Assembly (NCBI GenBank): GCA_050258415.1
Contig: JBLMYS010000147.1
Coordinates: 3,246 to 67,245, forward strand
Direction of reading: 5' to 3'
Origin: Acidobacteriota bacterium
GTDB taxonomy: Bacteria > Bacteroidota > Ignavibacteria > Ignavibacteriales > SURF-24
DNA length: 64,000 nt
Shown here: positions 1-64,000 of the stretch, in pieces
Layout: each line of letters opens with the position of its first letter
How positions within the stretch are numbered: the stretch's first letter is position 1
The notes under the pieces: model-generated
Databases searched by the model: none
What the model was told of the DNA's origin: nothing
What the model saw: only the letters and a program-made list of their open reading frames with translations
Translations under genes and position numbers: made by a program

Positions 1-390
1 GGCATAAATTGTTTCCCCGCTTTCAGCTAAAGCCTCTATGCCGAAATTATCTGTTCCACTGAAATTTTTCTCCCAGCTTGCGCCGTTATTTGTGGAAATA
101 AAAAGCCCTCCATCAACTTCTCCCAGCAGGATAATGTCACCCCTGATAAGAATTGAAGTTACCCAGTTTGAAAGCTGATCGTTATTAACCGTGCTCCAGC
201 TCTTCGCCTTATCAAATGAAAGAAAGACTCCGACGTTTTCTGAATGAACGGCCACCTTATTCCCGCTTGCCGAGACCAGATTAATTGATCCGCCAAAAGG
301 CCCGTTGGTTTGAACCCACTGTGCCTCCGGACTATTATAAAACAAAAAGAAAACTACTGCCAGTGATAATAAAAGTAAGGAGTTTTTCAT
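1..390 (-). CDS. Secreted BNR/Asp-box beta-propeller protein, N-terminal fragment (gene continues past window start)
   Basis: Not in the ORF track because there is no stop in the window. Reverse translation from ATG 390-388 reads MKNSLLLLSLAVVFFLFYNSPEAQWVQTNGPFGG... This is a signal peptide plus the same QW(V/I)xTNGP mature N-terminus as the 441-3110 and 6618-9308 paralogs. Asp-box-like SFDKAKSW and STNNGASW are present. The frame is open to position 1. Confidence 0.6.
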   Translation of the reverse strand, partial: MKNSLLLLSLAVVFFLFYNSPEAQWVQTNGPFGGSINLVSASGNKVAVHSENVGVFLSFDKAKSWSTVNNDQLSNWVTSILIRGDIILLGEVDGGLFISTNNGASWEKNFSGTDNFGIEALAESGETIYA

Positions 391-440
391 AATTCCCTCC
401 ATTTATACTTATTCACAATGCTTAAATTTCCGGGTAAATA

Positions 441-3110
441 TTATTTCAGGAGAATAAATTTCTTTGAATCCCTGAACTCTCCTGCTTTAATCAGATAAAT
501 ATATACTCCGCTTGGAAGCCTGGAAGAATCGAACCTGATTTTATATTCTCCGGCCTCCCTTTCCCCATTAATCAGTGTTAATATCTCACGGCCAAGCATA
601 TCAAAAATCCTGATCTCTACCAGAGTTCTCCTTGGAAGCCAGTACCTGATAATGGTTGCGGGATTAAAAGGATTAGGATAGTTCTGGAATAGTCTGAACT
701 CCCGTGGAATGAAAGCAAGTTTATCCACGCCTGTAAGAGTAACTGAAGCCGTGTTACTGTATTCTGAAACTGCAAAGGGTGTGTATGCTTTTACTCTGTA
801 ATAATATGTTACAAGATTAGCTGATATTGAATCTGTGTAGTCTGTTACATCAGCTTTGACAGTATCAACCGGAATAAAATCCGCATCCTGTTTCCTTTCA
901 ATGATATATCCTTCTTCGTTTTCTGAATTATCCTTCCAGGTAAGTTTTATTTCTTTATTATCCCGGACAGATGCCCCGAGACTCTCCGGAGGATAAAGCA
1001 TGGTAGTAAAGTTCCACACTTCAGAAAACGGGCTTATACCCATGGTATTCTTCGAGCTTACTTTCCAGTAATACTTTTGCCCTTCTTTCAAATCCCCTAC
1101 TTCTTTAGTGGTATCAGTCAATGCTGAATCGCTGAGTACTATAGCATTAAACAGGCTGTCGCTGGCCACCATTAGGAAATATGAATCTGCTGCAGAAGAC
1201 TTGCTCCATTTGAGCGTAAGATCCAATGGCTGGTCTTTGGAATTGTTTTTTACAGAGTTCAGCTGTGGAATACCCGGAGGCGGGATTTGGGTTATCATTT
1301 CGGATAACGGGCGTTTCCATACACCATACCTCTGGCTTCCGGCATAGAGTTCAGTGCCGGAGACGGCTAAAGAGAATACCGGGAATACGGAAAGATCGGG
1401 GAATCCGGTTCCAACCGTTTTAATGGTAGCGGCGCTGTCTTCAGAAAGTACTACTCCTGTTTCCCAGCTGCCGATAAAGAGATTGTTTCCTGAAACTGCA
1501 AGTGAAAGTACAAACTCTCCATGCATCTGCTGCCATGAGTCCCCATTGTCAGTTGAACGGAAGATGCCGTCCATTTCATATCCGGCAAAGATTACATTTC
1601 CCATTGCTGCAAGTGAGCTTAAACGTCTATATGTTAATCCGTTTTTTACCAGAGTCCAGTTCTCTCCGCTGTCTGAGGAACGGAAAACCACGCCGGAATA
1701 ATCCCCAGCAAAGATATATTTATCATTTGCAGCAAATGAAGTAATCCAGAGGGATGGTAATCCATTATTTACCTGGACCCAGCTCTCTCCGTCATTTGTA
1801 GAACGAAAGACACCTATGCCGTTTTTGGCCCCCGCAAAAATATTTGTACCGTTTACAAACAACGACACGACAGTTGTGCTCGTAAGTCCGTTATTTGCCT
1901 TTTTCCAGCTTGCCCCGTTATCATTTGAGCGGTAGACTCCGTTACTGTCTGTTGCGGCAAGTATGTATGCTCCACTTACAGCAATAGAATTAATGATATT
2001 GTTTCCAAGTCCGTTTTTCAGGGCTTCCCAGCTTTTACCCTGATCACCGGAACCGAACAGGCCGGTACTTGTTCCCGCAAAGATATTAGAGCCGTTCGCA
2101 GCAAGGCTTGTAATGGTGGTATTAGTCAGTCCGTTATTGGACGTCCTCCAGTTTGCTCCATTATCCGTGGAAAGATACACGCCTCCGCCGTCAATTCCAG
2201 GGAGGTAGTTTGTTCCGGTGAAAACATCCGCACCGTTTACAGCAAAAGCTTTAACCTCCGAATAATCCGGTATTCCTGAACCAGCCCTGATCCAGCTCAA
2301 TCCATTATCGGTTGAAAGAAATACCCCATCCATGGTTCCGGCAAAAATATGATTACCATTTACCGCAAGTGAAATGACGTGAGAGTTTGTCAAGCCGGTG
2401 CTGGCATTTTTCCAGCTGGCGCCTTTGTCTGTTGAAAGAAATACTCCGCTCCCGGTTCCGGCAAAGATATTTGAGTCGCTCAGAGCAAATGAAGTCACCA
2501 TTTTGCTGGAAGGGCCGTTTTTTACCGGAGCCCAGCTGAAGCCGCCATCCGCGGAAAAATAGATGCCGCTGTTTTCGGGATGGTCATCGGTTCCGGCAAG
2601 TATAATTGAATCAATAACTGCAAAAGCGTAAGGGGCAGATTTTGCACCAGGAATCATTGGTAATTCGAGCCAGTTTTCACCACCATCAGCAGAGTAGAAT
2701 AATCCGTTATCTCCTGAGACAATCAGCCTTTCTGGCAGTGAGACAATCGCTCTTGCATATGCAGGTCCGGAATTCAGATGTTTCCAGTTTATTCCATAGT
2801 CGGAAGAAATATACAAACCGTCTCCTGTTCCGGCAAAGGTTTTAGATCCGATAGCAACAACCAAAGAAACATTATTATATTCCGGGAATCCGCTTTTTAT
2901 TTTTCTCCAGCTCTTTCCATTGTCTGATGAAAGGAATACTCCCTGTCCCTCTCCAACAGCCGCTATAATATTGGGCCCGCTTACCGTAAGGGAGTTGACG
3001 CCGCCTCCAACGGGGCCGTTTGTTTGGATCCACTGCCCAAGTAAGTAATTCCCGGAAAGGACCAGGAAAAATATAACCGTACACAAAAGAATTGTAAACA
3101 AATTCCTCAT
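441..3110 (-). CDS. T9SS cargo: BNR/Asp-box repeat beta-propeller protein with FN3-like domains and C-terminal sorting domain
   Basis: 889 aa with a signal peptide. About 12 Asp-box motifs (SSDNGKSW, SADGGENW, STDKGASW, STDNGANW, SNDNGASW ...). Two FN3-like modules (..YYWKVSS.., ..YYYRVKA..). T9SS CTD FQNYPNPFNPATIIRYWL. AAGGAGGA SD upstream of ATG 3110. Confidence 0.85.
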   Translation of the reverse strand: MRNLFTILLCTVIFFLVLSGNYLLGQWIQTNGPVGGGVNSLTVSGPNIIAAVGEGQGVFLSSDNGKSWRKIKSGFPEYNNVSLVVAIGSKTFAGTGDGLYISSDYGINWKHLNSGPAYARAIVSLPERLIVSGDNGLFYSADGGENWLELPMIPGAKSAPYAFAVIDSIILAGTDDHPENSGIYFSADGGFSWAPVKNGPSSKMVTSFALSDSNIFAGTGSGVFLSTDKGASWKNASTGLTNSHVISLAVNGNHIFAGTMDGVFLSTDNGLSWIRAGSGIPDYSEVKAFAVNGADVFTGTNYLPGIDGGGVYLSTDNGANWRTSNNGLTNTTITSLAANGSNIFAGTSTGLFGSGDQGKSWEALKNGLGNNIINSIAVSGAYILAATDSNGVYRSNDNGASWKKANNGLTSTTVVSLFVNGTNIFAGAKNGIGVFRSTNDGESWVQVNNGLPSLWITSFAANDKYIFAGDYSGVVFRSSDSGENWTLVKNGLTYRRLSSLAAMGNVIFAGYEMDGIFRSTDNGDSWQQMHGEFVLSLAVSGNNLFIGSWETGVVLSEDSAATIKTVGTGFPDLSVFPVFSLAVSGTELYAGSQRYGVWKRPLSEMITQIPPPGIPQLNSVKNNSKDQPLDLTLKWSKSSAADSYFLMVASDSLFNAIVLSDSALTDTTKEVGDLKEGQKYYWKVSSKNTMGISPFSEVWNFTTMLYPPESLGASVRDNKEIKLTWKDNSENEEGYIIERKQDADFIPVDTVKADVTDYTDSISANLVTYYYRVKAYTPFAVSEYSNTASVTLTGVDKLAFIPREFRLFQNYPNPFNPATIIRYWLPRRTLVEIRIFDMLGREILTLINGEREAGEYKIRFDSSRLPSGVYIYLIKAGEFRDSKKFILLK

Positions 3111-3194
3111 AATTCTATCCTCCTTACAAGGATTTTAAGAAAGCCGGAATGAGGTTCCCTTGCCGAAAGAGAAGTAATCTTATTCCATTGAAGC

Positions 3195-3290
3195 AAGCAA
3201 ACCATTTTCTCAGGGAGGTAAATGGAGATAAATTATACCTCTGGCCCATTCATCCCCGCAGGAACTCATATCCCGGTATATTTTTCTCTG
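3195..3290 (-). promoter_or_regulatory. Conserved non-coding block A upstream of 441-3110 (contains AAATGGTTTGCTT box)
   Basis: About 70 percent identical, gap-free, to 6496-6590. The first 16 nt (aagcaaaccattttct) are identical, gagataaatta is at +30 and caggaact.ata at +64 in both. An ATG present in A is not conserved in B, so it is non-coding. Confidence 0.5.
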
Positions 3291-3316
3291 AATCTGAAAT
3301 TGCAGCTCCTTAATAA

Positions 3317-6271
3317 CTATTTCAGGAGAATAAATTTCTTTGAATCCCTGAACTCTCCTGCTTTAATCAGATAAATATATTCTCCGCTTGGAAGTCCTGA
3401 GCCATCGAGCTGAATTCTATATTCTCCAGGATCTTTTTCTTCGTTCATCAGAGTGGAAACCTCGCGCCCCAGAATGTCAAATATTTTAAGCTCCACCATA
3501 CTTCTCTCCGGAAGCCAATAGCGTATCGTGCTTACAGGATTAAAAGGATTCGGGTAGTTCTGGAACAGCCTGAATTCCTTTGGCATAAAAGCTGACTCAC
3601 CCGCGTTGGTAATTGTAACTGTAGCTGTGTTGCTGTATGCCGAAACTGCAAATGGTGTGAATGCTTTAATCCTGTACTGATATGTGGTGGTCTTGCCTGC
3701 AATCGCATCTGTGTAGTTTGTGCTATTGCCTTTTACCGTATCAATTGGAATAAATTCAGCATCCTGTTTTCTTTCTATGACAAACCCTGTTACAGTTTTA
3801 GATTTATCCTTCCACTTTAGTTTTATCTTTTTATCATTCTGAACAGATGCCTCCAAACTCTCGGGAGCATAGAGTATGGTAATTAAATTCCATACCTCTG
3901 AGAACGGACTCTCCCCGGCGCTGCTTCTTGAACTGACTTTCCAGTAATATTTCATCCCTTCCTTTAAGTCAGTTACTTCTTTAAGTGTATCGGTAAGTGT
4001 GGAATCGTGAAAAGTAATATTTGTAAAAATATCATCCAGGGCGATCATTAGCCTGTACCTGTCCGTATTCTTATTTGGTTTCCATAGGAATTTAAGCGTA
4101 AGCGGATTATCAGTTGAATTGTTTTTGGGAAGTAAAAGTACCGGCGCTCCTGCAAGTGCCTGAATCGTAGTGAAACTCCACACTTCCGACCAGGGACTTA
4201 TGCCTGAACTGTTTTTTGCACGCACCCTCCAATAGTAAGTTGTGGAATTATCGAGCCCGGTAACCTCTTTTGAAAGAGAGGAAAGTCCGGGATCATCAAT
4301 AATTAACTCCTTAAAAAGACTGTCTTTTGCGAGCTGCAGGTGATATGTATCTGCTCCCGAGGATTTATTCCACACGAGTGTAAGAGATAAAAGCTGGTCT
4401 TTGGCGTGATTTGCAACTGCTACAAGACTGGGAGCAGCCGGAGGCATAGTGAGTATTACTCCGCCTTCTCTGAAAACAGATAACCCATAATAGCTTCCAA
4501 TCCATTTGTTGTCTGCCGGGTCAACCGCCACAGAGTAAATAGAGTTAGATACTATGCCTGAATTAGAAGAATTATATATTGTCCAGTTACTGCCATCAAA
4601 TTTAGCTATACCCCCTATATTGAGGCCTATCCATTTATTGCCCGATGAGTCAAATTGAATTGAAGTAATAGTAGTACCGTTAACTCCGGAAGAAACGGTA
4701 TAAGAAGTCCATGCGCTGCCGTCATATTTGGCAAGAACTGGTTCGTTTTGATCTGCTCTGATCCATACATTACCATCCCTGTCAACTGAAATAACCCGCG
4801 TTGAGAAATAGTTGCTGAATTGTGTCCATGATGCTCCGTCAAACTTTACCAGGCTGCCGTGATATGAACCGGCCCAGACATTTCCATTCAGATCCACAGC
4901 AAGTGAAAGAACAGCATTGCGTGGGAGTCCTGAATTGGATTGGTTAAATATGGTCCAGTTATTATTAGAAAACTTCAGAACGCCGGCCTCATCTACCCCG
5001 ACCCATGTATTACCCTTCGAATCAAAGTCAATTGCTGAGACAGATCCCTGCACGGGAAGGTTGTATGTTGTCCAGCTGCTCCCGTCAAATTTTATAATTT
5101 TGCCATCCAGTGTTCCGAACCATTTACTGCCGCCGGGATCAATTGCTATGCTGAGTGTACGGTTATCCGGCAGGGCGGAGTTGGAGCTGTTGTACGTCTT
5201 CCATGTTTTCCCGTCAAAGAAAGTTACAGTTCCGCCAGCCAGCATCCATTTATTCCCCTCATGGTCCACAACAATTAAAGTGACATTATTTGCGGGCAGT
5301 CCGGAATTCCAATATTTATATTCAACCCAATTACTGTTGTCAAATTTGGCTAAATTCAATTCCGTCCCGATCCATTTATTTCCCATCTGGTCGGCAGCAA
5401 TTGAGGTGACTTTATTTATCTGTTTTCCTGAATTGAAGGTTTTGTAAACTGTCCAGTTGTGGTCATCATACTTAGCCAGTCCGCTGTCAGTTCCAAACCA
5501 TTTATTCCCCTGGGCATCAACAAAAATAGAGTTAATAAAGTTAGCCGGCAGTGAGGAGTTCGTAGTATTGAATACTGTCCAGTTCGTGCCGTCAAATTTA
5601 ACTAATCCGTTTGTAGAATTTCCCATCCATATGGCTCCACTGTGGTCTATTGCAACGGGACGAACATAATTTATTGGTGAGCCGTAACTTGACGGCTTAT
5701 AAACAGTCCACGCAGAATCGTCAAATTTTACAAGTCCTTCGCTTGTTGCCAGCCATTTACTTCCTGCTGAATCAAAAGCAACGCTATAGACAGCATTGGA
5801 TGGTAAACCGGAATTGGAAGTGTTATACTGTGTCCAGGTATTACCATCATACTTTGTGAGTCCTGCAAAAGTTGCAATCCATTTGTTTCCATGAGAGTCA
5901 ATTGAAATCGAATTAAGCCCGTGATCAGGCGTTGAAAGAGCAGGATAATTTTGTATTGTCCAGTTAGTTCCGTCATATTTCACAAGTCCCCCGCCTTTTT
6001 TGCCGATCCATTTATTTCCCTGATTGTCCACGGCAATTGAAGCGACCGGATCTTCAGGCAGTCCAATTTCCTTATTGCGGAAAAATTCCAGCCCTCCATT
6101 TGAGACATTCATCCTGATGATATTTATATCCGTCCCGATCCATAAATACTCCCCTTCGGCTGCAATGCTGTTCACCTGGGTTGGACCAAAATAGTTAATC
6201 CACTGGTCAGATTGGCAATATGAGATTGTGTAAAAGATAACCACAAATGAAAAGATTCTTAGTAATTTCAT
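3317..6271 (-). CDS. T9SS cargo: two-component-regulator-propeller (Reg_prop-like) repeat protein with FN3-like domains and C-terminal sorting domain
   Basis: 984 aa with a signal peptide. Many repeats of the type GNKWIGT..GLxKFDGxxWTxYN. Three FN3-like modules. CTD FQNYPNPFNPVSTIRYWL. GGAGG SD upstream of ATG 6271. Confidence 0.85.
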   Translation of the reverse strand: MKLLRIFSFVVIFYTISYCQSDQWINYFGPTQVNSIAAEGEYLWIGTDINIIRMNVSNGGLEFFRNKEIGLPEDPVASIAVDNQGNKWIGKKGGGLVKYDGTNWTIQNYPALSTPDHGLNSISIDSHGNKWIATFAGLTKYDGNTWTQYNTSNSGLPSNAVYSVAFDSAGSKWLATSEGLVKFDDSAWTVYKPSSYGSPINYVRPVAIDHSGAIWMGNSTNGLVKFDGTNWTVFNTTNSSLPANFINSIFVDAQGNKWFGTDSGLAKYDDHNWTVYKTFNSGKQINKVTSIAADQMGNKWIGTELNLAKFDNSNWVEYKYWNSGLPANNVTLIVVDHEGNKWMLAGGTVTFFDGKTWKTYNSSNSALPDNRTLSIAIDPGGSKWFGTLDGKIIKFDGSSWTTYNLPVQGSVSAIDFDSKGNTWVGVDEAGVLKFSNNNWTIFNQSNSGLPRNAVLSLAVDLNGNVWAGSYHGSLVKFDGASWTQFSNYFSTRVISVDRDGNVWIRADQNEPVLAKYDGSAWTSYTVSSGVNGTTITSIQFDSSGNKWIGLNIGGIAKFDGSNWTIYNSSNSGIVSNSIYSVAVDPADNKWIGSYYGLSVFREGGVILTMPPAAPSLVAVANHAKDQLLSLTLVWNKSSGADTYHLQLAKDSLFKELIIDDPGLSSLSKEVTGLDNSTTYYWRVRAKNSSGISPWSEVWSFTTIQALAGAPVLLLPKNNSTDNPLTLKFLWKPNKNTDRYRLMIALDDIFTNITFHDSTLTDTLKEVTDLKEGMKYYWKVSSRSSAGESPFSEVWNLITILYAPESLEASVQNDKKIKLKWKDKSKTVTGFVIERKQDAEFIPIDTVKGNSTNYTDAIAGKTTTYQYRIKAFTPFAVSAYSNTATVTITNAGESAFMPKEFRLFQNYPNPFNPVSTIRYWLPERSMVELKIFDILGREVSTLMNEEKDPGEYRIQLDGSGLPSGEYIYLIKAGEFRDSKKFILLK

Positions 6272-6495
6272 AGTTGTACCTCCACAAGTTATTTAAAAAC
6301 CAGATAAATTGAGGGTGGCATTATTCGGCAAACGTGTTTGATATTGCTGAGGCAACTAACAAAATTTGAGCATATCCCGGGAAAAGGATGGGAAGTAATC
6401 TTTTTTGGTGCGTTTCCCCGGGAAGAAGATTTGTAGATTTTTTGCCGGTCAGATTATTTCGCATCCACTGAGAAATAAATCTTTTACGAAATTAT

Positions 6496-6590
6496 AAGCA
6501 AACCATTTTCTTTGGCAGATGAATAGAGATAAATTACTCCCCTGCCTCATGTATTCATTCAGGAACTAATATTCCGATGAATTTTCCAGG
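6496..6590 (-). promoter_or_regulatory. Conserved non-coding block B upstream of 3317-6271
   Basis: Gap-free alignment with 3195-3290 (see block A). Directly follows the 6591-6611 hairpin that ends the 6618-9308 gene. Confidence 0.5.
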
Positions 6591-6611
6591 GGGGCAGAGA
6601 TCCTCTGCCCC
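6591..6611 (-). terminator. 9-bp GC-rich hairpin just after the 6618-9308 stop (no U-tract)
   Basis: ggggcagag (6591-6599) / ctctgcccc (6603-6611) with a 3-nt loop. Confidence 0.4.
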
Positions 6612-6617
6612 GAATGA

Positions 6618-9308
6618 CTATTTCAGGATTATGAATTTCTTACTGTCTCTGAACACTCCTGCACTTATTGTGTATATGTATACCCCGCTTGGAAGAGCTG
6701 AGGCATTGAACCGGTAATTATATTCGCCTTCATCCTGCTCTTTATTGATCAGGGTAATTACTGTACGCCCCAGCATATCCAGGATTTTTATTTCCACAAA
6801 TGATTTTACAGGAAGCCAGTAGCGGATAGTAGTCACCGGGTTAAACGGATTAGGATAGTTCTGGAATAATGAATATTCCTTTGGAATCAACTTACTTTTA
6901 TCAACACCGGTTAAGGTAACAGAAGCAATGTTACTGTATGCTGAATACGCAAACAGAGTAAAGGCTTTTATTCTGTACTGATATGTGGAAAGCTGACTGG
7001 CTAAAGTATCTGTATATTCTGTAATGTTAGCTTTTACTGTATCGAATAAAGTAAAATCAGCATTTTGCTTTCTTTCAATTATGTATCCAGTTTCATTTTC
7101 AGAGTTATCCTTCCACTTAAGATTTACCTTTTTGTTATCCTGAACGGAAGCCCCGAGTCCATCAGGAGCATAAAGCACCGTTGTGAAGTTCCAGACCTCT
7201 GAGTATGGGCTTTTGCCTGCAGCATTCTCTGAGCATACTTTCCAGTAATACTTCACTCCCTCTTTCAAATATTTTATTTCCTTTGTTGTTTCAGCAGCAG
7301 AATCATTTTCAACAATGCCTTTGAACAGGCTGTCTTTTGCCAGCTGCAGATTATATGTTTCTGCTCCTGTAGATCCACTCCATGACAATGTAAGACTAAG
7401 CGGCTGATCTGTGGAATTATTACTTACCGATAAGAGCTTGGGAGCCTCGGGAGGAAGTATCATTAACTCAGAAACCGGCCGGCGGAATATTCCAAGTCCG
7501 TCTGTCCCGGCAAAAATATATTTGTCGTTATAAACCAGGGAAATGAGTTTATCCGGAAAAACACCCTTTGCCTCAACCCATGAGGAATCTGTCCGGGAAT
7601 ATGCATAAATTTCACCCCAGGGCAGTTGTGCATAGCAGCTGCTGCCCAGAGCGTAAAGGTTACTGATATCAGAGTTGGGTGGAAATCCCTTTAGTGTACC
7701 TCTCCACGACTTTCCACTGTCAGCCGAGACAAATGCAAACTGACGGTGACTATAACCAAAGTTGTATGCGACAAATATTTTATCTCCGGCAACTGATATT
7801 GCATTTACGCCAAAAGGCATTCCTTCCTCCTTAATTGAAGCAGTCCAGCTTGCTCCGTAATCGGTTGTAAGAAATATCCCCCCTCCGCCCGGACTAATTT
7901 TAGCACCGGCAAATATTTTGTTCCCGAATGAAGTCAGGTGGGTTACTGCAAGTATTCCATCCACATAAGTTTTAATTCCATTGTTAGCTGCCTTCCAGTT
8001 AGCGCCGTTATCGGTGGAAAGAAAGACTCCGCTATCCGTCCCTGCGAAGATAAAGCTTCCTGTTGAAGCTGCCGCATTGAATTTAGTTTGAGGCAGATTC
8101 TCAGTTATTGACTTCCAGTTCAGACCGTTATTCGAAGAACGGTAAACCCGGTTTTTAGATACTGCCAAAATATCATTGCCACTGACTGTAAATGAAATTA
8201 TTTCGGAGCTGTCCAGCCCATTATCACTGGTATTCCAGCTCCCGCCGTTATCACTTGAAGAAGAAACTCCGGCAGGGGTCCCGGCCAATAGTATGCCGTC
8301 TTTTATTATCATTGCAGCCGCCGTAGAATAATTTAGTCCATTGCTTGCCGGATTCCAGCTTAAACCTTTGTCTGATGAAACAAAAACGCCGCCGCTGTTT
8401 GTTCCGGCAAAAACAAGACTGTCTTTTACATATAAAGTATTAATTGTATTGATCATTAGACCGTTGCTGGCTGAACTCCAGGTCTCCCCATTATCCGTAG
8501 AGCGGTAATTACTCCCATAAATCCCCGCGTAAACATAATTGTCCTTTACTGCCAGAGCGCGGATGGTTGTTCCTCCGAATCCCGCCGAGAGTAGCTTCCA
8601 GCTATTCCCCCCGTCAAATGAACCAAAGACACCTCCGTTATCAGTTCCCGCATAAACTGTATCACCCTTTAGAGCCAGCGACTTCATAACCTCCGATGTT
8701 ATTCCACTGTCCAGCAGCTTCCAGTTAAGGCCATTATCGGTTGAACGGTAAAGCCCGCTGTAAGTAGCGGCAAATAAACGATTTTTCCCAATGGCCAGTG
8801 CAGTTAATAATGTATATTCCGGCAGCCCGTTACTCACGGATGTCCAGTTATTACCATAATCTTTTGAGAAGTAAACTTCGCTTTTATTTCCTGTATATAT
8901 ACCGGCAAATACTGTATCCCCGCTAAATACAATTCCGTTTACCCGCCCGTTTGTTAAATCCGGCAGACCATTATTTACTTCTGCCCAGCTTGTACCGGTA
9001 TTTTTGGAAATAAATATCCCTTTGCCGTAGGTTCCGGCAAATATAAAATTGCCGCTTGAAGCAAGTGAATGGAATGAACTATTCTCAGGCAGCCCGGTGC
9101 CAGTTGACTTCCAGTTTGAACCGTTATCTGAAGATACATAAATCCCCCCTTCTATCCCGGCAAAAATATAACCTTCGCTTGCTGTAAAAGAATATACCCT
9201 TGCTCCGCCGGGACCGTTAGTCCGCACCCACTGGGCTTGTATTGGGAAACTGATGAATAAAATGCTGATAAAAAGAATAGATAAAAGAGCTGACAAAAGA
9301 TTTTTCAT
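6618..9308 (-). CDS. T9SS cargo: BNR/Asp-box repeat beta-propeller protein with FN3-like domains and C-terminal sorting domain
   Basis: Track ORF 6618-9329 starts at a TTG. ATG 9308 (MKNLLSALLSILF..) is preceded by GGGGAGG and is preferred. Asp-boxes SSDNGSNW, STDNGLNW, STDNGETW, SSDKGLSW, SSDNGGSW, STDNGANW. FN3-like modules. CTD FQNYPNPFNPVTTIRYWL. Confidence 0.85.
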   Translation of the reverse strand: MKNLLSALLSILFISILFISFPIQAQWVRTNGPGGARVYSFTASEGYIFAGIEGGIYVSSDNGSNWKSTGTGLPENSSFHSLASSGNFIFAGTYGKGIFISKNTGTSWAEVNNGLPDLTNGRVNGIVFSGDTVFAGIYTGNKSEVYFSKDYGNNWTSVSNGLPEYTLLTALAIGKNRLFAATYSGLYRSTDNGLNWKLLDSGITSEVMKSLALKGDTVYAGTDNGGVFGSFDGGNSWKLLSAGFGGTTIRALAVKDNYVYAGIYGSNYRSTDNGETWSSASNGLMINTINTLYVKDSLVFAGTNSGGVFVSSDKGLSWNPASNGLNYSTAAAMIIKDGILLAGTPAGVSSSSDNGGSWNTSDNGLDSSEIISFTVSGNDILAVSKNRVYRSSNNGLNWKSITENLPQTKFNAAASTGSFIFAGTDSGVFLSTDNGANWKAANNGIKTYVDGILAVTHLTSFGNKIFAGAKISPGGGGIFLTTDYGASWTASIKEEGMPFGVNAISVAGDKIFVAYNFGYSHRQFAFVSADSGKSWRGTLKGFPPNSDISNLYALGSSCYAQLPWGEIYAYSRTDSSWVEAKGVFPDKLISLVYNDKYIFAGTDGLGIFRRPVSELMILPPEAPKLLSVSNNSTDQPLSLTLSWSGSTGAETYNLQLAKDSLFKGIVENDSAAETTKEIKYLKEGVKYYWKVCSENAAGKSPYSEVWNFTTVLYAPDGLGASVQDNKKVNLKWKDNSENETGYIIERKQNADFTLFDTVKANITEYTDTLASQLSTYQYRIKAFTLFAYSAYSNIASVTLTGVDKSKLIPKEYSLFQNYPNPFNPVTTIRYWLPVKSFVEIKILDMLGRTVITLINKEQDEGEYNYRFNASALPSGVYIYTISAGVFRDSKKFIILK

Positions 9309-9394
9309 GATTAACCTCCCCAAATTCAATGTTTGACAAAAGGCGGCATGTGTAATCTTTATCGCCAGAATAATAAATTCTTTGTACGCTAATT

Positions 9395-9407
9395 AAGCAA
9401 ACCATTT
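9395..9407 (-). promoter_or_regulatory. Third copy of the AAATGGTTTGCTT box, upstream of 6618-9308
   Basis: aagcaaaccattt is identical to the cores at 3195-3207 and 6496-6508. A second shared box gtaatctt occurs at 3174-3181, 6395-6402 and 9352-9359. Confidence 0.45.
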
Positions 9408-9471
9408 CGGGGGTGAGGCAGCTTATTGCCCTGAGCAAGGCAGAAACGCCCTGAAAAGTGTATTCTTAAAA

Positions 9472-9513
9472 CCTTGAGCCTCAAACTTTGAACCTTGAAC
9501 CTTGAACTTTATT
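9472..9513 (+). repeat. Heptamer tandem array, CCTTGAA type (5-6 units)
   Basis: ccttgag cctcaaa ctttgaa ccttgaa ccttgaa ctttatt. 9484-9508 is 25/25 identical to 40783-40807. Confidence 0.8.
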
Positions 9514-9552
9514 TTCTTATATATCCGTAATAAAGAAATTACAATTAATTTT

Positions 9553-12546
9553 ATGCATAGCACAACACAGCACTTCAGCCTTGAGGACATGATTGGCCAG
9601 CGATACAGGAAATTCCAAAAGCTGATGCCTTTTAAGATACGCGAGATTCTGCTCGTTTCGAGCCTTTATGACGCTTACCTCTTTGAAGAGGACGGGCGCC
9701 TCTATGAACTAATAAGAAAGGAATACCAGGCCCTGAACCTAAGCCACGCTCCCGAGATAACTCACGTCTCAAGCGGCATCGAGGCCGTCCAGCTGGCAAA
9801 GGAAACCCGCTTCGACCTTATTATTACCACCATGCATATCGAGGATATGCACGTCGTTAAATTTGCCAAAGCTGTCCGTAACGCAGGCCTGAATATTCCA
9901 ATTATTCTCCTTGCCTACGATAACCGTGAAAGAAAGGAACTGGTTACCAACTACGACACGTCCGTCTTTGAACAGGTATTCATCTGGCAGGGCGACTACC
10001 GCCTGCTTATCGGTATCGTTAAAAGCGTGGAGGATAAATTAAACGTCGATAACGACACGAAGTTCATTGGCGTGCAGTCCATTATTCTCATAGAGGATAA
10101 CGTAAAATTCTATTCCTCATACCTGCCTATCATTTATACAGAGGTCCTGAAACAGTCTCAACGCCTTATATCCGAGGGCGTTAATCTCTCGCATAAATTT
10201 CTAAGGATGCGTGCAAGGCCTAAGATCCTTCTGTGTACAACTTATGAGGAGGCATGGGGCTATATAGAGAAATATTCAGAGTACATTCTGGGCGTAATAT
10301 CCGACATTAACTTTACTCATTACGGCATCAAGGACCCGGAGGCAGGAATTAAATTCGCACGGAATGTTAAGGCAATCCACGAGGATATCCCCGTTCTCCT
10401 GCAGTCGAGTAACGCTCAGCACGCCGAAAGCGCCAGAAACGTTGGGGCATCGTTCCTTCTGAAGAATTCCCCCAGACTTTTACACGAATTGCAGGAATTT
10501 ATCATACACCGTTTTGGCTTCGGCGACTTTATCTTCTATACCCCTGACGGCAGAGAAGTTGGAATTGCAACAAACCTTAAGGAACTCGAGGAACAGCTTA
10601 AAAGAGTCCCGGATGAAACCATACAGTATCACGCCGAAAGAAATCACTTTTCCAACTGGCTTAAGGCAAGGACCGAGTTCTGGCTTGCTCATAAGCTCAG
10701 GCCTCACAAGGTGAGCGATTTCCCGAGCATAAATCACTTAAGGCAGGAACTGATCAGCTCACTGCACGAGTACCTGGAGCTCCGTACAAGAGGCATTATA
10801 ACAGATTTTTCAAAAACCTCGTTCGACCCGCAAAACAGTTTCGCCCGAATTGGGGGCGGATCCATTGGCGGAAAGGCCCGCGGCCTGGGATTCTTGAATA
10901 ATTTGATTTACAACTATAACCTTCGCGACCGCTTCCCGGGTGTTAAAATGTTCGTCCCCGCGGCTGTTGTAATTGCAACTGACGTGTTCGACAGCTTCAT
11001 AGAAGCAAATGAGCTCGTCAATTTCTCACTTAATGCCACAGATGATGAGGAGATTGCAAGAAGGTTTGTTGATGCTAAAGTCTTCCCAAAAGACGTAAAA
11101 CGCAAGCTTGCAGACTTTCTAGATATGGTCCATGAGCCGCTCGCCGTACGTTCTTCCAGCCTCCTTGAGGATTCGCAGTACCAGCCTTTCGCCGGCGTCT
11201 ATGAGACTTACATGCTTCCGAACAATGACGAGGACCCAGACGTAAGATTGAAGGAACTGCTTAACACAATAAAAAGAGTTTATGCCTCCACATTTTTCAA
11301 AGCGGCTAAAGACTACATGAAAGTTACCAGCTACCGCCTTGAAGAAGAAAAAATGGCGGTCATTATCCAGCGCATGGCGGGAAGTCAGCACGAAAACCGC
11401 TTCTATCCCGATTTTGCTGGCGTGGCAAGAAGCTATAACTTTTATCCCGTCTCTCCGCAGAAGCCGACCGACGGAATTGCAATGGTGGCCCTTGGGCTCG
11501 GTAAAACCGTTGTCGACGGCGGCAACTCGGTCCGCTTTTGCCCGAAATACCCCAGACACCTCATGCAGTTTTTCTCAACAAAGGAAACGGTCAGAAACGC
11601 CCAGCAGGAGTTCTTTGCTCTTAACCTGCACAGCAATATCAGGAATAAGACCGCACAGTGCCACGACGTGCTTGTGCAGCATTACGACCTCAGCGTCGCG
11701 GAAAAAGACGGCACACTATATGCCGCAGGCTCTACATTTTCACCCGAAAACGATCAGGTCTACGACGGCATTTCACGTCACGGACAAAGAGTAGTTACTT
11801 TCGCACCAGTCCTTAAACATAAGGTCTTCCCGCTACCCGATATACTGGATCTGATACTTGACCTTGGAAGCTGGGGCATGGGTACACCGGTCGAAATTGA
11901 ATTCGCCGTAAATATGAGCGTTGAGCGCGGCACACCTAAAGAATTTGCACTCCTTCAGATGCGCCCGCTCGTACTATCAAATGAGGCAGAAGAGCTTAAT
12001 GTAGATGAGTTTAACGGTGACGACCTCCTGGTCCAGAGCAGCCAGGTTTTGGGTAACGGCGTCATTAGCGATATTTACGACATTGTTGTTGTCGACCGCG
12101 AAAAGTTTGAAAGAAATAAAAGCCGCGAGGCTGCACTCGAAGTCGGAATGTTTAATTCAAGACTTTTGGAAGAAAAACGCCCCTACCTTTTAATCGGCGT
12201 CGGCCGCTGGGGCTCACTCGACCAGTGGCTCGGAATTCCGGTTACGTGGGACCAGATCTCAGGAGCACACACAATAGTTGAATCGGGCTTTAAGGATTTC
12301 AGTGTTACGCCTTCGCAGGGCTCGCACTTCTTCCAGAATATCACCTCGTTCCGTGTGGGCTACTTTACCGTAAACAGCTTTGAGCACAAGGGTTTTATCG
12401 ACTGGGAGTGGCTTTCGTGCCAGGAAGTTCATGCTTCGGCCCGTTACACCAGGCACCTGAGGTTCGATAAGCCGATTACAATTAAAATAAACGGCCACCA
12501 GAATAAAGGAATTATTCTTAAACCGGGTACCAACGGCAAGGGCTAG
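9553..12546 (+). CDS. Receiver-domain (one degenerate, one canonical) fused to a PEP/pyruvate-binding (PPDK_N-type ATP-grasp) domain protein with no recognisable phosphohistidine swivel domain
   Basis: The track ORF starts at TTG 9502 inside a repeat array. ATG 9553 (MHSTTQHF..) is preferred. The first REC-like region (ILLVSSLYD.. DLIITTMHIEDM) lacks the acceptor Asp context. The second has IILIEDN .. LGVISDINF. The nucleotide-binding motif GGGSIGGKARGLGFL is typical of the PEP synthase/PPDK N-terminal domain. No GGxTSH motif is present. Confidence 0.7.
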   Translation: MHSTTQHFSLEDMIGQRYRKFQKLMPFKIREILLVSSLYDAYLFEEDGRLYELIRKEYQALNLSHAPEITHVSSGIEAVQLAKETRFDLIITTMHIEDMHVVKFAKAVRNAGLNIPIILLAYDNRERKELVTNYDTSVFEQVFIWQGDYRLLIGIVKSVEDKLNVDNDTKFIGVQSIILIEDNVKFYSSYLPIIYTEVLKQSQRLISEGVNLSHKFLRMRARPKILLCTTYEEAWGYIEKYSEYILGVISDINFTHYGIKDPEAGIKFARNVKAIHEDIPVLLQSSNAQHAESARNVGASFLLKNSPRLLHELQEFIIHRFGFGDFIFYTPDGREVGIATNLKELEEQLKRVPDETIQYHAERNHFSNWLKARTEFWLAHKLRPHKVSDFPSINHLRQELISSLHEYLELRTRGIITDFSKTSFDPQNSFARIGGGSIGGKARGLGFLNNLIYNYNLRDRFPGVKMFVPAAVVIATDVFDSFIEANELVNFSLNATDDEEIARRFVDAKVFPKDVKRKLADFLDMVHEPLAVRSSSLLEDSQYQPFAGVYETYMLPNNDEDPDVRLKELLNTIKRVYASTFFKAAKDYMKVTSYRLEEEKMAVIIQRMAGSQHENRFYPDFAGVARSYNFYPVSPQKPTDGIAMVALGLGKTVVDGGNSVRFCPKYPRHLMQFFSTKETVRNAQQEFFALNLHSNIRNKTAQCHDVLVQHYDLSVAEKDGTLYAAGSTFSPENDQVYDGISRHGQRVVTFAPVLKHKVFPLPDILDLILDLGSWGMGTPVEIEFAVNMSVERGTPKEFALLQMRPLVLSNEAEELNVDEFNGDDLLVQSSQVLGNGVISDIYDIVVVDREKFERNKSREAALEVGMFNSRLLEEKRPYLLIGVGRWGSLDQWLGIPVTWDQISGAHTIVESGFKDFSVTPSQGSHFFQNITSFRVGYFTVNSFEHKGFIDWEWLSCQEVHASARYTRHLRFDKPITIKINGHQNKGIILKPGTNGKG

Positions 12547-12580
12547 TCCCTTGCCTGCCTGAGAATTTGTCCTCCCCGAA

Positions 12581-13000
12581 TTAATTACTTTTCCGGTGAA
12601 TGGTAAAAGCCATGTCTTTAACCGTATTCTTTACGTCCAGAACGGACACGGTAATTGTGTTGTATTCATCTTCAAGATGTATTCTTCGCTGGAATTTGTA
12701 CCTGTCGCCCTCGGGTAAAAACCTGGCCTTCTTTCCGTTTATTTTAACCGCCTGAATTTTGTTTGCCGTTTTGATGGTCCCGAAAATTGTAACGTCGGTT
12801 TGCCTCGTAAACAGGATTCCGCCCTCTTCCACAAAGCCAAGTTCGGTTTCAATTGTGTGGGCCTCGGGTACATTAACCTCTATTGTCATCCGGTTGACTT
12901 CACTGAGTGAGTCTTTTTCAACAAAATCCGGCCGGATATTTGTGAGAGCCGGGGCCGAGAGGGAAAACATAAGTAATAAAATATTCATTACCGCACGCAT
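12581..13000 (-). CDS. Small secreted hypothetical protein
   Basis: 139 aa with N-terminal signal-like MRAVMNILLLMFSLSAPALT. No motif recognised. Confidence 0.5.
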   Translation of the reverse strand: MRAVMNILLLMFSLSAPALTNIRPDFVEKDSLSEVNRMTIEVNVPEAHTIETELGFVEEGGILFTRQTDVTIFGTIKTANKIQAVKINGKKARFLPEGDRYKFQRRIHLEDEYNTITVSVLDVKNTVKDMAFTIHRKSN

Positions 13001-13122
13001 GCTGCCTCCGCTGATATAGAATAATTAAAACGGAAAAGAATAGCGCTGAATACGGCACAATATTAGGAATTTATTTCCGAAGTGGCAACAGCTCCAAATA
13101 ATATTTTCTTAATTTCTTCGTG

Positions 13123-13130
13123 TACTTTTG
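13123..13130 (+). promoter_or_regulatory. Bacteroidetes-type -7 box candidate (TACTTTTG = TAnnTTTG)
   Basis: Lies 44 nt upstream of ATG 13174. Confidence 0.35.
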
Positions 13131-13173
13131 TATCTTTGATATTCAAATTCAGTAATTCTGTATTTTATAAATT

Positions 13174-14478
13174 ATGCCCCATTCACTAAGTTTATCAAGA
13201 ATATTCAGGTTCTGGCTGCCACTTTCGGCAACATGGCTAATGATGTCTGTTGAAGGGCCTTATCTTTCTGCTATTATTGCAAGAATGCCCCGTGCCGAGT
13301 ATAATCTTGCAGCCTATGGTGTAGCCTTCTCATTTGCCATGATTATGGAAGCCCCTATCATTATGATGATGAGCGCGTCTGTGGCAATTATAAAAAACAG
13401 GTATACTTTCCTTAAGCTCAGAAGTTTTGCATATGCGCTGAACACTATTATAACGGCTTTAATTGTTCTTTTTATATTGCCTCCTGTCTTTTACTATGTG
13501 GCGGAAAACCTCGTCAGGCTGCCTTCTGAAGTTGCCCGGCTTACGCATATTGCAACAATTATACTTATTCCCTGGCCTGCCGCCATCGGCTACAGAAGGT
13601 TTTACCAGGGTATACTCATCAGAAATAACCTTACGCGCAGGGTTGCCTATGGTACAATTGTAAGGCTAAGCTCAATGTCTCTTACGGCTCTTGTACTTTT
13701 CCTTACTACAAGTCTTAACGGAGCAATTGTTGGGGCTTCAGGCCTTTCGATGGGGGTTGTGTGCGAGGCTATTGCAAGCAGGATAATGGCGGCTAAAATA
13801 GTGAAAAAACTGAAGCATGAAGAAGTCTCTTTTCCGGAAGAACAGATTTCATATAAAGAGATAATTAACTTTTATTACCCGCTTGCACTAACCTCCATTC
13901 TAACCCTGGCCGTAAACCCTATGATAACATTCTTCATGGGGCAGAGCCGTATGCCTTTGGAGTCACTTGCCGTTCTTCCAGTGGTAAATTCTTTTATTTT
14001 CATATTCAAGAGTTTCGGCGTTTCTTACCAGGAGACTTCAATTGCCCTTCTGGGTGAAAACAAGAAAGAATATCCACCACTCAGGAACTTCGCCTGTATT
14101 CTTGGAGTAGCTTCTACTGCAGCCCTGGTGCTTATAGCTTTTCTTCCTTTGGCAGACGTGTGGTTTATCGATATTTCCGGGTTATCCAAGGTCCTTGCAT
14201 CAATTGCAAGGCCGCCTTTAATGATACTTGCCCTGATTCCGGGGCTGGAAGTTTTAATTAACTTTCAGAGGGCCATACTTGTGGATTCGAGGGCAACGAG
14301 GTATATAACAACTGCAACTGCAATTGAAGTTGGCGGAATTATCCTCACCTTATTCATTACAATTAAATATTTTTCTTTTATTGGTGTAGTTGCCGCAGCC
14401 CTTGCAATGCTTTTAGGCCGCATAGGCGCCAATATCTACCTTTTTCCCCCGTTTTGGAAACATCTGCCCGAAAAATAA
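13174..14478 (+). CDS. Polytopic membrane protein, MATE/MOP-superfamily-like
   Basis: 434 aa with about 12 hydrophobic segments. The N-terminal pattern FWLPLSATWLMMSVEGPYLSAIIARM..LAAYGVAFS resembles MATE/MOP exporters. The family call is tentative. Confidence 0.5.
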   Translation: MPHSLSLSRIFRFWLPLSATWLMMSVEGPYLSAIIARMPRAEYNLAAYGVAFSFAMIMEAPIIMMMSASVAIIKNRYTFLKLRSFAYALNTIITALIVLFILPPVFYYVAENLVRLPSEVARLTHIATIILIPWPAAIGYRRFYQGILIRNNLTRRVAYGTIVRLSSMSLTALVLFLTTSLNGAIVGASGLSMGVVCEAIASRIMAAKIVKKLKHEEVSFPEEQISYKEIINFYYPLALTSILTLAVNPMITFFMGQSRMPLESLAVLPVVNSFIFIFKSFGVSYQETSIALLGENKKEYPPLRNFACILGVASTAALVLIAFLPLADVWFIDISGLSKVLASIARPPLMILALIPGLEVLINFQRAILVDSRATRYITTATAIEVGGIILTLFITIKYFSFIGVVAAALAMLLGRIGANIYLFPPFWKHLPEK

Positions 14479-14512
14479 AAAAGGCTGCCATGAACCTCTT
14501 CATAACAGCCTT
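14470..14512. terminator. Bipartite hairpin between convergent genes, with a U-tract for the minus-strand GHL10 gene
   Basis: aaggctg/cagcctt (14481-87 / 14506-12) stacked on atgaa/ttcat (14490-94 / 14499-14503). The A-run 14470-14480 gives a T-run on the minus strand. Confidence 0.5.
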
Positions 14513-14532
14513 CTATCATCTTTGCAGTAGAT

Positions 14533-16962
14533 TTATTTAACTATTATCATCTTCTTCGTTGAGATAAAGCCGTTCGTCTTTAGTGTGTAAAAATAAATAC
14601 CGCTTGTAACGCTGAACCTGTCGGCGTTGAACTCTATGCTGTGGCTTCCCGAGGTCTGGTACCTGTCAACAAGCACAGCTATCTCATTGCCTAAAACATC
14701 AAATACACTCAGCCTTACGTGCGTATCCTTGGCCAGTGAATACCTGATCACTGTTGAAGGATTAAAAGGATTGGGGAAATTCTGTTTAAGCGAGTATTCC
14801 CTCACCTGAAGATCCTTCTGTTCTTTCTCTGCCTTCTCCTCTTTGACACCTGAAACAGAAGTTGTAAGAAACGCCCATCTGGCCGACCAGCCGGTTTCTG
14901 CAGATGCGTTTTTGGCCTTTACATGCCAGTAATAATAACTTCCAGTCTGAAGTGGCTTTGTGAGCGCAAATGCAGTATCAGTAATGACGGTATCGGCAAC
15001 TATATTCATATAATCCTGATCTGAACTTAACTGCAGCCTGTATGAAGTGGCACTCAGTACCCTTGGCCACTTAAATTTAGGGTTAAGAACTACATCCGTT
15101 GCAGTATTTTTAGGCTCCGATAATACCGGAGTGCTCATTACACTTGATTCGAACTCAAAAGGAGCAGAGTACTCACTGTTTCCGCCCGGTCCTGCGGCTT
15201 TTACCCTCCAGTAATACTGTACTCCCGGCATTACAGAATTGTACGCAAAAGATAATTTTCTGTGTTCAGGAGCATAGGCTACAATACTCTTGAACTGGCT
15301 GTCTTTTGCTATCTGCAATGCGTAGCTCTCGGCCAATGGGACACTATTCCACGTAAGTGTTGCTGTGTTAACCAGATTAGCTGCATGATCTGCAGGTGAC
15401 TTCAGAACCGGCATTACAGGTATCTGGTCAGGCTGGTTCATCTGGAAGACGTTGCTCATAGCACTTTCATTTGAATAACGGTCGACAGCGGTAACCACAT
15501 AATAGTTGCCATTTGTAACTGAATACTTTGCATAGGCCGGTGAAAGCGTCGTTTCGCCGCAGGTGCCAAGTATCTTCGAAGGATCGTTCAGCATATCCTG
15601 TGTGGGTGCACTCTCAAAGCGGTAAACTATATAGAAAAACGCAGCATCACCGTCCTGGGAGGCCTGCGGGGCATCCCACTTAAGCTCATATTTACCTGTG
15701 GTTGTATTTTTTTCAGCCCTCAGATTCAGCGGGGCATTCGGCTTCATGTTGCTTCCCTGAAGCCAGGCCATCTTTGGGGTAATAGCCGCATAAAGGTTAA
15801 AGTTATGAATCAGTGAATCTGTACATCCTGCGTAGTTCTTGTCTGTAAGGCTGTTTGAATTGTAAAATACACCGCCTTTTACGGTTGGGGTTGAACGGTT
15901 GGTTTTCATTTCCCAGCCAAGCTCATTCGGCGTAAAACCGCTCTCGGTGTATCTGTAGGACGGAAGCCCGATATACAAATGTCTTCCGTTCAGGAATGAA
16001 TCTCCCGACCAATTCGGAAGCCTGCCGTAATAACCAGCCCAGTAAAGCTGCGGCATAATGTAATCAATATAAGAAGTGCCGCTGTGGGGTTTACCAGACA
16101 TGTCGGTATATTTTCCCTGCAGCCATCCGGGGGTATCGCAATAAATTCCTGTATTTACAGATGGATTTCCCGAAGGGCTGATGCCGAACTTAACCCAGGG
16201 TTTTACGGCCTTAATGCTGTCGTTAATGGCAGCAAGAAGCATATTGACGTTGTTCATACGCCATTCGGCTTTGGTTGAAAATGTGCCTTTATACGTGTTA
16301 TAGGCGGCATCGTCATTAAATGTACCGTATTCTGTATAAGGATAAAAATAATCGTCAAAGTGAATGCCGTCTACATCATAGCGGCGCACAATATCCATAA
16401 TTACCTTAAGCAGGTAGGCTCTTACTTCCGGAAGTCCCGGGTTCAGGAACTTATACGGATATGATGTGCTGGAATTTACGCATGTAATTACCCATTCCGG
16501 ATGGAGTACTGCAACATTGTTCGGTGCAAGTGAAGCAGGGTTTTCACCCGTTGCCGTTACACGGTAAGGATTAAGCCATGCGTGAAGTTCCATACCTCTT
16601 TTATGGGCCTCATCAACTGCGAAGGTAAGGGGATCATAATTAGGGTCCGACGGTGCCGTTCCCTGCTTTCCTGTCAGATATGTCGACCATGGCTCAATTG
16701 TGCTCTTGTAAACAGCATCACATTTGGGCCTTATATGAAAGAATATTGCGTTTAGTCCGTAAGACTTGTGCTGATTAAAGATTGTAACGAGCTGACTCTT
16801 CTGTGCACTAATGGCGCTGGCGTCTGTCCCCTTAGTTGAGGGCCAGTCAATCCCCAGTGAAGCAACCCACACCCCCCTTAGTTCCTGTTTGGGGGAAACC
16901 TGTGGAAAAGATAAAACGGACATGGAAAGGACAAAAAATAAACAGTAAATAATTTTTTTCAT
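14533..16962 (-). CDS. T9SS cargo: GHL10 (glycoside hydrolase-like family 10 / DUF187) protein with FN3-like domains and CTD
   Basis: The track ORF extends to 17070, but ATG 16962 (MKKIIYCLFFVLSMSVLSFPQ) gives a signal peptide. ELRGVWVASLGIDWPS and HAWLNPYRV..DGIHFDDYFYP are typical of GHL10. Three FN3-like modules (YYWRVKA.., YYWHVKA..). CTD KQNFPNPFNPSTVIRYSL. Confidence 0.8.
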   Translation of the reverse strand: MKKIIYCLFFVLSMSVLSFPQVSPKQELRGVWVASLGIDWPSTKGTDASAISAQKSQLVTIFNQHKSYGLNAIFFHIRPKCDAVYKSTIEPWSTYLTGKQGTAPSDPNYDPLTFAVDEAHKRGMELHAWLNPYRVTATGENPASLAPNNVAVLHPEWVITCVNSSTSYPYKFLNPGLPEVRAYLLKVIMDIVRRYDVDGIHFDDYFYPYTEYGTFNDDAAYNTYKGTFSTKAEWRMNNVNMLLAAINDSIKAVKPWVKFGISPSGNPSVNTGIYCDTPGWLQGKYTDMSGKPHSGTSYIDYIMPQLYWAGYYGRLPNWSGDSFLNGRHLYIGLPSYRYTESGFTPNELGWEMKTNRSTPTVKGGVFYNSNSLTDKNYAGCTDSLIHNFNLYAAITPKMAWLQGSNMKPNAPLNLRAEKNTTTGKYELKWDAPQASQDGDAAFFYIVYRFESAPTQDMLNDPSKILGTCGETTLSPAYAKYSVTNGNYYVVTAVDRYSNESAMSNVFQMNQPDQIPVMPVLKSPADHAANLVNTATLTWNSVPLAESYALQIAKDSQFKSIVAYAPEHRKLSFAYNSVMPGVQYYWRVKAAGPGGNSEYSAPFEFESSVMSTPVLSEPKNTATDVVLNPKFKWPRVLSATSYRLQLSSDQDYMNIVADTVITDTAFALTKPLQTGSYYYWHVKAKNASAETGWSARWAFLTTSVSGVKEEKAEKEQKDLQVREYSLKQNFPNPFNPSTVIRYSLAKDTHVRLSVFDVLGNEIAVLVDRYQTSGSHSIEFNADRFSVTSGIYFYTLKTNGFISTKKMIIVK

Positions 16963-17012
16963 AAGCGCTTCCACTATATCTGAATGTTGGTTATTTAGCA
17001 CTCTGAAAATAG

Positions 17013-17020
17013 CAAATTTA
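17013..17020 (-). promoter_or_regulatory. -7 box candidate TAAATTTG (TAnnTTTG) upstream of GHL10 gene 14533-16962
   Basis: The minus strand reads TAAATTTG. Lies 51 nt upstream of ATG 16962 and downstream of the 17069-17103 terminator. Confidence 0.4.
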
Positions 17021-17068
17021 TACTGAATTCTGAATAGAATTTCGGGGAATAATTGAAGTAAAAGGAGC

Positions 17069-17103
17069 AAAAAAAAGCGGCAGACCCAATTGGGCCTGCC
17101 GCT
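17069..17103 (-). terminator. Intrinsic terminator of GHL10 gene 17132-19534
   Basis: 12-bp stem agcggcagaccc/gggcctgccgct (one mismatch), loop aatt, followed on the minus strand by 8 T. Confidence 0.8.
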
Positions 17104-17131
17104 TTGTAAACTATTACTATATGTATAAGGT

Positions 17132-19534
17132 TTACTTTATAATAATCATTTTACGCGTTGAGACAAATGAGCCTGTTCTTAGCGTATAAAAATAAATTCC
17201 GCTCGGAATGTTCAACTGATTGGAATTAAAATCGGCACTGTAAGAGCCTGCATTCTGATTCCTGTCGACCAGCACTGCAATCTCTTTTCCAAGAACGTCA
17301 AACACACTCAGTCTTACATAACCTTCTTTGGCTATGGAATACCTGATCACGGTCGAGGGATTAAAAGGATTTGGGAAATTCTGCTTTAATGAGTATTCCC
17401 TTACAACCTGTTCCTTCTTTTCTTCCTTCACGTCATTTACCGCGGTCGTCTGAAATCCGAATGTTGAGGACCACTCACCGGTTCCAAGCGTATTTCTTGC
17501 CCTGACGTGCCAATAATGCTTTTTATTCAATGCAAGCACTCTGCTTATTGTAAAAGCCGTATCAGTTACAACCGTATCCAGAACAATTTGAGAAGTCATT
17601 GTTGAGGCAGTTGATAACTGGAACTGGTACTCTGTAGCCTTAGGATCCTTCTGCCATGAGAATTTTGGCGACAAGGATACGTTAGTAGTAGCGTGTGCCG
17701 GAGCAAGAAGAACAGGTTTCATCGGAATACCTGACACAAAACTCATGAACTGTGAGTATGCGCTAAGGCCGCCCTGTCCTGCCGATTTTACTCTCCAGTA
17801 ATACGTCTGTCCTGCAGCAACGCTGGAGAAATAGAAGCTCAGACTCTTGTGTTCAGGTGCAGTAAAAACAATGTCACTGAATAAGGAGTCTGTTGCTATC
17901 TGAACAACGTAGCTTTCTGCCAAAGGCGCACTCTGCCATTTAAGGGTTGCGAATGTATTCGTTTTTGGATAATAATTCGGAGGTGATGTCAGCACCGGAG
18001 CCTGTGGAATCTGATCCGGCATGCTCTGATGGAGTACGTTGCTCATTACGCTTTCGTTTGAATAACGGTCCAGTGCTGTAACCACGTAATAATCGCCGCT
18101 TGTAACTGAATATTTTGCAACTGTTGAGGGAAGGGTTGTTGTTCCATAAGTTGCAAGTATCTTCGATGCATCTTTCAGCATTTCGGCTGTTGGCTGGCTT
18201 TCAAATCTGTAGACAATGTATGAAAATGCCGTATCGCCGTCTGTAGCCTTGGCCGGTGCATCCCATTTCAGGTCATATTTTCCTGTTACCGAATTCTTCT
18301 CGGCCCTCAGGTTAACAGGAGCGTTTGGACGCGTTGTGCTGCCGGGCAGCCACTCCATCTTTGGCGTAACTGCCGGGTACAGGTAATAATTATGCACAAG
18401 GCTATCGGCACAACCTGCATAATTGCCCGTAACACTTTGTGAACTGAAGTATACTTCCCCTTTTACTGTCGGAGTATTACGATTTGCCCTCATTTCCCAG
18501 CCAATTTCATTTGCCCCATATGAGCTATACCTGTATGCCGGGGCTCCGACATAAAGATGTCTTCCGTTTAACGTCGAAGCTCCCGACCATGTAGGAAGAA
18601 GACCGCCATAGTTTGCCGAATATAACTGCGGCATTATATAGTCGATGTATGAGGTACCAGTATGCGATACTCCGCTTTCATCAGTATAATTTCCCTTGAG
18701 CCATCCGAAAGTATCGCAGAAAATCGACAGGTTAACCGAAGGGCCTCCGGCAGGGCTGATGCCAAACTTAACCCAGGGTTTTACAGTCTTTATACTGTCG
18801 TTGATCTCTGCCAGAAGCATGTTCACGTTGTTCATGCGCCATGCTGTCTTATCTGTAAAAGTACCTTTGTAGGACGCAAAAGTAGCATCATCATTAAATG
18901 TTCCATACTCGGTATAAGGATAGAAATAATCGTCAAAATGAATACCGTCCACATCATAGCGGCGGACAATATCCATAATTACGCTGAGCAGATACTTGCG
19001 TACTTCAGGCAGACCGGGATTTAGAAAACGGTACTCGGAGCCGTTGCACTTAATAATCCATTCAGGGTGCCTTAACGCGATGCTTGTTGATCCAAATACA
19101 GGGTCATCTCCAGACATATTCACCCTGTATGGGTTTATCCATGCGTGGAGCTCCATGGCCCTTTTGTGCGCTTCCTGGATTGCGAACTGAAGAGGATCAT
19201 AAGTCGGATCAGAGGGTGCCGCCCCCTCCTGCCCCGTAAGGTACTTCGACCAGGGTTCTCCGATTGAATTCTTGTAAATTGCATCTGCTTTTGGCCTTAC
19301 ATGAAAAAACATTGCATTCATGCCGTAGCTCTTATGCTGATCAAATGTTGAAACAAGCTGGTCTTTTTGAGACTTTATGTCGCTGGCCGAAGTGCCCCTT
19401 GTGGAGGGCCAGTCGATACCAAGCGAGGCTATCCAAACGCCTCTTAATTCCTGCTTTGGATATGTCTGTGAAAATAACAAAGCCGATGTCATTAGGATAG
19501 CAAATAAACAGTAGAATATTTTTTTCATAAGCAT
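17132..19534 (-). CDS. T9SS cargo: GHL10 protein, tandem paralog of 14533-16962
   Basis: 800 aa, collinear with its neighbour along its whole length (ELRGVWIASLGIDWPS, DGIHFDDYFYPYTEYGTFNDD identical blocks). Same FN3-like modules and CTD KQNFPNPFNPSTVIRYSI. Confidence 0.8.
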   Translation of the reverse strand: MLMKKIFYCLFAILMTSALLFSQTYPKQELRGVWIASLGIDWPSTRGTSASDIKSQKDQLVSTFDQHKSYGMNAMFFHVRPKADAIYKNSIGEPWSKYLTGQEGAAPSDPTYDPLQFAIQEAHKRAMELHAWINPYRVNMSGDDPVFGSTSIALRHPEWIIKCNGSEYRFLNPGLPEVRKYLLSVIMDIVRRYDVDGIHFDDYFYPYTEYGTFNDDATFASYKGTFTDKTAWRMNNVNMLLAEINDSIKTVKPWVKFGISPAGGPSVNLSIFCDTFGWLKGNYTDESGVSHTGTSYIDYIMPQLYSANYGGLLPTWSGASTLNGRHLYVGAPAYRYSSYGANEIGWEMRANRNTPTVKGEVYFSSQSVTGNYAGCADSLVHNYYLYPAVTPKMEWLPGSTTRPNAPVNLRAEKNSVTGKYDLKWDAPAKATDGDTAFSYIVYRFESQPTAEMLKDASKILATYGTTTLPSTVAKYSVTSGDYYVVTALDRYSNESVMSNVLHQSMPDQIPQAPVLTSPPNYYPKTNTFATLKWQSAPLAESYVVQIATDSLFSDIVFTAPEHKSLSFYFSSVAAGQTYYWRVKSAGQGGLSAYSQFMSFVSGIPMKPVLLAPAHATTNVSLSPKFSWQKDPKATEYQFQLSTASTMTSQIVLDTVVTDTAFTISRVLALNKKHYWHVRARNTLGTGEWSSTFGFQTTAVNDVKEEKKEQVVREYSLKQNFPNPFNPSTVIRYSIAKEGYVRLSVFDVLGKEIAVLVDRNQNAGSYSADFNSNQLNIPSGIYFYTLRTGSFVSTRKMIIIK

Positions 19535-19579
19535 TTCTTGTTTAATGATTTAAGGGATTTATTGTGCTATGGAAGATAG

Positions 19580-19587
19580 CAAAAGTA
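19580..19587 (-). promoter_or_regulatory. -7 box candidate TACTTTTG upstream of GHL10 gene 17132-19534
   Basis: The minus strand reads TACTTTTG. Lies 46 nt upstream of ATG 19534. Confidence 0.4.
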
Positions 19588-19690
19588 TTTGGAAATCCGA
19601 AGACAATTCCGGGGAATATTTTTTGCCCTGCGGATTTTCCCGTTTGGGATGCGTTTTCAAGGGAGAAATGTGCGTTTATAACAGTATTTA

Positions 19691-19718
19691 AAACAAAAGC
19701 CGCCCAGGGGCGGCTTTT
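19691..19718 (-). terminator. Intrinsic terminator ending the five-gene TonB-receptor operon
   Basis: aaaagccgcc / ggcggctttt stem with loop cagg. On the minus strand it is followed by TTTTGTTT. Lies 28 nt after stop 19746. Confidence 0.8.
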
Positions 19719-19745
19719 GCATGAATTAGAATTTTTTCAATTCTA

Positions 19746-21080
19746 TTACTTCATAAGTGTCATCTTGCGGCTTAACATAACGCCGTTTGCATTCAGCTGA
19801 TAGATATAGATGCCTGAAGTAAGGTTCTGGCCGTCAACTCTTACAGAGTAGCTGCCTTTTGTCATCTGGCCGTTAACCAGAGTTGAAACTTCCTTGCCAA
19901 GTATATCATATACTTTCAGAGATACAAATCCGTCCTTTGCAACTGAGAACTTAATCTCTGTTGAAGGGTTGAACGGGTTTGGATAGTTCTGTGAAAGTGA
20001 ATAGCTTTCAACAACTGCGTTTTCTTTCTTTACGCCGGTCTGAAGATTTGCTGTAATATAACGCTGGAGTAGTGGAACGCCAGAAGCATTAAACTGAATA
20101 ATGTAAGCTGTCTTTCCATTAGGACTGAAAGCAATACCTCTGTTTCTTTCTGACAGGTCGTTGCCGAGGAAAGGTGTTGTATACTTCCAAGCAAGGCTGT
20201 CAAGAACCTTCCAGTCAGAAGTTCTTACACCGTAATAGGTTCCTTTGGTAACAAATCTATCCGGCTGTAATGGACCATATGCGCCATTAGGAGCAACCTG
20301 GTAAGAACCGGCGCTGGCGTATAAGAGTTTGTTTACAGGATTCCAACCAATACCTTCAACAGCCCAGCCTATTAATACTGAATCTTTGAGTGCGAAGCTC
20401 TGGAATGCATCCGGCTTCTGGTAAACCCAGGTCTTAAGAGCTGAATATCTCGGTATATAAAGAGTCATACCGTCTTTGCTAACTTCAAGAGTTCTGCCGT
20501 AATCGGCCACAGCGTCAACAGCATTCTCTGAGAAAGTTAAGTTTGAGTCAAGAATTTCAACAGGATTTCCTGGTAATGTATAAGAAACATAAACGTTTCC
20601 TACAGTATCAGCGGCGCAGCGTGTAAGACCAGCTTTGCCTAAATATGTAGCCAGAACTTCACCGGTTTTGTAGTTAAGTTTAACTACTGTCTTGCCCTGT
20701 GAAAGGAGGATGTTTCCTCTGAAATCCTTATTCAAACCTGTGTTTGAGCCGAACCAGAAAGGAAGAACTTTGCCGCTCTTATCTTTCCATGTTCTTACCG
20801 GCGAAATTGTAGCCGGGCTGCCATCAGGATTGAAAACGTATACAGGTACTGTCTTGAACCACTTGTTGCTGTCTGCAACAAATACGGTATCTCTGATGAG
20901 AGTATTGTACTGAGCAACCCAGATCTTGCCGTCAGGATCAACAGCAATACCATGACCAGCTGAACTGCCTTTTAATGTATCAATGTCCCCTTTTCCAAAC
21001 GGGGTCAGTGTCCACTGTGAAAAGGAAGTAGCTGAAAAGGCTATCAACAATGTAACAACGAACAATAGACGTTTCATCAT
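19746..21080 (-). CDS. T9SS cargo: secreted beta-propeller-like protein (NHL/TolB-like repeats), function unknown
   Basis: 444 aa with a signal peptide. GHGIAVDPDGKIWVA-type repeats. CTD SQNYPNPFNPSTEIKFSV. Followed by an intrinsic terminator. Confidence 0.7.
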   Translation of the reverse strand: MMKRLLFVVTLLIAFSATSFSQWTLTPFGKGDIDTLKGSSAGHGIAVDPDGKIWVAQYNTLIRDTVFVADSNKWFKTVPVYVFNPDGSPATISPVRTWKDKSGKVLPFWFGSNTGLNKDFRGNILLSQGKTVVKLNYKTGEVLATYLGKAGLTRCAADTVGNVYVSYTLPGNPVEILDSNLTFSENAVDAVADYGRTLEVSKDGMTLYIPRYSALKTWVYQKPDAFQSFALKDSVLIGWAVEGIGWNPVNKLLYASAGSYQVAPNGAYGPLQPDRFVTKGTYYGVRTSDWKVLDSLAWKYTTPFLGNDLSERNRGIAFSPNGKTAYIIQFNASGVPLLQRYITANLQTGVKKENAVVESYSLSQNYPNPFNPSTEIKFSVAKDGFVSLKVYDILGKEVSTLVNGQMTKGSYSVRVDGQNLTSGIYIYQLNANGVMLSRKMTLMK

Positions 21081-21177
21081 AAATCACTCCTGTTATTTAT
21101 TTGAACTAAAATTATGAAATTATTTAGAAGGTCACCTTAATATAAGAACATCCCTCATTAATTTCATACATTTTTTT

Positions 21178-22497
21178 TTATTTTAATTCCAGTCCGTAAT
21201 ATGGTGCTCCCTGCTTAAACATTAATGTAGAAAATATTTTGGGAGAGAACTCTTTTTCAGTTTCACTGTCATTTACAACCCTGGAATAAACGAGACTTGT
21301 ACCATTTACTTTATCATACGAATTCCAGACAAAAGATGCAAAACCCGGTACAATTACACCCGGAAGTAATGCACTGGCATTTTTTGACGGGCTGACAACT
21401 ACAATTACAGGGGCGGCATCTGTACCAATATACAAATAACCATCCTGGCTGAATGTAATGCCAAGCACTGAGAACGGGACTCCGGCTGCATTGAGTCCCG
21501 GATAAGCTGCCGAAAAGTCGAAATACAATTCCTCGCTGCCGGCAACTATCTCATCGTTCACAATTTTGTAGCGCCATACGCCTTCTTTGTTATCCTTTGT
21601 TCCACCGACATAGAGATAAAGTGTGCCGTTGTCTTTGAAGACCCTGACAGCATTTATCTTTGATGATGTAGTGGCAAAATTGTACTTTGTTGCGGCTGAC
21701 ATGTCCGGCTTGATCCTGAAAATGTTCACGCCTGAACCTGCAGCCCAGATGTTGCCTGAAGGATCAAAATCGAAATCGTTGATATTCTGATCAATTCCCT
21801 GTCCTATATACGGAGCAGGTGTAGGAGCAACACCCGGATTAATTTTCCAGATACCCTTGTTCCTTCTTGCGCCAAAGAGCTGGCCCTGCTGGCCCCATGG
21901 CCCGTAAGCAAACTTCAAAGAAGTCCAGAGCTTTTCAGTTCCCTTTGGAGCGTAATCAGTAAGGTTCCTGTTAACGTCGATTTTTTTAATTCCCTGATAG
22001 ACGTTATTTGTAGCAAGGTAGAGGTAAAGGTTACCATCCCTGTCGAAAGTCAACGTCTGCGGCTGATCCAGGTAGAGGAATTTAGTAAAATATGCGGGCT
22101 GGATCTCCTTTAGAGAATAAGCAACAGGCGCAGCATAATTTGAGGCAGTCGTAACTACTACTCTTATTGCAAGCGCTTCTTTGGGAAGGTTTGGTACTTT
22201 AACCCTTATCTGTGTCGGCGTAGCTGTAATTACAGTACCCGGGACATTATCAAAATAGACTTCTGTATGTGCACTGTCGGAAAAATTGGCACCTGTTATT
22301 GTCAGAGTATCCATACCGGCATATGCAAAATCCTTCGGGGCAACAGAAGTAACTACCGGGTCGGGAGTCCCCTTGCCTTTGTACTCATCATATAAAACTG
22401 GAGCGGCATCTTTACCACAGCCATAATACATGGTGAGCGCCAGGAAGAGCAGTGCCAGGTATTTGATTCTGTTTTTCATGTAAATATTATTTTTCAT
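21178..22497 (-). CDS. Probable lipoprotein with IPT/TIG domain and beta-propeller-like C-terminal region
   Basis: 439 aa. LALTMYYGCGK is a lipobox-like Cys. VTSVAPKDFAYAGMDTLTITGANFS..VYFDNVPGTVITATPTQIRVKVP looks like IPT/TIG. Later repeats FDRDGNLYLY, FDPSGNIWAAG, FSQDGYLYIGT. Confidence 0.65.
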   Translation of the reverse strand: MKNNIYMKNRIKYLALLFLALTMYYGCGKDAAPVLYDEYKGKGTPDPVVTSVAPKDFAYAGMDTLTITGANFSDSAHTEVYFDNVPGTVITATPTQIRVKVPNLPKEALAIRVVVTTASNYAAPVAYSLKEIQPAYFTKFLYLDQPQTLTFDRDGNLYLYLATNNVYQGIKKIDVNRNLTDYAPKGTEKLWTSLKFAYGPWGQQGQLFGARRNKGIWKINPGVAPTPAPYIGQGIDQNINDFDFDPSGNIWAAGSGVNIFRIKPDMSAATKYNFATTSSKINAVRVFKDNGTLYLYVGGTKDNKEGVWRYKIVNDEIVAGSEELYFDFSAAYPGLNAAGVPFSVLGITFSQDGYLYIGTDAAPVIVVVSPSKNASALLPGVIVPGFASFVWNSYDKVNGTSLVYSRVVNDSETEKEFSPKIFSTLMFKQGAPYYGLELK

Positions 22498-22531
22498 TTT
22501 CTTACCATTTATTTACTTATTTGTATTTGGC

Positions 22532-23548
22532 TTATAAAGAGACATTTACGTTTACTCTGTGAACTGCGTTAAAGACACCATATGGAGTGTATGAGTAATC
22601 AACACCAATTCCGTAGTTCTGGTATGACTGCTTTACACCCACACCCAAAGTATAGCTTCTTTCATCAGCCGGGGTATTATAGCCGGCTCTTAAGGAAACT
22701 GTATTCATAAATGTGTACTCGGCTCCTATGTTAACCTGTTCGGGATAATCCCTGTTGTGAACGGCATCAACTGCAAGGAGGAATGAGTGCATATTCTTGT
22801 CCACATTGTCCATCAGGTCAACAGCATTGAAGGAAAGGCCCATTCTGAAAGTAAGAGGAAGCTGGAAGTTTTCCTTTTCAAACCTGGTTTCCTGCGAGAA
22901 GTTCTTTACAGACATTGCAAAGTTAAGACTGCGGAAGCCCGTTCTGTAAAGCAAGCCGAAATCGAAGGCCATTACGCCCCTGACGTGGTCACTTTTGACA
23001 TAACTGCCATCAGAATTAACAGAGGTTACGGCAGCTCCAAGCGACTGTTTTGCATATTTGACGCTACCGCCAAGTGCCAGTTTATCGTTAAGCGCCTTTG
23101 CATAGCTTACGCCAATTGAAAGTGCGTAAGGACGGAAGGTGCCTAATTCAATAAAGCCGTCAGAATTTTTAGCTGAAATGGTTTCGATAAAATCGCCGTA
23201 ATCTACATTCATAGCTGTTAAACCGATTACACCCCAGTCGCCGCCGAAAGGAGCAAATGTTACAGCACCGAACATATATTTGATATCCGCAATCCATGTC
23301 ATGGAACCTGCCGTTGCATTAAGCAGGTTTTCCTGACGGGCGACACTGGAAGGGTTGGCAAAAAGAAATGCAGCATTGCCGTCGAGCGCAGTAACTGCCT
23401 CGCCGAGACCTGCGGTCCTTGCATCCAGTGTTGCACTCATGAACTTCATACCGCTCTGTGCCAGCTTCTGGTTTTCCTGTGCCTGGAGCCTGCCTGAGAG
23501 CAAAGTTCCTAAGATTAAACTTATTGTTATTATAAATATTTTTTTCAT
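22532..23548 (-). CDS. PorV/PorQ-family (FadL-like) outer membrane beta-barrel
   Basis: 338 aa with a signal peptide. N-terminal GMKFMSATLDARTAGLGEAVTALDGNAAFLFANPSSVA matches the FL.i..ARa.alGgA...NPA pattern of PorV/PorQ-type barrels. Alternating beta-strand pattern to the C-terminus. The family call is by eye only. Confidence 0.55.
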   Translation of the reverse strand: MKKIFIITISLILGTLLSGRLQAQENQKLAQSGMKFMSATLDARTAGLGEAVTALDGNAAFLFANPSSVARQENLLNATAGSMTWIADIKYMFGAVTFAPFGGDWGVIGLTAMNVDYGDFIETISAKNSDGFIELGTFRPYALSIGVSYAKALNDKLALGGSVKYAKQSLGAAVTSVNSDGSYVKSDHVRGVMAFDFGLLYRTGFRSLNFAMSVKNFSQETRFEKENFQLPLTFRMGLSFNAVDLMDNVDKNMHSFLLAVDAVHNRDYPEQVNIGAEYTFMNTVSLRAGYNTPADERSYTLGVGVKQSYQNYGIGVDYSYTPYGVFNAVHRVNVNVSL

Positions 23549-23571
23549 TTTTATTACCTGCCTGCAAATAA

Positions 23572-25677
23572 TTATCGGATTATGGAAAATTTAGCAATGT
23601 GCTTTTCACCCGTTTCCGTATTGGTTATTACGGCAATATAGATACCGCTTACGAGCAGCTGGTTTGAACTTGTTATAGATCTCCAGTAAACATCACCGCT
23701 TCCGTTGTCGTGATTAAGTGTCTGGATAAGCTCACCCATCTCGGTATATATCTTAATTGTACATTTACCGGGAGTGTTATAGAAGTGGAGCTCATTCGTG
23801 AACTGGCCACCGAATCTTGTAGCGTCAACATCCGAGCCGAGGAAGAACGGATTTGGAATGATCCTGACATCACTAATATTCTTTCCGGCAGGCCTAAGGA
23901 GGTTTGCTCCGTCATAAGTCTGTGTATAATACCTGCTGCTCTTTAGTGTATAAGCAGGAATATTCAGTGCAGTATTTGCAGGCTGCTGGTCGCCTACAGA
24001 CAGTATATAATAGAAGTAGTACAAACCGCGTACAGGGCTCATATCTTCATAGCTTCTTTCATTAGCTCCTGCCTTGTAAATAAGATGGTATGTACTATCG
24101 TACTGTCCAAGCGCTCTGTAGATTTCAAATCCTTTCACCGAAGGATCATCACTTTCCCATGAAAGAGCGATCTTGTCACCACCTGAGGTAACGGAGAACA
24201 GTTTCGGAGGTCTCGGGGGCTGAACAAGATTCCAGTTATTATTAAAGTTGTCAGTTGCTCTTCTCCAAGTCTGCATGAGAGAGTCTTTGCCTGTCATGAC
24301 AAATTCATTTTTTTCTTTTTCAACTGCTGTAAACTGCGGTGTCTTGTAGGCATTCTTGTACTTCTTTCCCATCTCAACTGCAGCTTCGCGGCTGATGCCG
24401 GCGGCACCTTGAACCATTACAATCTTCACACTCTGTCCTGGTGCAAGTGTGTATGGGCCGTAAGAGTTGTTTGCAGAGAAACCGCCTGAAGTTCCCTTCT
24501 TTGGGGCCTCAGTCTGGTTTGCAAATTCCTTAAAGTTTACCACACCGCCTGCCATTGCTGCCGGATGAACACTGTATGCGTGGCGCGGGTTTGAAGTTGG
24601 CCTCTGAATGAAATTCAGATACTCATCTTTCATTTTTCCAAGGTCAAAAGCACTGTTTCCTGAATATTCCGAAATATCAGAAGATTCATAAGTTGTAACA
24701 GGCAGCTTCTTATTGTCTGTCGGATCTGTAGGTGAAGTATCAGCATGCAGCGTCAGAACACCCATAAACTGCGGAGCGGCAAGTCTTCCTACTGTATCCG
24801 AAGCAGGAGCATAACCAGATGACGATGATGGATCCCAGATCGGGCCGCCTATATTGTTATAGGTAACGATCTTTTCCGGGAAGTATCCGTGCCATGCGAA
24901 CTGTGTACGGAAATTTTCGCCCTGAGGATCTGGCAGAACACCATCGCCTCTTGCATCAAGCATTGTATTCATACCCCAGCCTGAACCGTTACCGATTACA
25001 TACCTGGTCTGCTTGCAGGGAGCCCAGCGGTAATTAAAGTAGAAGTATACATCCTTTAACGTCTGGTCTAATACTTTTACATTCTTCTCGCTCGTGTAGC
25101 CTGTGTTTGTAAAGGTATACTCCATTACTATATAGTTGTCATGATAAGGATGACTGAACTCAAAGATCTTCCTTTCCATCGATATGCCAAGCAGGGTGTT
25201 AACCTTGTTTACAATCAATCTGTCATACGGCAGGTCGGGCTTTATTTCATCGATCTCAACCGTCTTGTCATATGTCGGGTTACCGTCAACTGTAATAGTC
25301 GGCTGCTCGAATTTGCTGTACATTTTAAGTTCAACCGGGAAGAATTCACCTGTACCGGAGACTCTGGGACCTACGTGAATTACTCTGTAGGGATAGTTTC
25401 CGGAACCATCGGTAAAGTCCTTCGTTCCGATCCAAAGACCTGTGGCGCACTGCATGTCCTGGTTCTTATATATACCAGGCCATTCAAAGCCGTCCTGCTG
25501 CTCCTTCGGCATGCGGGCTTCTTCAATTTCACCACCTATAGCGGTATAGAAATTGTGAAGCGAACCGACGCTCATATTCTTGAAGGCATACTGGGCGAAG
25601 GAGACTCTGGAGCTCATCAAAAGCATCACTGCCAGTAACGACATTGCGGCGGCATATTTATTAAAACTTTTTGTCAT
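23572..25677 (-). CDS. Large secreted protein of unknown function with FN3-like module and T9SS-CTD-like tail
   Basis: 701 aa. Signal peptide MSLLAVMLLMSSRVSFAQ. No catalytic motif recognised. C-terminal IIPNPFF...GIYIAVITNTETGEKHIAKFSIIR resembles a sorting domain. Lies 16 nt downstream of the TonB-dependent receptor gene. Confidence 0.6.
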   Translation of the reverse strand: MTKSFNKYAAAMSLLAVMLLMSSRVSFAQYAFKNMSVGSLHNFYTAIGGEIEEARMPKEQQDGFEWPGIYKNQDMQCATGLWIGTKDFTDGSGNYPYRVIHVGPRVSGTGEFFPVELKMYSKFEQPTITVDGNPTYDKTVEIDEIKPDLPYDRLIVNKVNTLLGISMERKIFEFSHPYHDNYIVMEYTFTNTGYTSEKNVKVLDQTLKDVYFYFNYRWAPCKQTRYVIGNGSGWGMNTMLDARGDGVLPDPQGENFRTQFAWHGYFPEKIVTYNNIGGPIWDPSSSSGYAPASDTVGRLAAPQFMGVLTLHADTSPTDPTDNKKLPVTTYESSDISEYSGNSAFDLGKMKDEYLNFIQRPTSNPRHAYSVHPAAMAGGVVNFKEFANQTEAPKKGTSGGFSANNSYGPYTLAPGQSVKIVMVQGAAGISREAAVEMGKKYKNAYKTPQFTAVEKEKNEFVMTGKDSLMQTWRRATDNFNNNWNLVQPPRPPKLFSVTSGGDKIALSWESDDPSVKGFEIYRALGQYDSTYHLIYKAGANERSYEDMSPVRGLYYFYYILSVGDQQPANTALNIPAYTLKSSRYYTQTYDGANLLRPAGKNISDVRIIPNPFFLGSDVDATRFGGQFTNELHFYNTPGKCTIKIYTEMGELIQTLNHDNGSGDVYWRSITSSNQLLVSGIYIAVITNTETGEKHIAKFSIIR

Positions 25678-25693
25678 TTTTTCCTCGTCTAAA

Positions 25694-28600
25694 TTAGAAT
25701 ATTTCCAATGAGAATCTTAAACCCCAATAAATATTTCTGGGATTCAGGAAAGTAAAGTAATCCTGGTTCGGCATATCTATATAAGATTTATTCTTCTTCC
25801 ATTCAGCCTTCTGAGCATCAGTTGCTTTAACATCCCATGCATGGTATTCGCCAGTCCTGTAGTCACCAGGCTTGTCGTCGCCATATTCATAGATCTTGGG
25901 ATCATTGGTATTAGAATAAGGGGCTTTGATGTTGCCATCGTTATCCCTTGGGAAGTTTGCAAAAACGCTCTCTGGCAGGTGCAACGACTTCATGTAAGCT
26001 TCATAATCCTTTGTATCTGCAAAGCCTGCATTGCTGCCTAAGTAATCCATGTACTTAATATTGAGTACATTCTGCATATCAGCAAAGAGCTGAAGATTTA
26101 ATGGACCGAACTTTAGGTTCTTTGCTATCTTCAGGTCGAGGCCGTAGTAATCTTTCCACTGAATGTTGTTCTGAACACCCGGTATTGAACCGCCGCCTGT
26201 CCAGGTATCGTAACCGCCTGAACTCCAGCTGGCCAGAACGCTTAAACGCCAGTCTTCAAGAGGATAAAATCCGCCGAGCTTGGGACCGAATTCCATTGGT
26301 GTAAAGAAGTCCACATTGGCTCTTGCATAGGGCTGCGGAACCGGCTTTGTAACGAGATTATAGTTGTTAAGTGTCTCGATTTCATAAGTTCTCTGTACCT
26401 GTGAGTTTTCATTGTAAGCAGCAAAACCGAACCTGCCGCTTGTTGAAACCATATAGGTATAGTTAACAAAGCCCTGTACCCAGTTGCCGCGGTTCTTTGT
26501 AATCGTGGCTTCGAAGCCTCTGATGTCGGCATAAGAATTAGGCTTCGGAGTTGAGTAGTTTGTAGCACCGCTGCGGCTTGTATAAGTTACTGATAAAGGC
26601 TGCTGTGAAACGTCCTTATAATATCCTGAGAGGCGAACCAGGTACTCTTCGAAGAGACTCTGTTCGTAACCCAGCTCGTACATGATTGTTCTGGGCAACG
26701 GATTGTTCGGATTTGCAACATAGACAACTGCGTTATTGTCAGTAAATCTTCTGAGCAGATACAGGTTTGTAGGAGTAGGCAGCTGTCTGAAGTGACCATA
26801 GTTAAAGAACAGCTTGCTCGATTCGCTTAACGGGAATGCAATTGCAACACGCGGGCTTACTGTTACGTTAGCCTTTGTAGGCTGCTTCTGAAGCAGGGTG
26901 TCAATTCCCAGCGACTTGGCAGAGGAGAATGCGTCTGAATAAGGGTTATTTATCACATACCAGTCTTCATTGGCGGCCGAGTAATCCACTCTTAAACCAA
27001 CGTCGGCTATCATGCCTTCAAATTCAAGTTTGTCTTTAACATAAACCGCACCACGTGTAGGATAAGCATTCCACGTAGTTCTGTACCTTCCCGAAGGCAG
27101 ATACTTGTCGTAAGAGCCGTAATTGGCAAGGTTTTCACTATAGCCGAATTCAAAACCGGCCTTCAGGTTGTTATATTTGTTCAACTGTGAAGTAAGGTCA
27201 AATTTCAGGTTGTATGCTGTAACCTTGCTGGTGTCTCTGGAGTTACTGAAACCAACACTCATTCTGAAGTCTTCAATACCTGTGCTGGGTGATTCCAGGA
27301 AGCCGAACGGAGCTTCATCAACATATAAGTTTCCAAACTTATATACTCTGCTCGTATCTCTGTACCTTCCGGGGCTTGTGTCATATCTTGACTGGAAGCG
27401 GCTTACTGTAACTTCGTAAAATGTATTCGGATTCAGAACGTGAGTCAGTTTTGCACCGATATTATTTACGTTAACAGTTGATGGTGTAAAATAATCATTT
27501 GTAAAAATTCTGTTTTCGATTGTCTTGGCATTTGAGAAAAAGCTTAACTGAGCAGCAATGCTTGCCGGAGAACGGAACATTCCTATATCGCCTACGCCAT
27601 TGCTTGATGTTCCCTGCTGCTGGCCAACGAGTCCTTCGAGGTTAAGTTTCATACCCTGAGCCAGATCGGCAGTCAGTTTTACCTGGAAGTTATTATCCGT
27701 GTATGCATCGCGTGAAAGTGGCACAATGTACATTTCACGTGTTCCTCTGTATGCAGCCAGAAATCTCAGGTTTCCTAAATGCTGGCTGATTCCCGGGAAG
27801 TAGCCCGTAACGGAAAGATCCACGTCATAGTCAGGCTTATTGATATCAGTGTTTCTTCTGTGCTGGAAGAGGTATAATTTCTGCAGTTCCTGCGGAGTAA
27901 GAGCTGTTGAAGGATTATCCCTGAACATCTGCTCCGATAATTGGTTCCAACCTCCGAATTCAGGATACTGTGCCTGTGTGTAGTCGTCCCATGCGCCGTT
28001 TTTTGTACCGGTCCATGCAACTGCATCATCAACAAAAGGTCTGATCCAGAATGCATTTGCATCCTGAGGTGAATTTCCGAAGTGCTTCGGGCCTGTCGGC
28101 CTGTAGCGGCTATAGAAGGAAACGCCGAAACGGTCGGTCTTACCTTCTTTTGTTACAACGTTAACAAGGCCTGAACGGATGTTTCCGTATTCAGCACTGA
28201 AACCACCTGTCTGAACCTGAACTTCCTCAATAGCGGTTGTGCTTAAGCCTGTATAAGGCTGGTTTGAACGTTCATCTCTCAGGCTGACACCGTTTAGGAG
28301 CCAGGTTGTCTGATCGGCTGAACCTCCGCGGAAACTGCCGCCCTGAACGCCTGCCTGTAAACCGATAATATTTGATACCTGGGCTACAGGAAGGTTTTCC
28401 ATCTCTTTGCCGCTTAAGTTAAGCCTGCTGGCGGCAACGTCTTTTTGAACAACTGGGGTCTGAGCAACAACTACAACTTCAGCTGTCTGAAGTGAAGTTT
28501 CAACAAGTGCAATGTCAGCATCTGTTGTTTGATCGATGTTTACTCTAACATCCGTAACGGTAGTAGTATTATAACCTATAAGGCTGGCCTTAAGGTTATA

Positions 28601-28813
28601 CTTTCCCGGGGGAACGTTTAAAATTACATAGTAGCCTTCAGCATTAGAAGCGGCTCCCATTTTTGTTCCTTCCAAGACTACGTTTGCACCTATAAGAAGT
28701 TCGCCAGTTCTGGAATCTTTAACCACACCGGCAATTTTTCCTCCTGTCTGTGCAAATAATGAAATGTCTGTTAGAAGTAAAAAAAGCAGAATTATTGGTA
28801 ACACTAATCTCAT
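25694..28813 (-). CDS. TonB-dependent outer membrane receptor with N-terminal carboxypeptidase-regulatory-like domain (SusC-sized, no SusD partner)
   Basis: 1039 aa. GKIAGVVKDSRTGELLIGANVVLEGT..GYYVILNVPPGKYNLKASLIGY is a CarboxypepD_reg-like domain. Plug region (..NIIGLQAGV..LLNGVSLRDE..VQVQTGGFSAEYGN..). C-terminal aromatic YWGLRFSLEIF. Confidence 0.85.
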   Translation of the reverse strand: MRLVLPIILLFLLLTDISLFAQTGGKIAGVVKDSRTGELLIGANVVLEGTKMGAASNAEGYYVILNVPPGKYNLKASLIGYNTTTVTDVRVNIDQTTDADIALVETSLQTAEVVVVAQTPVVQKDVAASRLNLSGKEMENLPVAQVSNIIGLQAGVQGGSFRGGSADQTTWLLNGVSLRDERSNQPYTGLSTTAIEEVQVQTGGFSAEYGNIRSGLVNVVTKEGKTDRFGVSFYSRYRPTGPKHFGNSPQDANAFWIRPFVDDAVAWTGTKNGAWDDYTQAQYPEFGGWNQLSEQMFRDNPSTALTPQELQKLYLFQHRRNTDINKPDYDVDLSVTGYFPGISQHLGNLRFLAAYRGTREMYIVPLSRDAYTDNNFQVKLTADLAQGMKLNLEGLVGQQQGTSSNGVGDIGMFRSPASIAAQLSFFSNAKTIENRIFTNDYFTPSTVNVNNIGAKLTHVLNPNTFYEVTVSRFQSRYDTSPGRYRDTSRVYKFGNLYVDEAPFGFLESPSTGIEDFRMSVGFSNSRDTSKVTAYNLKFDLTSQLNKYNNLKAGFEFGYSENLANYGSYDKYLPSGRYRTTWNAYPTRGAVYVKDKLEFEGMIADVGLRVDYSAANEDWYVINNPYSDAFSSAKSLGIDTLLQKQPTKANVTVSPRVAIAFPLSESSKLFFNYGHFRQLPTPTNLYLLRRFTDNNAVVYVANPNNPLPRTIMYELGYEQSLFEEYLVRLSGYYKDVSQQPLSVTYTSRSGATNYSTPKPNSYADIRGFEATITKNRGNWVQGFVNYTYMVSTSGRFGFAAYNENSQVQRTYEIETLNNYNLVTKPVPQPYARANVDFFTPMEFGPKLGGFYPLEDWRLSVLASWSSGGYDTWTGGGSIPGVQNNIQWKDYYGLDLKIAKNLKFGPLNLQLFADMQNVLNIKYMDYLGSNAGFADTKDYEAYMKSLHLPESVFANFPRDNDGNIKAPYSNTNDPKIYEYGDDKPGDYRTGEYHAWDVKATDAQKAEWKKNKSYIDMPNQDYFTFLNPRNIYWGLRFSLEIF

Positions 28814-28891
28814 TTTACTTTCTCCTTTCCGGCAAGGTGAGTACGGCCGGAAAAAATAGATATTTTGAATTAATAAAGTCGGACAACATTT

Positions 28892-28899
28892 TAAGTTTG
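28892..28899 (+). promoter_or_regulatory. -7 box candidate TAAGTTTG followed by CTT (shares GTTTGCTT with the paralog boxes)
   Basis: TAnnTTTG match in the divergent region between 28813 (-) and 29157 (+). TTTG at 28864-28867 upstream. Confidence 0.3.
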
Positions 28900-28920
28900 C
28901 TTGAAAAGCTATTAAAAATT

Positions 28921-28941
28921 ATTTCATTTGTCAAATGAAAT
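28921..28941. promoter_or_regulatory. Perfect 10-1-10 palindrome ATTTCATTTG-T-CAAATGAAAT, candidate operator
   Basis: Read directly. Located 108-128 nt upstream of the TonB-dependent receptor ATG (28813) in the divergent intergenic region. Confidence 0.45.
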
Positions 28942-29156
28942 CATTAAAAGCACTGCGCAAGGACTTATTTTTTTTTGTGCAAACGGAAATGTTTCCCAGA
29001 TAACACATCTGATTATCGGCAGAAATTTCCTTCTATTTACCTCATTTTTCTTTGAAATTTACCTCCCGGCTGATTATTATCTCTTATATGCCCTTTTAAT
29101 CCCTGTTTTTAAATGGGGGAAAATTTTTGCACTGACAACATCAAGGAGTTTATAAA

Positions 29157-30005
29157 ATGAAAAGTCAATTTCCTTTAATCATGTTTCTTTGGGCTTTGCT
29201 TTCCTTTGCAATTTGTGCCCAGGAGGAAAAAATTGAGTGGAAAAGAGCCCCGGCAACCGAAATACCCGAACTTCACCTCTTCCAGTCCACACAGGTATTC
29301 AGCCTTCCGACTGCTGAAACGCTTCAGAAGGGAAATCTCCAGTTCGAAATATCTCACCGCTTCTTCCCGACTGTAAATACCGGTATAAGAAACTTTTTCG
29401 GACTCGACGGGCCTGTATTTATGCGCCTCGCCCTGGGCTACGCATTGACCAATAAACTCTCAGTCACCTTGGGCAGAAGCAACCTGAACGGGAATGTGGA
29501 CCTCAGGCTCAAATACAGAATACTCCAGATCCCGGACGGCTTTATGCCTATAGTCGCTGCCCTCAGACTCGGAGGAGCCTGGAATACCGAAACCGGCAGA
29601 AGCTCCACAGACACGAGAAACTACCAATATTACGGACAACTTATCCTGAATGCCATGTACGGCAACGTACTGGGACTTGGACTGGTACCTTCCTATCTAT
29701 ATAATAGCAACATTTTTACGCGCGAGGTGGAGCATACTTTTACTCTCGGAACCTACCTTGAAGGATACCTTACACACAGACTCGGCCTTATTTTTGAATG
29801 GAGCCCTGTCCTTTCGGGCTACAGACTGAACGCCAACCCGATGGCCTTCGGCATTGAAATTAACACGGGAGGTCACTTCTTTAAGATCCTCCTTACAAAC
29901 AGCACATACCTGAACCCTTCACAGTACCTTGCTGGAACGGATGACCCGGCCAGTGGCAAGAACTGGAGGCTCGGCTTTAATATCACGCGCCTGTTCGGAT
30001 TCTAA
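29157..30005 (+). CDS. Outer membrane beta-barrel protein of unknown function
   Basis: 282 aa with a signal peptide. Alternating-strand pattern. C-terminal NITRLFGF is an OMP beta-signal. AGGAG SD upstream. Followed by a strong terminator. Confidence 0.6.
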   Translation: MKSQFPLIMFLWALLSFAICAQEEKIEWKRAPATEIPELHLFQSTQVFSLPTAETLQKGNLQFEISHRFFPTVNTGIRNFFGLDGPVFMRLALGYALTNKLSVTLGRSNLNGNVDLRLKYRILQIPDGFMPIVAALRLGGAWNTETGRSSTDTRNYQYYGQLILNAMYGNVLGLGLVPSYLYNSNIFTREVEHTFTLGTYLEGYLTHRLGLIFEWSPVLSGYRLNANPMAFGIEINTGGHFFKILLTNSTYLNPSQYLAGTDDPASGKNWRLGFNITRLFGF

Positions 30006-30034
30006 AGAAAATCACCATCTTTTCGGCCATTTCC

Positions 30035-30076
30035 GGCAAATGCCCGCATAAACATGCAGGCATTTGCCATTTTTTA
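30035..30076 (+). terminator. Intrinsic terminator of 29157-30005
   Basis: Perfect 10-bp stem ggcaaatgcc/ggcatttgcc (30035-44 / 30059-68) followed by ATTTTTTAT. Confidence 0.85.
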
Positions 30077-30273
30077 TCCCGGAATCAATAAAAAACTGCA
30101 TTTTCATGTTATTGTTAATCTTTTTTTTTAGTGGTATTTAGTATTTAGAAAAAACTCTGGCAGCAATTCATTAGAGGCATCCGGTTATTTTAGCTTTCCC
30201 TTATAATGAGCCGGCTGAAAACGTGTGTAACAGGACCTTTAACTTTAGAATACTTTACAACAGGAGAACTATC

Positions 30274-30540
30274 ATGGATGCAGCAAATCAGAAGTTGACC
30301 AACCCTTTGGCTGACCTTATAAGCGACGAGGTTTATTCGCTCTTAAGCAGCCATTATCTGATCGATGAGGTGTCGGTGAGGGATTACCTGATCAGAAAAA
30401 AATTCAGGCAGATGAAAGAAAATAACATCAGAACCAATGACGCCGTCGAAACCCTGATGGATGAATTCCCGCATCTGCAGTTCGATACAATTAAAAAGAT
30501 CATTTATCATCCGCAGAGAAACAGAAAACCGCTTTTTTAA
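30274..30540 (+). CDS. Small hypothetical protein, possibly HTH-like
   Basis: The track ORF starts at GTG 30223. ATG 30274 (MDAANQKL..) is preceded by AGGAG and is preferred. ..DYLIRKKFRQMKENNIRTNDAVETLMDEFPHLQFDTIKKIIY.. resembles small Mor/sigma-region-4-like HTH proteins (weak). Confidence 0.4.
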   Translation: MDAANQKLTNPLADLISDEVYSLLSSHYLIDEVSVRDYLIRKKFRQMKENNIRTNDAVETLMDEFPHLQFDTIKKIIYHPQRNRKPLF

Positions 30541-30775
30541 GCCTCAAAGGCGGAAAAAGTTCATGAAAAACTGTGGAATCTATCGATATAAATCCCGTAA
30601 TGCATACCTTTACAACAAGGACGGCAGATAAAAGCAAAAGGCAAATGACAGTTTTGGAAATCAATAAAGACGCGGCATACTTTTTTGGCAAATATGTTTC
30701 TTTTATTTTTTTATAATTAAATTCATATTGCAGTTAATTTATTCTTTATATTCTTTAATTTTTGGCAAGAGTTTT

Positions 30776-33700
30776 ATGCGCCCGGAAATCCAAAACGTTA
30801 AAAAAATTCTCTTTTCAAATGTTGTTTGTCTTTTACTTTTGCTGCTATCCTGCGGCAGCCCCCTGCTCTACGCCCAGAATAATCTTACGACTTTTGAACA
30901 CATTTCAATTGAACAGGGACTTTCACAAAGCTCTATTAATTCAATTATTCAGGACTATAAGGGCTTTATGTGGATAGCTACGGCTGACGGACTGGACCGT
31001 TACGACGGCTATTCTTTTAAAATCTTCAGAAATATTCCACAGCAAACAGGATCCCTTTCCGATAACAGCGTTTCCGCGGTCTATGAGGATCATTCCGGCA
31101 ATCTCTGGGCTGGCACACTCCTCGGTAACCTGAATAAATACGACAGAAAAAAAGAACGCTTTACAAAATACAGCTTCGGAAGCGACTCCGGCTACTCAAG
31201 CCCTATTTTAACAGCTATCCCCGAATACCCCCTTACTTTCTCAAGATTTAACGACAGAACTATTACTTCTATCTCCGGCGATAAGAAAGGAAGGCTCTGG
31301 ATCGGTACATGGGGACAGGGAATCTTCAGCTTTGAGCCACAGACCGGAAAAATATTCCACTTTACACATGACCCTAAGGACCCGAACTCCATCAGCAGCA
31401 ACAGAATAGTTACTTTAATGGAGGATAAATCGGGCACACTCTGGGCCGGTACTTTCGGGGGTGGACTAGACAGAATTGAAAGAAAAATAAACGGCAGCAC
31501 GCCTGAAATAAAACTTTATGTCACCCGTTTCCAGAATATCCCCATGCTCCCGGGCAGCCTGAGCGATAACCGCGTGACTTCACTCTTCCAGGACCGCGAC
31601 GGAAGCCTGTGGATAGGAACTTTCGGAGGAGGACTCTGCAAAATGCCTTTTAACCTCCTTAAGGCAGAGGACCCCTCAAAAGTAAACTTCCTCCTCTTTA
31701 AGAATACCCCCGGTAACAGATCCTCTCTCAGCAGTAACTGGATCATGAAAGTAATCCAGGACCGCCTGGGATCTTTATGGATTGCCACCTTCGGCGGCGG
31801 CCTCAACAGGCTCGACTCCGGTACAGACAAATTCGCCGTCTTTAAGAACGACCCTTTGAACCCCGGCAGCCTCTCGGATAATGACGTCATCTCTCTTTGC
31901 GAGGACCAGTCGGGCATTATCTGGATCGGCACCCACCTTGGAAAAGGAATTAACAGGTACGACCGCAGCAGAAACAAGTTTACCCACTACAAACATATCC
32001 CGGGTGACCCTGCAAGCTTAAGCGATAATGTCGTCTGGACATTTTCTGAGGATAAGGAAGGAAAAATATGGATCGGAACTTACAGGGGGGGACTTAATGA
32101 ATTCGACCGCCAGAGCCATAAATTTAAGAGCTTCAAAAATAACCCCTCCAACCCTAACTCCATTAGCAGCAATCATATTAGAGCCGTTTATACGGATAAG
32201 AATGATAACCTATGGATAGGGACTTATAACGCCGGACTCAACTTTTTCGACCGGAAAACCGGAAAGTTTACCACCTATAAGCATAAGGCGAATGATTCTT
32301 CGAGCTTAAGTGAAAACCAGGTCATCTCCATTCTGGAAGACAGATCCGGCAACCTCTGGGCCGGCACATTCGGTGGAGGCCTGGACAGGGTTATAAAAAA
32401 TAAAGGACAGCTTTCTTTTGTTCATTACAAAAGTAACCCCTCTGACCCGAAAAGCCTTTCTGATAACAGAGTATATAAGATCTATGAGGATAAAGACGGC
32501 ACACTCTGGATCGGCACTTTCGGTGGAGGCTTAAGTAAATTTGACCCCGCAACCGGGACCTTTATCAATTACAAACACGACCCGTCTAACCCGAACAGCC
32601 TCAGCGATAACAGGGTCATATCAATTTATGAGGATTTCCAGGGTAACCTCTGGCTCGGTACATACGGAGGAGGACTTAACCGCTTCGACCCCCATACAGG
32701 AAAATTCTATAAATATATGCAGGACGGATCCTTAAGCGGCGTGGTCTACGGTATTCTTGAGGATAACGACCATAACCTCTGGATCAGCTCCGATAACGGA
32801 CTTGCAAGATTTACCCCCTCTACTTCGGCTTTCATTAATTACGACCTCCACGATGGTCTCCAGAGCATGGAGTTCAGCGGAGGCGCTTACTATAAATCGC
32901 ACACGGGCGAAATGTTCTTCGGCGGCATTAACGGATTTAATTCATTCTACCCCGACAGCATTAAAGTTAATACCCATATACCCCCTGTTGTAATAAGCGC
33001 TTTCAGAATTTTTAATAAGGTGGTCGATGGTGAGAACAACGAGATAATTTTAACAAATAAGGAAAACTTTTTCTCCTTTGAATTCGCCGCGCTCGATTAT
33101 ACAAACCCCGAGCAGAACCGATATGCCTATAAACTTGAGGGCTTCGACGACGACTGGCATTATGTTGATGCTTCAAGAAGACTTGCCAACTATACAAACC
33201 TCGATCCCGGGAACTACGTCTTCCATGTAAAAGGCTCTAATAACGACGGCGTGTGGAATGAAAAAGGCGCGGAAGTTAAAATTACAATCCTCCCTCCTTT
33301 CTACCGCACCTGGTGGTTCATTTTCCTTGCCGTAGTCATCATCGGAGGCACACTTACTTATTTTATTGCCAGCAGAATCAGCAACCTCCTGGCAATAGAA
33401 AGACTTAAGACAAAACTTGCGGCCGACCTGCACGACAATATCGGATCGGGACTTACGGAAATTTCCATACAAAGCCAGGTCCTTGCTGCCCAGCTTAATA
33501 AAAATAACAACGATGAATTAAAACAGAAACTTCTTAATATAAGCGATACTTCCGGCCAGCTCATAGACAATATGAGCGATATTGTCTGGGTGGTAAACCC
33601 GAAACGCGACACTCTCTACGACCTCATTCTGAGGCTTAAAGATTCATATTCGGAAATATTTTCTTCACTTGGAGTCTCCTTTAAGATTCATAACCTTGAG

Positions 33701-34042
33701 GCTCTCAGCGATGTAAAACTTCCGATGGAGTACAGGCAGAACTTATTTCTTATCTTTAAAGAAGCAATAAATAACAGCCTTAAACACAGCTGCTGTAAAA
33801 AAATTGAATTAAACACTTCCATTGAAGGCAGAAGGCTTGAGATGGAATTAGTCGATGACGGAAAGGGTTTTAATATAAAACAAAGCACTCCGGGTAACGG
33901 CCTTAACAACATACGCCGCAGGGCAAAAACCATCTCGGGCAGCCTTGTTGTAGCGTCCGCACCGGGCGAAGGAACGAGGATAAAATTTTCCGGTAAAATA
34001 CCCCGTTCCAAAACAATTTTTTTGAAACATAAAGAACAGTAA
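30776..34042 (+). CDS. Sensor histidine kinase with periplasmic Reg_prop beta-propeller repeats, Y_Y_Y domain, TM helix, HisKA_3 and HATPase_c domains
   Basis: ATG 30776 is preferred over TTG 30728. Repeats of SDNxVxxxxEDxxGxLWIGTxGGGL. NRYAYKLEGFDDDWHYV (Y_Y_Y). TM WWFIFLAVVIIGGTLTYFIA. LAADLHDNIGSGLTEI (HisKA_3). GNGLNNIRRRA..GEGTRIKF (ATPase). Confidence 0.85.
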   Translation: MRPEIQNVKKILFSNVVCLLLLLLSCGSPLLYAQNNLTTFEHISIEQGLSQSSINSIIQDYKGFMWIATADGLDRYDGYSFKIFRNIPQQTGSLSDNSVSAVYEDHSGNLWAGTLLGNLNKYDRKKERFTKYSFGSDSGYSSPILTAIPEYPLTFSRFNDRTITSISGDKKGRLWIGTWGQGIFSFEPQTGKIFHFTHDPKDPNSISSNRIVTLMEDKSGTLWAGTFGGGLDRIERKINGSTPEIKLYVTRFQNIPMLPGSLSDNRVTSLFQDRDGSLWIGTFGGGLCKMPFNLLKAEDPSKVNFLLFKNTPGNRSSLSSNWIMKVIQDRLGSLWIATFGGGLNRLDSGTDKFAVFKNDPLNPGSLSDNDVISLCEDQSGIIWIGTHLGKGINRYDRSRNKFTHYKHIPGDPASLSDNVVWTFSEDKEGKIWIGTYRGGLNEFDRQSHKFKSFKNNPSNPNSISSNHIRAVYTDKNDNLWIGTYNAGLNFFDRKTGKFTTYKHKANDSSSLSENQVISILEDRSGNLWAGTFGGGLDRVIKNKGQLSFVHYKSNPSDPKSLSDNRVYKIYEDKDGTLWIGTFGGGLSKFDPATGTFINYKHDPSNPNSLSDNRVISIYEDFQGNLWLGTYGGGLNRFDPHTGKFYKYMQDGSLSGVVYGILEDNDHNLWISSDNGLARFTPSTSAFINYDLHDGLQSMEFSGGAYYKSHTGEMFFGGINGFNSFYPDSIKVNTHIPPVVISAFRIFNKVVDGENNEIILTNKENFFSFEFAALDYTNPEQNRYAYKLEGFDDDWHYVDASRRLANYTNLDPGNYVFHVKGSNNDGVWNEKGAEVKITILPPFYRTWWFIFLAVVIIGGTLTYFIASRISNLLAIERLKTKLAADLHDNIGSGLTEISIQSQVLAAQLNKNNNDELKQKLLNISDTSGQLIDNMSDIVWVVNPKRDTLYDLILRLKDSYSEIFSSLGVSFKIHNLEALSDVKLPMEYRQNLFLIFKEAINNSLKHSCCKKIELNTSIEGRRLEMELVDDGKGFNIKQSTPGNGLNNIRRRAKTISGSLVVASAPGEGTRIKFSGKIPRSKTIFLKHKEQ

Positions 34043-34129
34043 AGCGTCTTAACATTAAAGATCCTTTACATATTATAACCGGGCCAATAATGAGGAGATT
34101 TTAACAATTTAATCGATACGGGTAATTTT

Positions 34130-34768
34130 ATGATATCAGTAATTATAGTTGAAGACAACAAGACGATACGCGAAGGACTCTCGGCTCTGATTAACGGCAC
34201 CGAAGGTTTCTCATGCATCGCCAGCTACGGCGACTGCGAAAGTTTTCTAAAAAACCTCGAATGCTCGAGCGTCGACGTAGTGCTTATGGATATCGGGCTT
34301 CCGGGCATGTCGGGAATTGAAGGCGTTATTAAAGCAAAAAAAATATGCCCCGACCTGAATATTCTTATATTAACGGTTTACGAGGAAAGCCAGGTGATAT
34401 TTGAAGCCCTCTGTGCGGGTGCCTGCGGCTACCTGGTCAAAAGGACGCCTCCTTTAAGGCTCCTTGAGGCGATAAAAGATGCATACGAAGGGGGATCTCC
34501 CATGAGCTCGCACATCGCACGCAAAGTTGTAACAGTGTTCCAGCAGCACACAAATCCCCTTTTTCCCGACTCCCAGTTCGACCTGACGCAAAGGGAAAAG
34601 GAGGTCTTAACGGGACTTGCCGAAGGGAGCAGTTACCTTGACATTGCGCAGTCGCTTTTTATAAGCCTTGATACAGTGCGTCATCACATAAGAAACATAT
34701 ATAGAAAGCTTCACGTCCACTCCCAGTCAGAAGCCGTAGCCAAAGCATTAAGAAAGGGACTCATATAG
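34130..34768 (+). CDS. NarL/FixJ-family response regulator (REC + LuxR-type HTH)
   Basis: 212 aa. VIIVEDNKTIREGL .. VDVVLMDIGLPGMSG. LTQREKEVLTGLAEGSSYLDIAQSLFISLDTVRHHIRNIYRKL. Confidence 0.9.
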   Translation: MISVIIVEDNKTIREGLSALINGTEGFSCIASYGDCESFLKNLECSSVDVVLMDIGLPGMSGIEGVIKAKKICPDLNILILTVYEESQVIFEALCAGACGYLVKRTPPLRLLEAIKDAYEGGSPMSSHIARKVVTVFQQHTNPLFPDSQFDLTQREKEVLTGLAEGSSYLDIAQSLFISLDTVRHHIRNIYRKLHVHSQSEAVAKALRKGLI

Positions 34769-34930
34769 AGCCAAATTTTACGATTTCACAAAACCAGCCA
34801 GAGATTTATTTCCTGGCTGGTCCCAAAGGTATAAAAACCGCTTTTTAGCAATCATTCTCCGCCAGAGAATCCAGGACAGGCTTCATATTGACTTTTCCAA
34901 ATTGCCCTCTCTTTTTCATATTGCCCTCAC

Positions 34931-34972
34931 TTTTTAATTTTTAATTTTTAATTTTTAATTTTTAATTTTTAA
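34931..34972 (+). repeat. (TTTTTAA)x6 perfect heptamer tandem repeat
   Basis: 42 nt counted directly. Preceded by two tandem 18-19-nt imperfect repeats, attgccctctctttttcat (34901-34919) and attgccctcacttttta (34920-34937). Lies about 150 nt upstream of the efflux adaptor ATG 35119. Confidence 0.9.
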
Positions 34973-35118
34973 TTGAATTTCCTCTTCATTTCATCCCCCG
35001 AATTCTGCGCTTCAGGCCGCTATTCCGGCACCTCGGTCCAATTGCTCTTTTTCTGCTTTTGCCTAAATCTTAACTTTACCTGACAGTTTATTCCAGCATA
35101 CTAAATTTGGAGCGCTAT

Positions 35119-36168
35119 ATGAAAAAGATTAAAGTAACTTTGAGCCTGACACTTATGGGTGCAGTTATAATTGCAGTACTCTTCATGAATAAGGCTTCAA
35201 GAGAATCTCAGGTGGAAAAATCCCTTACAACCGATAAAATTACCGTCTCAGTCGAGCAGGCGAAGATAGAAGCTATCTCCGATGCCCTCTCAATCATCGG
35301 AACTATACAGTCATATAACGACGTAATGGTTATCTCCGAAACCCAGGGCAGAACACTTAAGGTGTTCATTAAAACAGGCGACTTTGTCAAAGAAGGCGCG
35401 GTTATAGCGCAGGTAGACGACGAGCTGAAAAAAGCCGCCTATACCACCGCAAAGGTCAACTTCGAAAAGGCTAAAAAAGACCTCGAGAGAATGGAAGCCC
35501 TTTTTAAGGAAAAAAACATCTCCGACTCCGACCTCGAAAATGCCCGCCTTGGCGCTTCGGCCGCAGAGGCACAGTTTATTGCAGCCCAGAGGACGCTTAA
35601 CGACACAAAGATCAAGGCTCCTATTTCAGGAATAGTTGCAGATAAATTCATCAACCCCGGCACCATGGTCGGCCCCGGCACTCCGGTGGCCAATATAATA
35701 GATATATCTAAACTTAAAGTCAGGGTTAATGTGCCTGAACGCGATGTGTTCAGACTTAAAACCGGTGAAAACGTAACACTTACAACCGACGTCTACCCCG
35801 GCACTGAAATGAAAGGCAGAATTGAAACTATCAGCTCCAAATCCGATAACGCTCATACATACCCGGTTGAAATTGTCCTTGTTAACAATTCACGCACTCC
35901 TCTTAAAGCAGGCATGTTCGCACAGGTCACTTTTACAAGCATTACCGGCAGACAGGCTCTTGCAATACAAAGAGGCGCAATTGTTACAAGCATAAAAAAT
36001 CCCAAAATCTATGTGGTTGAAAACGGCGTTGCAAAACTAAGAGATATAATTGCAGGCAAGGAAACCAACAGAAGAGTTGAAGTTTTAGGCGGGCTCCGCC
36101 CGGGCGATAATGTTGTCATAAGCGGACAGAATAACCTGAGCGATAACGCACGGGTAACCATAAACTAA
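35119..36168 (+). CDS. RND efflux periplasmic adaptor (membrane fusion protein, HlyD family)
   Basis: ATG 35119 (MKKIKVTLSLTLMGAVIIAVLF) is preferred over TTG 35107. Coiled-coil segment, then IKAPISGIVADKFINPGTMVGPGTPVANIID..KVRVNVPE. Confidence 0.85.
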   Translation: MKKIKVTLSLTLMGAVIIAVLFMNKASRESQVEKSLTTDKITVSVEQAKIEAISDALSIIGTIQSYNDVMVISETQGRTLKVFIKTGDFVKEGAVIAQVDDELKKAAYTTAKVNFEKAKKDLERMEALFKEKNISDSDLENARLGASAAEAQFIAAQRTLNDTKIKAPISGIVADKFINPGTMVGPGTPVANIIDISKLKVRVNVPERDVFRLKTGENVTLTTDVYPGTEMKGRIETISSKSDNAHTYPVEIVLVNNSRTPLKAGMFAQVTFTSITGRQALAIQRGAIVTSIKNPKIYVVENGVAKLRDIIAGKETNRRVEVLGGLRPGDNVVISGQNNLSDNARVTIN

Positions 36169-36209
36169 AACCAGCCGGCTTGAAGAATCAAAGATAAGGA
36201 AACACTAAA

Positions 36210-39200
36210 ATGACGATTACAGAATTATCTATAAAAAGGCCGCCGCTTGTAATAGTAATTTTTACCGTGCTGGCTGTCCTTGGATATTTCAGCTATAATC
36301 AGCTACGCTACGAGCTGATTCCCGATGTTACTCCTCCGTTTGTAACTGTTATGACCGCCTATCCCGGAGGGTCGCCAAATGAAGTTGAAACCTCCATAAC
36401 CAAGGTCGTTGAAGACGCGGTTTCAAGCGTCGATAAAATTAAAACTATTCAAAGCAGCTCCTTCGAAGGCGTGTCCTTTGTTTTTATTGAATTCACACAG
36501 TCCGTCGACGTTAATATAGCTCTGCAGAACGTGCAGCGCAAGGTTGGCGAAATTGTAAACCAGCTCCCCTACTCCGCCAAAAGTCCTGTAATTTCAAAGT
36601 TCTCTCTTACCGAGCTCCCGATCTTAAGAATGGGCGTAACGGCTGAAATGGAGCCTAATGAATTCTACCAGTTCATGAAGGACAAGGTTAAACCCCAGAT
36701 CTCTAAACTTGCCGGTGTCGGCCAGGTAACTTTTGCCGGGGGCGAGGAAAGAGAAATTAAAATAAACCTGGACCTTCAAAAGCTCAACTCATACAACATC
36801 CCCGTCCTTCAGGTCCTCCAGGCGGTTAAAAGCTCTAATATGGACTTCCCGGTCGGTAAAATTAAGGATGCAGACGGGCAGTATATTGTAAGAGTCTCAG
36901 GTAAATTTTCCTCTCTCGAGGAACTGAAGAACCTTATTGTAAGCCGGTCGGAAGCCGGGGGCAACATCAAGCTCCAGGACATTGCCGAGGTAGAAGACGG
37001 CACAAAAGAAGCCGAGAGCTACGCCAGGCTCAACGGCAAAAGCGCCCTTGGAGTGCTGGTACAGAAACAAACTGACGCCAATGCCGTTGAGGTGAGCCGA
37101 CTTGTCAATCAGGAACTAAAAAAAATTGAAGCCGCAAATGCCGATAAAAAACTTAAGTTCGACGTGGCACAGGATCTTTCAAGCTTTACGCTCGAGGCGG
37201 CACGCGCCGTAAATAAGGACCTTCTCATTGCAGTCGTGCTCGTGGCAATAGTAATGCTTATGTTCCTGCACAGCCTCAGAAACTCCGTTATCGTAATGGT
37301 TGCCATACCGGCTTCACTCGTTTCAACTTTCATAGGAATGTATGCATTCGGTTTCTCGCTTAACCTGATGACGCTTCTGGCGCTTTCACTTGTAATCGGT
37401 ATCCTTGTGGACGACTCAATTGTGGTGCTCGAAAATATTTACCGCCACATGGAACTCGGTAAACCTCAGCGCCAGGCGGCACTGGAGGGAAGAAATGAAA
37501 TTGGTTTTGCAGCGCTCTCAATTACACTCGTGGACGTTGTAGTGTTCCTTCCGCTTGCTCTTATTCAGGGACTCATTGGTGATATAGTGCGCCAGTTTGC
37601 GCTTGTTGTAGTTGTATCCACGCTCTTAAGCCTTTTTGTTTCTTTTACTGTTACACCAATGCTTGCATCACGCTTTACAAAGCTGCAGCACCTTACAAAA
37701 AATACCGCCATGGGACGCTTCGGCATCTGGATTGAAAACGCTTTCGACAGGCTCACTGATAAGTATACCGCCGTCCTGAAACTCGGTATGAATAACGGCT
37801 GGAAGGTAATTGCCTTTGCGGGCCTCCTGCTTGTACTGTCTATCGCCCTGATACCTGCCGGCTTTATTGGCTCCGAGTTCATGCCTCCTTCGGACCGCGG
37901 GGAGCTTGCAGTTATAATGGAACTGCCGGAAAGGATAAACCTCGAAGAGACAAACCTTGTTACTCTTCAGGCAGAAAATATAATTTCAAAAATGCCCGAA
38001 GTAAAAAAAGTGTTTGCTAATGCCGGCTCGTCTTCTGAAGGCTTTATAGGATATACATCCAACAGCGTGGCGGAACTTAACGTATCGCTTGTACCCAAAA
38101 CCCAGAGGACCAAAAGCGATATACAGGTCAGCCGCGAGATAAAGGAAAAACTTCTTCATATCCCGGGCGTTAAACCAAGGGTCAGCCCGATCGGCATCTT
38201 CGGCAGCTCAGATATGGCTCCAATCGCCCTGCTTATATCAGGGCCCGACTTTAATGAAGTTGAAAACGCCGGGAAAATGCTCAAAGAGGCTGTTCAGAAA
38301 ATCCCCGGCACCGGAGACGTGCGTATCAGCAGCGGCGAGGGGAAACCTGAAACCAGAGTTGAAATTAACCGCGAAAAAATGGCCGCTCTCGGCATCGGAC
38401 TCGACCAGGTTGCCGCTACAATGAGAGTCGCCTTTACAGGCGATGACGAATCCAAATTCCGCCAGGGAAACGATGAATACGACATAAGAATTGTTTTCGA
38501 TAAGTTCGACCGCAACAATACCTCCGACCTCGGCAGAATAACTTTTATGAATAACCGCGGCGAGAAGATCGAACTTTCCCAGTTCGCAAATATTTATCAG
38601 ACTATCGGCCCTACACAGCTTTCAAGAAAAAACAGGACCGCGGCCATCTCAATCCTCTCCCAGGCCGTCGGCCGCCCGAGCGGAGATATTGCCGAAGATA
38701 TTAAAAAGGAACTGGCAAAACTGAAGATCCCATCAAATATTGAGGTTACATTTGAAGGAGACGTCCAGATGCAGGAAGAATCCTTCCAAAGCCTTTTCAT
38801 TGCTTTAATGGTCGGGATCCTTTTTGTTTACCTTATCATGGTGGCGCTCTATAACTCTTTTGTCTACCCGTTCATTGTCCTCTTCTCTATCCCTGTGGCC
38901 ATAGTCGGTGCGCTCCTGGCAATGGCGCTCTTTATGAAGTCGCTTAACATATTCTCCATACTCGGCATTATTATGCTGGTGGGACTTGTAGGCAAGAACG
39001 CCATTCTGCTTGTTGACCGTACAAACCAGGTGCGCGAAGAAGGAATGTCTATGCGAGATGCACTTATTGACGCGGGGCGTACAAGGCTCAGGCCTATTTT
39101 AATGACTACATTTGCAATGGTCTTCGGAATGCTCCCGATTGCAATTTCAATGGGCGCAAGCTCTGAACTAAAGTCGGGCCTTGCCACGGCCCTTGTAGGA

Positions 39201-40745
39201 GGCCTTATCAGTTCACTTCTGCTTACACTTATACTTGTACCCGCGGTTTACATAAAAGTGGAAAACCTGAAGGTGAGGGTTGTTAACTTTATTGACAGGT
39301 TTAAGGATAAAGGATCTAAAGAAGAAACTCGTCAAGAAGAATATAAACAACCCGTTGAAGAAGAAGAGCCCGGTACGTTCAGCTTCAGAAAGATGCTTAA
39401 GGGATTCAGCATATTTATCATAATCCTCATGGCCCTTTCTTCATCTTCCTATGCACAGAAAGTAAGAAGGCTCTCTCTTAATGATGCCGTTTCTATTGCG
39501 CTTGAACAGAACCGGGACCTTAAGATTGCTTATTACGACAAAGCTAAAAACGGGCAGAGGGTAAAAGAAGCCTACGGAAATGCAATGCCTACCATTACAG
39601 GATCGGGGCAGTACATCAGAAACCTGAAGCTTCCTGTTTTCTATATGCCGAGCTTTTCGTTCGACCCGAATGCCGGGCTTACAATGGGACCAAGCCAGCC
39701 GATGGAAATAGGCCTTAAAAACAACTTTACAGGTACAATCAGCGCCGAATGGCCTCTTTTCCAGGGGGCCATTTATGCCGGCATCAGAGCCGCCAGAATT
39801 ATAGATGAGATCGGCTCTGAAAACATTATAAATACACGGGCCTCAACCATTACAGAAGTCAGGAAAGCATACTATAATATTCTTATCGTAAAAGAGCAGT
39901 ATAACCTCCTTGCGCAGAGCATCAAAAGAGGCTCTCAGGCACTCAGGGATGTAAAACTCCTCTTTCAGCAGGGACTAGCAGGCGAGCTCGATACTCTGAG
40001 GGCATTTGTTGCGGTTGAAAACCTGAAACCAATGCTCATTAAGACTGAAAATGGCATCTCAATTGCAAAGTCTTTCCTTGGCAATCTTCTGGGCCTTCCT
40101 GCAGGCGAAACGGTTGAGCCTGCGGATTCACTTACAGCCGGAGAATTATTTAAGCAGTACGACTTTTCAGAAGCGTCAGCTGAAGAAGCATTAAATAAGC
40201 GCCCTGAACTCAGCCTGCTGGATCTGCAGATAAGGGCAAATGATGAACTAATTAATGCAGAAATTGCAGGCCACATGCCAACGCTTGCCGCCTTCGGGCA
40301 GCTTCAGGCTGTCCTTCAGGCAGATAACTATAATTTTAACCAGCGCTGGCCCGCCAGCGCTGTAATCGGGCTCAACCTTTCAATACCGATATTTTCAGGT
40401 TTCAGGACGGATGCAAAGATTGAGCAGGCAAGAATTGAAAAGAAAAAGCTTGAAACACAGTTTGATAACCTGAAGGATTTAATTGCAACTGATGTCAAGG
40501 TTAATGCCTCCAGCGTAGAAGAGGCGCATAAAAGAATCGAAGCACAGACTCAGACGGTAAAGTCGGCCGAAAGGAGTTATGAGCTTACAAGAAGCCGCTG
40601 GCTTAAAGGCGTAAGCCGCCAGACGGAGCTTTTTGACGCCGAACTGGCGCTTACTCAGGCAAAAACAAATTACCTCCAGGCCATTTATGATTATCTTGTA
40701 GCCGGAGCCGAACTGGAAAAATCCCTCGGAAGAGCCGGAAGATAA
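36210..40745 (+). CDS. Single uninterrupted ORF encoding an RND (AcrB/HAE1-type) permease (aa 1 to about 1040) followed in frame by a TolC-like outer membrane factor (aa 1062-1511)
   Basis: 1511 codons with no stop, checked codon by codon across 39240-39440. The N-terminal part has typical ACR_tran sequence (MTITELSIKRPPLVIVIF.. 12 TM pattern). A charged linker KDKGSKEETRQEEYKQPVEEEEPGTFSFRK follows, then MLKGFSIFIIILMALSSSSYAQ (signal-peptide-like), then an OEP-family sequence (RLSLNDAVSIALEQNRDLKIA...). Confidence 0.75.
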   Translation: MTITELSIKRPPLVIVIFTVLAVLGYFSYNQLRYELIPDVTPPFVTVMTAYPGGSPNEVETSITKVVEDAVSSVDKIKTIQSSSFEGVSFVFIEFTQSVDVNIALQNVQRKVGEIVNQLPYSAKSPVISKFSLTELPILRMGVTAEMEPNEFYQFMKDKVKPQISKLAGVGQVTFAGGEEREIKINLDLQKLNSYNIPVLQVLQAVKSSNMDFPVGKIKDADGQYIVRVSGKFSSLEELKNLIVSRSEAGGNIKLQDIAEVEDGTKEAESYARLNGKSALGVLVQKQTDANAVEVSRLVNQELKKIEAANADKKLKFDVAQDLSSFTLEAARAVNKDLLIAVVLVAIVMLMFLHSLRNSVIVMVAIPASLVSTFIGMYAFGFSLNLMTLLALSLVIGILVDDSIVVLENIYRHMELGKPQRQAALEGRNEIGFAALSITLVDVVVFLPLALIQGLIGDIVRQFALVVVVSTLLSLFVSFTVTPMLASRFTKLQHLTKNTAMGRFGIWIENAFDRLTDKYTAVLKLGMNNGWKVIAFAGLLLVLSIALIPAGFIGSEFMPPSDRGELAVIMELPERINLEETNLVTLQAENIISKMPEVKKVFANAGSSSEGFIGYTSNSVAELNVSLVPKTQRTKSDIQVSREIKEKLLHIPGVKPRVSPIGIFGSSDMAPIALLISGPDFNEVENAGKMLKEAVQKIPGTGDVRISSGEGKPETRVEINREKMAALGIGLDQVAATMRVAFTGDDESKFRQGNDEYDIRIVFDKFDRNNTSDLGRITFMNNRGEKIELSQFANIYQTIGPTQLSRKNRTAAISILSQAVGRPSGDIAEDIKKELAKLKIPSNIEVTFEGDVQMQEESFQSLFIALMVGILFVYLIMVALYNSFVYPFIVLFSIPVAIVGALLAMALFMKSLNIFSILGIIMLVGLVGKNAILLVDRTNQVREEGMSMRDALIDAGRTRLRPILMTTFAMVFGMLPIAISMGASSELKSGLATALVGGLISSLLLTLILVPAVYIKVENLKVRVVNFIDRFKDKGSKEETRQEEYKQPVEEEEPGTFSFRKMLKGFSIFIIILMALSSSSYAQKVRRLSLNDAVSIALEQNRDLKIAYYDKAKNGQRVKEAYGNAMPTITGSGQYIRNLKLPVFYMPSFSFDPNAGLTMGPSQPMEIGLKNNFTGTISAEWPLFQGAIYAGIRAARIIDEIGSENIINTRASTITEVRKAYYNILIVKEQYNLLAQSIKRGSQALRDVKLLFQQGLAGELDTLRAFVAVENLKPMLIKTENGISIAKSFLGNLLGLPAGETVEPADSLTAGELFKQYDFSEASAEEALNKRPELSLLDLQIRANDELINAEIAGHMPTLAAFGQLQAVLQADNYNFNQRWPASAVIGLNLSIPIFSGFRTDAKIEQARIEKKKLETQFDNLKDLIATDVKVNASSVEEAHKRIEAQTQTVKSAERSYELTRSRWLKGVSRQTELFDAELALTQAKTNYLQAIYDYLVAGAELEKSLGRAGR
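39393..40745 (+). other. TolC-like outer membrane factor module with its own Met and signal-peptide-like segment, nested in frame in the 36210-40745 ORF (possible internal start)
   Basis: ATG 39393-39395 is in frame with 36210. MLKGFSIFIIILMALSSSSYAQ/KVRRLSLNDAV.. is what an independent OMF precursor would look like. Confidence 0.5.
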
Positions 40746-40756
40746 AAAATGCAGGT

Positions 40757-40812
40757 CCTCGGACTTCGGACCCTGGACCTCGAACTTTGAACCTTGAACC
40801 TTGAACTAAAAA
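40757..40812 (+). repeat. Heptamer tandem array grading from CCTCGGA to CCTTGAA (7-8 units)
   Basis: cctcgga cttcgga ccctgga cctcgaa ctttgaa ccttgaa ccttgaa ctaaaaa. Fills most of the 82-nt gap between stop 40745 and ATG 40828. Confidence 0.8.
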
Positions 40813-40827
40813 AGTGTTAAATTTGAA

Positions 40828-41979
40828 ATGGAAAAACAGGGAAATTTCCGGGACCATAACCCGGACGAAACTCATATGCTTAAAGGCTACAGGAATTATA
40901 TCAGGGAAAATCGTTCCTACGTTTTCGACAGGAGCTTCCGCTTCATAGGAATACCTGTAATCGGAGTGTTTGTTTACCTTATTATCCTTGTTTCAACCCC
41001 TATTCCCCCTGAGGCACCTTTCTCCTTCTGGCCTCACGTGCTGGGCGATTTACTTATTGCCGTTGTAATTTCTATTCTTGTCTGGGAAGGAAACCTTAAG
41101 ATTAACGACAGAATAGGGAAACGTTACGACTGGCACACGCAGCCCAGAAAAAGACTCTTCTACCAGATACTCTTTAATACAATTTATACTATTATTGTTA
41201 TTCTGGGAGCTATACTCCTCTATACAAAGATAATGGATTACCCGCTTCAGAAGGCAATGCCGTTTATCAGGCTTACGATGCTCATCGGCGTAATTATATT
41301 TCTTTTAATTGACGCTATTTATATCGGCTCACACTTTTTCAGGCAGTGGGAAAAATCACGTTTTGAATCCGAGGAGCTCAAGCGCCAGAACCTGCAGTCG
41401 CAGTTCGACGCCCTTAAAAATCAGGTCAACCCACACTTCCTCTTTAACAGCCTGAATACCCTTGCAACTCTTATCTCTGAGGACCAGAAACTGGCCGAGG
41501 AGTTTGTGCAGAGAATTGCAAGCGTCTACCGCTATGTCCTGCAGAATAAGGACAAGGAACTCATAGAGCTTGAAGAAGAATTAAATTTTATTAAAGCTTT
41601 CCTTTTCCTTCAAAGCGTTCGCTTTGGCGAAAACCTCACCGTATTCGTCAGCGTCCCGGCAAATTTTAACAGATACTATATTGCGCCTTTAACCCTTCAG
41701 ATGATCGTTGAAAATGCAATAAAACATAATATCATCTCCTCAGAAAAACCTCTTGAAATACATATATGCGTTGATGATAGTAACATGCTTGTTGTAAGCA
41801 ACAACCTGCAGAAGAAAAAAAATATCAATACCTCTACCGGAATAGGACTCGTAAATATTCAGCAGAGATATGACATTCTGGTAAAAAAGAACATAGAAAT
41901 AATTACCGATGATTCTCATTTTACAGTTAAAATTCCCTTAATCAAAGAGAAGCCCGTTCATGAAAATACTCATTATTGA
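40828..41979 (+). CDS. LytS/YehU-type sensor histidine kinase (membrane domain + His_kinase/GHKL)
   Basis: 383 aa. Several TM segments, then the hallmark NPHFLFNSLNTLATLI and the ATPase region NAIKHNI.. GIGLVNIQQRY. The start is uncertain; the alternative is ATG 40876 (MLKGYRNY). Confidence 0.8.
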   Translation: MEKQGNFRDHNPDETHMLKGYRNYIRENRSYVFDRSFRFIGIPVIGVFVYLIILVSTPIPPEAPFSFWPHVLGDLLIAVVISILVWEGNLKINDRIGKRYDWHTQPRKRLFYQILFNTIYTIIVILGAILLYTKIMDYPLQKAMPFIRLTMLIGVIIFLLIDAIYIGSHFFRQWEKSRFESEELKRQNLQSQFDALKNQVNPHFLFNSLNTLATLISEDQKLAEEFVQRIASVYRYVLQNKDKELIELEEELNFIKAFLFLQSVRFGENLTVFVSVPANFNRYYIAPLTLQMIVENAIKHNIISSEKPLEIHICVDDSNMLVVSNNLQKKKNINTSTGIGLVNIQQRYDILVKKNIEIITDDSHFTVKIPLIKEKPVHENTHY

Positions 41980-42727
41980 AGATGAAGCTCCGGCTTCAAG
42001 AAGATTGAAGAAACTTCTTTCAGAGCTGGAACCGATGGCTGAAATCGAAGGAAGCCTCGAAAGCGTGGAGGCCTCGGTTGAATGGCTTAAGAAAAACCCA
42101 GCCCCCGACATAATTTTCATGGATATACAGCTTTCAGACGGACTCAGCTTTGAAATATTCAACAGCGTTAATGTCGACAGTCCCGTTGTTTTCACTACGG
42201 CCTATGATGAGTATGCGATTCAGGCCTTTAAGGTGAACAGCATAGATTACCTCCTGAAGCCTATCGACACTGAAAGCCTCGCCTCAAGCATCGAAAAATA
42301 CAGGAGGATAAGAGACACCTACTCAGTACAGTACAGGGCAAATGAAATCGCTGAGCTGTTAAAATCCATTACCCCGGCTCACCCTGTGTACAAGTCGCGC
42401 TTTCTTATAAAATCCGGCACAAGCATGCTGGTCATACCGGCAAACGAAATAGCATATTTTTATGTTGAAAATAAAATAACATATCTGGTTGGATGTAACG
42501 GGAAAAAACATCTTACGGATCACTCGCTTGAGGACCTCGAAGAACTCCTGGACCCGCAGTTCTTTTTCCGTGCAAACAGAAAATTCATCGTGCATATAGA
42601 TACAATTGAAAGCGCGGCCTCGGCATTCGGGGGAAAGCTTAAGCTGAGACTCACACAGAAGACCGATGAGGAAATAGTAGTAAGCCGCGAAAGGGCATCG
42701 GCATTCCGTGAGTGGCTGGATAAATAA
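41960..42727 (+). CDS. LytR/AlgR-family response regulator (REC + LytTR DNA-binding domain)
   Basis: 255 aa. MKILIIEDEAPA.. DIIFMDIQLSDGLSFE. LytTR region ..IAYFYVENKITYLV..FFRANRKFIVHIDTI. Overlaps the kinase gene by 20 nt. Confidence 0.9.
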   Translation: MKILIIEDEAPASRRLKKLLSELEPMAEIEGSLESVEASVEWLKKNPAPDIIFMDIQLSDGLSFEIFNSVNVDSPVVFTTAYDEYAIQAFKVNSIDYLLKPIDTESLASSIEKYRRIRDTYSVQYRANEIAELLKSITPAHPVYKSRFLIKSGTSMLVIPANEIAYFYVENKITYLVGCNGKKHLTDHSLEDLEELLDPQFFFRANRKFIVHIDTIESAASAFGGKLKLRLTQKTDEEIVVSRERASAFREWLDK

Positions 42728-42729
42728 AT

Positions 42730-44226
42730 TTATTTGGGAATTGTAAAATAGAAGGCCGAGCCCTCTCCGGGCTGCGACTCCACCCAGATCCGGCCCCCGA
42801 AGTTTTCCACAATTTTCCTGCACAATGAGAGCCCTATTCCCGTCCCCGGGTATTCACTCCGGTCGTGCAGGCGCTGGAATATGCTGAAAATTCTCTCTTT
42901 GAACTGAGGGTCAATTCCTATACCGTTATCTTTAACCATAAAGCGCCACTCGGCCTGCCCGGAACTGCAGCCAACGTGGATCTCGGGAGTCTTCCCGCCT
43001 CGGAATTTTATCGCGTTTGAAATGAGGTTTTCAAAAAGTTGAACTATCTGCCCTGTCTTAGCCTGAATGACCGGCAGGTTTTCACGCCTTATAAAGGCGC
43101 AGCTTTCAGTTATTTCAGGATCAAGACTTTTAATTGCCTCATCGAGCGCAGTATTACAGTTTACAACTTCAAGGTTGCTGTCACTCGAAGTGCGCGAAAA
43201 CTCCAGAAGGTCGCGTATAATATTCTGCATCCTTTTTGCGCCTTCAACCGCAAAGTTTATGTACTCATCGGCGGTCTCATCCAGCTTATCGTGATATTTT
43301 TTGGATAAAAGCTGTGTAAAGCTTGCAACCATTCTTAAAGGCTCCTGCAGATCGTGCGAGGCAACGTAAGCATACTGCTCAAGCTCCCTGTTGGAACGCT
43401 CAAGTTCAGTAAGCGTCTTTCTCAGCTTCTCCTCATCCTGCATCAGCTTTGTAATATCCTGATTTACAAGGATTACGCTTTCAACTGTTTTGTAATCATT
43501 AAAAATCGGTATCGCGGAATTCATAATAGTTCTGCGCGTCCCGTCGGCAGAGATGATGTCAATCAGCTTATCCAGTATCACCTCTCCATCCCGTAAAGCC
43601 TTAAGAATTATCCAGTCCCCAGGCTTTATCTCTTCGCCGGAGTCTGTCCACCACCCATTGAAAGAAGCCAGTTCAGAGGGACCTATCCGTTTAATATTCC
43701 CCCAGATCTTCTTGAATGCCTGATTTGAGATGATAATCTCTCCTTCTTTATCTATAAGTCCCAGTCCTACTGGAATTATGTCCACAACGCTTCTTAAGAG
43801 CACCTCCTGCTGGTGGAGCATTGTTTCAGATTCCCGGCGTCTGTGGCGGACTTCGGATTCACGGATCTCCCTGTCGAGTGCCGGAATGAGCCTTGTGAGG
43901 TTTCCTTTCATTACATAATCATGCGCCCCTGCCTTCATCGCCTTAACTGCAGTCTCCTCCCCTATTGTACCGGAAACGATAATGAAAGGAATATCAAGAT
44001 TTCTTTTTTTCACTATCTCAAGTGCTGCAAGGGCGTTGAATGCCGGAAGCTGGAAATCCGATATTATGGCATCCCAGGACTGCTTGTCCAGGGCCGCCGT
44101 CATTGCATCACCATCCATGACAGTTTCAGTGTATATATTTAAGCCGCTTTTCTTCAGCCTTAATTTCAGAAGCTCTGCATCATCTTCATTATCTTCAATC
44201 ATTAGAATGCGGATCAGACGCTCCAA
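42730..44226 (-). CDS. Hybrid signalling protein: REC + PAS + HisKA + HATPase_c histidine kinase
   Basis: 498 aa with a TTG start 1 nt after the upstream stop. ILMIEDNEDDAELL.. AIISDFQLPAFNA. ASHDLQEPLRMV (H-box). GTGIGLSLCRKIVENFGGRIWVESQPGEGSAFYF. Confidence 0.85.
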   Translation of the reverse strand: MERLIRILMIEDNEDDAELLKLRLKKSGLNIYTETVMDGDAMTAALDKQSWDAIISDFQLPAFNALAALEIVKKRNLDIPFIIVSGTIGEETAVKAMKAGAHDYVMKGNLTRLIPALDREIRESEVRHRRRESETMLHQQEVLLRSVVDIIPVGLGLIDKEGEIIISNQAFKKIWGNIKRIGPSELASFNGWWTDSGEEIKPGDWIILKALRDGEVILDKLIDIISADGTRRTIMNSAIPIFNDYKTVESVILVNQDITKLMQDEEKLRKTLTELERSNRELEQYAYVASHDLQEPLRMVASFTQLLSKKYHDKLDETADEYINFAVEGAKRMQNIIRDLLEFSRTSSDSNLEVVNCNTALDEAIKSLDPEITESCAFIRRENLPVIQAKTGQIVQLFENLISNAIKFRGGKTPEIHVGCSSGQAEWRFMVKDNGIGIDPQFKERIFSIFQRLHDRSEYPGTGIGLSLCRKIVENFGGRIWVESQPGEGSAFYFTIPK

Positions 44227-44227
44227 A

Positions 44228-44683
44228 CTACTTTCCTCCTATATCATAAGGCAGTTCATTTATAACCAGCCAATAAGGCCCAAGGCAGCTTATTAGCTGC
44301 ACAAACTGGTTAAAATCAACAGGTTTAATTACATAGCTGTTTATACCCAGGCTGTAGCTGTTCATTATATCGTTCCTGTCGTTTGAGGTTGTCAGTACTA
44401 CAACCGGAAGCAGCTTTGTCTCCGGGTTCCCGCGCAGCTGCCTGAGCACTTCAAGGCCGTTAATTCCGGGTAGATTGAGGTCCAGGAGTATGACAGCAGG
44501 CAGTCTTTTATTGTCCCTTCCTGAATACTCCCCTCTTGCGAAGAGATAATCGAGAGCTTCAATTCCGTTCCTGGCGACAACAACCTCATTGTTAATGTTA
44601 TTTTTCTTCAGCGCGAGGAGTGTCAGCTCCTCGTCATCCTGATTATCTTCCACAAGCATTATGACCTTGTTTTCCAAATTCAT
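44228..44683 (-). CDS. Stand-alone CheY-like response regulator receiver
   Basis: 151 aa. VIMLVEDNQDDEELT.. PAVILLDLNLPGINGLEVL.. VVVLTTS. No output domain. Confidence 0.9.
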   Translation of the reverse strand: MNLENKVIMLVEDNQDDEELTLLALKKNNINNEVVVARNGIEALDYLFARGEYSGRDNKRLPAVILLDLNLPGINGLEVLRQLRGNPETKLLPVVVLTTSNDRNDIMNSYSLGINSYVIKPVDFNQFVQLISCLGPYWLVINELPYDIGGK

Positions 44684-44761
44684 TGCCGTTCACATTTTTT
44701 ATAATTTAAACGTTTAACCAATAAAATTCAGGTTAAAAAATTGGGCGTTGCATTTATTGAT

Positions 44762-46585
44762 TCAGGATTCCTCCTGCTGCAAATAAAAATAGAACACCGC
44801 CCCTTCACCCACCTTTCCCTCGGCCTTAATGCTACCCCCGTGCCGGTGTATAATTCTCTGAACTATGGCAAGGCCTATGCCCGAGCCTTCAAATTCCTTA
44901 GGTGTATGCAGGCGCTGAAAAGGCATAAAGATTCTGTCGGCGAATGCCTCATTGAAGCCCGCACCGTTATCGCGGATAAAGAACTGAGGCCTTCCATCAT
45001 AGATTGTGTCCCCGATTTCGATTTCAGCATTTTCGCGCTTTGCCGTAAACTTCCAGGCGTTTCCTATCAAATTCTGCAGCATTATCCTTATAAGGTTTTC
45101 ATCGGCTTTTAGCTTGAGGCCGGAATGTATAATAAAGTTAACATGGCGCTCAGTCTCATTCCTTTGTAACTCCTCTGCAATTTCCCTGGAAATGGAAGTA
45201 ATATCTACTTCCTTAATTTTCATTTCAGCCCTCGAAAGACGCGACAGGTTAAGCATGTCATCTATCAGAGCTCCCATGCGCTGGCTTGCATTACGTATCC
45301 TGTTAAGATAGTTCTTAGCCTGCTCATCCAGTTTGTCGGAGTAGTCCTCCAGGAGTGAGAGACTGAAGCCGTCGATTCCTCTTAAAGGAGCTTTCAAGTC
45401 GTGCGACACGGAATAGCTGAAGGCTTCCAGCTCCTTATTTGTCTCGTTAAGCTGATGCGTTCTTTCAAGGACCTTCTCTTCGAGTGTCTCATTCAGCTGT
45501 TTTATTTCAAGCTCCGACTTCTTCTTTTCAGTTATTTCCGTATTAACCACAACTCCCCCGATTACCCTCTCATCCATTATTATTGGTGCCGCGGCTGTTC
45601 TTAGAACCAGTTCTTTTCCTGTTTTGAGGTTTACAAGATTTATTTCCGAAGTGGCCCTCTCTCCCTTAAGCGCCAGTGCAAAGGGCATATTCTCTGGATT
45701 TACCTTCCTGCCCGAATCGGCATAACTAGCCCTGATCTTATCATAAAAATTTGGATCGCTGTTAAGCTCATCAAGACTGTCGATTCCTAGAAGCTCATAG
45801 GCTACAGAGTTAGCCTTTTTTAGTCCTGTTTCATCCCCCACAAATACTGCATCCGGGAGGCTTTCAAATATGGCGCTCAGTTCGGCAGCCCGCCTGCGTT
45901 CAGACACAAGGAATTTTTCCTTTTGCTCCTCGGCTTTTTTCCTCTGGGCTACTTCGGCTCTCAGTTTCCTGTTTGCCTCCTCGAGCTGTGCCGTCCTCTG
46001 CAGAACTCTCTTCTCAAGACTGGCATTAAGGCGCGTAATCTCCTCCTGAGCCCTATTCCTTTCCTGTATCTCTGTTTGCAGGTCCTCGTTTGTACTCTGC
46101 AGCATTAGCCTTCTTTCCTCAGAAAGCTTTGCATCCTGAATAATATTAATTATTCGGGGCACAACAGGCGGCAGAGCCACGGCAGTTGCAACGGAAGCTA
46201 CGGCCGTTACAAGCTTAATTCCTCCTGAAAGCCAGTAGTAAGCATCCCAGAGAGTTACAACGTCCATAAGATGCGTTGTTCCGCAGGTAATAATAAAAAT
46301 CCCGAAGGCAACAAACATTTTGGCAAAGGGGATATCTTTTCTCGTTTTATAAATGAGTCTCCCCAGGGTAGTTGTAATTGCCCAGTATGAAAGGCCGATT
46401 AAAGAGTCCGAAGCCGCATGGAGCCACACCAGGTCCGGCGTCCAGAAGTAACAGTTCCCGTGGGGCATATAATCCGCGCTGAAAAGGTTTTTCACGAGCT
46501 GCGGCCAGAAGTATATTAATGCCATGGAGGCAATAATAAGTCCCGTTTCATACCGCAATAAAAATATGCGTATATATCTAAACAT
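44762..46585 (-). CDS. Sensor histidine kinase with N-terminal ethylene-receptor-like (Cys/His) membrane domain, coiled coil, PAS, HisKA and HATPase_c
   Basis: 607 aa. aa 40-110 PHGNCYFW..ASDSLIGLSYWAITTTLGRLIYKTRKDIPFAKMFVAFGIFIITCGTTHLMDV is collinear with plant ETR1 [51 protein letters not shown]. H-box VSHDLKAPLRGI. GSGIGLAIVQRIIHRHGGSI. Confidence 0.8.
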   Translation of the reverse strand: MFRYIRIFLLRYETGLIIASMALIYFWPQLVKNLFSADYMPHGNCYFWTPDLVWLHAASDSLIGLSYWAITTTLGRLIYKTRKDIPFAKMFVAFGIFIITCGTTHLMDVVTLWDAYYWLSGGIKLVTAVASVATAVALPPVVPRIINIIQDAKLSEERRLMLQSTNEDLQTEIQERNRAQEEITRLNASLEKRVLQRTAQLEEANRKLRAEVAQRKKAEEQKEKFLVSERRRAAELSAIFESLPDAVFVGDETGLKKANSVAYELLGIDSLDELNSDPNFYDKIRASYADSGRKVNPENMPFALALKGERATSEINLVNLKTGKELVLRTAAAPIIMDERVIGGVVVNTEITEKKKSELEIKQLNETLEEKVLERTHQLNETNKELEAFSYSVSHDLKAPLRGIDGFSLSLLEDYSDKLDEQAKNYLNRIRNASQRMGALIDDMLNLSRLSRAEMKIKEVDITSISREIAEELQRNETERHVNFIIHSGLKLKADENLIRIMLQNLIGNAWKFTAKRENAEIEIGDTIYDGRPQFFIRDNGAGFNEAFADRIFMPFQRLHTPKEFEGSGIGLAIVQRIIHRHGGSIKAEGKVGEGAVFYFYLQQEES

Positions 46586-46731
46586 AGATGATCTTTCTTA
46601 AATTACCTTATTATATTCAATTTAGCCTCAGAGATTAAAATTGTTCAAGGTTAAAATCCGTAGTTAAGCCTGATGTATTTACAATTGCGGCATTATTTTC
46701 TAAATTATCTTTCAACAAGGAACTACGCACA

Positions 46732-47139
46732 ATGAAAAATAAATGGATACTTATTGCCGGAGTAATGGGATTTCTCGGTGTGGCGCTTGGAGCCTTCGGG
46801 GCCCACGGGCTAAAGAATTACCTGGGACCGCAGGATATAGACATTTACAAAACGGGAGTCTTATACCACCTGATACACAGCGCGGTACTTCTCTCAATAG
46901 GGTTCTATAATAATGCAAAACTAAATAAAGCCGCGGCTTTTATCTTTGCCGGAATTATTCTTTTCTCATTCTCATTATACCTCTATGCCATAACAGGCAT
47001 AAAGTTCCTTGCCTTCATCACCCCCATAGGAGGCGTGAGCTTCCTTATTGGCTGGGCCTTTATAGCATACTACGGAAATAAAAATCCCCCCGCCCCACGA
47101 GCTAAAGCTCATGGCTATTCAGCTGAGAAAGCCCGCTAA
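46732..47139 (+). CDS. DUF423-family small membrane protein
   Basis: 135 aa with four hydrophobic segments. GVALGAFGAHGLK motif typical of DUF423/YgdD-like proteins. The stop codon sits in the loop of a hairpin (47130-47147). Confidence 0.75.
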   Translation: MKNKWILIAGVMGFLGVALGAFGAHGLKNYLGPQDIDIYKTGVLYHLIHSAVLLSIGFYNNAKLNKAAAFIFAGIILFSFSLYLYAITGIKFLAFITPIGGVSFLIGWAFIAYYGNKNPPAPRAKAHGYSAEKAR

Positions 47140-47173
47140 AGCGGGCTCACAGAAATTTCCTGTCATACCTTTC

Positions 47174-47194
47174 CGACGGACCTCGGACGTCGGA
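47174..47194 (+). repeat. Heptamer array CGACGGA CCTCGGA CGTCGGA (CNNCGGA x3)
   Basis: Read directly. 47178-47196 (ggacctcggacgtcggacc) resembles 52684-52700 (ggaccggacgtcgggtc). Single cctcgga units occur at 61996-62002 and near 35031. Confidence 0.6.
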
Positions 47195-47344
47195 CCTTTC
47201 TTCCCCATGGCTTAAAATTTGAATCATATTAATGTTTAATGGGATTTGCCGGAATGCAGGATATCAAAAGCCCCAAAATAAGTTCTGTTTAAGTCTTTTA
47301 TTCTGCTTCCTAATGGCGAGCCATTCACTTTTACAGGTAAATTT

Positions 47345-47365
47345 TACATGTACATGTTACATGTA
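47345..47365. promoter_or_regulatory. Clustered ACATGT palindromes (TACATGTA-CATGT-TACATGTA), candidate operator
   Basis: Three ACATGT hexamers at 47346, 47352 and 47359. About 200 nt upstream of ATG 47567. Confidence 0.3.
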
Positions 47366-47472
47366 GCCCAAAAAGGACACAACAAACAGAGAATGTTACA
47401 GATAAATTTTGACTAAATAAAACAATGCCGCCCGTATGCTGGAACCATCCGGGCGGCGTAAATGCAAACACT

Positions 47473-47521
47473 AAGGCGGGGTCAACTTTCACCACTACGG
47501 GTGAAGTACGCCTTTTTGTTT
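47473..47521 (+). terminator. Terminator-like hairpin plus U-tract inside the upstream region of 47567-51085 (attenuator or 3' end of a small RNA)
   Basis: Outer aaggcg/cgcctt (47473-78 / 47509-14), inner tttcacc/ggtgaag (47487-93 / 47500-06), then tttttgttt. Preceded by an 8-bp GC hairpin gccgcccg/cgggcggc (47427-34 / 47450-57). Confidence 0.45.
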
Positions 47522-47566
47522 GCTCAGGCTAAAATAATAAAATCCACAACAAAAGGGGAGAGTTCT

Positions 47567-50500
47567 ATGAAGCTAAAAACTACAATTCTCATTCTAAGTC
47601 TCATAGCACTTCAGATCAGCCTGAAGGCTCAGGAGAAATGCCTTACTGCGCTGAACGTTCAGGAGCTTACGACACAAAACCCGCTGCTGGCATCCGGCAT
47701 GAATAACCTGGATATTTATATACAGGAGAAGATGCCGGAGGCCTTAAATCAGGTCGCCTCTGGCCAGATGAACCTTATCAGAATTCCCGTCGTCGTTCAC
47801 ATCGTCTATAACCCGGCAGTCTCTGAGGAAAATATCAGCGATCAGGATATCCAGTCACAGATAAGAATACTGAATGAAAATTTCAGGAAAAGCCTCGACG
47901 GCACAGATGCAATGATAGAGTTCTATCTTGCAGACATAGATCCTTCGGGCAATCCCACAAACGGCGTCACAAGAACAGCCACCAGCCACAACGCATTCTA
48001 CTGGCAGGTCAAGGACGGAAAAGACATGACAGCCGTTAAGTATTCTTCACTAGGAGGAATTGACGCCTGGGATACAGGACTCTATCTTAATATATGGGTG
48101 TGCGATTTAATGTACAATATGGGTGTAACTTACGGATACGCTCAACTCCCTTTCTACTCCGGAGACACACAGAGTGAACTTTATGAAAAAGCTTCCGATG
48201 GGATTGTAATAGACTATAAGGCTTTCGGAGGCGCTGGCTCTAAAAAATATCCCGGGGTCGACAGGGCGAGAACTGCAACACATCAGACAGGACACTGGCT
48301 GGGACTTAAGGACGCTCAGAGTAAATCTTCGGACCTGAAGCCTTCGGCAAACTACATGAACAGCAACCTCGACCAGAATACAAACTCATTTACAAAAGAA
48401 CAGATCGCCCTCATGCGCGCAGTGCTTGCGGGCCCCAGAAATTCACTTTTTAACCGTACACTCAGTATCTCTGTAAATATCGACCAGAAACTTACCGATA
48501 GCTCCTCGGTTGGAAGCATCGGAATGTGGGACGGCAGCTCTTTTGTCATGAAAAACAACCTTCCCGCTGCACTCAGCTTTAAGAAAGGCTCGTCTGTTGC
48601 ATTAAGGAGCGACAAGGAAGTTTACAATAATCAGAAATTCCATCACTGGACAGGCGCTTCGGTAGATGATATTCAGCAGATAATAAATGTTGATAACACT
48701 ACGGGTAAATCCCTCACTTCACAGTTTGAACCAGTCTACGATAGAGTTACAGTTAAAAACAGCCTGGAAGGAACTGATGTAACAGGTGGGCAAATAGGCT
48801 TTAAGGATCCATGGCTTATGGACTACAAAGATTCATCCTTTGCCGGTGAATTAAGGAACCAGGGAATGAATGCACCTCTAAAAGAAAAAACTTCTCCTTT
48901 TACTCCTTCATTTACAACGCCTAATAATGGGGACCTTCATAAGGGAGTATTCTTAAACCTGAGCACTTCATCTTCCAGCTATTATTCAGCAAAAGCTCCC
49001 GACATTCAGGATATACTCATTAACAGCGACGGGAAGCTTCACAAATTCTATTTCCAGAAATGGAATGGAAACGATGTAACTTTCGGTGATCAGTATTCAG
49101 CTGAAACTCCAGTTACATTTACCAGTGGAACTTCAACAGCAAACGCAGTTCTTAAAGGCACACACTTATCAGACAACCCGAATGCCTTTTCCGGCAACGG
49201 ACGGAGAAAATTCATTATGACTCCTGATGGCTATCTGCACCTCGTTTATTCCAGCATGGGAAAAGTATGGTATGAGGTAAGCAAGGATAAAGGAAAAAGC
49301 TGGATGCTCATGAATAACGGAAAGCCTCTTGATGAAGGATCGTCAAAACTCCCCTCCATAGACTACTATGAAAATAACGTTGTAATTGCATGGCAGAGCA
49401 TTGATAACTCAGGAAAATCAAATATTAAGCTCCAGGTATTCTCAAACGTTTCCGGTGAATACACAGCGCAGGCTCTGAGCATAATACCTATAGAAGAATC
49501 TTATAACACTGATGCGTCGCCTCTTGTTGCATGGGGCTACGCAGGGAAATCTGTTCTTCTCTGGGAGACAAAAGGAACTTATGGCGGCCTTGCATATAAG
49601 TATGGGCAGATAAGCAGCTCACAGATCTCATGGAGCACGGGCGGAACAATTCCGGGCACAGACAGCACGGCAGTAAGCGCCGCAGTTTCATCGGCAAAGG
49701 ATATAGCCTCACAGAACATTTTCAACCTCGCATGGCAGCAGGGCGAAATGCCTTATGCAATGATATATTACCTGAAGATGCAGTTAAACGATTTGGGCAT
49801 TATGGATGGAAATGCGCTTCCCTTCTTTCTTTCCATCTATGCTAACTTCAATACCAATGTGAGCCCTTCAATTATTTCCTTATCGGGCGGGGGTGCAAGA
49901 ATGGCGTGGAAAGGATATAATGAAATAGGTTCCGACTGGGGAGAGTACTACGTTGTTCTAGCTAATCCCGATAACCCCTGGTATATGCAGTATTTTAACA
50001 AGTATGCCGGACAGGTATATTCGCCTCAGATAAGCCTTGGAAGTGATACTTATATTGTTGGCTGGAGCGAGCCGATGGATAACCGTTATGAAGCAGTCTG
50101 TACAAACAGCAGCACTTCAATCGGATTGAAATCTATTTCAGGCGCAGACGGGCGCAATATTCAGATCAACAATGGGGGCATGAGCAGTGAGATGTTTGTA
50201 ACCGCCTTCCGTTCAGAAAATGCATCTCTTCCATACTCATTCATGCAGTCGGCAGCAATTGGTACGCCAACAGCAAATAAATCTTCCGAGGCTTTAAGCG
50301 GCAGGACAGTTGGACTCGTAAAAGATAAGGCACAGTTCTATCTCACTCTTGGAAACATTCAGTCAGACAAAGTGAATATTCATTTCAAAGAAGTAAGTAA
50401 TAAAAATGACAAATCAGCATTTACAAAATATCTCGAGACAGAACCTTTCCTGCTAAGCGATAAATCCGGTCTTTCATTTACTGCACGCTGCGGAGTGAAG

Positions 50501-51085
50501 GATTCGCTTGCAGCGGTAAAAGCCTTAAAAGACGGGAAGTATGCATCGTTCAAAGTTGAGATGGTTGATGATGCTTCAGGCGATGTACTTGGAAATTATT
50601 TTGATGCGAAGATAATGAAAGATAATTTTTTCAGCATGAAAGAATCCCGGTACAATGTAAACACTGATGGAATAGGAAACAAGCTTGTGAGCTTAAGGAT
50701 AGTTTCAGATAATAATATTGATGCGGAATATTTTATTGCCGACCGGTCAACAGGTAAAGAGGCAATGTTAACTCAGTCAGTAACATCAATGAATGTAAAT
50801 TATTCTGGCTCTGTAAAAGTAAATGAATATTCTTTATCGCAAAATTATCCGAATCCATTTAATCCTTCAACAGTAATAAACTATGAAGTGCCGAAAGCTT
50901 CAAATGTAACGATCCGCGTTTACGATATGTTAGGGAAAGAGGTTTCAGTGCTTGTTGACGGGTATAAAGAAGAAGGACGATACCAGGTCCAGTTCAACGC
51001 AAAAGACCTTCCGAGCGGAATGTATATCTACCAGATTAGAGCCGGTGAATACACCTCAGTGCGTAAGATGATGCTTCTGAAATAA
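47567..51085 (+). CDS. T9SS cargo: large secreted protein with degenerate M43 (cytophagalysin/pappalysin-like) metallopeptidase domain, central repeat region and CTD
   Basis: The track ORF starts at 47462. ATG 47567 (MKLKTTILILSLIALQISLKAQ) follows AAAGGGGAG and gives a signal peptide. IPVVVHIVYNP..ISDQDIQSQIRILNENF and YLNIWVCDL are M43-like. The zinc motif reads HQTGHWLGLKD (Glu replaced by Gln). CTD SQNYPNPFNPSTVINYEV. Confidence 0.8.
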   Translation: MKLKTTILILSLIALQISLKAQEKCLTALNVQELTTQNPLLASGMNNLDIYIQEKMPEALNQVASGQMNLIRIPVVVHIVYNPAVSEENISDQDIQSQIRILNENFRKSLDGTDAMIEFYLADIDPSGNPTNGVTRTATSHNAFYWQVKDGKDMTAVKYSSLGGIDAWDTGLYLNIWVCDLMYNMGVTYGYAQLPFYSGDTQSELYEKASDGIVIDYKAFGGAGSKKYPGVDRARTATHQTGHWLGLKDAQSKSSDLKPSANYMNSNLDQNTNSFTKEQIALMRAVLAGPRNSLFNRTLSISVNIDQKLTDSSSVGSIGMWDGSSFVMKNNLPAALSFKKGSSVALRSDKEVYNNQKFHHWTGASVDDIQQIINVDNTTGKSLTSQFEPVYDRVTVKNSLEGTDVTGGQIGFKDPWLMDYKDSSFAGELRNQGMNAPLKEKTSPFTPSFTTPNNGDLHKGVFLNLSTSSSSYYSAKAPDIQDILINSDGKLHKFYFQKWNGNDVTFGDQYSAETPVTFTSGTSTANAVLKGTHLSDNPNAFSGNGRRKFIMTPDGYLHLVYSSMGKVWYEVSKDKGKSWMLMNNGKPLDEGSSKLPSIDYYENNVVIAWQSIDNSGKSNIKLQVFSNVSGEYTAQALSIIPIEESYNTDASPLVAWGYAGKSVLLWETKGTYGGLAYKYGQISSSQISWSTGGTIPGTDSTAVSAAVSSAKDIASQNIFNLAWQQGEMPYAMIYYLKMQLNDLGIMDGNALPFFLSIYANFNTNVSPSIISLSGGGARMAWKGYNEIGSDWGEYYVVLANPDNPWYMQYFNKYAGQVYSPQISLGSDTYIVGWSEPMDNRYEAVCTNSSTSIGLKSISGADGRNIQINNGGMSSEMFVTAFRSENASLPYSFMQSAAIGTPTANKSSEALSGRTVGLVKDKAQFYLTLGNIQSDKVNIHFKEVSNKNDKSAFTKYLETEPFLLSDKSGLSFTARCGVKDSLAAVKALKDGKYASFKVEMVDDASGDVLGNYFDAKIMKDNFFSMKESRYNVNTDGIGNKLVSLRIVSDNNIDAEYFIADRSTGKEAMLTQSVTSMNVNYSGSVKVNEYSLSQNYPNPFNPSTVINYEVPKASNVTIRVYDMLGKEVSVLVDGYKEEGRYQVQFNAKDLPSGMYIYQIRAGEYTSVRKMMLLK

Positions 51086-51106
51086 TTACTTGGCTGGAAG
51101 GCTCAC

Positions 51107-51145
51107 AAAGGCAGAGGTCCTCCCAAGGGTCTCTGCCTTTTTTAT
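51107..51145 (+). terminator. Intrinsic terminator of 47567-51085
   Basis: 10-bp stem aaaggcagag/ctctgccttt followed by a T-run (tttttta). Confidence 0.8.
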
Positions 51146-51329
51146 TTAACCCGGCCGGATTCAAATGCTTCGGTCTGCGGTTCTCCTCAGAATGACTAAC
51201 AGCCTGAGGGGTATTTTAATGAATTAAGTTCACCCGCCTCGATTTTAATTTAATATTTATCTATCTTTTTATTCTGATTTTTCGAGACTCGTTTATCTTT
51301 TCCAAAATAAAATACAGGAGTCGTTTATT

Positions 51330-52583
51330 ATGGTTCCACGTCTCTCAGTACTTTTTTTGTTTCTTTTCACAACAGCCTCTTTTGCCCAGACGGGCACTGA
51401 GAATCCCGATTCATTGCTCCTCGAGGGCAATTTCCTCAAGCTTCAGGAAGTTCTCAGTAATGAAAACGCATCTAAGGCCGCCTCCTACCAGGGGATAATC
51501 GCTGCCGTAAAGGAAGTCACTAAACTGGATAATAAAGGCCTTCTGATCCAACAGGCTAAGAACTATACGAATAATTATAGGGAAGCCTTTGTGGGGATTT
51601 GGGCTTCAAAAGCTTTCATGAAATTCAAATCCTCGGCCGATAAAGGGAATGAGGATGAGGCAATCAGGTATTTCTACATTGCCCGTTTCTTTAAGAACAA
51701 TTATATCTCCGGCCTTAAAATCTCCCTGGACAGGGAATTCAAAGAGGCCCGGGAATGCTATAACCGCAGGGAATTTAACAGATCGCTTGAACTAAGCCAG
51801 TATGTTGAAAGTATAACCAACGGCAATCCATTCTTCGCTCAGTCGTTTAAGGACTCTGTTAAGTTCTTCAGCCTGAGGGTAAAAGAAAAATTTATGACAG
51901 ATGAGAAGGAGAAAAAAGACTGGCTCCTGGAGGAGAAAAATGATTATAGATTCAGTGTCACTTTAGGTGGCGGCCTGCTTTATTATCCCTCACTCACGCA
52001 GTACGATTTTATATATTTACTAAAAGACCCTATAAATCTGAAAAAGATACCATTGCACATACCGGCAAAGATAAAAGGAGAAGTGGGCTTCGGATATTCA
52101 TTTTCTGCGGGTTATAAAGTGCTGGATTACCTCAGGCTTAACTTTTTATATTCTGCCGGAAGTGTGAAATATAAAGAACTGGAACTGCCTCAAACCATAG
52201 GAAAAACCAGCCTTGAGGTTAAGAATTCAGATTTCCTCCTCTCAGCCAGATATTATCCTAAAACCACAGCGGGCATATGCCCCTATATTGGACTTGGTTA
52301 CGGATACAGCAGTTTTACAAGGAGCAGTTTTTCTTCTATAACCAAATACCGTAATTACCTGGCTAATTATGGTCAAATAGATCAGCTCATTGAGCTTTCG
52401 ATGCCTGAGAACAGTTTCAGTACATCAGTGTTAAATGCAGTTTTCGGCCTGGATTATGTTCCCTCTGCTGAGAGCCATTTTATGTACAACCTCGGCTTTT
52501 CCTTTGACAAGTCCTCTCAGGCTGATTACTTTCTTAAAGGATATAAATTGGCAGTTGGATTTTATGCAGGCATATTACTCTAA
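51330..52583 (+). CDS. Secreted hypothetical protein with helical N-terminal half and beta-barrel-like C-terminal half
   Basis: 417 aa. Signal peptide LFLFLFTTASFAQ. The C-terminal 200 aa show an alternating aromatic/Gly strand pattern (VGFGYSFSAGYKV, PYIGLGYGYSSF, AVGFYAGILL). Confidence 0.55.
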   Translation: MVPRLSVLFLFLFTTASFAQTGTENPDSLLLEGNFLKLQEVLSNENASKAASYQGIIAAVKEVTKLDNKGLLIQQAKNYTNNYREAFVGIWASKAFMKFKSSADKGNEDEAIRYFYIARFFKNNYISGLKISLDREFKEARECYNRREFNRSLELSQYVESITNGNPFFAQSFKDSVKFFSLRVKEKFMTDEKEKKDWLLEEKNDYRFSVTLGGGLLYYPSLTQYDFIYLLKDPINLKKIPLHIPAKIKGEVGFGYSFSAGYKVLDYLRLNFLYSAGSVKYKELELPQTIGKTSLEVKNSDFLLSARYYPKTTAGICPYIGLGYGYSSFTRSSFSSITKYRNYLANYGQIDQLIELSMPENSFSTSVLNAVFGLDYVPSAESHFMYNLGFSFDKSSQADYFLKGYKLAVGFYAGILL

Positions 52584-52699
52584 AAACGGATAGGATTTAT
52601 GAGAATATAAGTACCCGGGGTTGGTCATCCTGCGCGGATAGTTCCACACCCCGGGAGAATAGCCACGCTAAATCCGTTCTAAAGGACCGGACGTCGGGT

Positions 52700-53266
52700 C
52701 TATTTCACCACCCTAAGCCTGAAGAATACTTCCTCGGGCGAGAAGATGCCGGCAAAAAAGCGTTCATACATTACGGGCTCTATGTTTAATATCGGATCCA
52801 TCCACTTTAAGGGCGCAAAATGGGATGTTATAAACTTCTTTTCTATTATCTCAAACTGCGCCTTGCCTTCGTAATTCGTGCGGTGCGTCAGTTTCCACCT
52901 TTCGTAAAACTTCAGCTTCCTGTTCCCTATATACTCGTAATTGTCAAAGGTCCTTATTGAGAAAGGTATCTTGTGGTCGGGCTCCCCAAAATATTTCGTG
53001 TTCAGGAAAAATGGCGCATAAACAATTATAGTTGCATTGGGCTTTGCTATCCTGTAAAGCTCTGTTATGGTTTTATGAAAACTGTCCAGATGCTCCAGAA
53101 CATGTGAGGCAAATATCTCATCAAATGTGTTATCCTCAAAAGGATATGGAAACGTGTTTATATCGTGGATCATATTGCCGCCGTAATCCACAATGTCCAG
53201 ATTTATATACCCCTCTTTTAAGTCCCTTCCGCAGCCGAGATTCAGTTTCATATTAAATGCTTCCAT
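52700..53266 (-). CDS. Class I SAM-dependent methyltransferase
   Basis: 188 aa. LNLGCGRDLKEGYINLDI (motif I) and FDEIFASHVLEHL (Methyltransf_11-like). Confidence 0.75.
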   Translation of the reverse strand: MEAFNMKLNLGCGRDLKEGYINLDIVDYGGNMIHDINTFPYPFEDNTFDEIFASHVLEHLDSFHKTITELYRIAKPNATIIVYAPFFLNTKYFGEPDHKIPFSIRTFDNYEYIGNRKLKFYERWKLTHRTNYEGKAQFEIIEKKFITSHFAPLKWMDPILNIEPVMYERFFAGIFSPEEVFFRLRVVK

Positions 53267-53452
53267 TATTGAAAATTTGCACGATTTTTTCTGTAAAACA
53301 TAAGGCTTAACTTCCGAAAAGTCAAAGGTTAATGTTGCCTTAAATGCCTGAGGGCCTAATCGGCTTTAATTAAACTCTTTCCATCTGTACATTGTCTAAC
53401 ATATAGATTTAGATGAATAATGAAGTAAGTTTTAGATGAGAGAGATTTGAGT

Positions 53453-54787
53453 ATGGCAAACAATAATAAACTATCACGAAAAATAATTGTAATTTCAGCG
53501 GTTTCGCTGCTCATAATTGCTGCGGTTTCCTACTACATTTTTGCTTCCGGAAAAAACGATAAGGACACATACAGGTTCGTAAAAGTACAAAAAGGAAGCA
53601 TCGAAGAACTGGTCTCCAGCACCGGCGTACTTAACCCCGTGGTGACAGTCCAGGTTGGCAGCCAGGTTTCAGGCACAATTTCAAAGATTTTTACCGACTT
53701 TAACCATAAGGTAAAAAAAGGCGACCTTATAGCACTGATAGATACCACCTTCCTTTCGGCTTCTGTGCGCGACGCACAGAGCAGCCTCGATAAGTCGCAG
53801 GCTCAGTTCACACAGGCGCAAAAGGACCTGGACCGCGTTAAAATTATGGTACAGAAAAATCTGGCGGCACAGACGGACCTTGAAACCGCACAGTATAACT
53901 ACGCCGTTGCACGGGCCGCGGTTAAATCCGCTCAGGCAAGCCTCGACAGGGCTAAAATCAACCTGAGATATGCTAAAATTACCGCTCCAATTAACGGGAC
54001 TGTTATAGCAAGAAACGTGGACGTTGGACAAACTGTGGCGGCTAGCCTCCAGGCTCCGACTCTCTTCCTTATTGCTAACGACCTCTCCCGTATGCAGATC
54101 ATCGCTAACGTGGATGAAAGCGATATAGGTCAGATCAAAGATGGACAGAATGTTACATTTACCGTCCAGGCATACCCCGATAAAACTTTTGATGGCCTGG
54201 TTCAGCAGATCAGGCTGCAGCCTACAACTATACAAAACGTTGTTAACTATTCGGTTGTCATTAACGTAAATAACGACGAGGGCTACTTAATGCCCGGCAT
54301 GACCGCAACAATCAACTTCCAGATCGCTAATGCCGACGATGTCCTTAAAGTACCTAACGCCGCTCTCCGCCTCAGGCCTACTCCTGAAATGATTGCACAG
54401 GTTAAGTCCTCCTTCAATCAGAACGGAAGGAAAGACTCTTCAGCCCTCAGGAACTCTAATGGCGGAAACTATACGGGGCAAAACCGTTTGGCACAAAATG
54501 GCGCCCAGCCCGGCAACGGACAGCTCTCCCAGGGGCAGAACGGGCAAAGACGCAATGGGGCACTCCTCTGGTACATTAACAGCCAGGGTAAACTCTCTGC
54601 CGTAAGAGTCCGCACGGGTCTTACAGACGGGCAGTTTACTGAGGTTAAATCGGATAAAATCTACGACGGGATGGATGTAATTTCCGGCATTGAAACTTCA
54701 GCTACCGCAAGTAACCAGACGCCACAGGGCAGCCCGTTCCAGCAGAACAGATCCATGGGCGGCGGCAGAAGAGGAGGAGGATTCTAA
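53453..54787 (+). CDS. MacA-like efflux periplasmic adaptor (HlyD family) with Gln/Gly/Asn-rich insert
   Basis: ATG 53453 is preferred over TTG 53447. TM anchor, coiled coil, ITAPINGTVIARNVDVGQTV. Low-complexity NGGNYTGQNRLAQNGAQPGNGQLSQGQNGQRRNG and a GGGRRGGGF tail. Confidence 0.8.
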   Translation: MANNNKLSRKIIVISAVSLLIIAAVSYYIFASGKNDKDTYRFVKVQKGSIEELVSSTGVLNPVVTVQVGSQVSGTISKIFTDFNHKVKKGDLIALIDTTFLSASVRDAQSSLDKSQAQFTQAQKDLDRVKIMVQKNLAAQTDLETAQYNYAVARAAVKSAQASLDRAKINLRYAKITAPINGTVIARNVDVGQTVAASLQAPTLFLIANDLSRMQIIANVDESDIGQIKDGQNVTFTVQAYPDKTFDGLVQQIRLQPTTIQNVVNYSVVINVNNDEGYLMPGMTATINFQIANADDVLKVPNAALRLRPTPEMIAQVKSSFNQNGRKDSSALRNSNGGNYTGQNRLAQNGAQPGNGQLSQGQNGQRRNGALLWYINSQGKLSAVRVRTGLTDGQFTEVKSDKIYDGMDVISGIETSATASNQTPQGSPFQQNRSMGGGRRGGGF

Positions 54788-54788
54788 A

Positions 54789-56006
54789 ATGAAATGGAGT
54801 GATTTTATTCAGGTCGCTATAAGCTCAATATTAAAGAATAAGATGCGCAGCCTTCTTACAATTCTGGGTATCATCATAGGCGTCGCGGCCGTTATTGTAA
54901 TGGTTGCAATCGGCCAGGGAGCTCAGCAAAGAGTCGAAAGCCAGATCGCGGGCCTCGGCACTAACCTTATAATCGTCTTCCCCGGCTCGGTGCGCACTGG
55001 AGGCGTCAGCATGGGAGGCGGCTCAAATACCCGCCTTACTCTGGATGACGTAGATAAGCTTAAGGCTAACACTACCCTTCTTGCAGGCATATCCCCCATC
55101 ATCAGAGCCCCAGGACAGGTAATAGGCGGCATAGGTAACTGGAATACCTCTACAATGGGCGTCTCTGCCGATTACCCCGAGATCAGACAGTGGACACTCT
55201 CCTCGGGCGACTTCTTTACTGTTAATGACGTCAGGACAAACGCCAAAGTCGCCGTCATCGGCCAGACAGTCGCACAAAACCTCTTCCCCGACCAGGACCC
55301 CGTTGGCCAGGAAATCCGGGTGCGCGAGGTCCCTTTTAAGATCATTGGTGTTATGGCAGCCAAGGGGCAGAATGCCATGGGGCAGGACCAGGATGACATC
55401 ATTCTTGCCCCGTATACAACAGTCCAGAACCGCCTGAGCGGATTTAAGAATATTCAGCAGATCCTCTGCAGCGCTGTCTCCCCTGATGCTATGGCGCAAG
55501 CACAGCAGGAAATTACTACCGTCCTGAGAGAGGCGCACAGGATTCAGCCGGGCGAGGATGATGATTTTACTGTCCGCAACCAGACAGATATCGCCAGTAC
55601 GGCACAGGAGACAACACGGGTCCTTACAATCCTCCTTGCCTCCATTGCAAGCGTTTCTATGGTCGTGGGTGGCATAGGCATTATGAATATTATGCTCGTC
55701 TCAGTTACAGAAAGAACACGCGAGATCGGTATAAGACGCGCCATCGGAGCAAAAGGAAGCGATATCTTAACCCAGTTCCTTTTCGAAGCCGTGGTCCTCA
55801 GCCTTGCTGGCGGCATACTAGGAGTCCTCTTCGGCTTTATTGCCACTCAGATCGTCAGTTTCTTCAGCGGATGGACAACAGTAATTTCACCTTTTACCGT
55901 ATTTATGTCATTCAGCTTTGCGGGCTTCGTCGGGATCTTCTTCGGATTCTACCCGGCGCGCAAGGCATCGGGACTTGTTATTATTGATGCCCTGCGTTAC
56001 GACTGA
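54789..56006 (+). CDS. MacB/FtsX-type ABC transporter permease (no ATPase domain)
   Basis: The track ORF 54690 is an in-frame upstream extension overlapping the adaptor gene. ATG 54789 (MKWSDFIQVAISSILKNKMRSLLTILGIIIGVAAV) is the canonical MacB_PCD/FtsX N-terminus. C-terminal FtsX helices with ERTREIGIRRAIGA. Confidence 0.85.
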   Translation: MKWSDFIQVAISSILKNKMRSLLTILGIIIGVAAVIVMVAIGQGAQQRVESQIAGLGTNLIIVFPGSVRTGGVSMGGGSNTRLTLDDVDKLKANTTLLAGISPIIRAPGQVIGGIGNWNTSTMGVSADYPEIRQWTLSSGDFFTVNDVRTNAKVAVIGQTVAQNLFPDQDPVGQEIRVREVPFKIIGVMAAKGQNAMGQDQDDIILAPYTTVQNRLSGFKNIQQILCSAVSPDAMAQAQQEITTVLREAHRIQPGEDDDFTVRNQTDIASTAQETTRVLTILLASIASVSMVVGGIGIMNIMLVSVTERTREIGIRRAIGAKGSDILTQFLFEAVVLSLAGGILGVLFGFIATQIVSFFSGWTTVISPFTVFMSFSFAGFVGIFFGFYPARKASGLVIIDALRYD

Positions 56007-56029
56007 TTTGCCGCTCATGTAATTTTTAT

Positions 56030-56104
56030 CTGCCCCGTGTGGCTTTTATAGTAAATTCTGGCTATGTTTTAGTTCAAAATTTACTATAAGAATCACCGGG
56101 GCAG
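56030..56104 (+). promoter_or_regulatory. Nested hairpin whose 3' arm abuts the M28 peptidase start codon
   Basis: Outer ctgccccg (56030-37) / cggggcag (56097-56104). Inner perfect 11-bp tatagtaaatt (56047-57) / aatttactata (56078-88). ATG at 56105. Confidence 0.45.
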
Positions 56105-57679
56105 ATGATGAAGAAACTTTCCTTTTTGCTTTTCCTTCCGCTGCTATTTTCCGGATGCAGCTCATCCGGCACTTCAGCCAGCGACACTATTGACCTGATT
56201 ACTCCTGATTTGATGAATAAACATATTTCTTTCCTTGCTTCAGACGAGCTGAAAGGACGGAAAACCCCAAGCGAGGATCTCGATAAGGCCGCCCACTATA
56301 TTGCTGATGAATTTAAGAACCTGGGACTTAAACCCGTAAACGGAAGCTATTTCCAGAGGGTGCACCTGGGGAGAGTAGACCTTGGCAAGAATAACAGCCT
56401 CGTCATTAAAAAAGACGGGAAAGAACGTTCCTTCAGCATTAAAACAGAATTCACTCCCTTTGAGATGACAGGCAATAAGGAAGTTTCCTCCTCGATAGTT
56501 TTTGCCGGATACGGCATTACCTCACCCGAACTGAAGTACGACGACTATAAGGATATTGACGTAAATGGTAAAATTGTTCTTCTGCTTCGCCATGCACCTG
56601 GTGAAAACGATACGGCTTCAGTCTTTTCTACCAAGACTGCCGAAGCCTACTCCCAGGGAAGTACAAAGGTTAAAAATGCCATTGAACACGGTGCTAAAGG
56701 GGTAATTCTCGTAACGGATCCCTTGAACCACTCGCTCCTTTCACCAAGAGGATTCCCCTGGCCCGCCCTCTCGGCCCTTATTCCCAAAGACGCTCTCCCC
56801 ATAGCACTTTTAAGTGAGGAAAAGGATAAAGTCCCTGTTGTCCAGGCGGGGAAGGAAGTAATTGACCTACTCTTCGGATCCCTAGACAGGCTTAAGGAAC
56901 TGCAGAAGGAAATTGACGCAAAGCTTACACCTAAATCCTTTGAAATTCCGGGTACTTCAGTATTCTTAAAAACAACGACAGATGTTATGGAAACCCCGGC
57001 AAGTAACGTCGTTGGACTCCTCGAAGGATCCGACCCTGCATTAAAGGATGAACTGGTAATTGCAGGAGCTCATTACGACCACGTCGGATACCGCAAAGAG
57101 CATAAAGAGGGTGAAGATTATATCTATAATGGCGCCGATGACAACGCCTCCGGCACAAGCGGCGTTATGGCCCTGGCCCGGGCTTTTTCTGCAATGAACC
57201 CTAAGCCTAAAAGAAGCATCCTTTTTATTGCTTTTGCCGGCGAGGAACTGGGACTTTTGGGCTCAAAGGCCTATACAGAAAACCCCCTCTTCCCCCTTGA
57301 GAAGACGGTTGCTATGCTGAACATGGATATGATCGGCCGTAACGACCCCGATTCCCTCTTTATTATAGGCTCTTCGGTCTGCCCGGAATTAAGCCGGATA
57401 AATAAAGAAGAAAATATTAAGATTGGCTTTAAGCTCGGCTACACTTTGGAGAAGTTCCTCGGCGCCAGCGATCAGGAATCCTTTATCGAAAAGGGCGTTC
57501 CTTCCATATTCTATAATACAGGAGAAACCAAAGACTATCATACTGTCCGCGATGAAGTAAGCACCATAAATATGATTAAAGCCGCACGGGTTGTAAGACT
57601 TGTATTCCTTACCGCTCTCAGAATTTCCGAAGACGGTCAGTACAACAGAACTTTTTATCAACCAATTTCACACAAATAA
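56105..57679 (+). CDS. M28-family aminopeptidase with PA domain, probable lipoprotein
   Basis: 524 aa. LLFSGCSS lipobox. AGAHYDHVGY, GADDNASGTSGVMALARAF, FIAFAGEELGLLGS are metal-ligand motifs of M28. Confidence 0.85.
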   Translation: MMKKLSFLLFLPLLFSGCSSSGTSASDTIDLITPDLMNKHISFLASDELKGRKTPSEDLDKAAHYIADEFKNLGLKPVNGSYFQRVHLGRVDLGKNNSLVIKKDGKERSFSIKTEFTPFEMTGNKEVSSSIVFAGYGITSPELKYDDYKDIDVNGKIVLLLRHAPGENDTASVFSTKTAEAYSQGSTKVKNAIEHGAKGVILVTDPLNHSLLSPRGFPWPALSALIPKDALPIALLSEEKDKVPVVQAGKEVIDLLFGSLDRLKELQKEIDAKLTPKSFEIPGTSVFLKTTTDVMETPASNVVGLLEGSDPALKDELVIAGAHYDHVGYRKEHKEGEDYIYNGADDNASGTSGVMALARAFSAMNPKPKRSILFIAFAGEELGLLGSKAYTENPLFPLEKTVAMLNMDMIGRNDPDSLFIIGSSVCPELSRINKEENIKIGFKLGYTLEKFLGASDQESFIEKGVPSIFYNTGETKDYHTVRDEVSTINMIKAARVVRLVFLTALRISEDGQYNRTFYQPISHK

Positions 57680-57689
57680 AGGAGTCAGT

Positions 57690-58529
57690 ATGAAAAGGGC
57701 CTTGCCTTTTATTCTTTTCACGTTTTTTGCTTTAAACCTTCTTACGGGCAGCCTCGGCGCCCAGGAAAGCTATAAACTGAAGTACAACTTCCAGAAGGGG
57801 AAAACTTATCTTTTCATGAATACCATGGGAGGAAACGTTACCCAGGAAGCGATGGGCCGCGAAATAAAAATCACACTCGACGGCGATTACAGAGTAAGAG
57901 TGGTTGTAGATGATGTTAAAGGCAGTAAAGCCGAACTCATCGCTTCGCTCGACTCAGGGAAAATTTCCACGAAAAACCCCATGAGAGATACTACCATCTC
58001 CCTGGCTCCCTTTGCCGGAAAAAAAACCCGCCTTACACTGCTTCAGAACGGGACGGTTGAGAAGACAAACGTTATTGATTCCGTGAAAATGTTCAATGTT
58101 CAGTGGATTACACAGAACAACCTCATCCGTTTTGTTAAGCTTCCGGATGAGGAAATTAAGGCAGGTGCCCCATGGTCAGTTACAACCACCGATACCATGG
58201 ATATGATGGGCGCCGGGAAAGTACTCAATACAATAAACTCAACTTATACTATAGTTGGGAAGGAAAAAGTTCAGGGACACGACTGCCTGAAGATCACCTA
58301 TACGGGTGACGTAAAAAACAGCGGTCAGGCTCAGATACAGGGAATGAATCTGGTAATTGAAGGTACCGGGAAGATCTCCGGCAACCTCTACTTCGATCCC
58401 AAAATGGGAATGGCAATTAAGAACGAAGGGGACATGGATAACGATATGACCATGGCAGTCACAGGCCAGCAGAATATGATAATTCCGGTTTCACAGTCGA
58501 TGAAAACTTCCACGTCATTGGTTGAATAG
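57690..58529 (+). CDS. Secreted hypothetical protein
   Basis: ATG 57690 (MKRALPFILFTFFALNLLTGSLGAQ) is preceded by AAAGGAG. The track extension from 57600 overlaps the peptidase gene. No motif recognised. Confidence 0.6.
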   Translation: MKRALPFILFTFFALNLLTGSLGAQESYKLKYNFQKGKTYLFMNTMGGNVTQEAMGREIKITLDGDYRVRVVVDDVKGSKAELIASLDSGKISTKNPMRDTTISLAPFAGKKTRLTLLQNGTVEKTNVIDSVKMFNVQWITQNNLIRFVKLPDEEIKAGAPWSVTTTDTMDMMGAGKVLNTINSTYTIVGKEKVQGHDCLKITYTGDVKNSGQAQIQGMNLVIEGTGKISGNLYFDPKMGMAIKNEGDMDNDMTMAVTGQQNMIIPVSQSMKTSTSLVE

Positions 58530-58549
58530 TCTTAAGCTCAGCTTCCTTT

Positions 58550-58589
58550 AAAAAGAGAAAAACCTGCCGCAAGGCAGGTTTTCTTTTTT
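58550..58589. terminator. Bidirectional intrinsic terminator between 57690-58529 (+) and rlpA (-)
   Basis: acctgcc gcaa ggcaggt hairpin flanked by an A-rich run upstream and ttttctttttt downstream. Confidence 0.85.
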
Positions 58590-58614
58590 ATATTCTTTTA
58601 TTATATTCAGGTTT

Positions 58615-59121
58615 CTAGTTCAAAGCCAGCAGAGGTTTATTTTCGTCGGCTAAGGCTATTTCTTCAACCTTCAGCTTCAGGACTCCGGGCTTTATTATAC
58701 CCAAAGCCAGTGCAGCACCTTTGGAAAGGTCGAGTTGTCTGCCGCCAATATAAGGGCCTCTGTCATTAATTCTTACAATAACCGACTTGTCGTTTTTGGG
58801 GTTTGTAAGTTTTAAGAGCGTCCCAAACTTAAAAGACTTATGGGCGGCGGTAAAAGCCATCTGGTTATATATTTCACCGTTGGCTGTCAGTTTGCCATGA
58901 AACCTTGGTCCGTACCAGGAGGCGGTCATTCTTCCTTTGTCCAAGAACTGAATAAAAGAACTCTCTTGCTTTACAGCTGTTTGATTCTGCGTTGTGTTAC
59001 TTAATTCTTTTATTCCAGCACTCTGACCGGTTTTGTTATCCCCGAGTTCCTTCTGAATTATGGTAAATCCGACCAACAGCAACATGACCAACAATACTAA
59101 TGCTTTAGTTATCGATGTCAA
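58615..59121 (-). CDS. rlpA: RlpA-family septal ring lytic transglycosylase-like protein (DPBB domain)
   Basis: 168 aa with a TTG start and GAGAGG 6 nt upstream. ASWYGPRFHGKLTANGEIYNQMAFTAAHKSFKFGTLLKLTN..VIVRINDRGPY is the RlpA double-psi beta-barrel signature. Confidence 0.8.
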   Translation of the reverse strand: MTSITKALVLLVMLLLVGFTIIQKELGDNKTGQSAGIKELSNTTQNQTAVKQESSFIQFLDKGRMTASWYGPRFHGKLTANGEIYNQMAFTAAHKSFKFGTLLKLTNPKNDKSVIVRINDRGPYIGGRQLDLSKGAALALGIIKPGVLKLKVEEIALADENKPLLALN

Positions 59122-59398
59122 ATGTACCTCTCATCTCTAGTGAATTAATATCATCTACTATAAATAAACGGCATTTGTACCCGTCTTACAATCATATAGT
59201 ATATGTGAAAGGGAGGCGGACTGTTTCCGGAATGTTCGACTTTTTTCGTGCACTTATTCGAATTTTCCGGATTTTTCAAAAAAAATTAAATTTTTTTGTA
59301 CATCTTTTAGTATTTATTTTTGATATTATTTAATTAGACCCGTTTAGGAACCTGTCCCCTTCCCTTCCCAAATATGTATCTATATATATGAGCTGAAT

Positions 59399-59427
59399 TT
59401 TGACGAAATAAGATTAATGTATCTTTG
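59399..59427 (+). promoter_or_regulatory. Bacteroidetes-type promoter candidate: TTTG - 17 nt - TATCTTTG
   Basis: TTTG 59399-59402 and TAnnTTTG match 59420-59427. Lies 56 nt upstream of GT2 ATG 59483. Confidence 0.45.
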
Positions 59428-59482
59428 ATTTATTTTCCTTAAATTATCCGGCAGCAAATATCATTTTATTAACGGAGAATTG

Positions 59483-60940
59483 ATGGAAAGGAAAATCACA
59501 GCCTTCATCCCCTATAGCGGTAATGATTTTACCAGGAAGACAGTCTCAGAACTTTATAATTCGGGACTGGTGGACAAGTGCTATTTAATCGTAACCACCG
59601 ATGTCGAAGAGAACATCGAGGGATGCGAAAAACTTAAGGTTGAATCTCTTTTCAGCAGTGAAACTGTTTCACAGCTTAAGGAGAAATCAAATGCTGACTA
59701 TACTCTCTTTATTACTCAGGATAACCTGATAGAATTCGGCCAGTTCGGAATTGAAAGGTTCCTCCACGTGGCTGAGGATACAGGAGCAGGACTGGTCTAT
59801 TCAGATTACTATGAAGTTAAGGAAGGATCGAGAACCGCTCACCCGGTTATAGATTACCAGGTTGGAAGCATCAGGGACGATTTTAATTTTGGTTATGTAT
59901 ATTTCTTTAACACTGCAGCCTTAAAACAGGCTTTCAAAAAAACAAAATTCTTATACGCAGGCCTTTACGACCTGAGACTTAAGATTTCACAGAAAAACTC
60001 AATTGTCCGCGTACCTGAATTCCTTTATGCTACAATTGAAACCGACGTCCGTAAAACCGGTGAAAAACAGTTCGATTATGTCAACCCCAGAAACCGCAGC
60101 GTACAGATCGAAATGGAAATTGCAGCTACAGACCATCTTAAGAAGGTTAAGGCTTACCTCAAACCGGAATTTAAGCAGATCGACCTTACTGCCGGAAATT
60201 TTGAATTTGAAGCCTCAGTTATTATCCCGGTCAAAAACAGGGCTAAGACTATAGGCGATGCCGTTGAATCTGTCCTCAGACAGAAAACGGACTTCCCTTT
60301 CAACCTGATCGTAGTCGATAACCATTCAAATGACGGTACAACAGAAGTCTTAAAGGAAGTTGCCGCAAAAGACAACAGGCTTATTCACGTCATCCCTGAA
60401 AGAGAGGACCTCGGTATAGGCGGATGCTGGAACCTGGGCGCACATAATGAGAAATGCGGACGCTTTGCCATTCAGCTCGACAGCGACGATATGTATAAAG
60501 ATGAAACAACAGTTCAGAGAGTTGTAGATAAGTTCAGGGAAGAAAAATGCGCTATGGTTATCGGAAGCTATCAGATGACCAACTTTAAGCTCGAGGAAAT
60601 TCCTCCCGGAATCATTGACCATAAGGAATGGACCCCTGAGAATGGACGCAATAACGCCCTCAGAATTAACGGCCTTGGCGCACCCAGAGCCTTCTATACC
60701 CCGCTTTTAAGGGAAATTAAGGTTCCTAACGTCAGCTACGGCGAAGATTATGCTCTTGGACTCGCAATCTCAAGGGACTACCAGATCGGCAGGATCTATG
60801 AACCAATCTACCTCTGCCGCCGCTGGGAAGGTAACTCAGATGCAGCCCTGGACATTGCAAAGGCTAACACCTATAACGTTTATAAAGACAGAATCAGAAC
60901 CATTGAACTTTTAGCACGTCAGAGAAAAAATTCCTTATGA
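59483..60940 (+). CDS. Two-domain glycosyltransferase: unknown N-terminal domain plus family 2 GT domain
   Basis: 485 aa from ATG 59483. The C-terminal half has [37 protein letters not shown] and QLDSDD (GT2 DXD region). Confidence 0.75.
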
Positions 60941-61950
60941 GAGAAACGACTATAATTAAAGATTCCGAATTAAAACCATATATTTTATCAGATGATCTGG
61001 CAGGCAAAGCGAAAGCTTTGCTTGTCCAGCAGAAAGAAAGCTGGGAACTGTTAACTAAAGGCTATAGCAGCCTCGATAGCGTTGAAGTCAAAACATTCGA
61101 ATTCGATCATTTCAAAATAAAGGTCCAGTTCAACCCGGGAAGAATAGTTTCATCTGCGGCCAAAGTGGATGAAAAGTCGATTAAGGAAAGAAAATGTTTC
61201 CTTTGTCCCGATAACCTCCCCGAGGCCCAGAAAGGGATTCTTTATAAAGATGATTATATTGTACTCTGCAACCCGTTCCCGATCTTCAATGAGCATTTTA
61301 CACTTCCTAAGACAAACCATGTCCCTCAGGAGATAAAAAGCTCATTTCCGGAACTCTTAGATTTCACGAAGGATCTTAGCCGTTATTATACTGTTTTCTA
61401 TAACGGCCCAAAGTGCGGCGCCTCGGCTCCCGACCACCTTCACTTCCAGGCTGGCGATAAGGCTTTTATGCCTATAGACAGCGAGTACACTGAAATCAAG
61501 GAGAACTTAGGGCGTAAGATCGTTGACTGCAATGACTTACAGGTTTATGCCGTTGATAAGTACCTCGGGAAATTTCTTTCTTTTGAGTCCTCAAATCCTG
61601 AAGCTCTAATTGAAGCCTTCAACCATTTTTACGATACTTTCAAGGAAGTCTCCAATAACGGCACTGAAGAGCCTATGATGAACATTCTTTCTTTCTATGA
61701 AAGTGGCAAGTGGCACGTTCTGGTATTCCCAAGAGCCAAGCACCGACCGAGCTATTTCTTCATGGAAGGGGATGAGAACATACTCTTAAGCCCGGCATCT
61801 GTGGATATGGGTGGAGTGCTTATTACTCCGCTCGAAAAGGATTTCAAAAAGATCACAAAAGAAAATATTGTGGATATATTCCGTCAGGTAACCCTCTCGG
61901 ATGAGACATTTGAATACATTTCAGGCAAACTAGCCAAAATATATTCTTAA
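60937..61950 (+). CDS. HIT-superfamily-like protein (GalT / GDP-L-galactose phosphorylase branch, DUF4922-like)
   Basis: 337 aa. The ATGA overlap with the GT2 stop implies translational coupling. [17 protein letters not shown] contains the H-x-H-x-Q motif of the GalT-like branch of HIT proteins. The family call is by motif only. Confidence 0.5.
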
Positions 61951-61962
61951 TTTCTTTTAATC

Positions 61963-61982
61963 GGGCGCGCCGCCGCGCGCCC
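61963..61982. terminator. 8-bp all-GC hairpin between convergent genes (no U-tract)
   Basis: gggcgcgc cgcc gcgcgccc. Confidence 0.4.
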
Positions 61983-62005
61983 CTACAATTCTTAACCTCG
62001 GACTA

Positions 62006-63391
62006 TTACTCCTGCTCTTCGTACGAAATATTATATTTTTCCATAAACCTGTAAACCGTAGCGCGGCCAATTTCCAGCTTCCTGGCTACTTCAACTATAT
62101 TACCGTTTGTAACCTTAAGCGCGTGCCTTATGGCCTCTTCCTTTAATTTATCAAAAGGAATTATCTGGTCGTCCGAGAAAATGGGCCCCGATAACGGCAG
62201 AGCCATGTTACTCTCTGAGGCCCTGATGTTTGGCGGAAGGTCAATTATATCCATCGTATCGGTCTCAGATATAATTATGCACCTTTCAATTGTATTTTCC
62301 AGCTCGCGCACGTTGCCCGGCCAGTTGTAATCGTAAAGCGTCTTAAGCGCCCGCCTTGTAAAACCCTTGCTCTGACGTCCGAGCTTATCGTTGAATTTCT
62401 TTATGAAGTGATCTACAAGCGTAATTATGTCGCTCCTTCTTTCTCTTAAAGGAGGAATAACAATCGGGAAGGAATTGAGTCTGTAGAACAGGTCCTCTCG
62501 GAACTCCCTTTTTTCAACCGCGGCACTAAGGTCCACGTTCGTAGCCGAAATGATCCTGACGTCTGTCTTAATTACCTCGGTACCACCCACCCTTTCAAGC
62601 TCCTTCTGCTGAATGACCCTTAATATCTTTGCCTGGAGCGACATCTGCATCTCGCCAATTTCATCCAGGAATATTGTACCCTCGCTTGCCATTTCAAACT
62701 TTCCGATTTTTCTCTGGTAGGCACCCGTGAATGAGCCCTTTTCATGCCCGAATAGCTCGCTTTCCAATAACTCCCTAGGAATTGAGGCGCAGTTCACTAC
62801 AACAAAAGGCTTGTCTTTTCTTATTCCGTTATAATGTATTGCCCTTGCAATAAGCTCTTTTCCGGTGCCGCTTTCGCCGTGAATAAGAACCGTTATGTCA
62901 TTATCCAGCACTTTCGAGACCATCCTGAAAACGTCCTGCATCTTCGTGTCGGAAGATATAATATTCTCGAAACTGTACTGCTTCTTTACGTCTTCCTTGA
63001 GAAGCGTAAGCTCGCGATGAAGCTCATAGTTCCTGATGGCGTTCTTAACGGCTGGTTCCAGGCGCTGTGTATCTATAGGCTTCGGGAAATAATCGAACGC
63101 CCCAAGGCGCAAGGCTTCCACTGCAACCTCAATGCTCCCCTGCGCCGAAAGCATTATAACCGGCAGATTTTCATTGAACTGCTTTACCCTTTTTAAGATC
63201 TCTATGCCGTCAATATCAGGAAGCATAATATCAAGTAAAATGAGGTCGGGACTTACCACAGAGAGCCTTTTGAGCATATCCTGACCATTTTCAAAGACTT
63301 CTGTCTTGTATTTCCATTTGTCTTTGACCCAGTATGTCAGGAGCTTTGAGATTGCCTTTTCATCGTCAACTATAAATACCAGTTTTTCCAA
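62006..63391 (-). CDS. NtrC-family sigma54-dependent response regulator (REC + AAA+ + Fis-type HTH)
   Basis: 461 aa with a TTG start after GAGGAAAAA. LILLDIMLPDIDG. GESGTGKELIARAIH. ELFGHEKGSFTGA (GAFTGA variant). GNIVEVARKLEIGRATVYRFMEKY. Confidence 0.9.
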   Translation of the reverse strand: MEKLVFIVDDEKAISKLLTYWVKDKWKYKTEVFENGQDMLKRLSVVSPDLILLDIMLPDIDGIEILKRVKQFNENLPVIMLSAQGSIEVAVEALRLGAFDYFPKPIDTQRLEPAVKNAIRNYELHRELTLLKEDVKKQYSFENIISSDTKMQDVFRMVSKVLDNDITVLIHGESGTGKELIARAIHYNGIRKDKPFVVVNCASIPRELLESELFGHEKGSFTGAYQRKIGKFEMASEGTIFLDEIGEMQMSLQAKILRVIQQKELERVGGTEVIKTDVRIISATNVDLSAAVEKREFREDLFYRLNSFPIVIPPLRERRSDIITLVDHFIKKFNDKLGRQSKGFTRRALKTLYDYNWPGNVRELENTIERCIIISETDTMDIIDLPPNIRASESNMALPLSGPIFSDDQIIPFDKLKEEAIRHALKVTNGNIVEVARKLEIGRATVYRFMEKYNISYEEQE

Positions 63392-63401
63392 TTTTTCCTC
63401 A

Positions 63402-63431
63402 GTTAGTTACTCTTTGGTTAGTTACTCTTTG
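63402..63431 (-). repeat. Perfect 15-nt tandem duplication spanning the kinase stop codon
   Basis: gttagttactctttg x2 (63402-16 and 63417-31). The second copy holds the real stop (63418-20). The first copy forms most of the 26-nt spacer before the NtrC-like TTG start at 63391. Confidence 0.9.
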
Positions 63432-64000
63432 GTAGTTTAATAATAAAAGTAGTGCCTTTATTTACTTCACTCTGGACGGAAATAAGTCCTTTGTGCATAT
63501 CAATAATCTGCTTGACGAGCCCAAGCCCTATTCCGGAACCCGGTATCTGTGTGCTTCCGGGGCGGGCCGCTTTGTAGAATTTCTGGAATATGTTCGGCAA
63601 ATCCCTTTGGGGAATGCCTATTCCTGTGTCGCTTACAATGATTTCAAACTCCTTCAGGAAATCCTGCGCAATCAGCGTAATACGCCCCTCTTTGTCCGTA
63701 AACTTTATTGCGTTACTGACCAGATGCTGTAAAACCTGCACTATTCTTTCCTTGTCGGCCGTAATAAGTATAGGATGCTCTGGTATCTCGCAGTTAAGAC
63801 TTATCCCCCGCTGGCGGGCTTCATCGTACATGGAAGCCATAATTGACTCAAGAATTTCCACTATGTCAAATTCAGTCTTAAACACATCAAGCTTTCCTGC
63901 TTCCATTTTTGCAAAGTCCAGAACGTCGTTAATAAGCTTGGCAAGGCGCTTGCCCTCACTTAAGATTATGTTGCTGAATTCCATAATCATCTCCCGGGGC
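63418..64000 (-). CDS. Sensor histidine kinase, C-terminal part (gene continues past window end)
   Basis: The frame stays open upstream of the listed Met (..PREMIMEFSNIIL..), so the N-terminus lies outside the window. HATPase_c motifs VSNAIKFT, VSDTGIGIP, GSGIGLGLVKQIIDMH. Confidence 0.8.
   Translation of the reverse strand, partial: PREMIMEFSNIILSEGKRLAKLINDVLDFAKMEAGKLDVFKTEFDIVEILESIMASMYDEARQRGISLNCEIPEHPILITADKERIVQVLQHLVSNAIKFTDKEGRITLIAQDFLKEFEIIVSDTGIGIPQRDLPNIFQKFYKAARPGSTQIPGSGIGLGLVKQIIDMHKGLISVQSEVNKGTTFIIKLPKSN

Follow-up and report, generated by a model that had tools for sequence, protein, structure and literature searches.

A recurrent triad of TonB-dependent receptor, secreted protein and PorV/PorQ-family barrel in a possible SusD-independent glycan uptake locus

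Organization of the locus

The window, by which we mean the whole 64-kb stretch of DNA that was analysed, carries on its minus strand a five-gene unit with a terminator-like hairpin at its end and two genes for GHL10 enzymes downstream. A gene for a membrane barrel and a two-component pair are encoded on the plus strand. The features are as follows.

25694-28813, minus: TonB-dependent receptor, 1039 aa (CarboxypepD_reg and Plug)
23572-25677, minus: X701, a 701-aa secreted protein without a Pfam model (type I signal peptide)
22532-23548, minus: PorV/PorQ-family (FadL-like) outer-membrane barrel, 338 aa (NF033709)
21178-22497, minus: IPT/TIG lipoprotein, 439 aa, with Cys27 (TIG and lipobox Cys)
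19746-21080, minus: secreted 444-aa protein with a canonical type-A T9SS CTD (PF18962, TIGR04183)
19691-19718, minus: intrinsic-terminator-like hairpin at the end of the five-gene unit (folding)
17132-19534, minus: GHL10 TIM-barrel enzyme with Ig-like domains and a type-A CTD, 800 aa (PF02638, PF18962)
17074-17105: terminator 3′ of the 800-aa GHL10 gene (consensus scanner)
14533-17070, minus: second GHL10 enzyme, with fn3/Ig domains and a type-A CTD, 845 aa (PF02638, PF18962)
14479-14514: terminator 3′ of the 845-aa GHL10 gene (consensus scanner)
29157-30005, plus: DUF5777 membrane beta-barrel protein, between the sensor gene and the operon (PF19089, E 5e-57)
30728-34042, plus: two-component sensor kinase, divergent (11-repeat Reg_prop propeller, Y_Y_Y, HisKA_3 and HATPase)
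34130-34768, plus: LuxR-type response regulator (Response_reg and GerE)

Recomputed coordinates place the five minus-strand ORFs exactly as an earlier note on this DNA had them, with intergenic gaps of 16, 23, 34 and 97 nt, and signal peptides for Sec export are visible in all five protein sequences. The terminator that had been claimed at 19691-19718 is supported by folding: the hairpin has a 12-bp stem (-20.6 kcal/mol, z = -5.7), none of 200 shuffles folds as well, and downstream of the stem lies UUUUGUUUU. It was not picked up by the consensus terminator scanner; it is visible in the sequence, and folding confirmed it. The two GHL10-CTD genes downstream on the minus strand likewise agree with the co-oriented block described before. 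At least seven canonical type-A CTD proteins are encoded within the 64-kb window, and these indicate that the organism has a working T9SS. None of the core T9SS genes lies within the window, the rest of the genome being outside the search.

A conserved core of three genes

The gene order recurs in 80 related loci from other genomes, and this recurrence led us to reject chance adjacency of the operon genes. The receptor gene lies directly upstream of the X701 gene in 73 of 76 loci and the barrel gene directly downstream of it in 78 of 78, so the conservation that had been proposed as a check on the locus is present. The architecture of five genes stands only in part: the triad of receptor, X701 and barrel is strongly conserved, but the TIG lipoprotein (in its position in 67 of 75 loci, at only ~33% identity) and the 444-aa protein (62 of 71 loci, its body only ~32% identical) are variable accessories. 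Relative to the window, the three core proteins show ~50% identity and the accessory proteins 33-37%. The triad is found in Ignavibacteriota, KSB1/Zhuqueibacterota, Calditrichota, Kryptoniota and MAGs labelled as Rhodothermales. Whole triads have also been duplicated in tandem; receptor, X701 and barrel then diverge together (X701 at 35% identity), and each module keeps one barrel even in such arrays. The conserved core is a three-gene unit consisting of receptor, X701 and barrel.

X701 and its C-terminal domain

X701 has a type I signal peptide (…SFA, then QYAF) without a lipobox and matches no Pfam family. Its more than 1059 full-length homologues at ~50% identity are all labelled hypothetical, and the family amounts to 869 clusters (50% identity, E<=1e-30). 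The AlphaFold2 model (pLDDT 87.9, pTM 0.84) is mostly beta, and the following domains were delimited.

24220-25596, minus: N-terminal domain, residues 28-486, a beta-supersandwich with helical inserts (Foldseek)
23893-24222, minus: FN3-like domain, residues ~486-595 (profile and Foldseek)
23575-23880, minus: CTD*, residues 600-701, T9SS-CTD-like but of a distinct class

Foldseek matches of the N-terminal domain comprise the N-terminal sandwich of GH94 phosphorylases, GH116, GH63, dextran dextrinase and ExoMA2, as well as the P1 domain of YidC (E 5e-7 to 1e-4, TMq 0.30-0.35), and an (alpha/alpha)6 catalytic domain is absent from the predicted model. The list for the full-length protein is dominated by tandem-FN3 structures. 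The N-terminal domain modelled alone is of moderate quality only (pLDDT 69.5, pTM 0.79) and gives the same GH94/GH116 sandwich matches as the better full-length model. In other T9SS cargo proteins, the same domain is joined to a BNR/Sortilin propeller or to a beta-helix domain. The profile of the FN3-like domain matches Fn3 domains of pectate lyases and Fn3-like proteins (3b4n, E 8e-5).

SusD is an all-alpha TPR lipoprotein. X701 as a divergent SusD was rejected, the protein being predicted beta-rich and not a lipoprotein, and none of the five operon proteins matches a SusD model in Pfam or NCBIfam, in line with the earlier statement that a SusD-like TPR lipoprotein is missing. X701 as a known enzyme is unsupported: sequence searches of Pfam, NCBIfam and the PDB gave no match to the N-terminal domain, and the fold matches are to non-catalytic sandwiches only. 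Thus, neither outcome that would have refuted the description of an unrecognised 701-aa secreted protein, a SusD or a known enzyme, was met.

CTD* is the most conserved region of X701, with 33% of its columns at least 90% conserved, and is described by the motif (I/V)(I/V)PNP(F/Y)…P..C(T/D)I(K/R)I(Y/F)T..G(E/D)L(I/V)…H…G(S/K)…W…(V/A)(S/Y)G(I/L/V)Y…G…KF.II(R/K). It stays under the threshold of all T9SS CTD models, reaching 17.0 bits vs 27 with the type-B model CHU_C (PF13585) and 14.9 bits with FlgD_ig, and X701 gives no match to the type-A models TIGR04183 and PF18962 (Por_Secre_tail). CHU_C is weakly matched by 24 of 54 family members, all sub-threshold (best E 3.6e-5), and CTD* weakly matches the C-terminus of PorZ (NF052228, E 2e-4; structure 5m11). 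The tail that the earlier note had called CTD-like is therefore T9SS-CTD-like, with weak resemblance to PorZ and CHU_C, but it falls below every CTD model threshold. Export of X701 by the T9SS is inferred from the CTD-like fold and the type-A CTD proteins in the window; it is not established, since CTD* fails every curated threshold.

The barrel and its coupling to CTD*

The barrel protein carries a type I signal peptide (…LQA, then QENQ) and passes the PorV/PorQ family model NF033709 with 164.5 bits (cutoff 90), as do the barrels of related triads with 184-221 bits. The equivalog models for PorQ (NF033711, 70.7 vs 220) and PorV (NF033710, 56.4 vs 250) both fail. Because of these failures, the barrel is classed by its profile scores as a PorV/PorQ-family paralogue that is neither PorV nor PorQ itself, which narrows the earlier assignment to a PorV/PorQ (FadL-like) barrel. 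Among solved structures it matches F. johnsoniae PorV alone (6h3i_F, E 8.5e-5), and no match to the PorP/SprF models was obtained.

The CTD* domain is also present on unrelated cargo proteins that precede PorV-family barrels. The CTD* search returned mainly short or split gene calls, so three contexts were inspected, and the order receptor, cargo, barrel was seen in all three (L085-L087). In two partial loci, L048 and L084, only the cargo-barrel pair is present, the locus being cut upstream. Where the X701 N-terminal domain is joined to a canonical type-A CTD, no receptor is encoded directly upstream in any of four cases, and a barrel is missing downstream in all three cases whose sequence extends that far. 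Hence, barrel and receptor follow the CTD* of the middle protein, not its N-terminal domain. This result adds weight to the earlier proposal of a surface complex that the locus assembles for itself out of T9SS-type components; the physical complex and the T9SS dependence of the locus remain inferred, with no physical, expression or proteomic data.

Two other explanations have to be considered in the light of this coupling. PorV/PorQ proteins are members of the FadL superfamily, and Toluene_X and UPF0164 Pfam labels occur on triad-type barrels. The barrel could then simply act as a FadL-type channel that passes a hydrophobic or amphipathic molecule, for example lipid-linked or acylated substrate fragments, without any relation to the CTD of X701. 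We give this possibility very little credit: the barrel scores above threshold with the PorV/PorQ family model but not with models of FadL transport, and its presence tracks the CTD* of its neighbor in every locus examined, which a stand-alone channel would not explain.

The other explanation concerns X701, which might be a new extracellular enzyme that cleaves or modifies glycans by way of a galactose-mutarotase-like sandwich. In that case the barrel would do no more than secrete or anchor X701 as its dedicated partner, and the product would enter through the receptor with X701 playing no part as a lid. Beta-supersandwich folds can be catalytic, the ~50% identity of X701 across phyla is accompanied by many invariant D/E/H/R/W residues in the N-terminal domain, and the same domain occurs in other T9SS cargo beside beta-helix and BNR domains typical of carbohydrate-active enzymes. 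However, no catalytic family was found for X701 in the Pfam, NCBIfam and PDB sequence searches, its fold matches cover only non-catalytic N-terminal domains of glycoside hydrolases, and the adjacency of the receptor, which tracks CTD* even with an unrelated N-terminal domain, is left unexplained. We consider an enzymatic X701 unlikely.

The receptor

The receptor begins with a signal peptide (…LFA, then QTGG) and a CarboxypepD_reg N-terminal extension (residues 27-115, Pfam E 1e-18), followed by the TonB-box-like sequence AEVVVVAQ and a Plug domain (residues 123-211) that meets the general criterion for a TonB-dependent receptor (PF07715, 29.6 bits vs cutoff 23.9). Of the SusC-sized receptor with CarboxypepD_reg that had been proposed, both domains hold up, but the SusC/RagA model TIGR04056 reaches 50.7 bits vs a cutoff of 368, in a match limited to residues 26-300 (N-terminal extension and plug), and because of this score the receptor is judged not to be SusC-family. 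The C-terminal portion appears as a large divergent barrel with Phe as the last residue. The family profile matches solved TonB-dependent transporters over the N-terminal extension and plug only (9gbc_A, E 5e-11; PqqU; YncD), and there is neither a Pfam barrel match nor a PDB sequence match past the plug. Size, terminal Phe and position after the plug are compatible with a barrel, and the receptors of sister triads do match barrel models. The median identity to 71 distant orthologues is 52-60%.

The CarboxypepD_reg domain at the N-terminus of the receptor bears on the direction of transport. Oar of Myxococcus also has such a domain, and Gomez-Santos et al. reportedly found in 2019 that this TonB-dependent transporter is needed for secretion of PopC. 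By analogy, the triad might export: with no connection to nutrient uptake, the TonB-dependent and PorV-like barrels would bring X701 or further cargo out of the cell or attach it there, or the PorV-like barrel would be a locus-specific shuttle for type-A CTD enzymes, PorV itself being a known T9SS cargo shuttle (PMC10202324). This appears distinctly improbable to us. The context is nutrient-like (glycan-type sensor, TIG lipoprotein, GHL10 enzymes), the barrel is linked to CTD* cargo and not to type-A cargo, and tandem arrays keep one barrel per triad. Moreover, the receptor has no Pfam barrel-model match at E 0.01, although whether the library includes an Oar-type barrel model was not checked.

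Accessory proteins and GHL10 enzymes

The lipoprotein reaches 56.6 bits with TIG (PF01833, cutoff 20.9), and its Cys27, which follows a hydrophobic stretch, is conserved in 63 of 63 homologues, as expected of the IPT/TIG lipoprotein named earlier. Acidic residues after Cys27 resemble a lipoprotein export signal. Its C-terminal part is probably a beta-propeller, a prediction that rests on sub-threshold matches to Reg_prop and SBBP only, and the protein is a candidate surface glycan-binding protein. In the 444-aa protein, the type-A CTD is clear (PF18962, 40.4 bits vs 27; TIGR04183, 39.1 vs 23); the propeller body that had been assigned to it is unconfirmed, NHL, DPPIV_N and similar matches being sub-threshold only. 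Of the models that the earlier note had named for HMM searches, CarboxypepD_reg, Plug, NF033709, TIG and TIGR04183 scored above threshold, and the TonB_dep_Rec barrel gave no match.

Both GHL10 enzymes are well supported, the 800-aa protein by 181.7 bits (E 2.5e-53) and the 845-aa protein by 206.7 bits (E 6e-61) with PF02638, next to PF18962 scores of 32.4 and 32.8 bits, respectively. A GHL10 gene lies at most 8 kb from the X701 gene in 46 of 83 loci. The GHL10 domain of the 800-aa protein matches the catalytic domain of Cwp19 (5oq2) at E 6e-73, and Cwp19 is peptidoglycan-degrading (PMC6016235, PMC5765458). Since the GHL10 domains are close homologues of Cwp19, our best guess for the substrate would be a peptidoglycan-type glycan of dead cells. 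The assignment rests on this single characterized homologue; DogH, another GHL10 protein, has been reported as active on starch and is a counterpoint. Should the link between GHL10 and peptidoglycan prove right, the locus would mark the recycling of bacterial cell-wall necromass.

A model for the locus

We propose that the locus is a SusD-independent, PUL-like capture-and-import system for a glycan, possibly peptidoglycan, whose core consists of the receptor, a CTD*-bearing surface protein and its cognate barrel. X701 would leave the cell via the T9SS, stay on the barrel through a CTD* that is not cleaved off, and form the partner of the receptor at the surface. All of this is inferred from genomics, and we put its probability at about 0.5.

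In the model, all five proteins pass the inner membrane via Sec, a step for which the signal peptides are visible in the sequences. To judge from their CTDs, X701 and the propeller protein as well as both GHL10 enzymes would cross the outer membrane via the type IX system. The type-A CTDs would be cleaved, while CTD* would be kept on X701 and bound to the PorV-like barrel encoded next door; this retention is inferred from the strict coupling of CTD* and barrel together with the unusually high conservation of CTD*. X701 would thus be tethered to the outer membrane by the contact between CTD* and barrel, comparable to PorZ-PorQ and PorU-PorV. With the barrel beside the receptor, the carbohydrate-binding-like beta-supersandwich of X701 may come to lie over the mouth of the receptor, the usual position of SusD, and serve as its substrate-binding partner or lid. 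The TIG lipoprotein and the propeller protein may add substrate capture, the secreted GHL10 enzymes may cut the polymer extracellularly, and the Reg_prop/Y_Y_Y sensor kinase with the LuxR regulator may induce the locus.

As to context, a glycan-related setting is seen in the fold that X701 shares with non-catalytic domains of glycoside hydrolases and phosphorylases, in the Reg_prop/Y_Y_Y sensor and in the nearby GHL10 genes. Some observations fit the proposed model less well. X701 keeps ~50% identity from phylum to phylum, a high level if the protein does nothing but bind and one that would fit an enzyme. PorV/PorQ-family and FadL-like barrels are also known outside T9SS contexts, as with the UPF0164 label. 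The barrel of the receptor has no sequence relative among solved TonB-dependent transporters. The lipoprotein of the operon itself has a motif like an export signal; surface lipoproteins therefore seem to be available to the organism, and the need for a T9SS route is unexplained.

Comparison with known systems

The locus resembles Bacteroidota PULs in having a SusC-sized CarboxypepD_reg transporter, a secreted partner encoded by the next gene, a TIG lipoprotein and secreted glycan-active enzymes, and its Reg_prop/Y_Y_Y sensor is similar to the periplasmic part found in hybrid two-component regulators of PULs. It differs in that SusD is absent, the receptor fails the SusC/RagA model, X701 is a mostly beta non-lipoprotein with a T9SS-like end, and a PorV-family barrel is the obligatory third member. 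The strict PUL criterion (PULDB), an adjacent susC-like/susD-like pair, is not met, neither family model being reached.

In the T9SS attachment complex, PorU remains on PorV and PorZ on PorQ, each with its CTD retained, and it has been suggested that a cognate PorV-like barrel shields a CTD from cleavage (PMC10202324). The proposed arrangement is similar in that a CTD protein would keep its CTD on a 14-stranded PorV/PorQ-family barrel, and the X701 tail is weakly PorZ-like. In contrast, the barrel fails both equivalogs, the body of X701 is dissimilar to PorZ or PorU, and the genes for X701 and barrel are neighbors, occur in many copies per genome and are accompanied by a TonB-dependent receptor.

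Gorasia et al. reportedly described in 2022 that type-B CTD cargo is paired with an adjacent PorP/SprF-like barrel, the class of CTD determining the partner. That the CTD class sets the barrel partner in type-B systems is also documented in PMC10202324. As in SprB-SprF of Flavobacterium, the cargo gene adjoins its own barrel gene; however, the barrel in the window is of the PorV/PorQ family, CTD* lies below CHU_C, and the link to a receptor is foreign to SprB-SprF.

Lids other than SusD are known for Bacteroides TonB-dependent transporters, among them BtuG, XusB, DUF4625 and DUF4876 (Price et al., bioRxiv 10.1101/2023.03.17.533168). There, too, a non-SusD protein adjoins a non-SusC transporter with conserved proximity and is proposed as a cap and substrate binder, but those lids are lipoproteins for small substrates, whereas X701 is a non-lipoprotein with a dedicated barrel in a glycan-type locus with a SusC-sized receptor. 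Finally, BamG, a FadL-like 14-stranded barrel, packs against the larger barrel BamA and holds an extracellular subunit by its loops (PMC12578637). The BamG-BamH geometry is the same as that proposed for barrel, receptor and X701, in another machine, with another barrel family and without a T9SS-type CTD, and the BamG model reaches no better than E 3e-4 on one related barrel.

Significance

SusC/SusD pairs are the standard model of polymer uptake in FCB-group bacteria, and to our knowledge the known alternative lids are all surface lipoproteins. The recurrence in hundreds of related genomes of a triad with a barrel instead of SusD suggests an undescribed way to build a nutrient-capture complex on the cell surface. 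The cluster goes undescribed in the genome papers of Melioribacter roseus, Caldithrix abyssi and Zhuqueibacterota, and in the literature on "PorV-like" proteins we found no link to TonB-dependent receptors; this search was incomplete and a prior description is not excluded.

Tentatively, and with somewhat less than even confidence, we suggest that CTD* is a third class of T9SS-type CTD besides A and B, with its cognate barrel always adjacent and the pair always coupled to a receptor. It would form a modular, lipoprotein-independent mount for interchangeable substrate-binding heads on TonB-dependent transporters. To date, the X701 sandwich and no fewer than two unrelated proteins of 900-1200 aa have been seen as such heads. 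If true, hundreds of species from the Ignavibacteriota, Calditrichota, KSB1 and further FCB lineages outside Bacteroidia would use the triad as a functional counterpart of SusC/SusD. Such a widespread triad would show a second route to assembling the surface partner of a transporter and give PorV-family paralogues a role beyond the secretion machine itself. It would also provide a testable function for an unannotated family of ~870 clusters (50% identity) and aid substrate prediction for the abundant degraders, most of them uncultured, that live in sediments, hot springs and wastewater reactors.

Flanking genes

The divergent sensor kinase is clearly assigned by Pfam (Reg_prop, E 6e-76; Y_Y_Y, E 6e-22), and the pair of Reg_prop/Y_Y_Y sensor and LuxR regulator adjoins the cassette in close relatives and in Melioribacteraceae loci. 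The DUF5777 gene between the sensor gene and the operon is confined to the closest relatives (L005-L009), and its barrel is for this reason probably not part of the conserved core.

Organization of the operon and its flanks

The earlier note described five minus-strand genes ending at a clean terminator and followed by two co-oriented GHL10 genes. This layout is observed in the sequence: the coordinates of the five ORFs and the gaps between them (16, 23, 34 and 97 nt, in order) were confirmed, and both GHL10 genes run with the operon, each with its own terminator. Here X701 denotes the 701-aa secreted product of the second gene, and CTD* its C-terminal ~100 residues, which are T9SS-CTD-like.

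Features of the operon and its flanks (coordinates, strand, feature)
29157-30005, plus: DUF5777 barrel gene (between the sensor kinase gene and the operon)
25694-28813, minus: receptor gene (ORF)
23572-25677, minus: X701 gene (ORF)
22532-23548, minus: PorV/PorQ-family barrel gene, 338 aa (ORF)
21178-22497, minus: TIG lipoprotein gene (ORF)
19746-21080, minus: type-A CTD protein gene (ORF)
19691-19718, minus: hairpin closing the five-gene unit (visible in sequence, and folding)
17132-19534, minus: GHL10 gene 1 (co-oriented, own terminator at its end)
14533-17070, minus: GHL10 gene 2 (co-oriented, own terminator at its end)

Folding supports the hairpin as a terminator (-20.6 kcal/mol, z = -5.7; 0/200 shuffles fold as well); a consensus terminator scan did not pick it up. 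Each of the five products has an N-terminal signal peptide, and in four of them cleavage falls before Gln (…LFA↓QTGG, …SFA↓QYAF, …LQA↓QENQ and …SFS↓QWTL), while the fourth-gene product carries a lipobox Cys27. Upstream and divergent are the DUF5777 barrel gene and genes for a sensor kinase (11-repeat Reg_prop propeller and Y_Y_Y) and a LuxR-type response regulator. The DUF5777 barrel gene is present in the closest relatives only (L005-L009 among our numbered homologous loci) and is missing from more distant loci.

The receptor, the barrel and X701

The proposed TonB-dependent receptor with a CarboxypepD_reg domain is borne out by an N-terminal extension of this type (E 1e-18) and by a Plug domain (29.6 bits, cutoff 23.9). 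It scores only 50.7 bits against the SusC/RagA model, where the cutoff is 368 bits, and hence is not a member of the SusC family. Moreover, a profile of 24 receptor orthologues matches solved TonB-dependent transporters over the extension and plug only, suggesting that the receptor barrel is very divergent.

The 338-aa protein scores 164.5 bits on the curated PorV/PorQ family model, above its cutoff of 90, in agreement with the earlier assignment. It is below the PorQ (70.7 versus 220) and PorV (56.4 versus 250) equivalog cutoffs, and its sole relative among solved structures is Flavobacterium johnsoniae PorV (E 8.5e-5). By these scores, it is a paralogue inside the PorV/PorQ family and not the T9SS shuttle itself. 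In L024, L033 and L070 (~170-4450), shortly ahead of the receptor, a GHL10-CTD gene is directly preceded by a PorV-family barrel that is more distant (116-129 bits against the window barrel); it may thus be that a further barrel paralogue is tied to the GHL10 enzyme.

X701 had been described as lacking both a known motif and SusD character, and this stands: a Pfam search assigns no family, and every one of its >1000 full-length homologues (~50% identity) is labelled hypothetical. Its profile finds 869 clusters at E<=1e-30 among 1.84 billion cluster representatives. The AlphaFold2 model, built with 54 homologues (pLDDT 87.9, pTM 0.84), is mostly beta and has three parts: a ~460-residue N-terminal domain, an FN3 domain, which a PDB profile search confirmed, and a C-terminal beta-sandwich. 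Foldseek matches the N-domain (E 5e-7 to 1e-4, TMq 0.30-0.35) to the N-terminal beta-supersandwich of GH94 phosphorylases, GH116, GH63, dextran dextrinase and ExoMA2, and to the YidC P1 domain. The matched beta-supersandwich parts are non-catalytic, and the model lacks the catalytic (alpha/alpha)6 domain. X701 is thus no divergent SusD, nor is it a recognisable enzyme. Elsewhere, the N-domain is joined to BNR/Sortilin propellers, beta-helix domains or DUF1565, in proteins that end in ordinary type-A CTDs (TIGR04183/PF18962); this identifies it as a modular, glycan-associated extracellular domain.

Conservation of the gene order

Relatives were collected by pattern scanning with one genome per GTDB species, giving 523, and 80 loci were kept. 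The window proteins were mapped onto all ORFs of these loci, and the denominators below count loci with enough flank. The 80 loci span Ignavibacteriales, Melioribacteraceae, KSB1/Zhuqueibacterota, Calditrichota and Kryptoniota, as well as MAGs of Ignavibacterium album and MAGs labelled Rhodothermales. Among the Melioribacteraceae are the cultured Stygiobacter electus 09-Me (L037) and strain 4301-Me (L003), and the CHB1 genome from anammox granules (L070; PMC5460018).

Neighbors of X701 in the homologous loci
Receptor gene immediately upstream: 73/76
PorV-family barrel gene immediately downstream: 78/78
TIG lipoprotein gene in the following position: 67/75
CTD protein gene in the position after that: 62/71
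GHL10 gene no more than 8 kb away: 46/83

The gene order is therefore conserved in relatives, which was left as a question by the earlier note, and its core consists of three genes. Compared with the window proteins, median identity reaches 53% in the receptor, 50% in X701 and 48% in the barrel, but no more than 33-37% in the TIG and CTD proteins. Together with the neighbor counts, these values point to receptor, X701 and barrel (the triad) as the conserved core and to the remaining genes as accessory. Tandem arrays of two or three triads are present in several genomes (L001, for example), and within them the three core proteins have diverged in step, with 35% identity between X701 paralogues. 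Each module thus has its own barrel, something that a general secretion shuttle would not require.

A paralogous module, often in tandem with the first form, has the order barrel, receptor, X701 paralogue and TIG protein (L012, L016, L041, L059, L075 and L084), so gene order within the triad is permuted between subfamilies. The loci nearest to the window, L005 and L008 (86% and 70% identity), come from MAGs labelled Syntrophomonadaceae and Bacillota; as the operon is of a diderm FCB type, these contigs are probably mis-binned Ignavibacteriales DNA.

The C-terminal domain and its coupling to the barrel

CTD* is the most conserved region of X701, with 33% of columns >=90% conserved compared with 24% in the N-domain. 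CTD* opens with PNP(F/Y), a motif typical of T9SS CTDs, 24/54 family members give weak matches to CHU_C (PF13585, type B), and the PorZ C-terminus is weakly matched by the window CTD*. The threshold of every CTD model is missed (CHU_C 17 bits versus 27, FlgD_ig 14.9, no match to Por_Secre_tail).

CTD* also occurs on proteins unrelated to X701, and a search seeded with such tails returned 733 proteins. In all three contexts inspected (L085, L086 and L087), a CarboxypepD_reg or Plug receptor is followed by a CTD* cargo and a PorV-family barrel. The cargo, an unknown protein of large size (881-1094 aa), has CTD* at its end and is split by gene-calling breaks; the barrels score 203-211 bits in L085 and L086, that of L087 being fragmented. 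Only the cargo-to-barrel pair is seen in L048 and L084, where the locus is cut upstream. Conversely, where the X701 N-domain is combined with a canonical type-A CTD, no receptor lies directly upstream (0/4 proteins) and no barrel downstream (0/3 having downstream sequence). In this small sample with a uniform result, barrel and receptor track the class of the C-terminal domain and not the head domain.

The observed coupling bears on two other explanations. X701 could be a novel enzyme, for which its high conservation would be expected; the occurrence of unrelated CTD* heads in the same triad position is, however, left unexplained, and we regard this as unlikely. That the barrel is an ordinary FadL-type channel is highly improbable given how strictly it accompanies CTD*.

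The body of the unrelated CTD* cargo L048:2-1192 matches the NCBIfam "phage tail tube protein" NF052337 (E 1.4e-8, below cutoff). In the long-read metagenome contigs L086 and L087, gene calling has broken receptor, cargo and barrel into many short pieces (e.g., a 1094-aa ORF ending 2 nt before a 134-aa ORF with CTD*), likely because of frameshift errors; as a result, the CTD* search returned mostly 100-200-aa proteins.

Accessory proteins, enzymes and substrate

The fourth-gene product is an IPT/TIG lipoprotein as predicted (TIG 56.6 bits), with the lipobox Cys conserved in 63/63 homologues. Acidic residues follow it (CAEDP, CNEED, CKEEP and similar); the pattern in most homologues (L003-L084) is C-[ANSK]-[EQD]-[ED]. 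This stretch looks like the Bacteroidota surface lipoprotein export signal, which suggests that non-Bacteroidia lineages with the TIG lipoprotein also flip lipoproteins to the cell surface. With such a motif on the operon's own lipoprotein, a T9SS route is not explained by missing surface lipoprotein export. As to the supposed propeller T9SS cargo encoded by the fifth gene, the CTD is canonical type A, while the propeller body rests on sub-threshold matches only.

Both GHL10 genes encode TIM-barrel enzymes with type-A CTDs. The first product matches the catalytic domain of Clostridioides difficile Cwp19 (E 6e-73), a peptidoglycan lytic transglycosylase (PMC6016235) and slow peptidoglycan hydrolase (PMC5765458); another GHL10 protein has been reported to act on starch. 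As the substrate, a peptidoglycan-type glycan of dead cells can reasonably be guessed, but this is no more than a guess.

Model for the triad

PorU and PorZ retain their CTDs and remain bound to PorV and PorQ, and a shielding of CTDs against cleavage has been proposed for cognate PorV-like barrels, in the manner of PorP/SprF barrels with type-B CTDs (PMC10202324). In the Bacteroidota BAM complex, a FadL-like barrel keeps an extracellular subunit in place against a larger barrel (PMC12578637). By analogy, X701 would be exported via T9SS, and its uncleaved CTD* would hold it on the neighboring PorV-family barrel. X701 would thereby be placed at the receptor as a substrate-binding partner, the role that SusD has elsewhere. 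Substrate capture would also draw on the TIG lipoprotein and the CTD protein, the GHL10 enzymes would cut the polymer, and the Reg_prop/Y_Y_Y two-component system would sense the products. We assign this reading (T9SS export, retention on the barrel and partnership with the receptor in uptake) a probability of about 0.5. The window encodes at least seven type-A CTD proteins, which is evidence for a T9SS; core T9SS genes of the genome were not checked. The analysis directly shows the operon, what the domains are, their conservation and the CTD*-barrel coupling. That X701 is exported and retained, that it forms a complex with the receptor and which way transport runs are inferences, made without multimer, expression or proteomic data.

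Transport might also run outward, as with Oar, a TonB-dependent transporter reportedly needed for PopC secretion. The nutrient-acquisition context speaks against this, and we consider it quite unlikely.

If uptake is the function, the locus works like a PUL without meeting the strict definition, which demands a SusC/SusD pair. X701 resembles the alternative lids of Price et al. (bioRxiv 10.1101/2023.03.17.533168), all of which, however, are lipoproteins. PorZ-PorQ and the type-B-CTD/PorP pairs are similar too; here, the barrel subfamily and the CTD class differ and the receptor is obligatory. No earlier description of the receptor-X701-barrel architecture was found in the literature searched, a search that is incomplete.

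Other genes in the window

T9SS cargo is very abundant in the window. Three consecutive large secreted proteins of 889, 984 and 903 aa (441-9329, minus strand) each combine a BNR/Sortilin or Reg_prop propeller with fn3 domains and a type-A T9SS CTD, and in a 1207-aa protein (47462-51085) the CTD is the only part recognised. A single 1511-aa ORF (36210-40745, plus strand), preceded by an HlyD-type adaptor gene (35107-36168), joins a complete AcrB-type RND pump (ACR_tran, E 5e-266, residues 4-1017) to a TolC-like outer-membrane factor (OEP, ~1325-1507). Such a fusion of an inner-membrane pump to its own outer-membrane channel is unusual and could alternatively reflect a lost stop codon. A histidine kinase (44762-46585, minus strand) has an ethylene-receptor-like N-terminal domain (ETR1_N, E 8e-32) with PAS, HisKA and HATPase domains and adjoins a hybrid response-regulator/kinase (42730-44226). 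Finally, a 1014-aa protein (9502-12546, plus strand) shows an odd signalling architecture of response-regulator receiver, DUF5752 and PPDK_N (pyruvate phosphate dikinase ATP-binding) domains.

Follow-up and report, generated by a model that had tools for sequence, protein, structure and literature searches.

A single reading frame joins an RND permease to a TolC-like outer membrane factor through a putative internal signal peptide in an Ignavibacteria genome

The window (the whole stretch of 64,000 nucleotides analysed here) contains an open reading frame that encodes an RND permease followed by a TolC-like outer membrane factor (OMF). The positions of this gene, of its parts and of its neighbours are given in Table 1. 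A sequence-only reading of the same DNA had described a continuous frame of 1511 codons comprising both proteins, and our ORF listing, translation and Pfam searches agreed with this description. No stop codon was found across the RND/OMF junction in the ORF listing, in the translation or in the raw sequence from 39180 to 39540, and an ACR_tran domain (aa 4-1017, E 4.8e-266) as well as two OEP repeats (E 1.6e-53) were recognised in one and the same protein, both modules being complete. The strings quoted in that reading were all present, namely the end of the AcrB-like part (..LILVPAVYIKVENLKVRVVNFIDRF), the linker, the signal peptide and the ATG at 39393-39395. An SD-like AAGGA was located 13 nt upstream of the ATG at 36210.

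The adaptor (MFP) gene that precedes the fused gene scored 231.6 bits against TIGR01730 RND_mfp (cut-off 94.9) and also matched HlyD_D23 and HlyD_3 of Pfam; its true start is likely the ATG at 35119. An MFP gene was found upstream of the fused gene in all other fused loci examined (L083 and L085-L090). On the other side, a LytS-type kinase gene follows the fused gene also in L006, L085, L087, L088 and L089, and the response regulator gene, which shares 20 nt with the end of the kinase gene, showed the same conservation of synteny. Judging by this gene order, the LytS/LytTR pair probably regulates the efflux module.

Table 1. Coordinates of the fused gene, its predicted parts and the neighbouring genes in the window
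Feature	Position	Strand	Basis or remarks
Periplasmic adaptor (MFP) gene	35107..36168	+	TIGR01730; directly upstream
RND::signal-peptide::OMF precursor ORF	36210..40745	+	1511 codons, ATG start, 166 kDa
RND permease module, aa 1-1014, through TM12	36210..39251	+	Pfam ACR_tran
Cytoplasmic tail and linker, 47 aa, aa 1015-1061	39252..39392	+	Hydrophilic, poorly conserved
Putative internal signal peptide MLKGFSIFIIILMALSSSSYA, 21 aa, aa 1062-1082	39393..39455	+	Sequence rules, alignment
Predicted signal peptidase I site, Ala1082↓Gln1083	39453..39458	+	Conserved -1/+1 residues
Predicted mature OMF (TolC/OprM-like), aa 1083-1511, 47.6 kDa	39456..40742	+	Pfam, predicted structure
LytS-type histidine kinase	40828..41979	+	His_kinase PF06580, E 3e-24; directly downstream
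LytTR-family response regulator	41960..42727	+	Pfam Response_reg and LytTR

The RND module matched ACR_tran (PF00873) over profile positions 2-1020 of 1021 with 885.7 bits (cut-off 28), and its closest solved relative was MdtB (9lyq), with an E value of 2.8e-125 over aa 6-1022. When aligned to this structure, the residues of the proton relay were kept, these being the Asp-Asp pair of TM4 (D401/D402, in the motif VDDS at aa 400-403) and the Lys of TM10 (K929, in the motif GKNAI at aa 928-932). The module also contained RLRPILMTT at aa 959-967, which we take to correspond to R971/T978 of AcrB, and the hydropathy peaks of aa 1-1014 fitted the RND pattern of TM segments. The scores against the HAE-1 subfamily TIGR00915 (573, cut-off 940) and the NCBIfam multidrug RND permease family NF033617 (776, cut-off 1250) remained below threshold.

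The OMF module matched OEP (PF02321) in two stretches with 181.8 bits (cut-off 22). An AlphaFold2 model of this module (mean pLDDT 85.9, pTM 0.75) showed the duplicated helix-strand-strand-long-helix pattern, and Foldseek comparison of the model with CusC, OprM and TolC gave TM scores of 0.74-0.82 over 422-439 columns (CusC 3pik 0.82, OprM 0.80, TolC 0.77-0.81), so that in the predicted structure the module is a complete OMF protomer fold. The fold of the model begins about five residues after the predicted cleavage site. Neither the type-I-secretion TolC subfamily (TIGR01844, 108.7, cut-off 225) nor the NodT lipoprotein subfamily (TIGR01845, 85.5, cut-off 210) was matched above threshold, and no lipobox Cys was found in the fused OMF, in which residue +1 is Gln.

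Between the two modules, a charged linker of 30 aa (KDKGSKEETRQEEYKQPVEEEEPGTFSFRK) contains seven K+R and nine D+E, and the whole tail-and-linker segment (aa 1015-1061) ends in the basic n-region ..FSFRK. The C-terminal tail of the RND protein is cytoplasmic by homology with solved RND structures. Signal peptides were called by sequence rules (a basic n-region, an h-region of 7-15 residues and small residues at -1 and -3), and the internal segment satisfied the rules for signal peptidase I, with an n-region RK-M-LK, an h-region FSIFIIILMAL of 11 residues over which hydropathy peaked at 3.1, a c-region SSSSYA and a site S-Y-A↓Q. The segment could be matched residue by residue to the signal peptides at the N-termini of standalone OMF precursors, as in P0126 (..LLLALVSAAEA↓QVRRLSLNDAL). 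In the context MLKGFSIFIIILMALSSSSYA↓QKVRRLSLNDAV, signal peptidase I is predicted to cut between Ala1082 and Gln1083, and the mature OMF would begin with Gln-KVRRLSLNDAVSIALEQNR.

This arrangement was found to be conserved. In 54 homologues, the predicted cleavage site lies 37-108 aa from the end of TM12, the n/h/c layout is kept in all the fused proteins, position -1 is A in 49, S in four and G in one, position -3 is aliphatic or small (L/I/A/V/S/T/M/G), and position +1 is Gln in every one of the 54. At least 14 other ORFs of the window also encode a signal-peptide-like N-terminus followed by Q, ten of them as A↓Q, and the +1 Gln of the fused OMFs thus agrees with the N-terminal signal peptides of the host itself, a match to the Q-rule. 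A Q-value of 77% is given for Ignavibacterium album (PMC5837995). The simplest reading of the conserved +1 Gln is that this residue would become the new N-terminus. Deeper fused lineages outside the Q-rule phyla have a canonical AXA with E, D or A as the next residue; the site of L083, from Terriglobia, is ..GVALA↓EGP, and its n-region lacks any Met.

Exactly 21 codons separate the ATG at 39393-39395 from the predicted cleavage site, and a start at this codon would yield a textbook signal peptide. The OMF could be made by internal initiation, the read-through chain being an unimportant by-product. An ATG at this same distance was also present in L005, P0002, P0003, P0005 and P0006, and a possible TTG or ATG start in L085 and L086. 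However, in relatives with 78-88% identity the internal Met was replaced (by Ala in P0004 and by ATT in P0007/L030), and only 14 of the 54 homologues had any Met at a distance of 14-40 aa before the cleavage site. Because an M, V or L occurs close to the n-region in all homologues, a test for start codons at the protein level was uninformative; the survey was done at the DNA level, on 11 junctions. Seven of these had no ATG, GTG or TTG within the 14 codons in which a start would have to lie for the signal peptide to function, and the start-type codons of the other four represented no excess over the chance expectation of 46-72% per gene. No SD-like motif was found 5' of the ATG at 39393, about half of the genes in the window having one, and no promoter-like or terminator-like site was detected at 39200-39400, a result of little weight because the sigma-70 consensus may not suit this phylum. 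Furthermore, stops and frameshifts in the linker, which evolves fast, would be tolerated if the OMF had its own start, yet no RND-stop-OMF arrangement was found in the relatives examined. The internal start put forward as an alternative in the sequence-only reading may be possible in this particular gene, but the lack of conservation of a start codon indicates that it is not the conserved mechanism, and we consider this explanation of the locus unlikely.

The same fusion was found in at least 54 homologues (45-92% identity, 1455-1599 aa), plus two partial ones, and at least 22 full-length fused representatives remained among clusters at 50% identity. All the fused members came from MAGs or metagenomes, and the 54 homologues were from NCBI, JGI, ENA and Logan assemblies that included contigs of 1-5.9 Mb; a MAG of the Acidobacteriota (Terriglobia) was among the cluster representatives, and four GTDB genomes carried the fusion as read at the DNA level. 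A GTDB scan was performed using a five-sequence OMF alignment as query, and of the 84 loci among the matches listed, four were fused, the others being orphan OMF genes or OMF-MFP-RND arrangements, with no RND-stop-OMF relative. None was found either among the protein homologues or the unfused-operon loci inspected, so the comparison of orthologous junctions proposed in the sequence-only reading revealed no stop codon in the relatives examined. Two 'partial TolC' proteins with 66-67% identity (P0121 and P0122) were discarded as evidence for the fusion, because they begin at the ends of their 3-kb contigs and are uninformative on this point. In the databases, fused genes of this kind are labelled either 'TolC family protein' or 'RND permease', and because each label names one module, half of the function of the fused gene is hidden; at JGI the relatives of the fused protein carry the label HAE1.

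A sequencing or assembly error or a recent mutation might have deleted the stop codon between two adjacent genes, given that this is a metagenome-type contig in which single-base errors can remove stops. More than 50 divergent fused homologues, obtained by independent projects and assemblers and some on megabase contigs, argue against such an origin, as do the intact catalytic residues and the confident model of the OMF. Moreover, the lengths of the linkers differ among homologues by whole codons, and in 627 codons of junction, from genes that had been pre-selected as fused, there were no in-frame stops, whereas the two alternative frames contained 39 and 50. The fusion being common to many independent assemblies, the assembly error or lost stop codon considered in the sequence-only reading is excluded for practical purposes, and we give it a negligible probability.

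As to how the fusion arose, a first tree agreed with a single event. This was rejected because a wider tree and the sequence identities favour several events, the subclade of the window having an unfused clade as a near neighbour (all trees were built by neighbour-joining, without support values). In several deep fused lineages the RND module was nearer to unfused than to fused RND proteins (45% versus 35% for P0380), suggesting repeated independent fusions. A natural RND-OMF fusion was not described in the literature searched, and the available text of a review on tripartite pumps (PMC8277102) includes none. The claim that a fusion of this type is very unusual is consequently sustained with respect to this literature, but not with respect to the sequence databases, where a sizeable and recurrent family exists. 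These internal-signal RND::OMF polyproteins probably represent an undescribed biogenesis route with several independent origins, in Ignavibacteriota/Kapabacteria, Acidobacteriota and further lineages.

The continuity of the frame would also be compatible with a single-chain pump that is never cleaved and in which a permanent 13th TM helix tethers the OMF to the RND module, and the uncharged segments of P0016, P0017 and P0031, which reach 28-31 residues, could span the membrane. However, the h-region of about 11 residues in this protein and a median uncharged h+c length of 18 aa in the 54 homologues resemble a signal peptide and not a TM helix, and a small-x-small site with an invariant Gln at +1 is characteristic of signal peptidase I substrates. 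In solved assemblies of TolC and OprM the N-terminus of the OMF is far from the inner membrane, and since the fold starts so close to the cleavage site, an uncleaved chain could not reach the outer membrane, nor would a tethered chain be able to insert its beta-barrel there. We therefore consider a permanently tethered pump very improbable.

Taken together, the comparative evidence favours the model of the sequence-only reading, in which an N-in signal is cleaved after SYA, the cleavage itself being predicted: the gene most likely encodes a natural polyprotein whose internal signal peptide exports the OMF, which signal peptidase I then frees. According to this polyprotein model, one chain of 1511 aa would be synthesised and its 12-TM RND part would enter the inner membrane with the C-terminus in the cytoplasm, as in solved RND homologues. 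With the chain still bound to the translocon, the internal signal peptide would insert N-in/C-out and lead to Sec translocation of the OMF. Cleavage by signal peptidase I at the conserved motif would yield a free OMF of 47.6 kDa, whose new N-terminal Gln would probably become pyroglutamate by cyclisation, as happens in other organisms that follow the Q-rule, and an RND product of 118.7 kDa that would retain the tail and the signal peptide. The freed OMF would fold into the outer membrane and dock onto the RND product via the adaptor encoded upstream. The synthesis of RND and OMF protomers would in this way be obligately 1:1, in agreement with a trimer-to-trimer assembly, and the OMF would be delivered co-translationally at the membrane and be dedicated to one pump.

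The fused locus has the same three components as AcrAB-TolC of E. coli and MexAB-OprM of P. aeruginosa, that is, a 12-TM RND protein with the proton-relay residues, an OMF of TolC/OprM/CusC fold and an MFP, here encoded by the gene upstream, and the assembled machine is presumably the same as these classical tripartite pumps. In the classical systems, in contrast, the RND and OMF proteins are encoded by separate genes (mexB is followed by oprM, each with its own start, and tolC is unlinked), whereas here they form one product, and the fused OMF, which carries Q at +1 and no Cys, differs in not being a lipoprotein and in that it would serve a single pump. The nearest unfused relatives were (TetR)-OMF-MFP-RND operons of Ignavibacteria/Kapabacteria (e.g. 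L003, L091 and L092), from the same phylum, whose RND and MFP proteins were about 63% and 47% identical to those of the window. In these operons the genes are separate and the OMF gene comes first, its product sharing no more than 25% identity with the fused OMF. A protein search with the OMF alone, which returned none of the fused homologues, showed that, among standalone OMFs, those nearest to the fused one were encoded by orphan genes of Chlorobi and Thermochlorobacter (40-49% identity).

A similar strategy has reportedly been described for FbcH of Bradyrhizobium japonicum, the cytochrome b-c1 polyprotein that Thony-Meyer et al. are said to have found, in the early 1990s, to be processed into two subunits. 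As in the RND::OMF precursor, the FbcH frame would continue from a polytopic inner-membrane protein with a cytoplasmic end into an internal signal peptide and then a protein facing the periplasm, and processing at the signal peptide reportedly yields, in a 1:1 ratio, two subunits that belong to one complex. The proteins are nevertheless unrelated, and both products of FbcH stay at the inner membrane whereas the OMF must reach the outer membrane; in addition, the processing of FbcH is said to have been shown, while that of RND::OMF is predicted. Engineered AcrA-AcrB fusion constructs have been used for cryo-EM. A further fusion within the RND superfamily is SecDF of Thermus thermophilus, which is one chain according to the same review (PMC8277102). 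These two cases resemble RND::OMF in having components of an envelope machine in one polypeptide, but they join parts of the same membrane or are artificial, with an added TM helix, and neither links inner- and outer-membrane components by a cleavable signal peptide, as RND::OMF is predicted to do.

Tripartite efflux pumps are a main cause of intrinsic resistance to drugs and toxins in Gram-negative bacteria, and how their inner- and outer-membrane parts are produced in the right ratio and assembled is still debated. In the family described here, a single precursor would have a built-in stoichiometry and an exit channel that is dedicated and not shared. If the model is true, this would be a rare bacterial polyprotein that signal peptidase splits at an internal signal peptide, with one half sent to a different membrane. 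Recurrent independent fusion, if true, would imply a selective advantage, for which the fixed 1:1 stoichiometry or a co-translational, SRP-coupled delivery of an outer-membrane protein would be candidates. Finally, the fused genes may offer a natural design for the single-gene expression of RND-OMF pairs in structural or synthetic work.

The sequence-only reading had described an RND permease and a TolC-like outer membrane factor (OMF) encoded in one stop-free frame, and this was borne out by the ORF listing, which gave a single ORF of 1511 aa with an ATG start at 36210-40745 (+). No stop was present in the sequence of positions 39180-39540 or in the full translation, where all the peptide strings cited in that reading were found. 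By Pfam, this 1511-aa protein carries a practically complete ACR_tran domain at aa 4-1017 (E 4.8e-266), and its last 430 aa hold two OEP repeats (E 1.6e-53). NCBIfam concurred, with RND permease subfamily models in the N-terminal part and TolC/NodT models at aa 1072-1508; the RND module scored below the curated cut-offs of every NCBIfam subfamily model. Neither module looks degenerate. The RND module aligned over its entire length with MdtB (E 2.8e-125), keeping the TM4 Asp-Asp and the TM10 Lys, and the AlphaFold2 model of the mature OMF (mean pLDDT 85.9) had a duplicated helix/two-strand/long-helix pattern and superposed on complete protomers of CusC (TM 0.82), OprM (0.80) and TolC (0.77-0.81) over about 425 columns. 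With the gene of a periplasmic adaptor (MFP) just upstream, the locus thus encodes the complete set of three tripartite-pump components, two of which share a frame.

With the whole protein as query, a search yielded at least 54 proteins longer than 1300 aa bearing both domains, 45-92% identical and nearly all with 100% query coverage. They came from NCBI MAGs, JGI, ENA and Logan assemblies and were mostly labelled Ignavibacteria, Ignavibacteriales or Kapabacteria; five independent MAG proteins fell within a single cluster, and the contigs that carry one of the fused homologues measure 3.1 and 5.9 Mb. Single RND+OMF frames of 1468-1568 codons were also present in GTDB DNA, in at least three Ignavibacteria genomes and, surprisingly, a Terriglobia MAG (locus L083), and a HMMER search with aa 700-1511, exhaustive over cluster representatives at 50% identity, detected 22 or more fused representatives of full length, the most distant at 26-28% identity. 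A protein search with the OMF part alone listed no fused proteins despite their 50-92% identity there, so that absence from that list is uninformative. Because the fusion is conserved in at least 54 homologues from separate assembly sources, it is not an error, and the chance that we are dealing with an artefact is negligible.

By hydropathy and homology, TM12 ends at about aa 1014 (..LILVPAVY). The 30-aa linker that had been noted as charged does contain 7 Lys+Arg and 9 Asp+Glu. The signal-peptide core of the window protein has 11 hydrophobic residues (mean Kyte-Doolittle 3.1) and its polar c-region ends in Ser-Tyr-Ala; Gln1083 comes next and the OMF sequence (KVRRLSLNDAVSIALEQNR..) begins almost immediately. 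When aligned, this internal segment matched the N-terminal signal peptides of standalone OMFs residue for residue, as in P0126 (..LLLALVSAAEA/QVRRLSLNDALSLALEFNRELKV, compared with ..LMALSSSSYA/QKVRRLSLNDAVSIALEQNRDLKI in the window; slashes mark predicted cleavage). The stretch behind TM12 could not be aligned across the 54 homologues, in which 37 to 108 residues separated TM12 from the cleavage site, whereas the junction layout was constant: an n-region rich in Lys/Arg, a short segment without charges (median h+c length 18 residues), at -3 a residue that is aliphatic or small, at -1 a small one (A in 49, S in 4, G in 1) and at +1 Gln in 54/54. Judged by sequence rules, substrates of signal peptidase I (SPase I) are built in this way.

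The +1 Gln also fits the 'Q-rule' of Bacteroidetes, in which the exposed Gln is cyclised to pyroglutamate and for which Ignavibacterium album has a Q-value of 77% (PMC5837995). At least 14 ORFs of the window have a signal-peptide-like N-terminus followed by Gln, ten of them as A/Q, indicating that the organism follows this rule. The deeper fused representatives had the same layout with canonical AXA-type sites and a +1 residue other than Gln, such as ..PASA/EE and ..SVHA/AE; the site of L083, WIRKRWSGK-AAAASALAAVLAVGTGVALA/EGP, is AXA/E, and its n-region lacks Met.

The OMF could instead be made by internal initiation, since ATG 39393 lies exactly 21 codons ahead of the predicted cleavage site. 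However, this Met is Ala in P0004 (88% identical) and ATT in P0007/L030 (78%), and a Met at a distance of 14-40 residues ahead of +1 occurs in only 14/54 homologues. At the DNA level, the 14 codons among which a start must fall to yield a usable signal peptide contained no ATG, GTG or TTG in 7/11 fused genes; the observed 4/11, against a chance occupancy of 46-72% per gene from background codon frequency, showed that start codons are not enriched. No SD-like motif was found within 25 nt before 39393, whereas about half of the window genes, including the real start of the fused ORF, have AGGAG-like motifs at -8 to -14. A scan of the junction gave no promoter-like or terminator-like site, a result to which we attach little weight in this phylum. 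Internal initiation can be discounted as the conserved mechanism, and we consider it unlikely in this particular gene.

Independent synthesis of the OMF should leave the fast-evolving tail free to acquire stops and frameshifts. Over the 627 codons of 11 junctions, the reading frame of the fusion had 0 stops and the two alternative frames had 39 and 50, a count that is partly ascertainment because the genes were picked as fused. More telling is that, among 84 loci scanned with RND and OMF profiles, none had an RND gene followed by a separate OMF gene; OMF relatives were fused (4), orphan (Chlorobi) or upstream in OMF-MFP-RND operons. The junction stop that the sequence-only reading had thought orthologous loci might reveal was not found in this sample. 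The nearest unfused RNDs (about 63% identical) were all in (TetR)-OMF-MFP-RND operons. Compared with the sister unfused operon (L003), the MFP was 47% identical and the OMF only 25%, whereas the closest standalone relatives of the fused OMF, orphan genes of Chlorobi and Thermochlorobacter, reached 40-49%. This indicates a different OMF lineage, and, judging by these identities, the operon seems to have exchanged its OMF partner in the course of evolution.

In a neighbour-joining tree of the RND parts, most fused proteins formed one large group, which also holds an unfused Ignavibacteria clade, and the deep fused lineages P0330, P0380, P0315, P0332 and L083/P0313 were scattered among unfused RNDs. 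P0380 was 45% identical to its best unfused neighbour versus 35% to the best fused one, P0332 47.6% versus 42.8%, and the L083 RND part resembled unfused RNDs more than it did the fused clade of Ignavibacteria. The pattern is suggestive of several independent fusions, perhaps with some losses, the number of events being uncertain as the trees carry no support values. One RND::OMF protein, P0258 (1812 aa), is a three-part fusion: after its internal signal peptide and ahead of its OEP repeats comes an ABC_sub_bind-like periplasmic binding domain (aa 1115-1350, E 5e-6).

The order MFP, RND::OMF, kinase, regulator was shared with five loci (L006, L085, L087, L088 and L089) in which the fused protein shares just about 50% identity with that of the window, and this points to the kinase/regulator pair as a dedicated regulator of the pump; the pair was absent from L086 and L090.

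Coordinates of the features at the fused locus and at related loci
Feature	Position	Source	Remark
Hybrid sensor kinase (Reg_prop/Y_Y_Y, 1104 aa) and LuxR-type response regulator	30728-34768		just upstream of pump module
MFP adaptor gene	35107-36168	TIGR01730, above cut-off	ends 41 nt upstream of fused gene
Hydrophilic tail	aa 1015-1061		terminates in basic FSFRK
Internal signal peptide	aa 1062-1082		MLKGFSIFIIILMALSSSSYA
Mature OMF	aa 1083-1511		47.6 kDa
LytS-type histidine kinase	40828-41979	Pfam	directly after fused gene
LytTR response regulator	41960-42727	Pfam	after kinase
Kinase + regulator pairs	L006 7356-9263; L085 10578-12456; L087 5888-7733; L088 7527-9346; L089 7454-9350
OMFs compared	window 39456-40742; L003 4550-5869; L001 7001-8401
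ORFs with signal-peptide-like N-terminus then Gln (examples)	22532-23548(-); 23572-25677(-); 25694-28813(-); 29157-30005(+); 51330-52583(+)
RND::signal-peptide::OMF gene in an Acidobacteriota genome (Terriglobia MAG CAVVHE010000008.1)	L083 2845-7248		HlyD adaptor upstream, BBP2 porin-like gene downstream

The C-terminus of RND permeases is cytoplasmic; a basic-then-hydrophobic segment after a cytoplasmic stretch inserts N-in/C-out via SecYEG, and SPase I cleaves after small-x-small at the periplasmic face. The protein is probably a polyprotein processed by SPase I. The RND::OMF chain would be synthesised whole and its OMF domain exported by the internal signal peptide; cleavage at A1082/Q1083 would free an OMF of 47.6 kDa that begins with (pyro)Gln and would then proceed to the outer membrane, and the RND product of 118.7 kDa would retain tail and signal peptide. 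That the chain works uncleaved is very improbable: in assembled pumps the N-terminal region of the OMF is far from the inner membrane, so that a chain with just about 5 residues from its hydrophobic segment to the first OMF helix cannot stay tethered. In the model of the mature OMF this helix starts at residue 8.

The best precedent known to us for such an RND::OMF polyprotein is the FbcH cytochrome b-c1 precursor of Bradyrhizobium japonicum. No description of a natural RND-OMF fusion was found in those portions of the literature accessible to the search, a large pump review included, and database annotations did not flag it, the fused proteins being named 'TolC family protein' or 'efflux RND transporter permease subunit'. 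The components themselves are familiar; what is new is how RND and OMF are joined and, by inference, separated. If the protein is a cleaved precursor, the likely benefits would be 1:1 synthesis, matching the trimer-to-trimer stoichiometry, and co-translational delivery.
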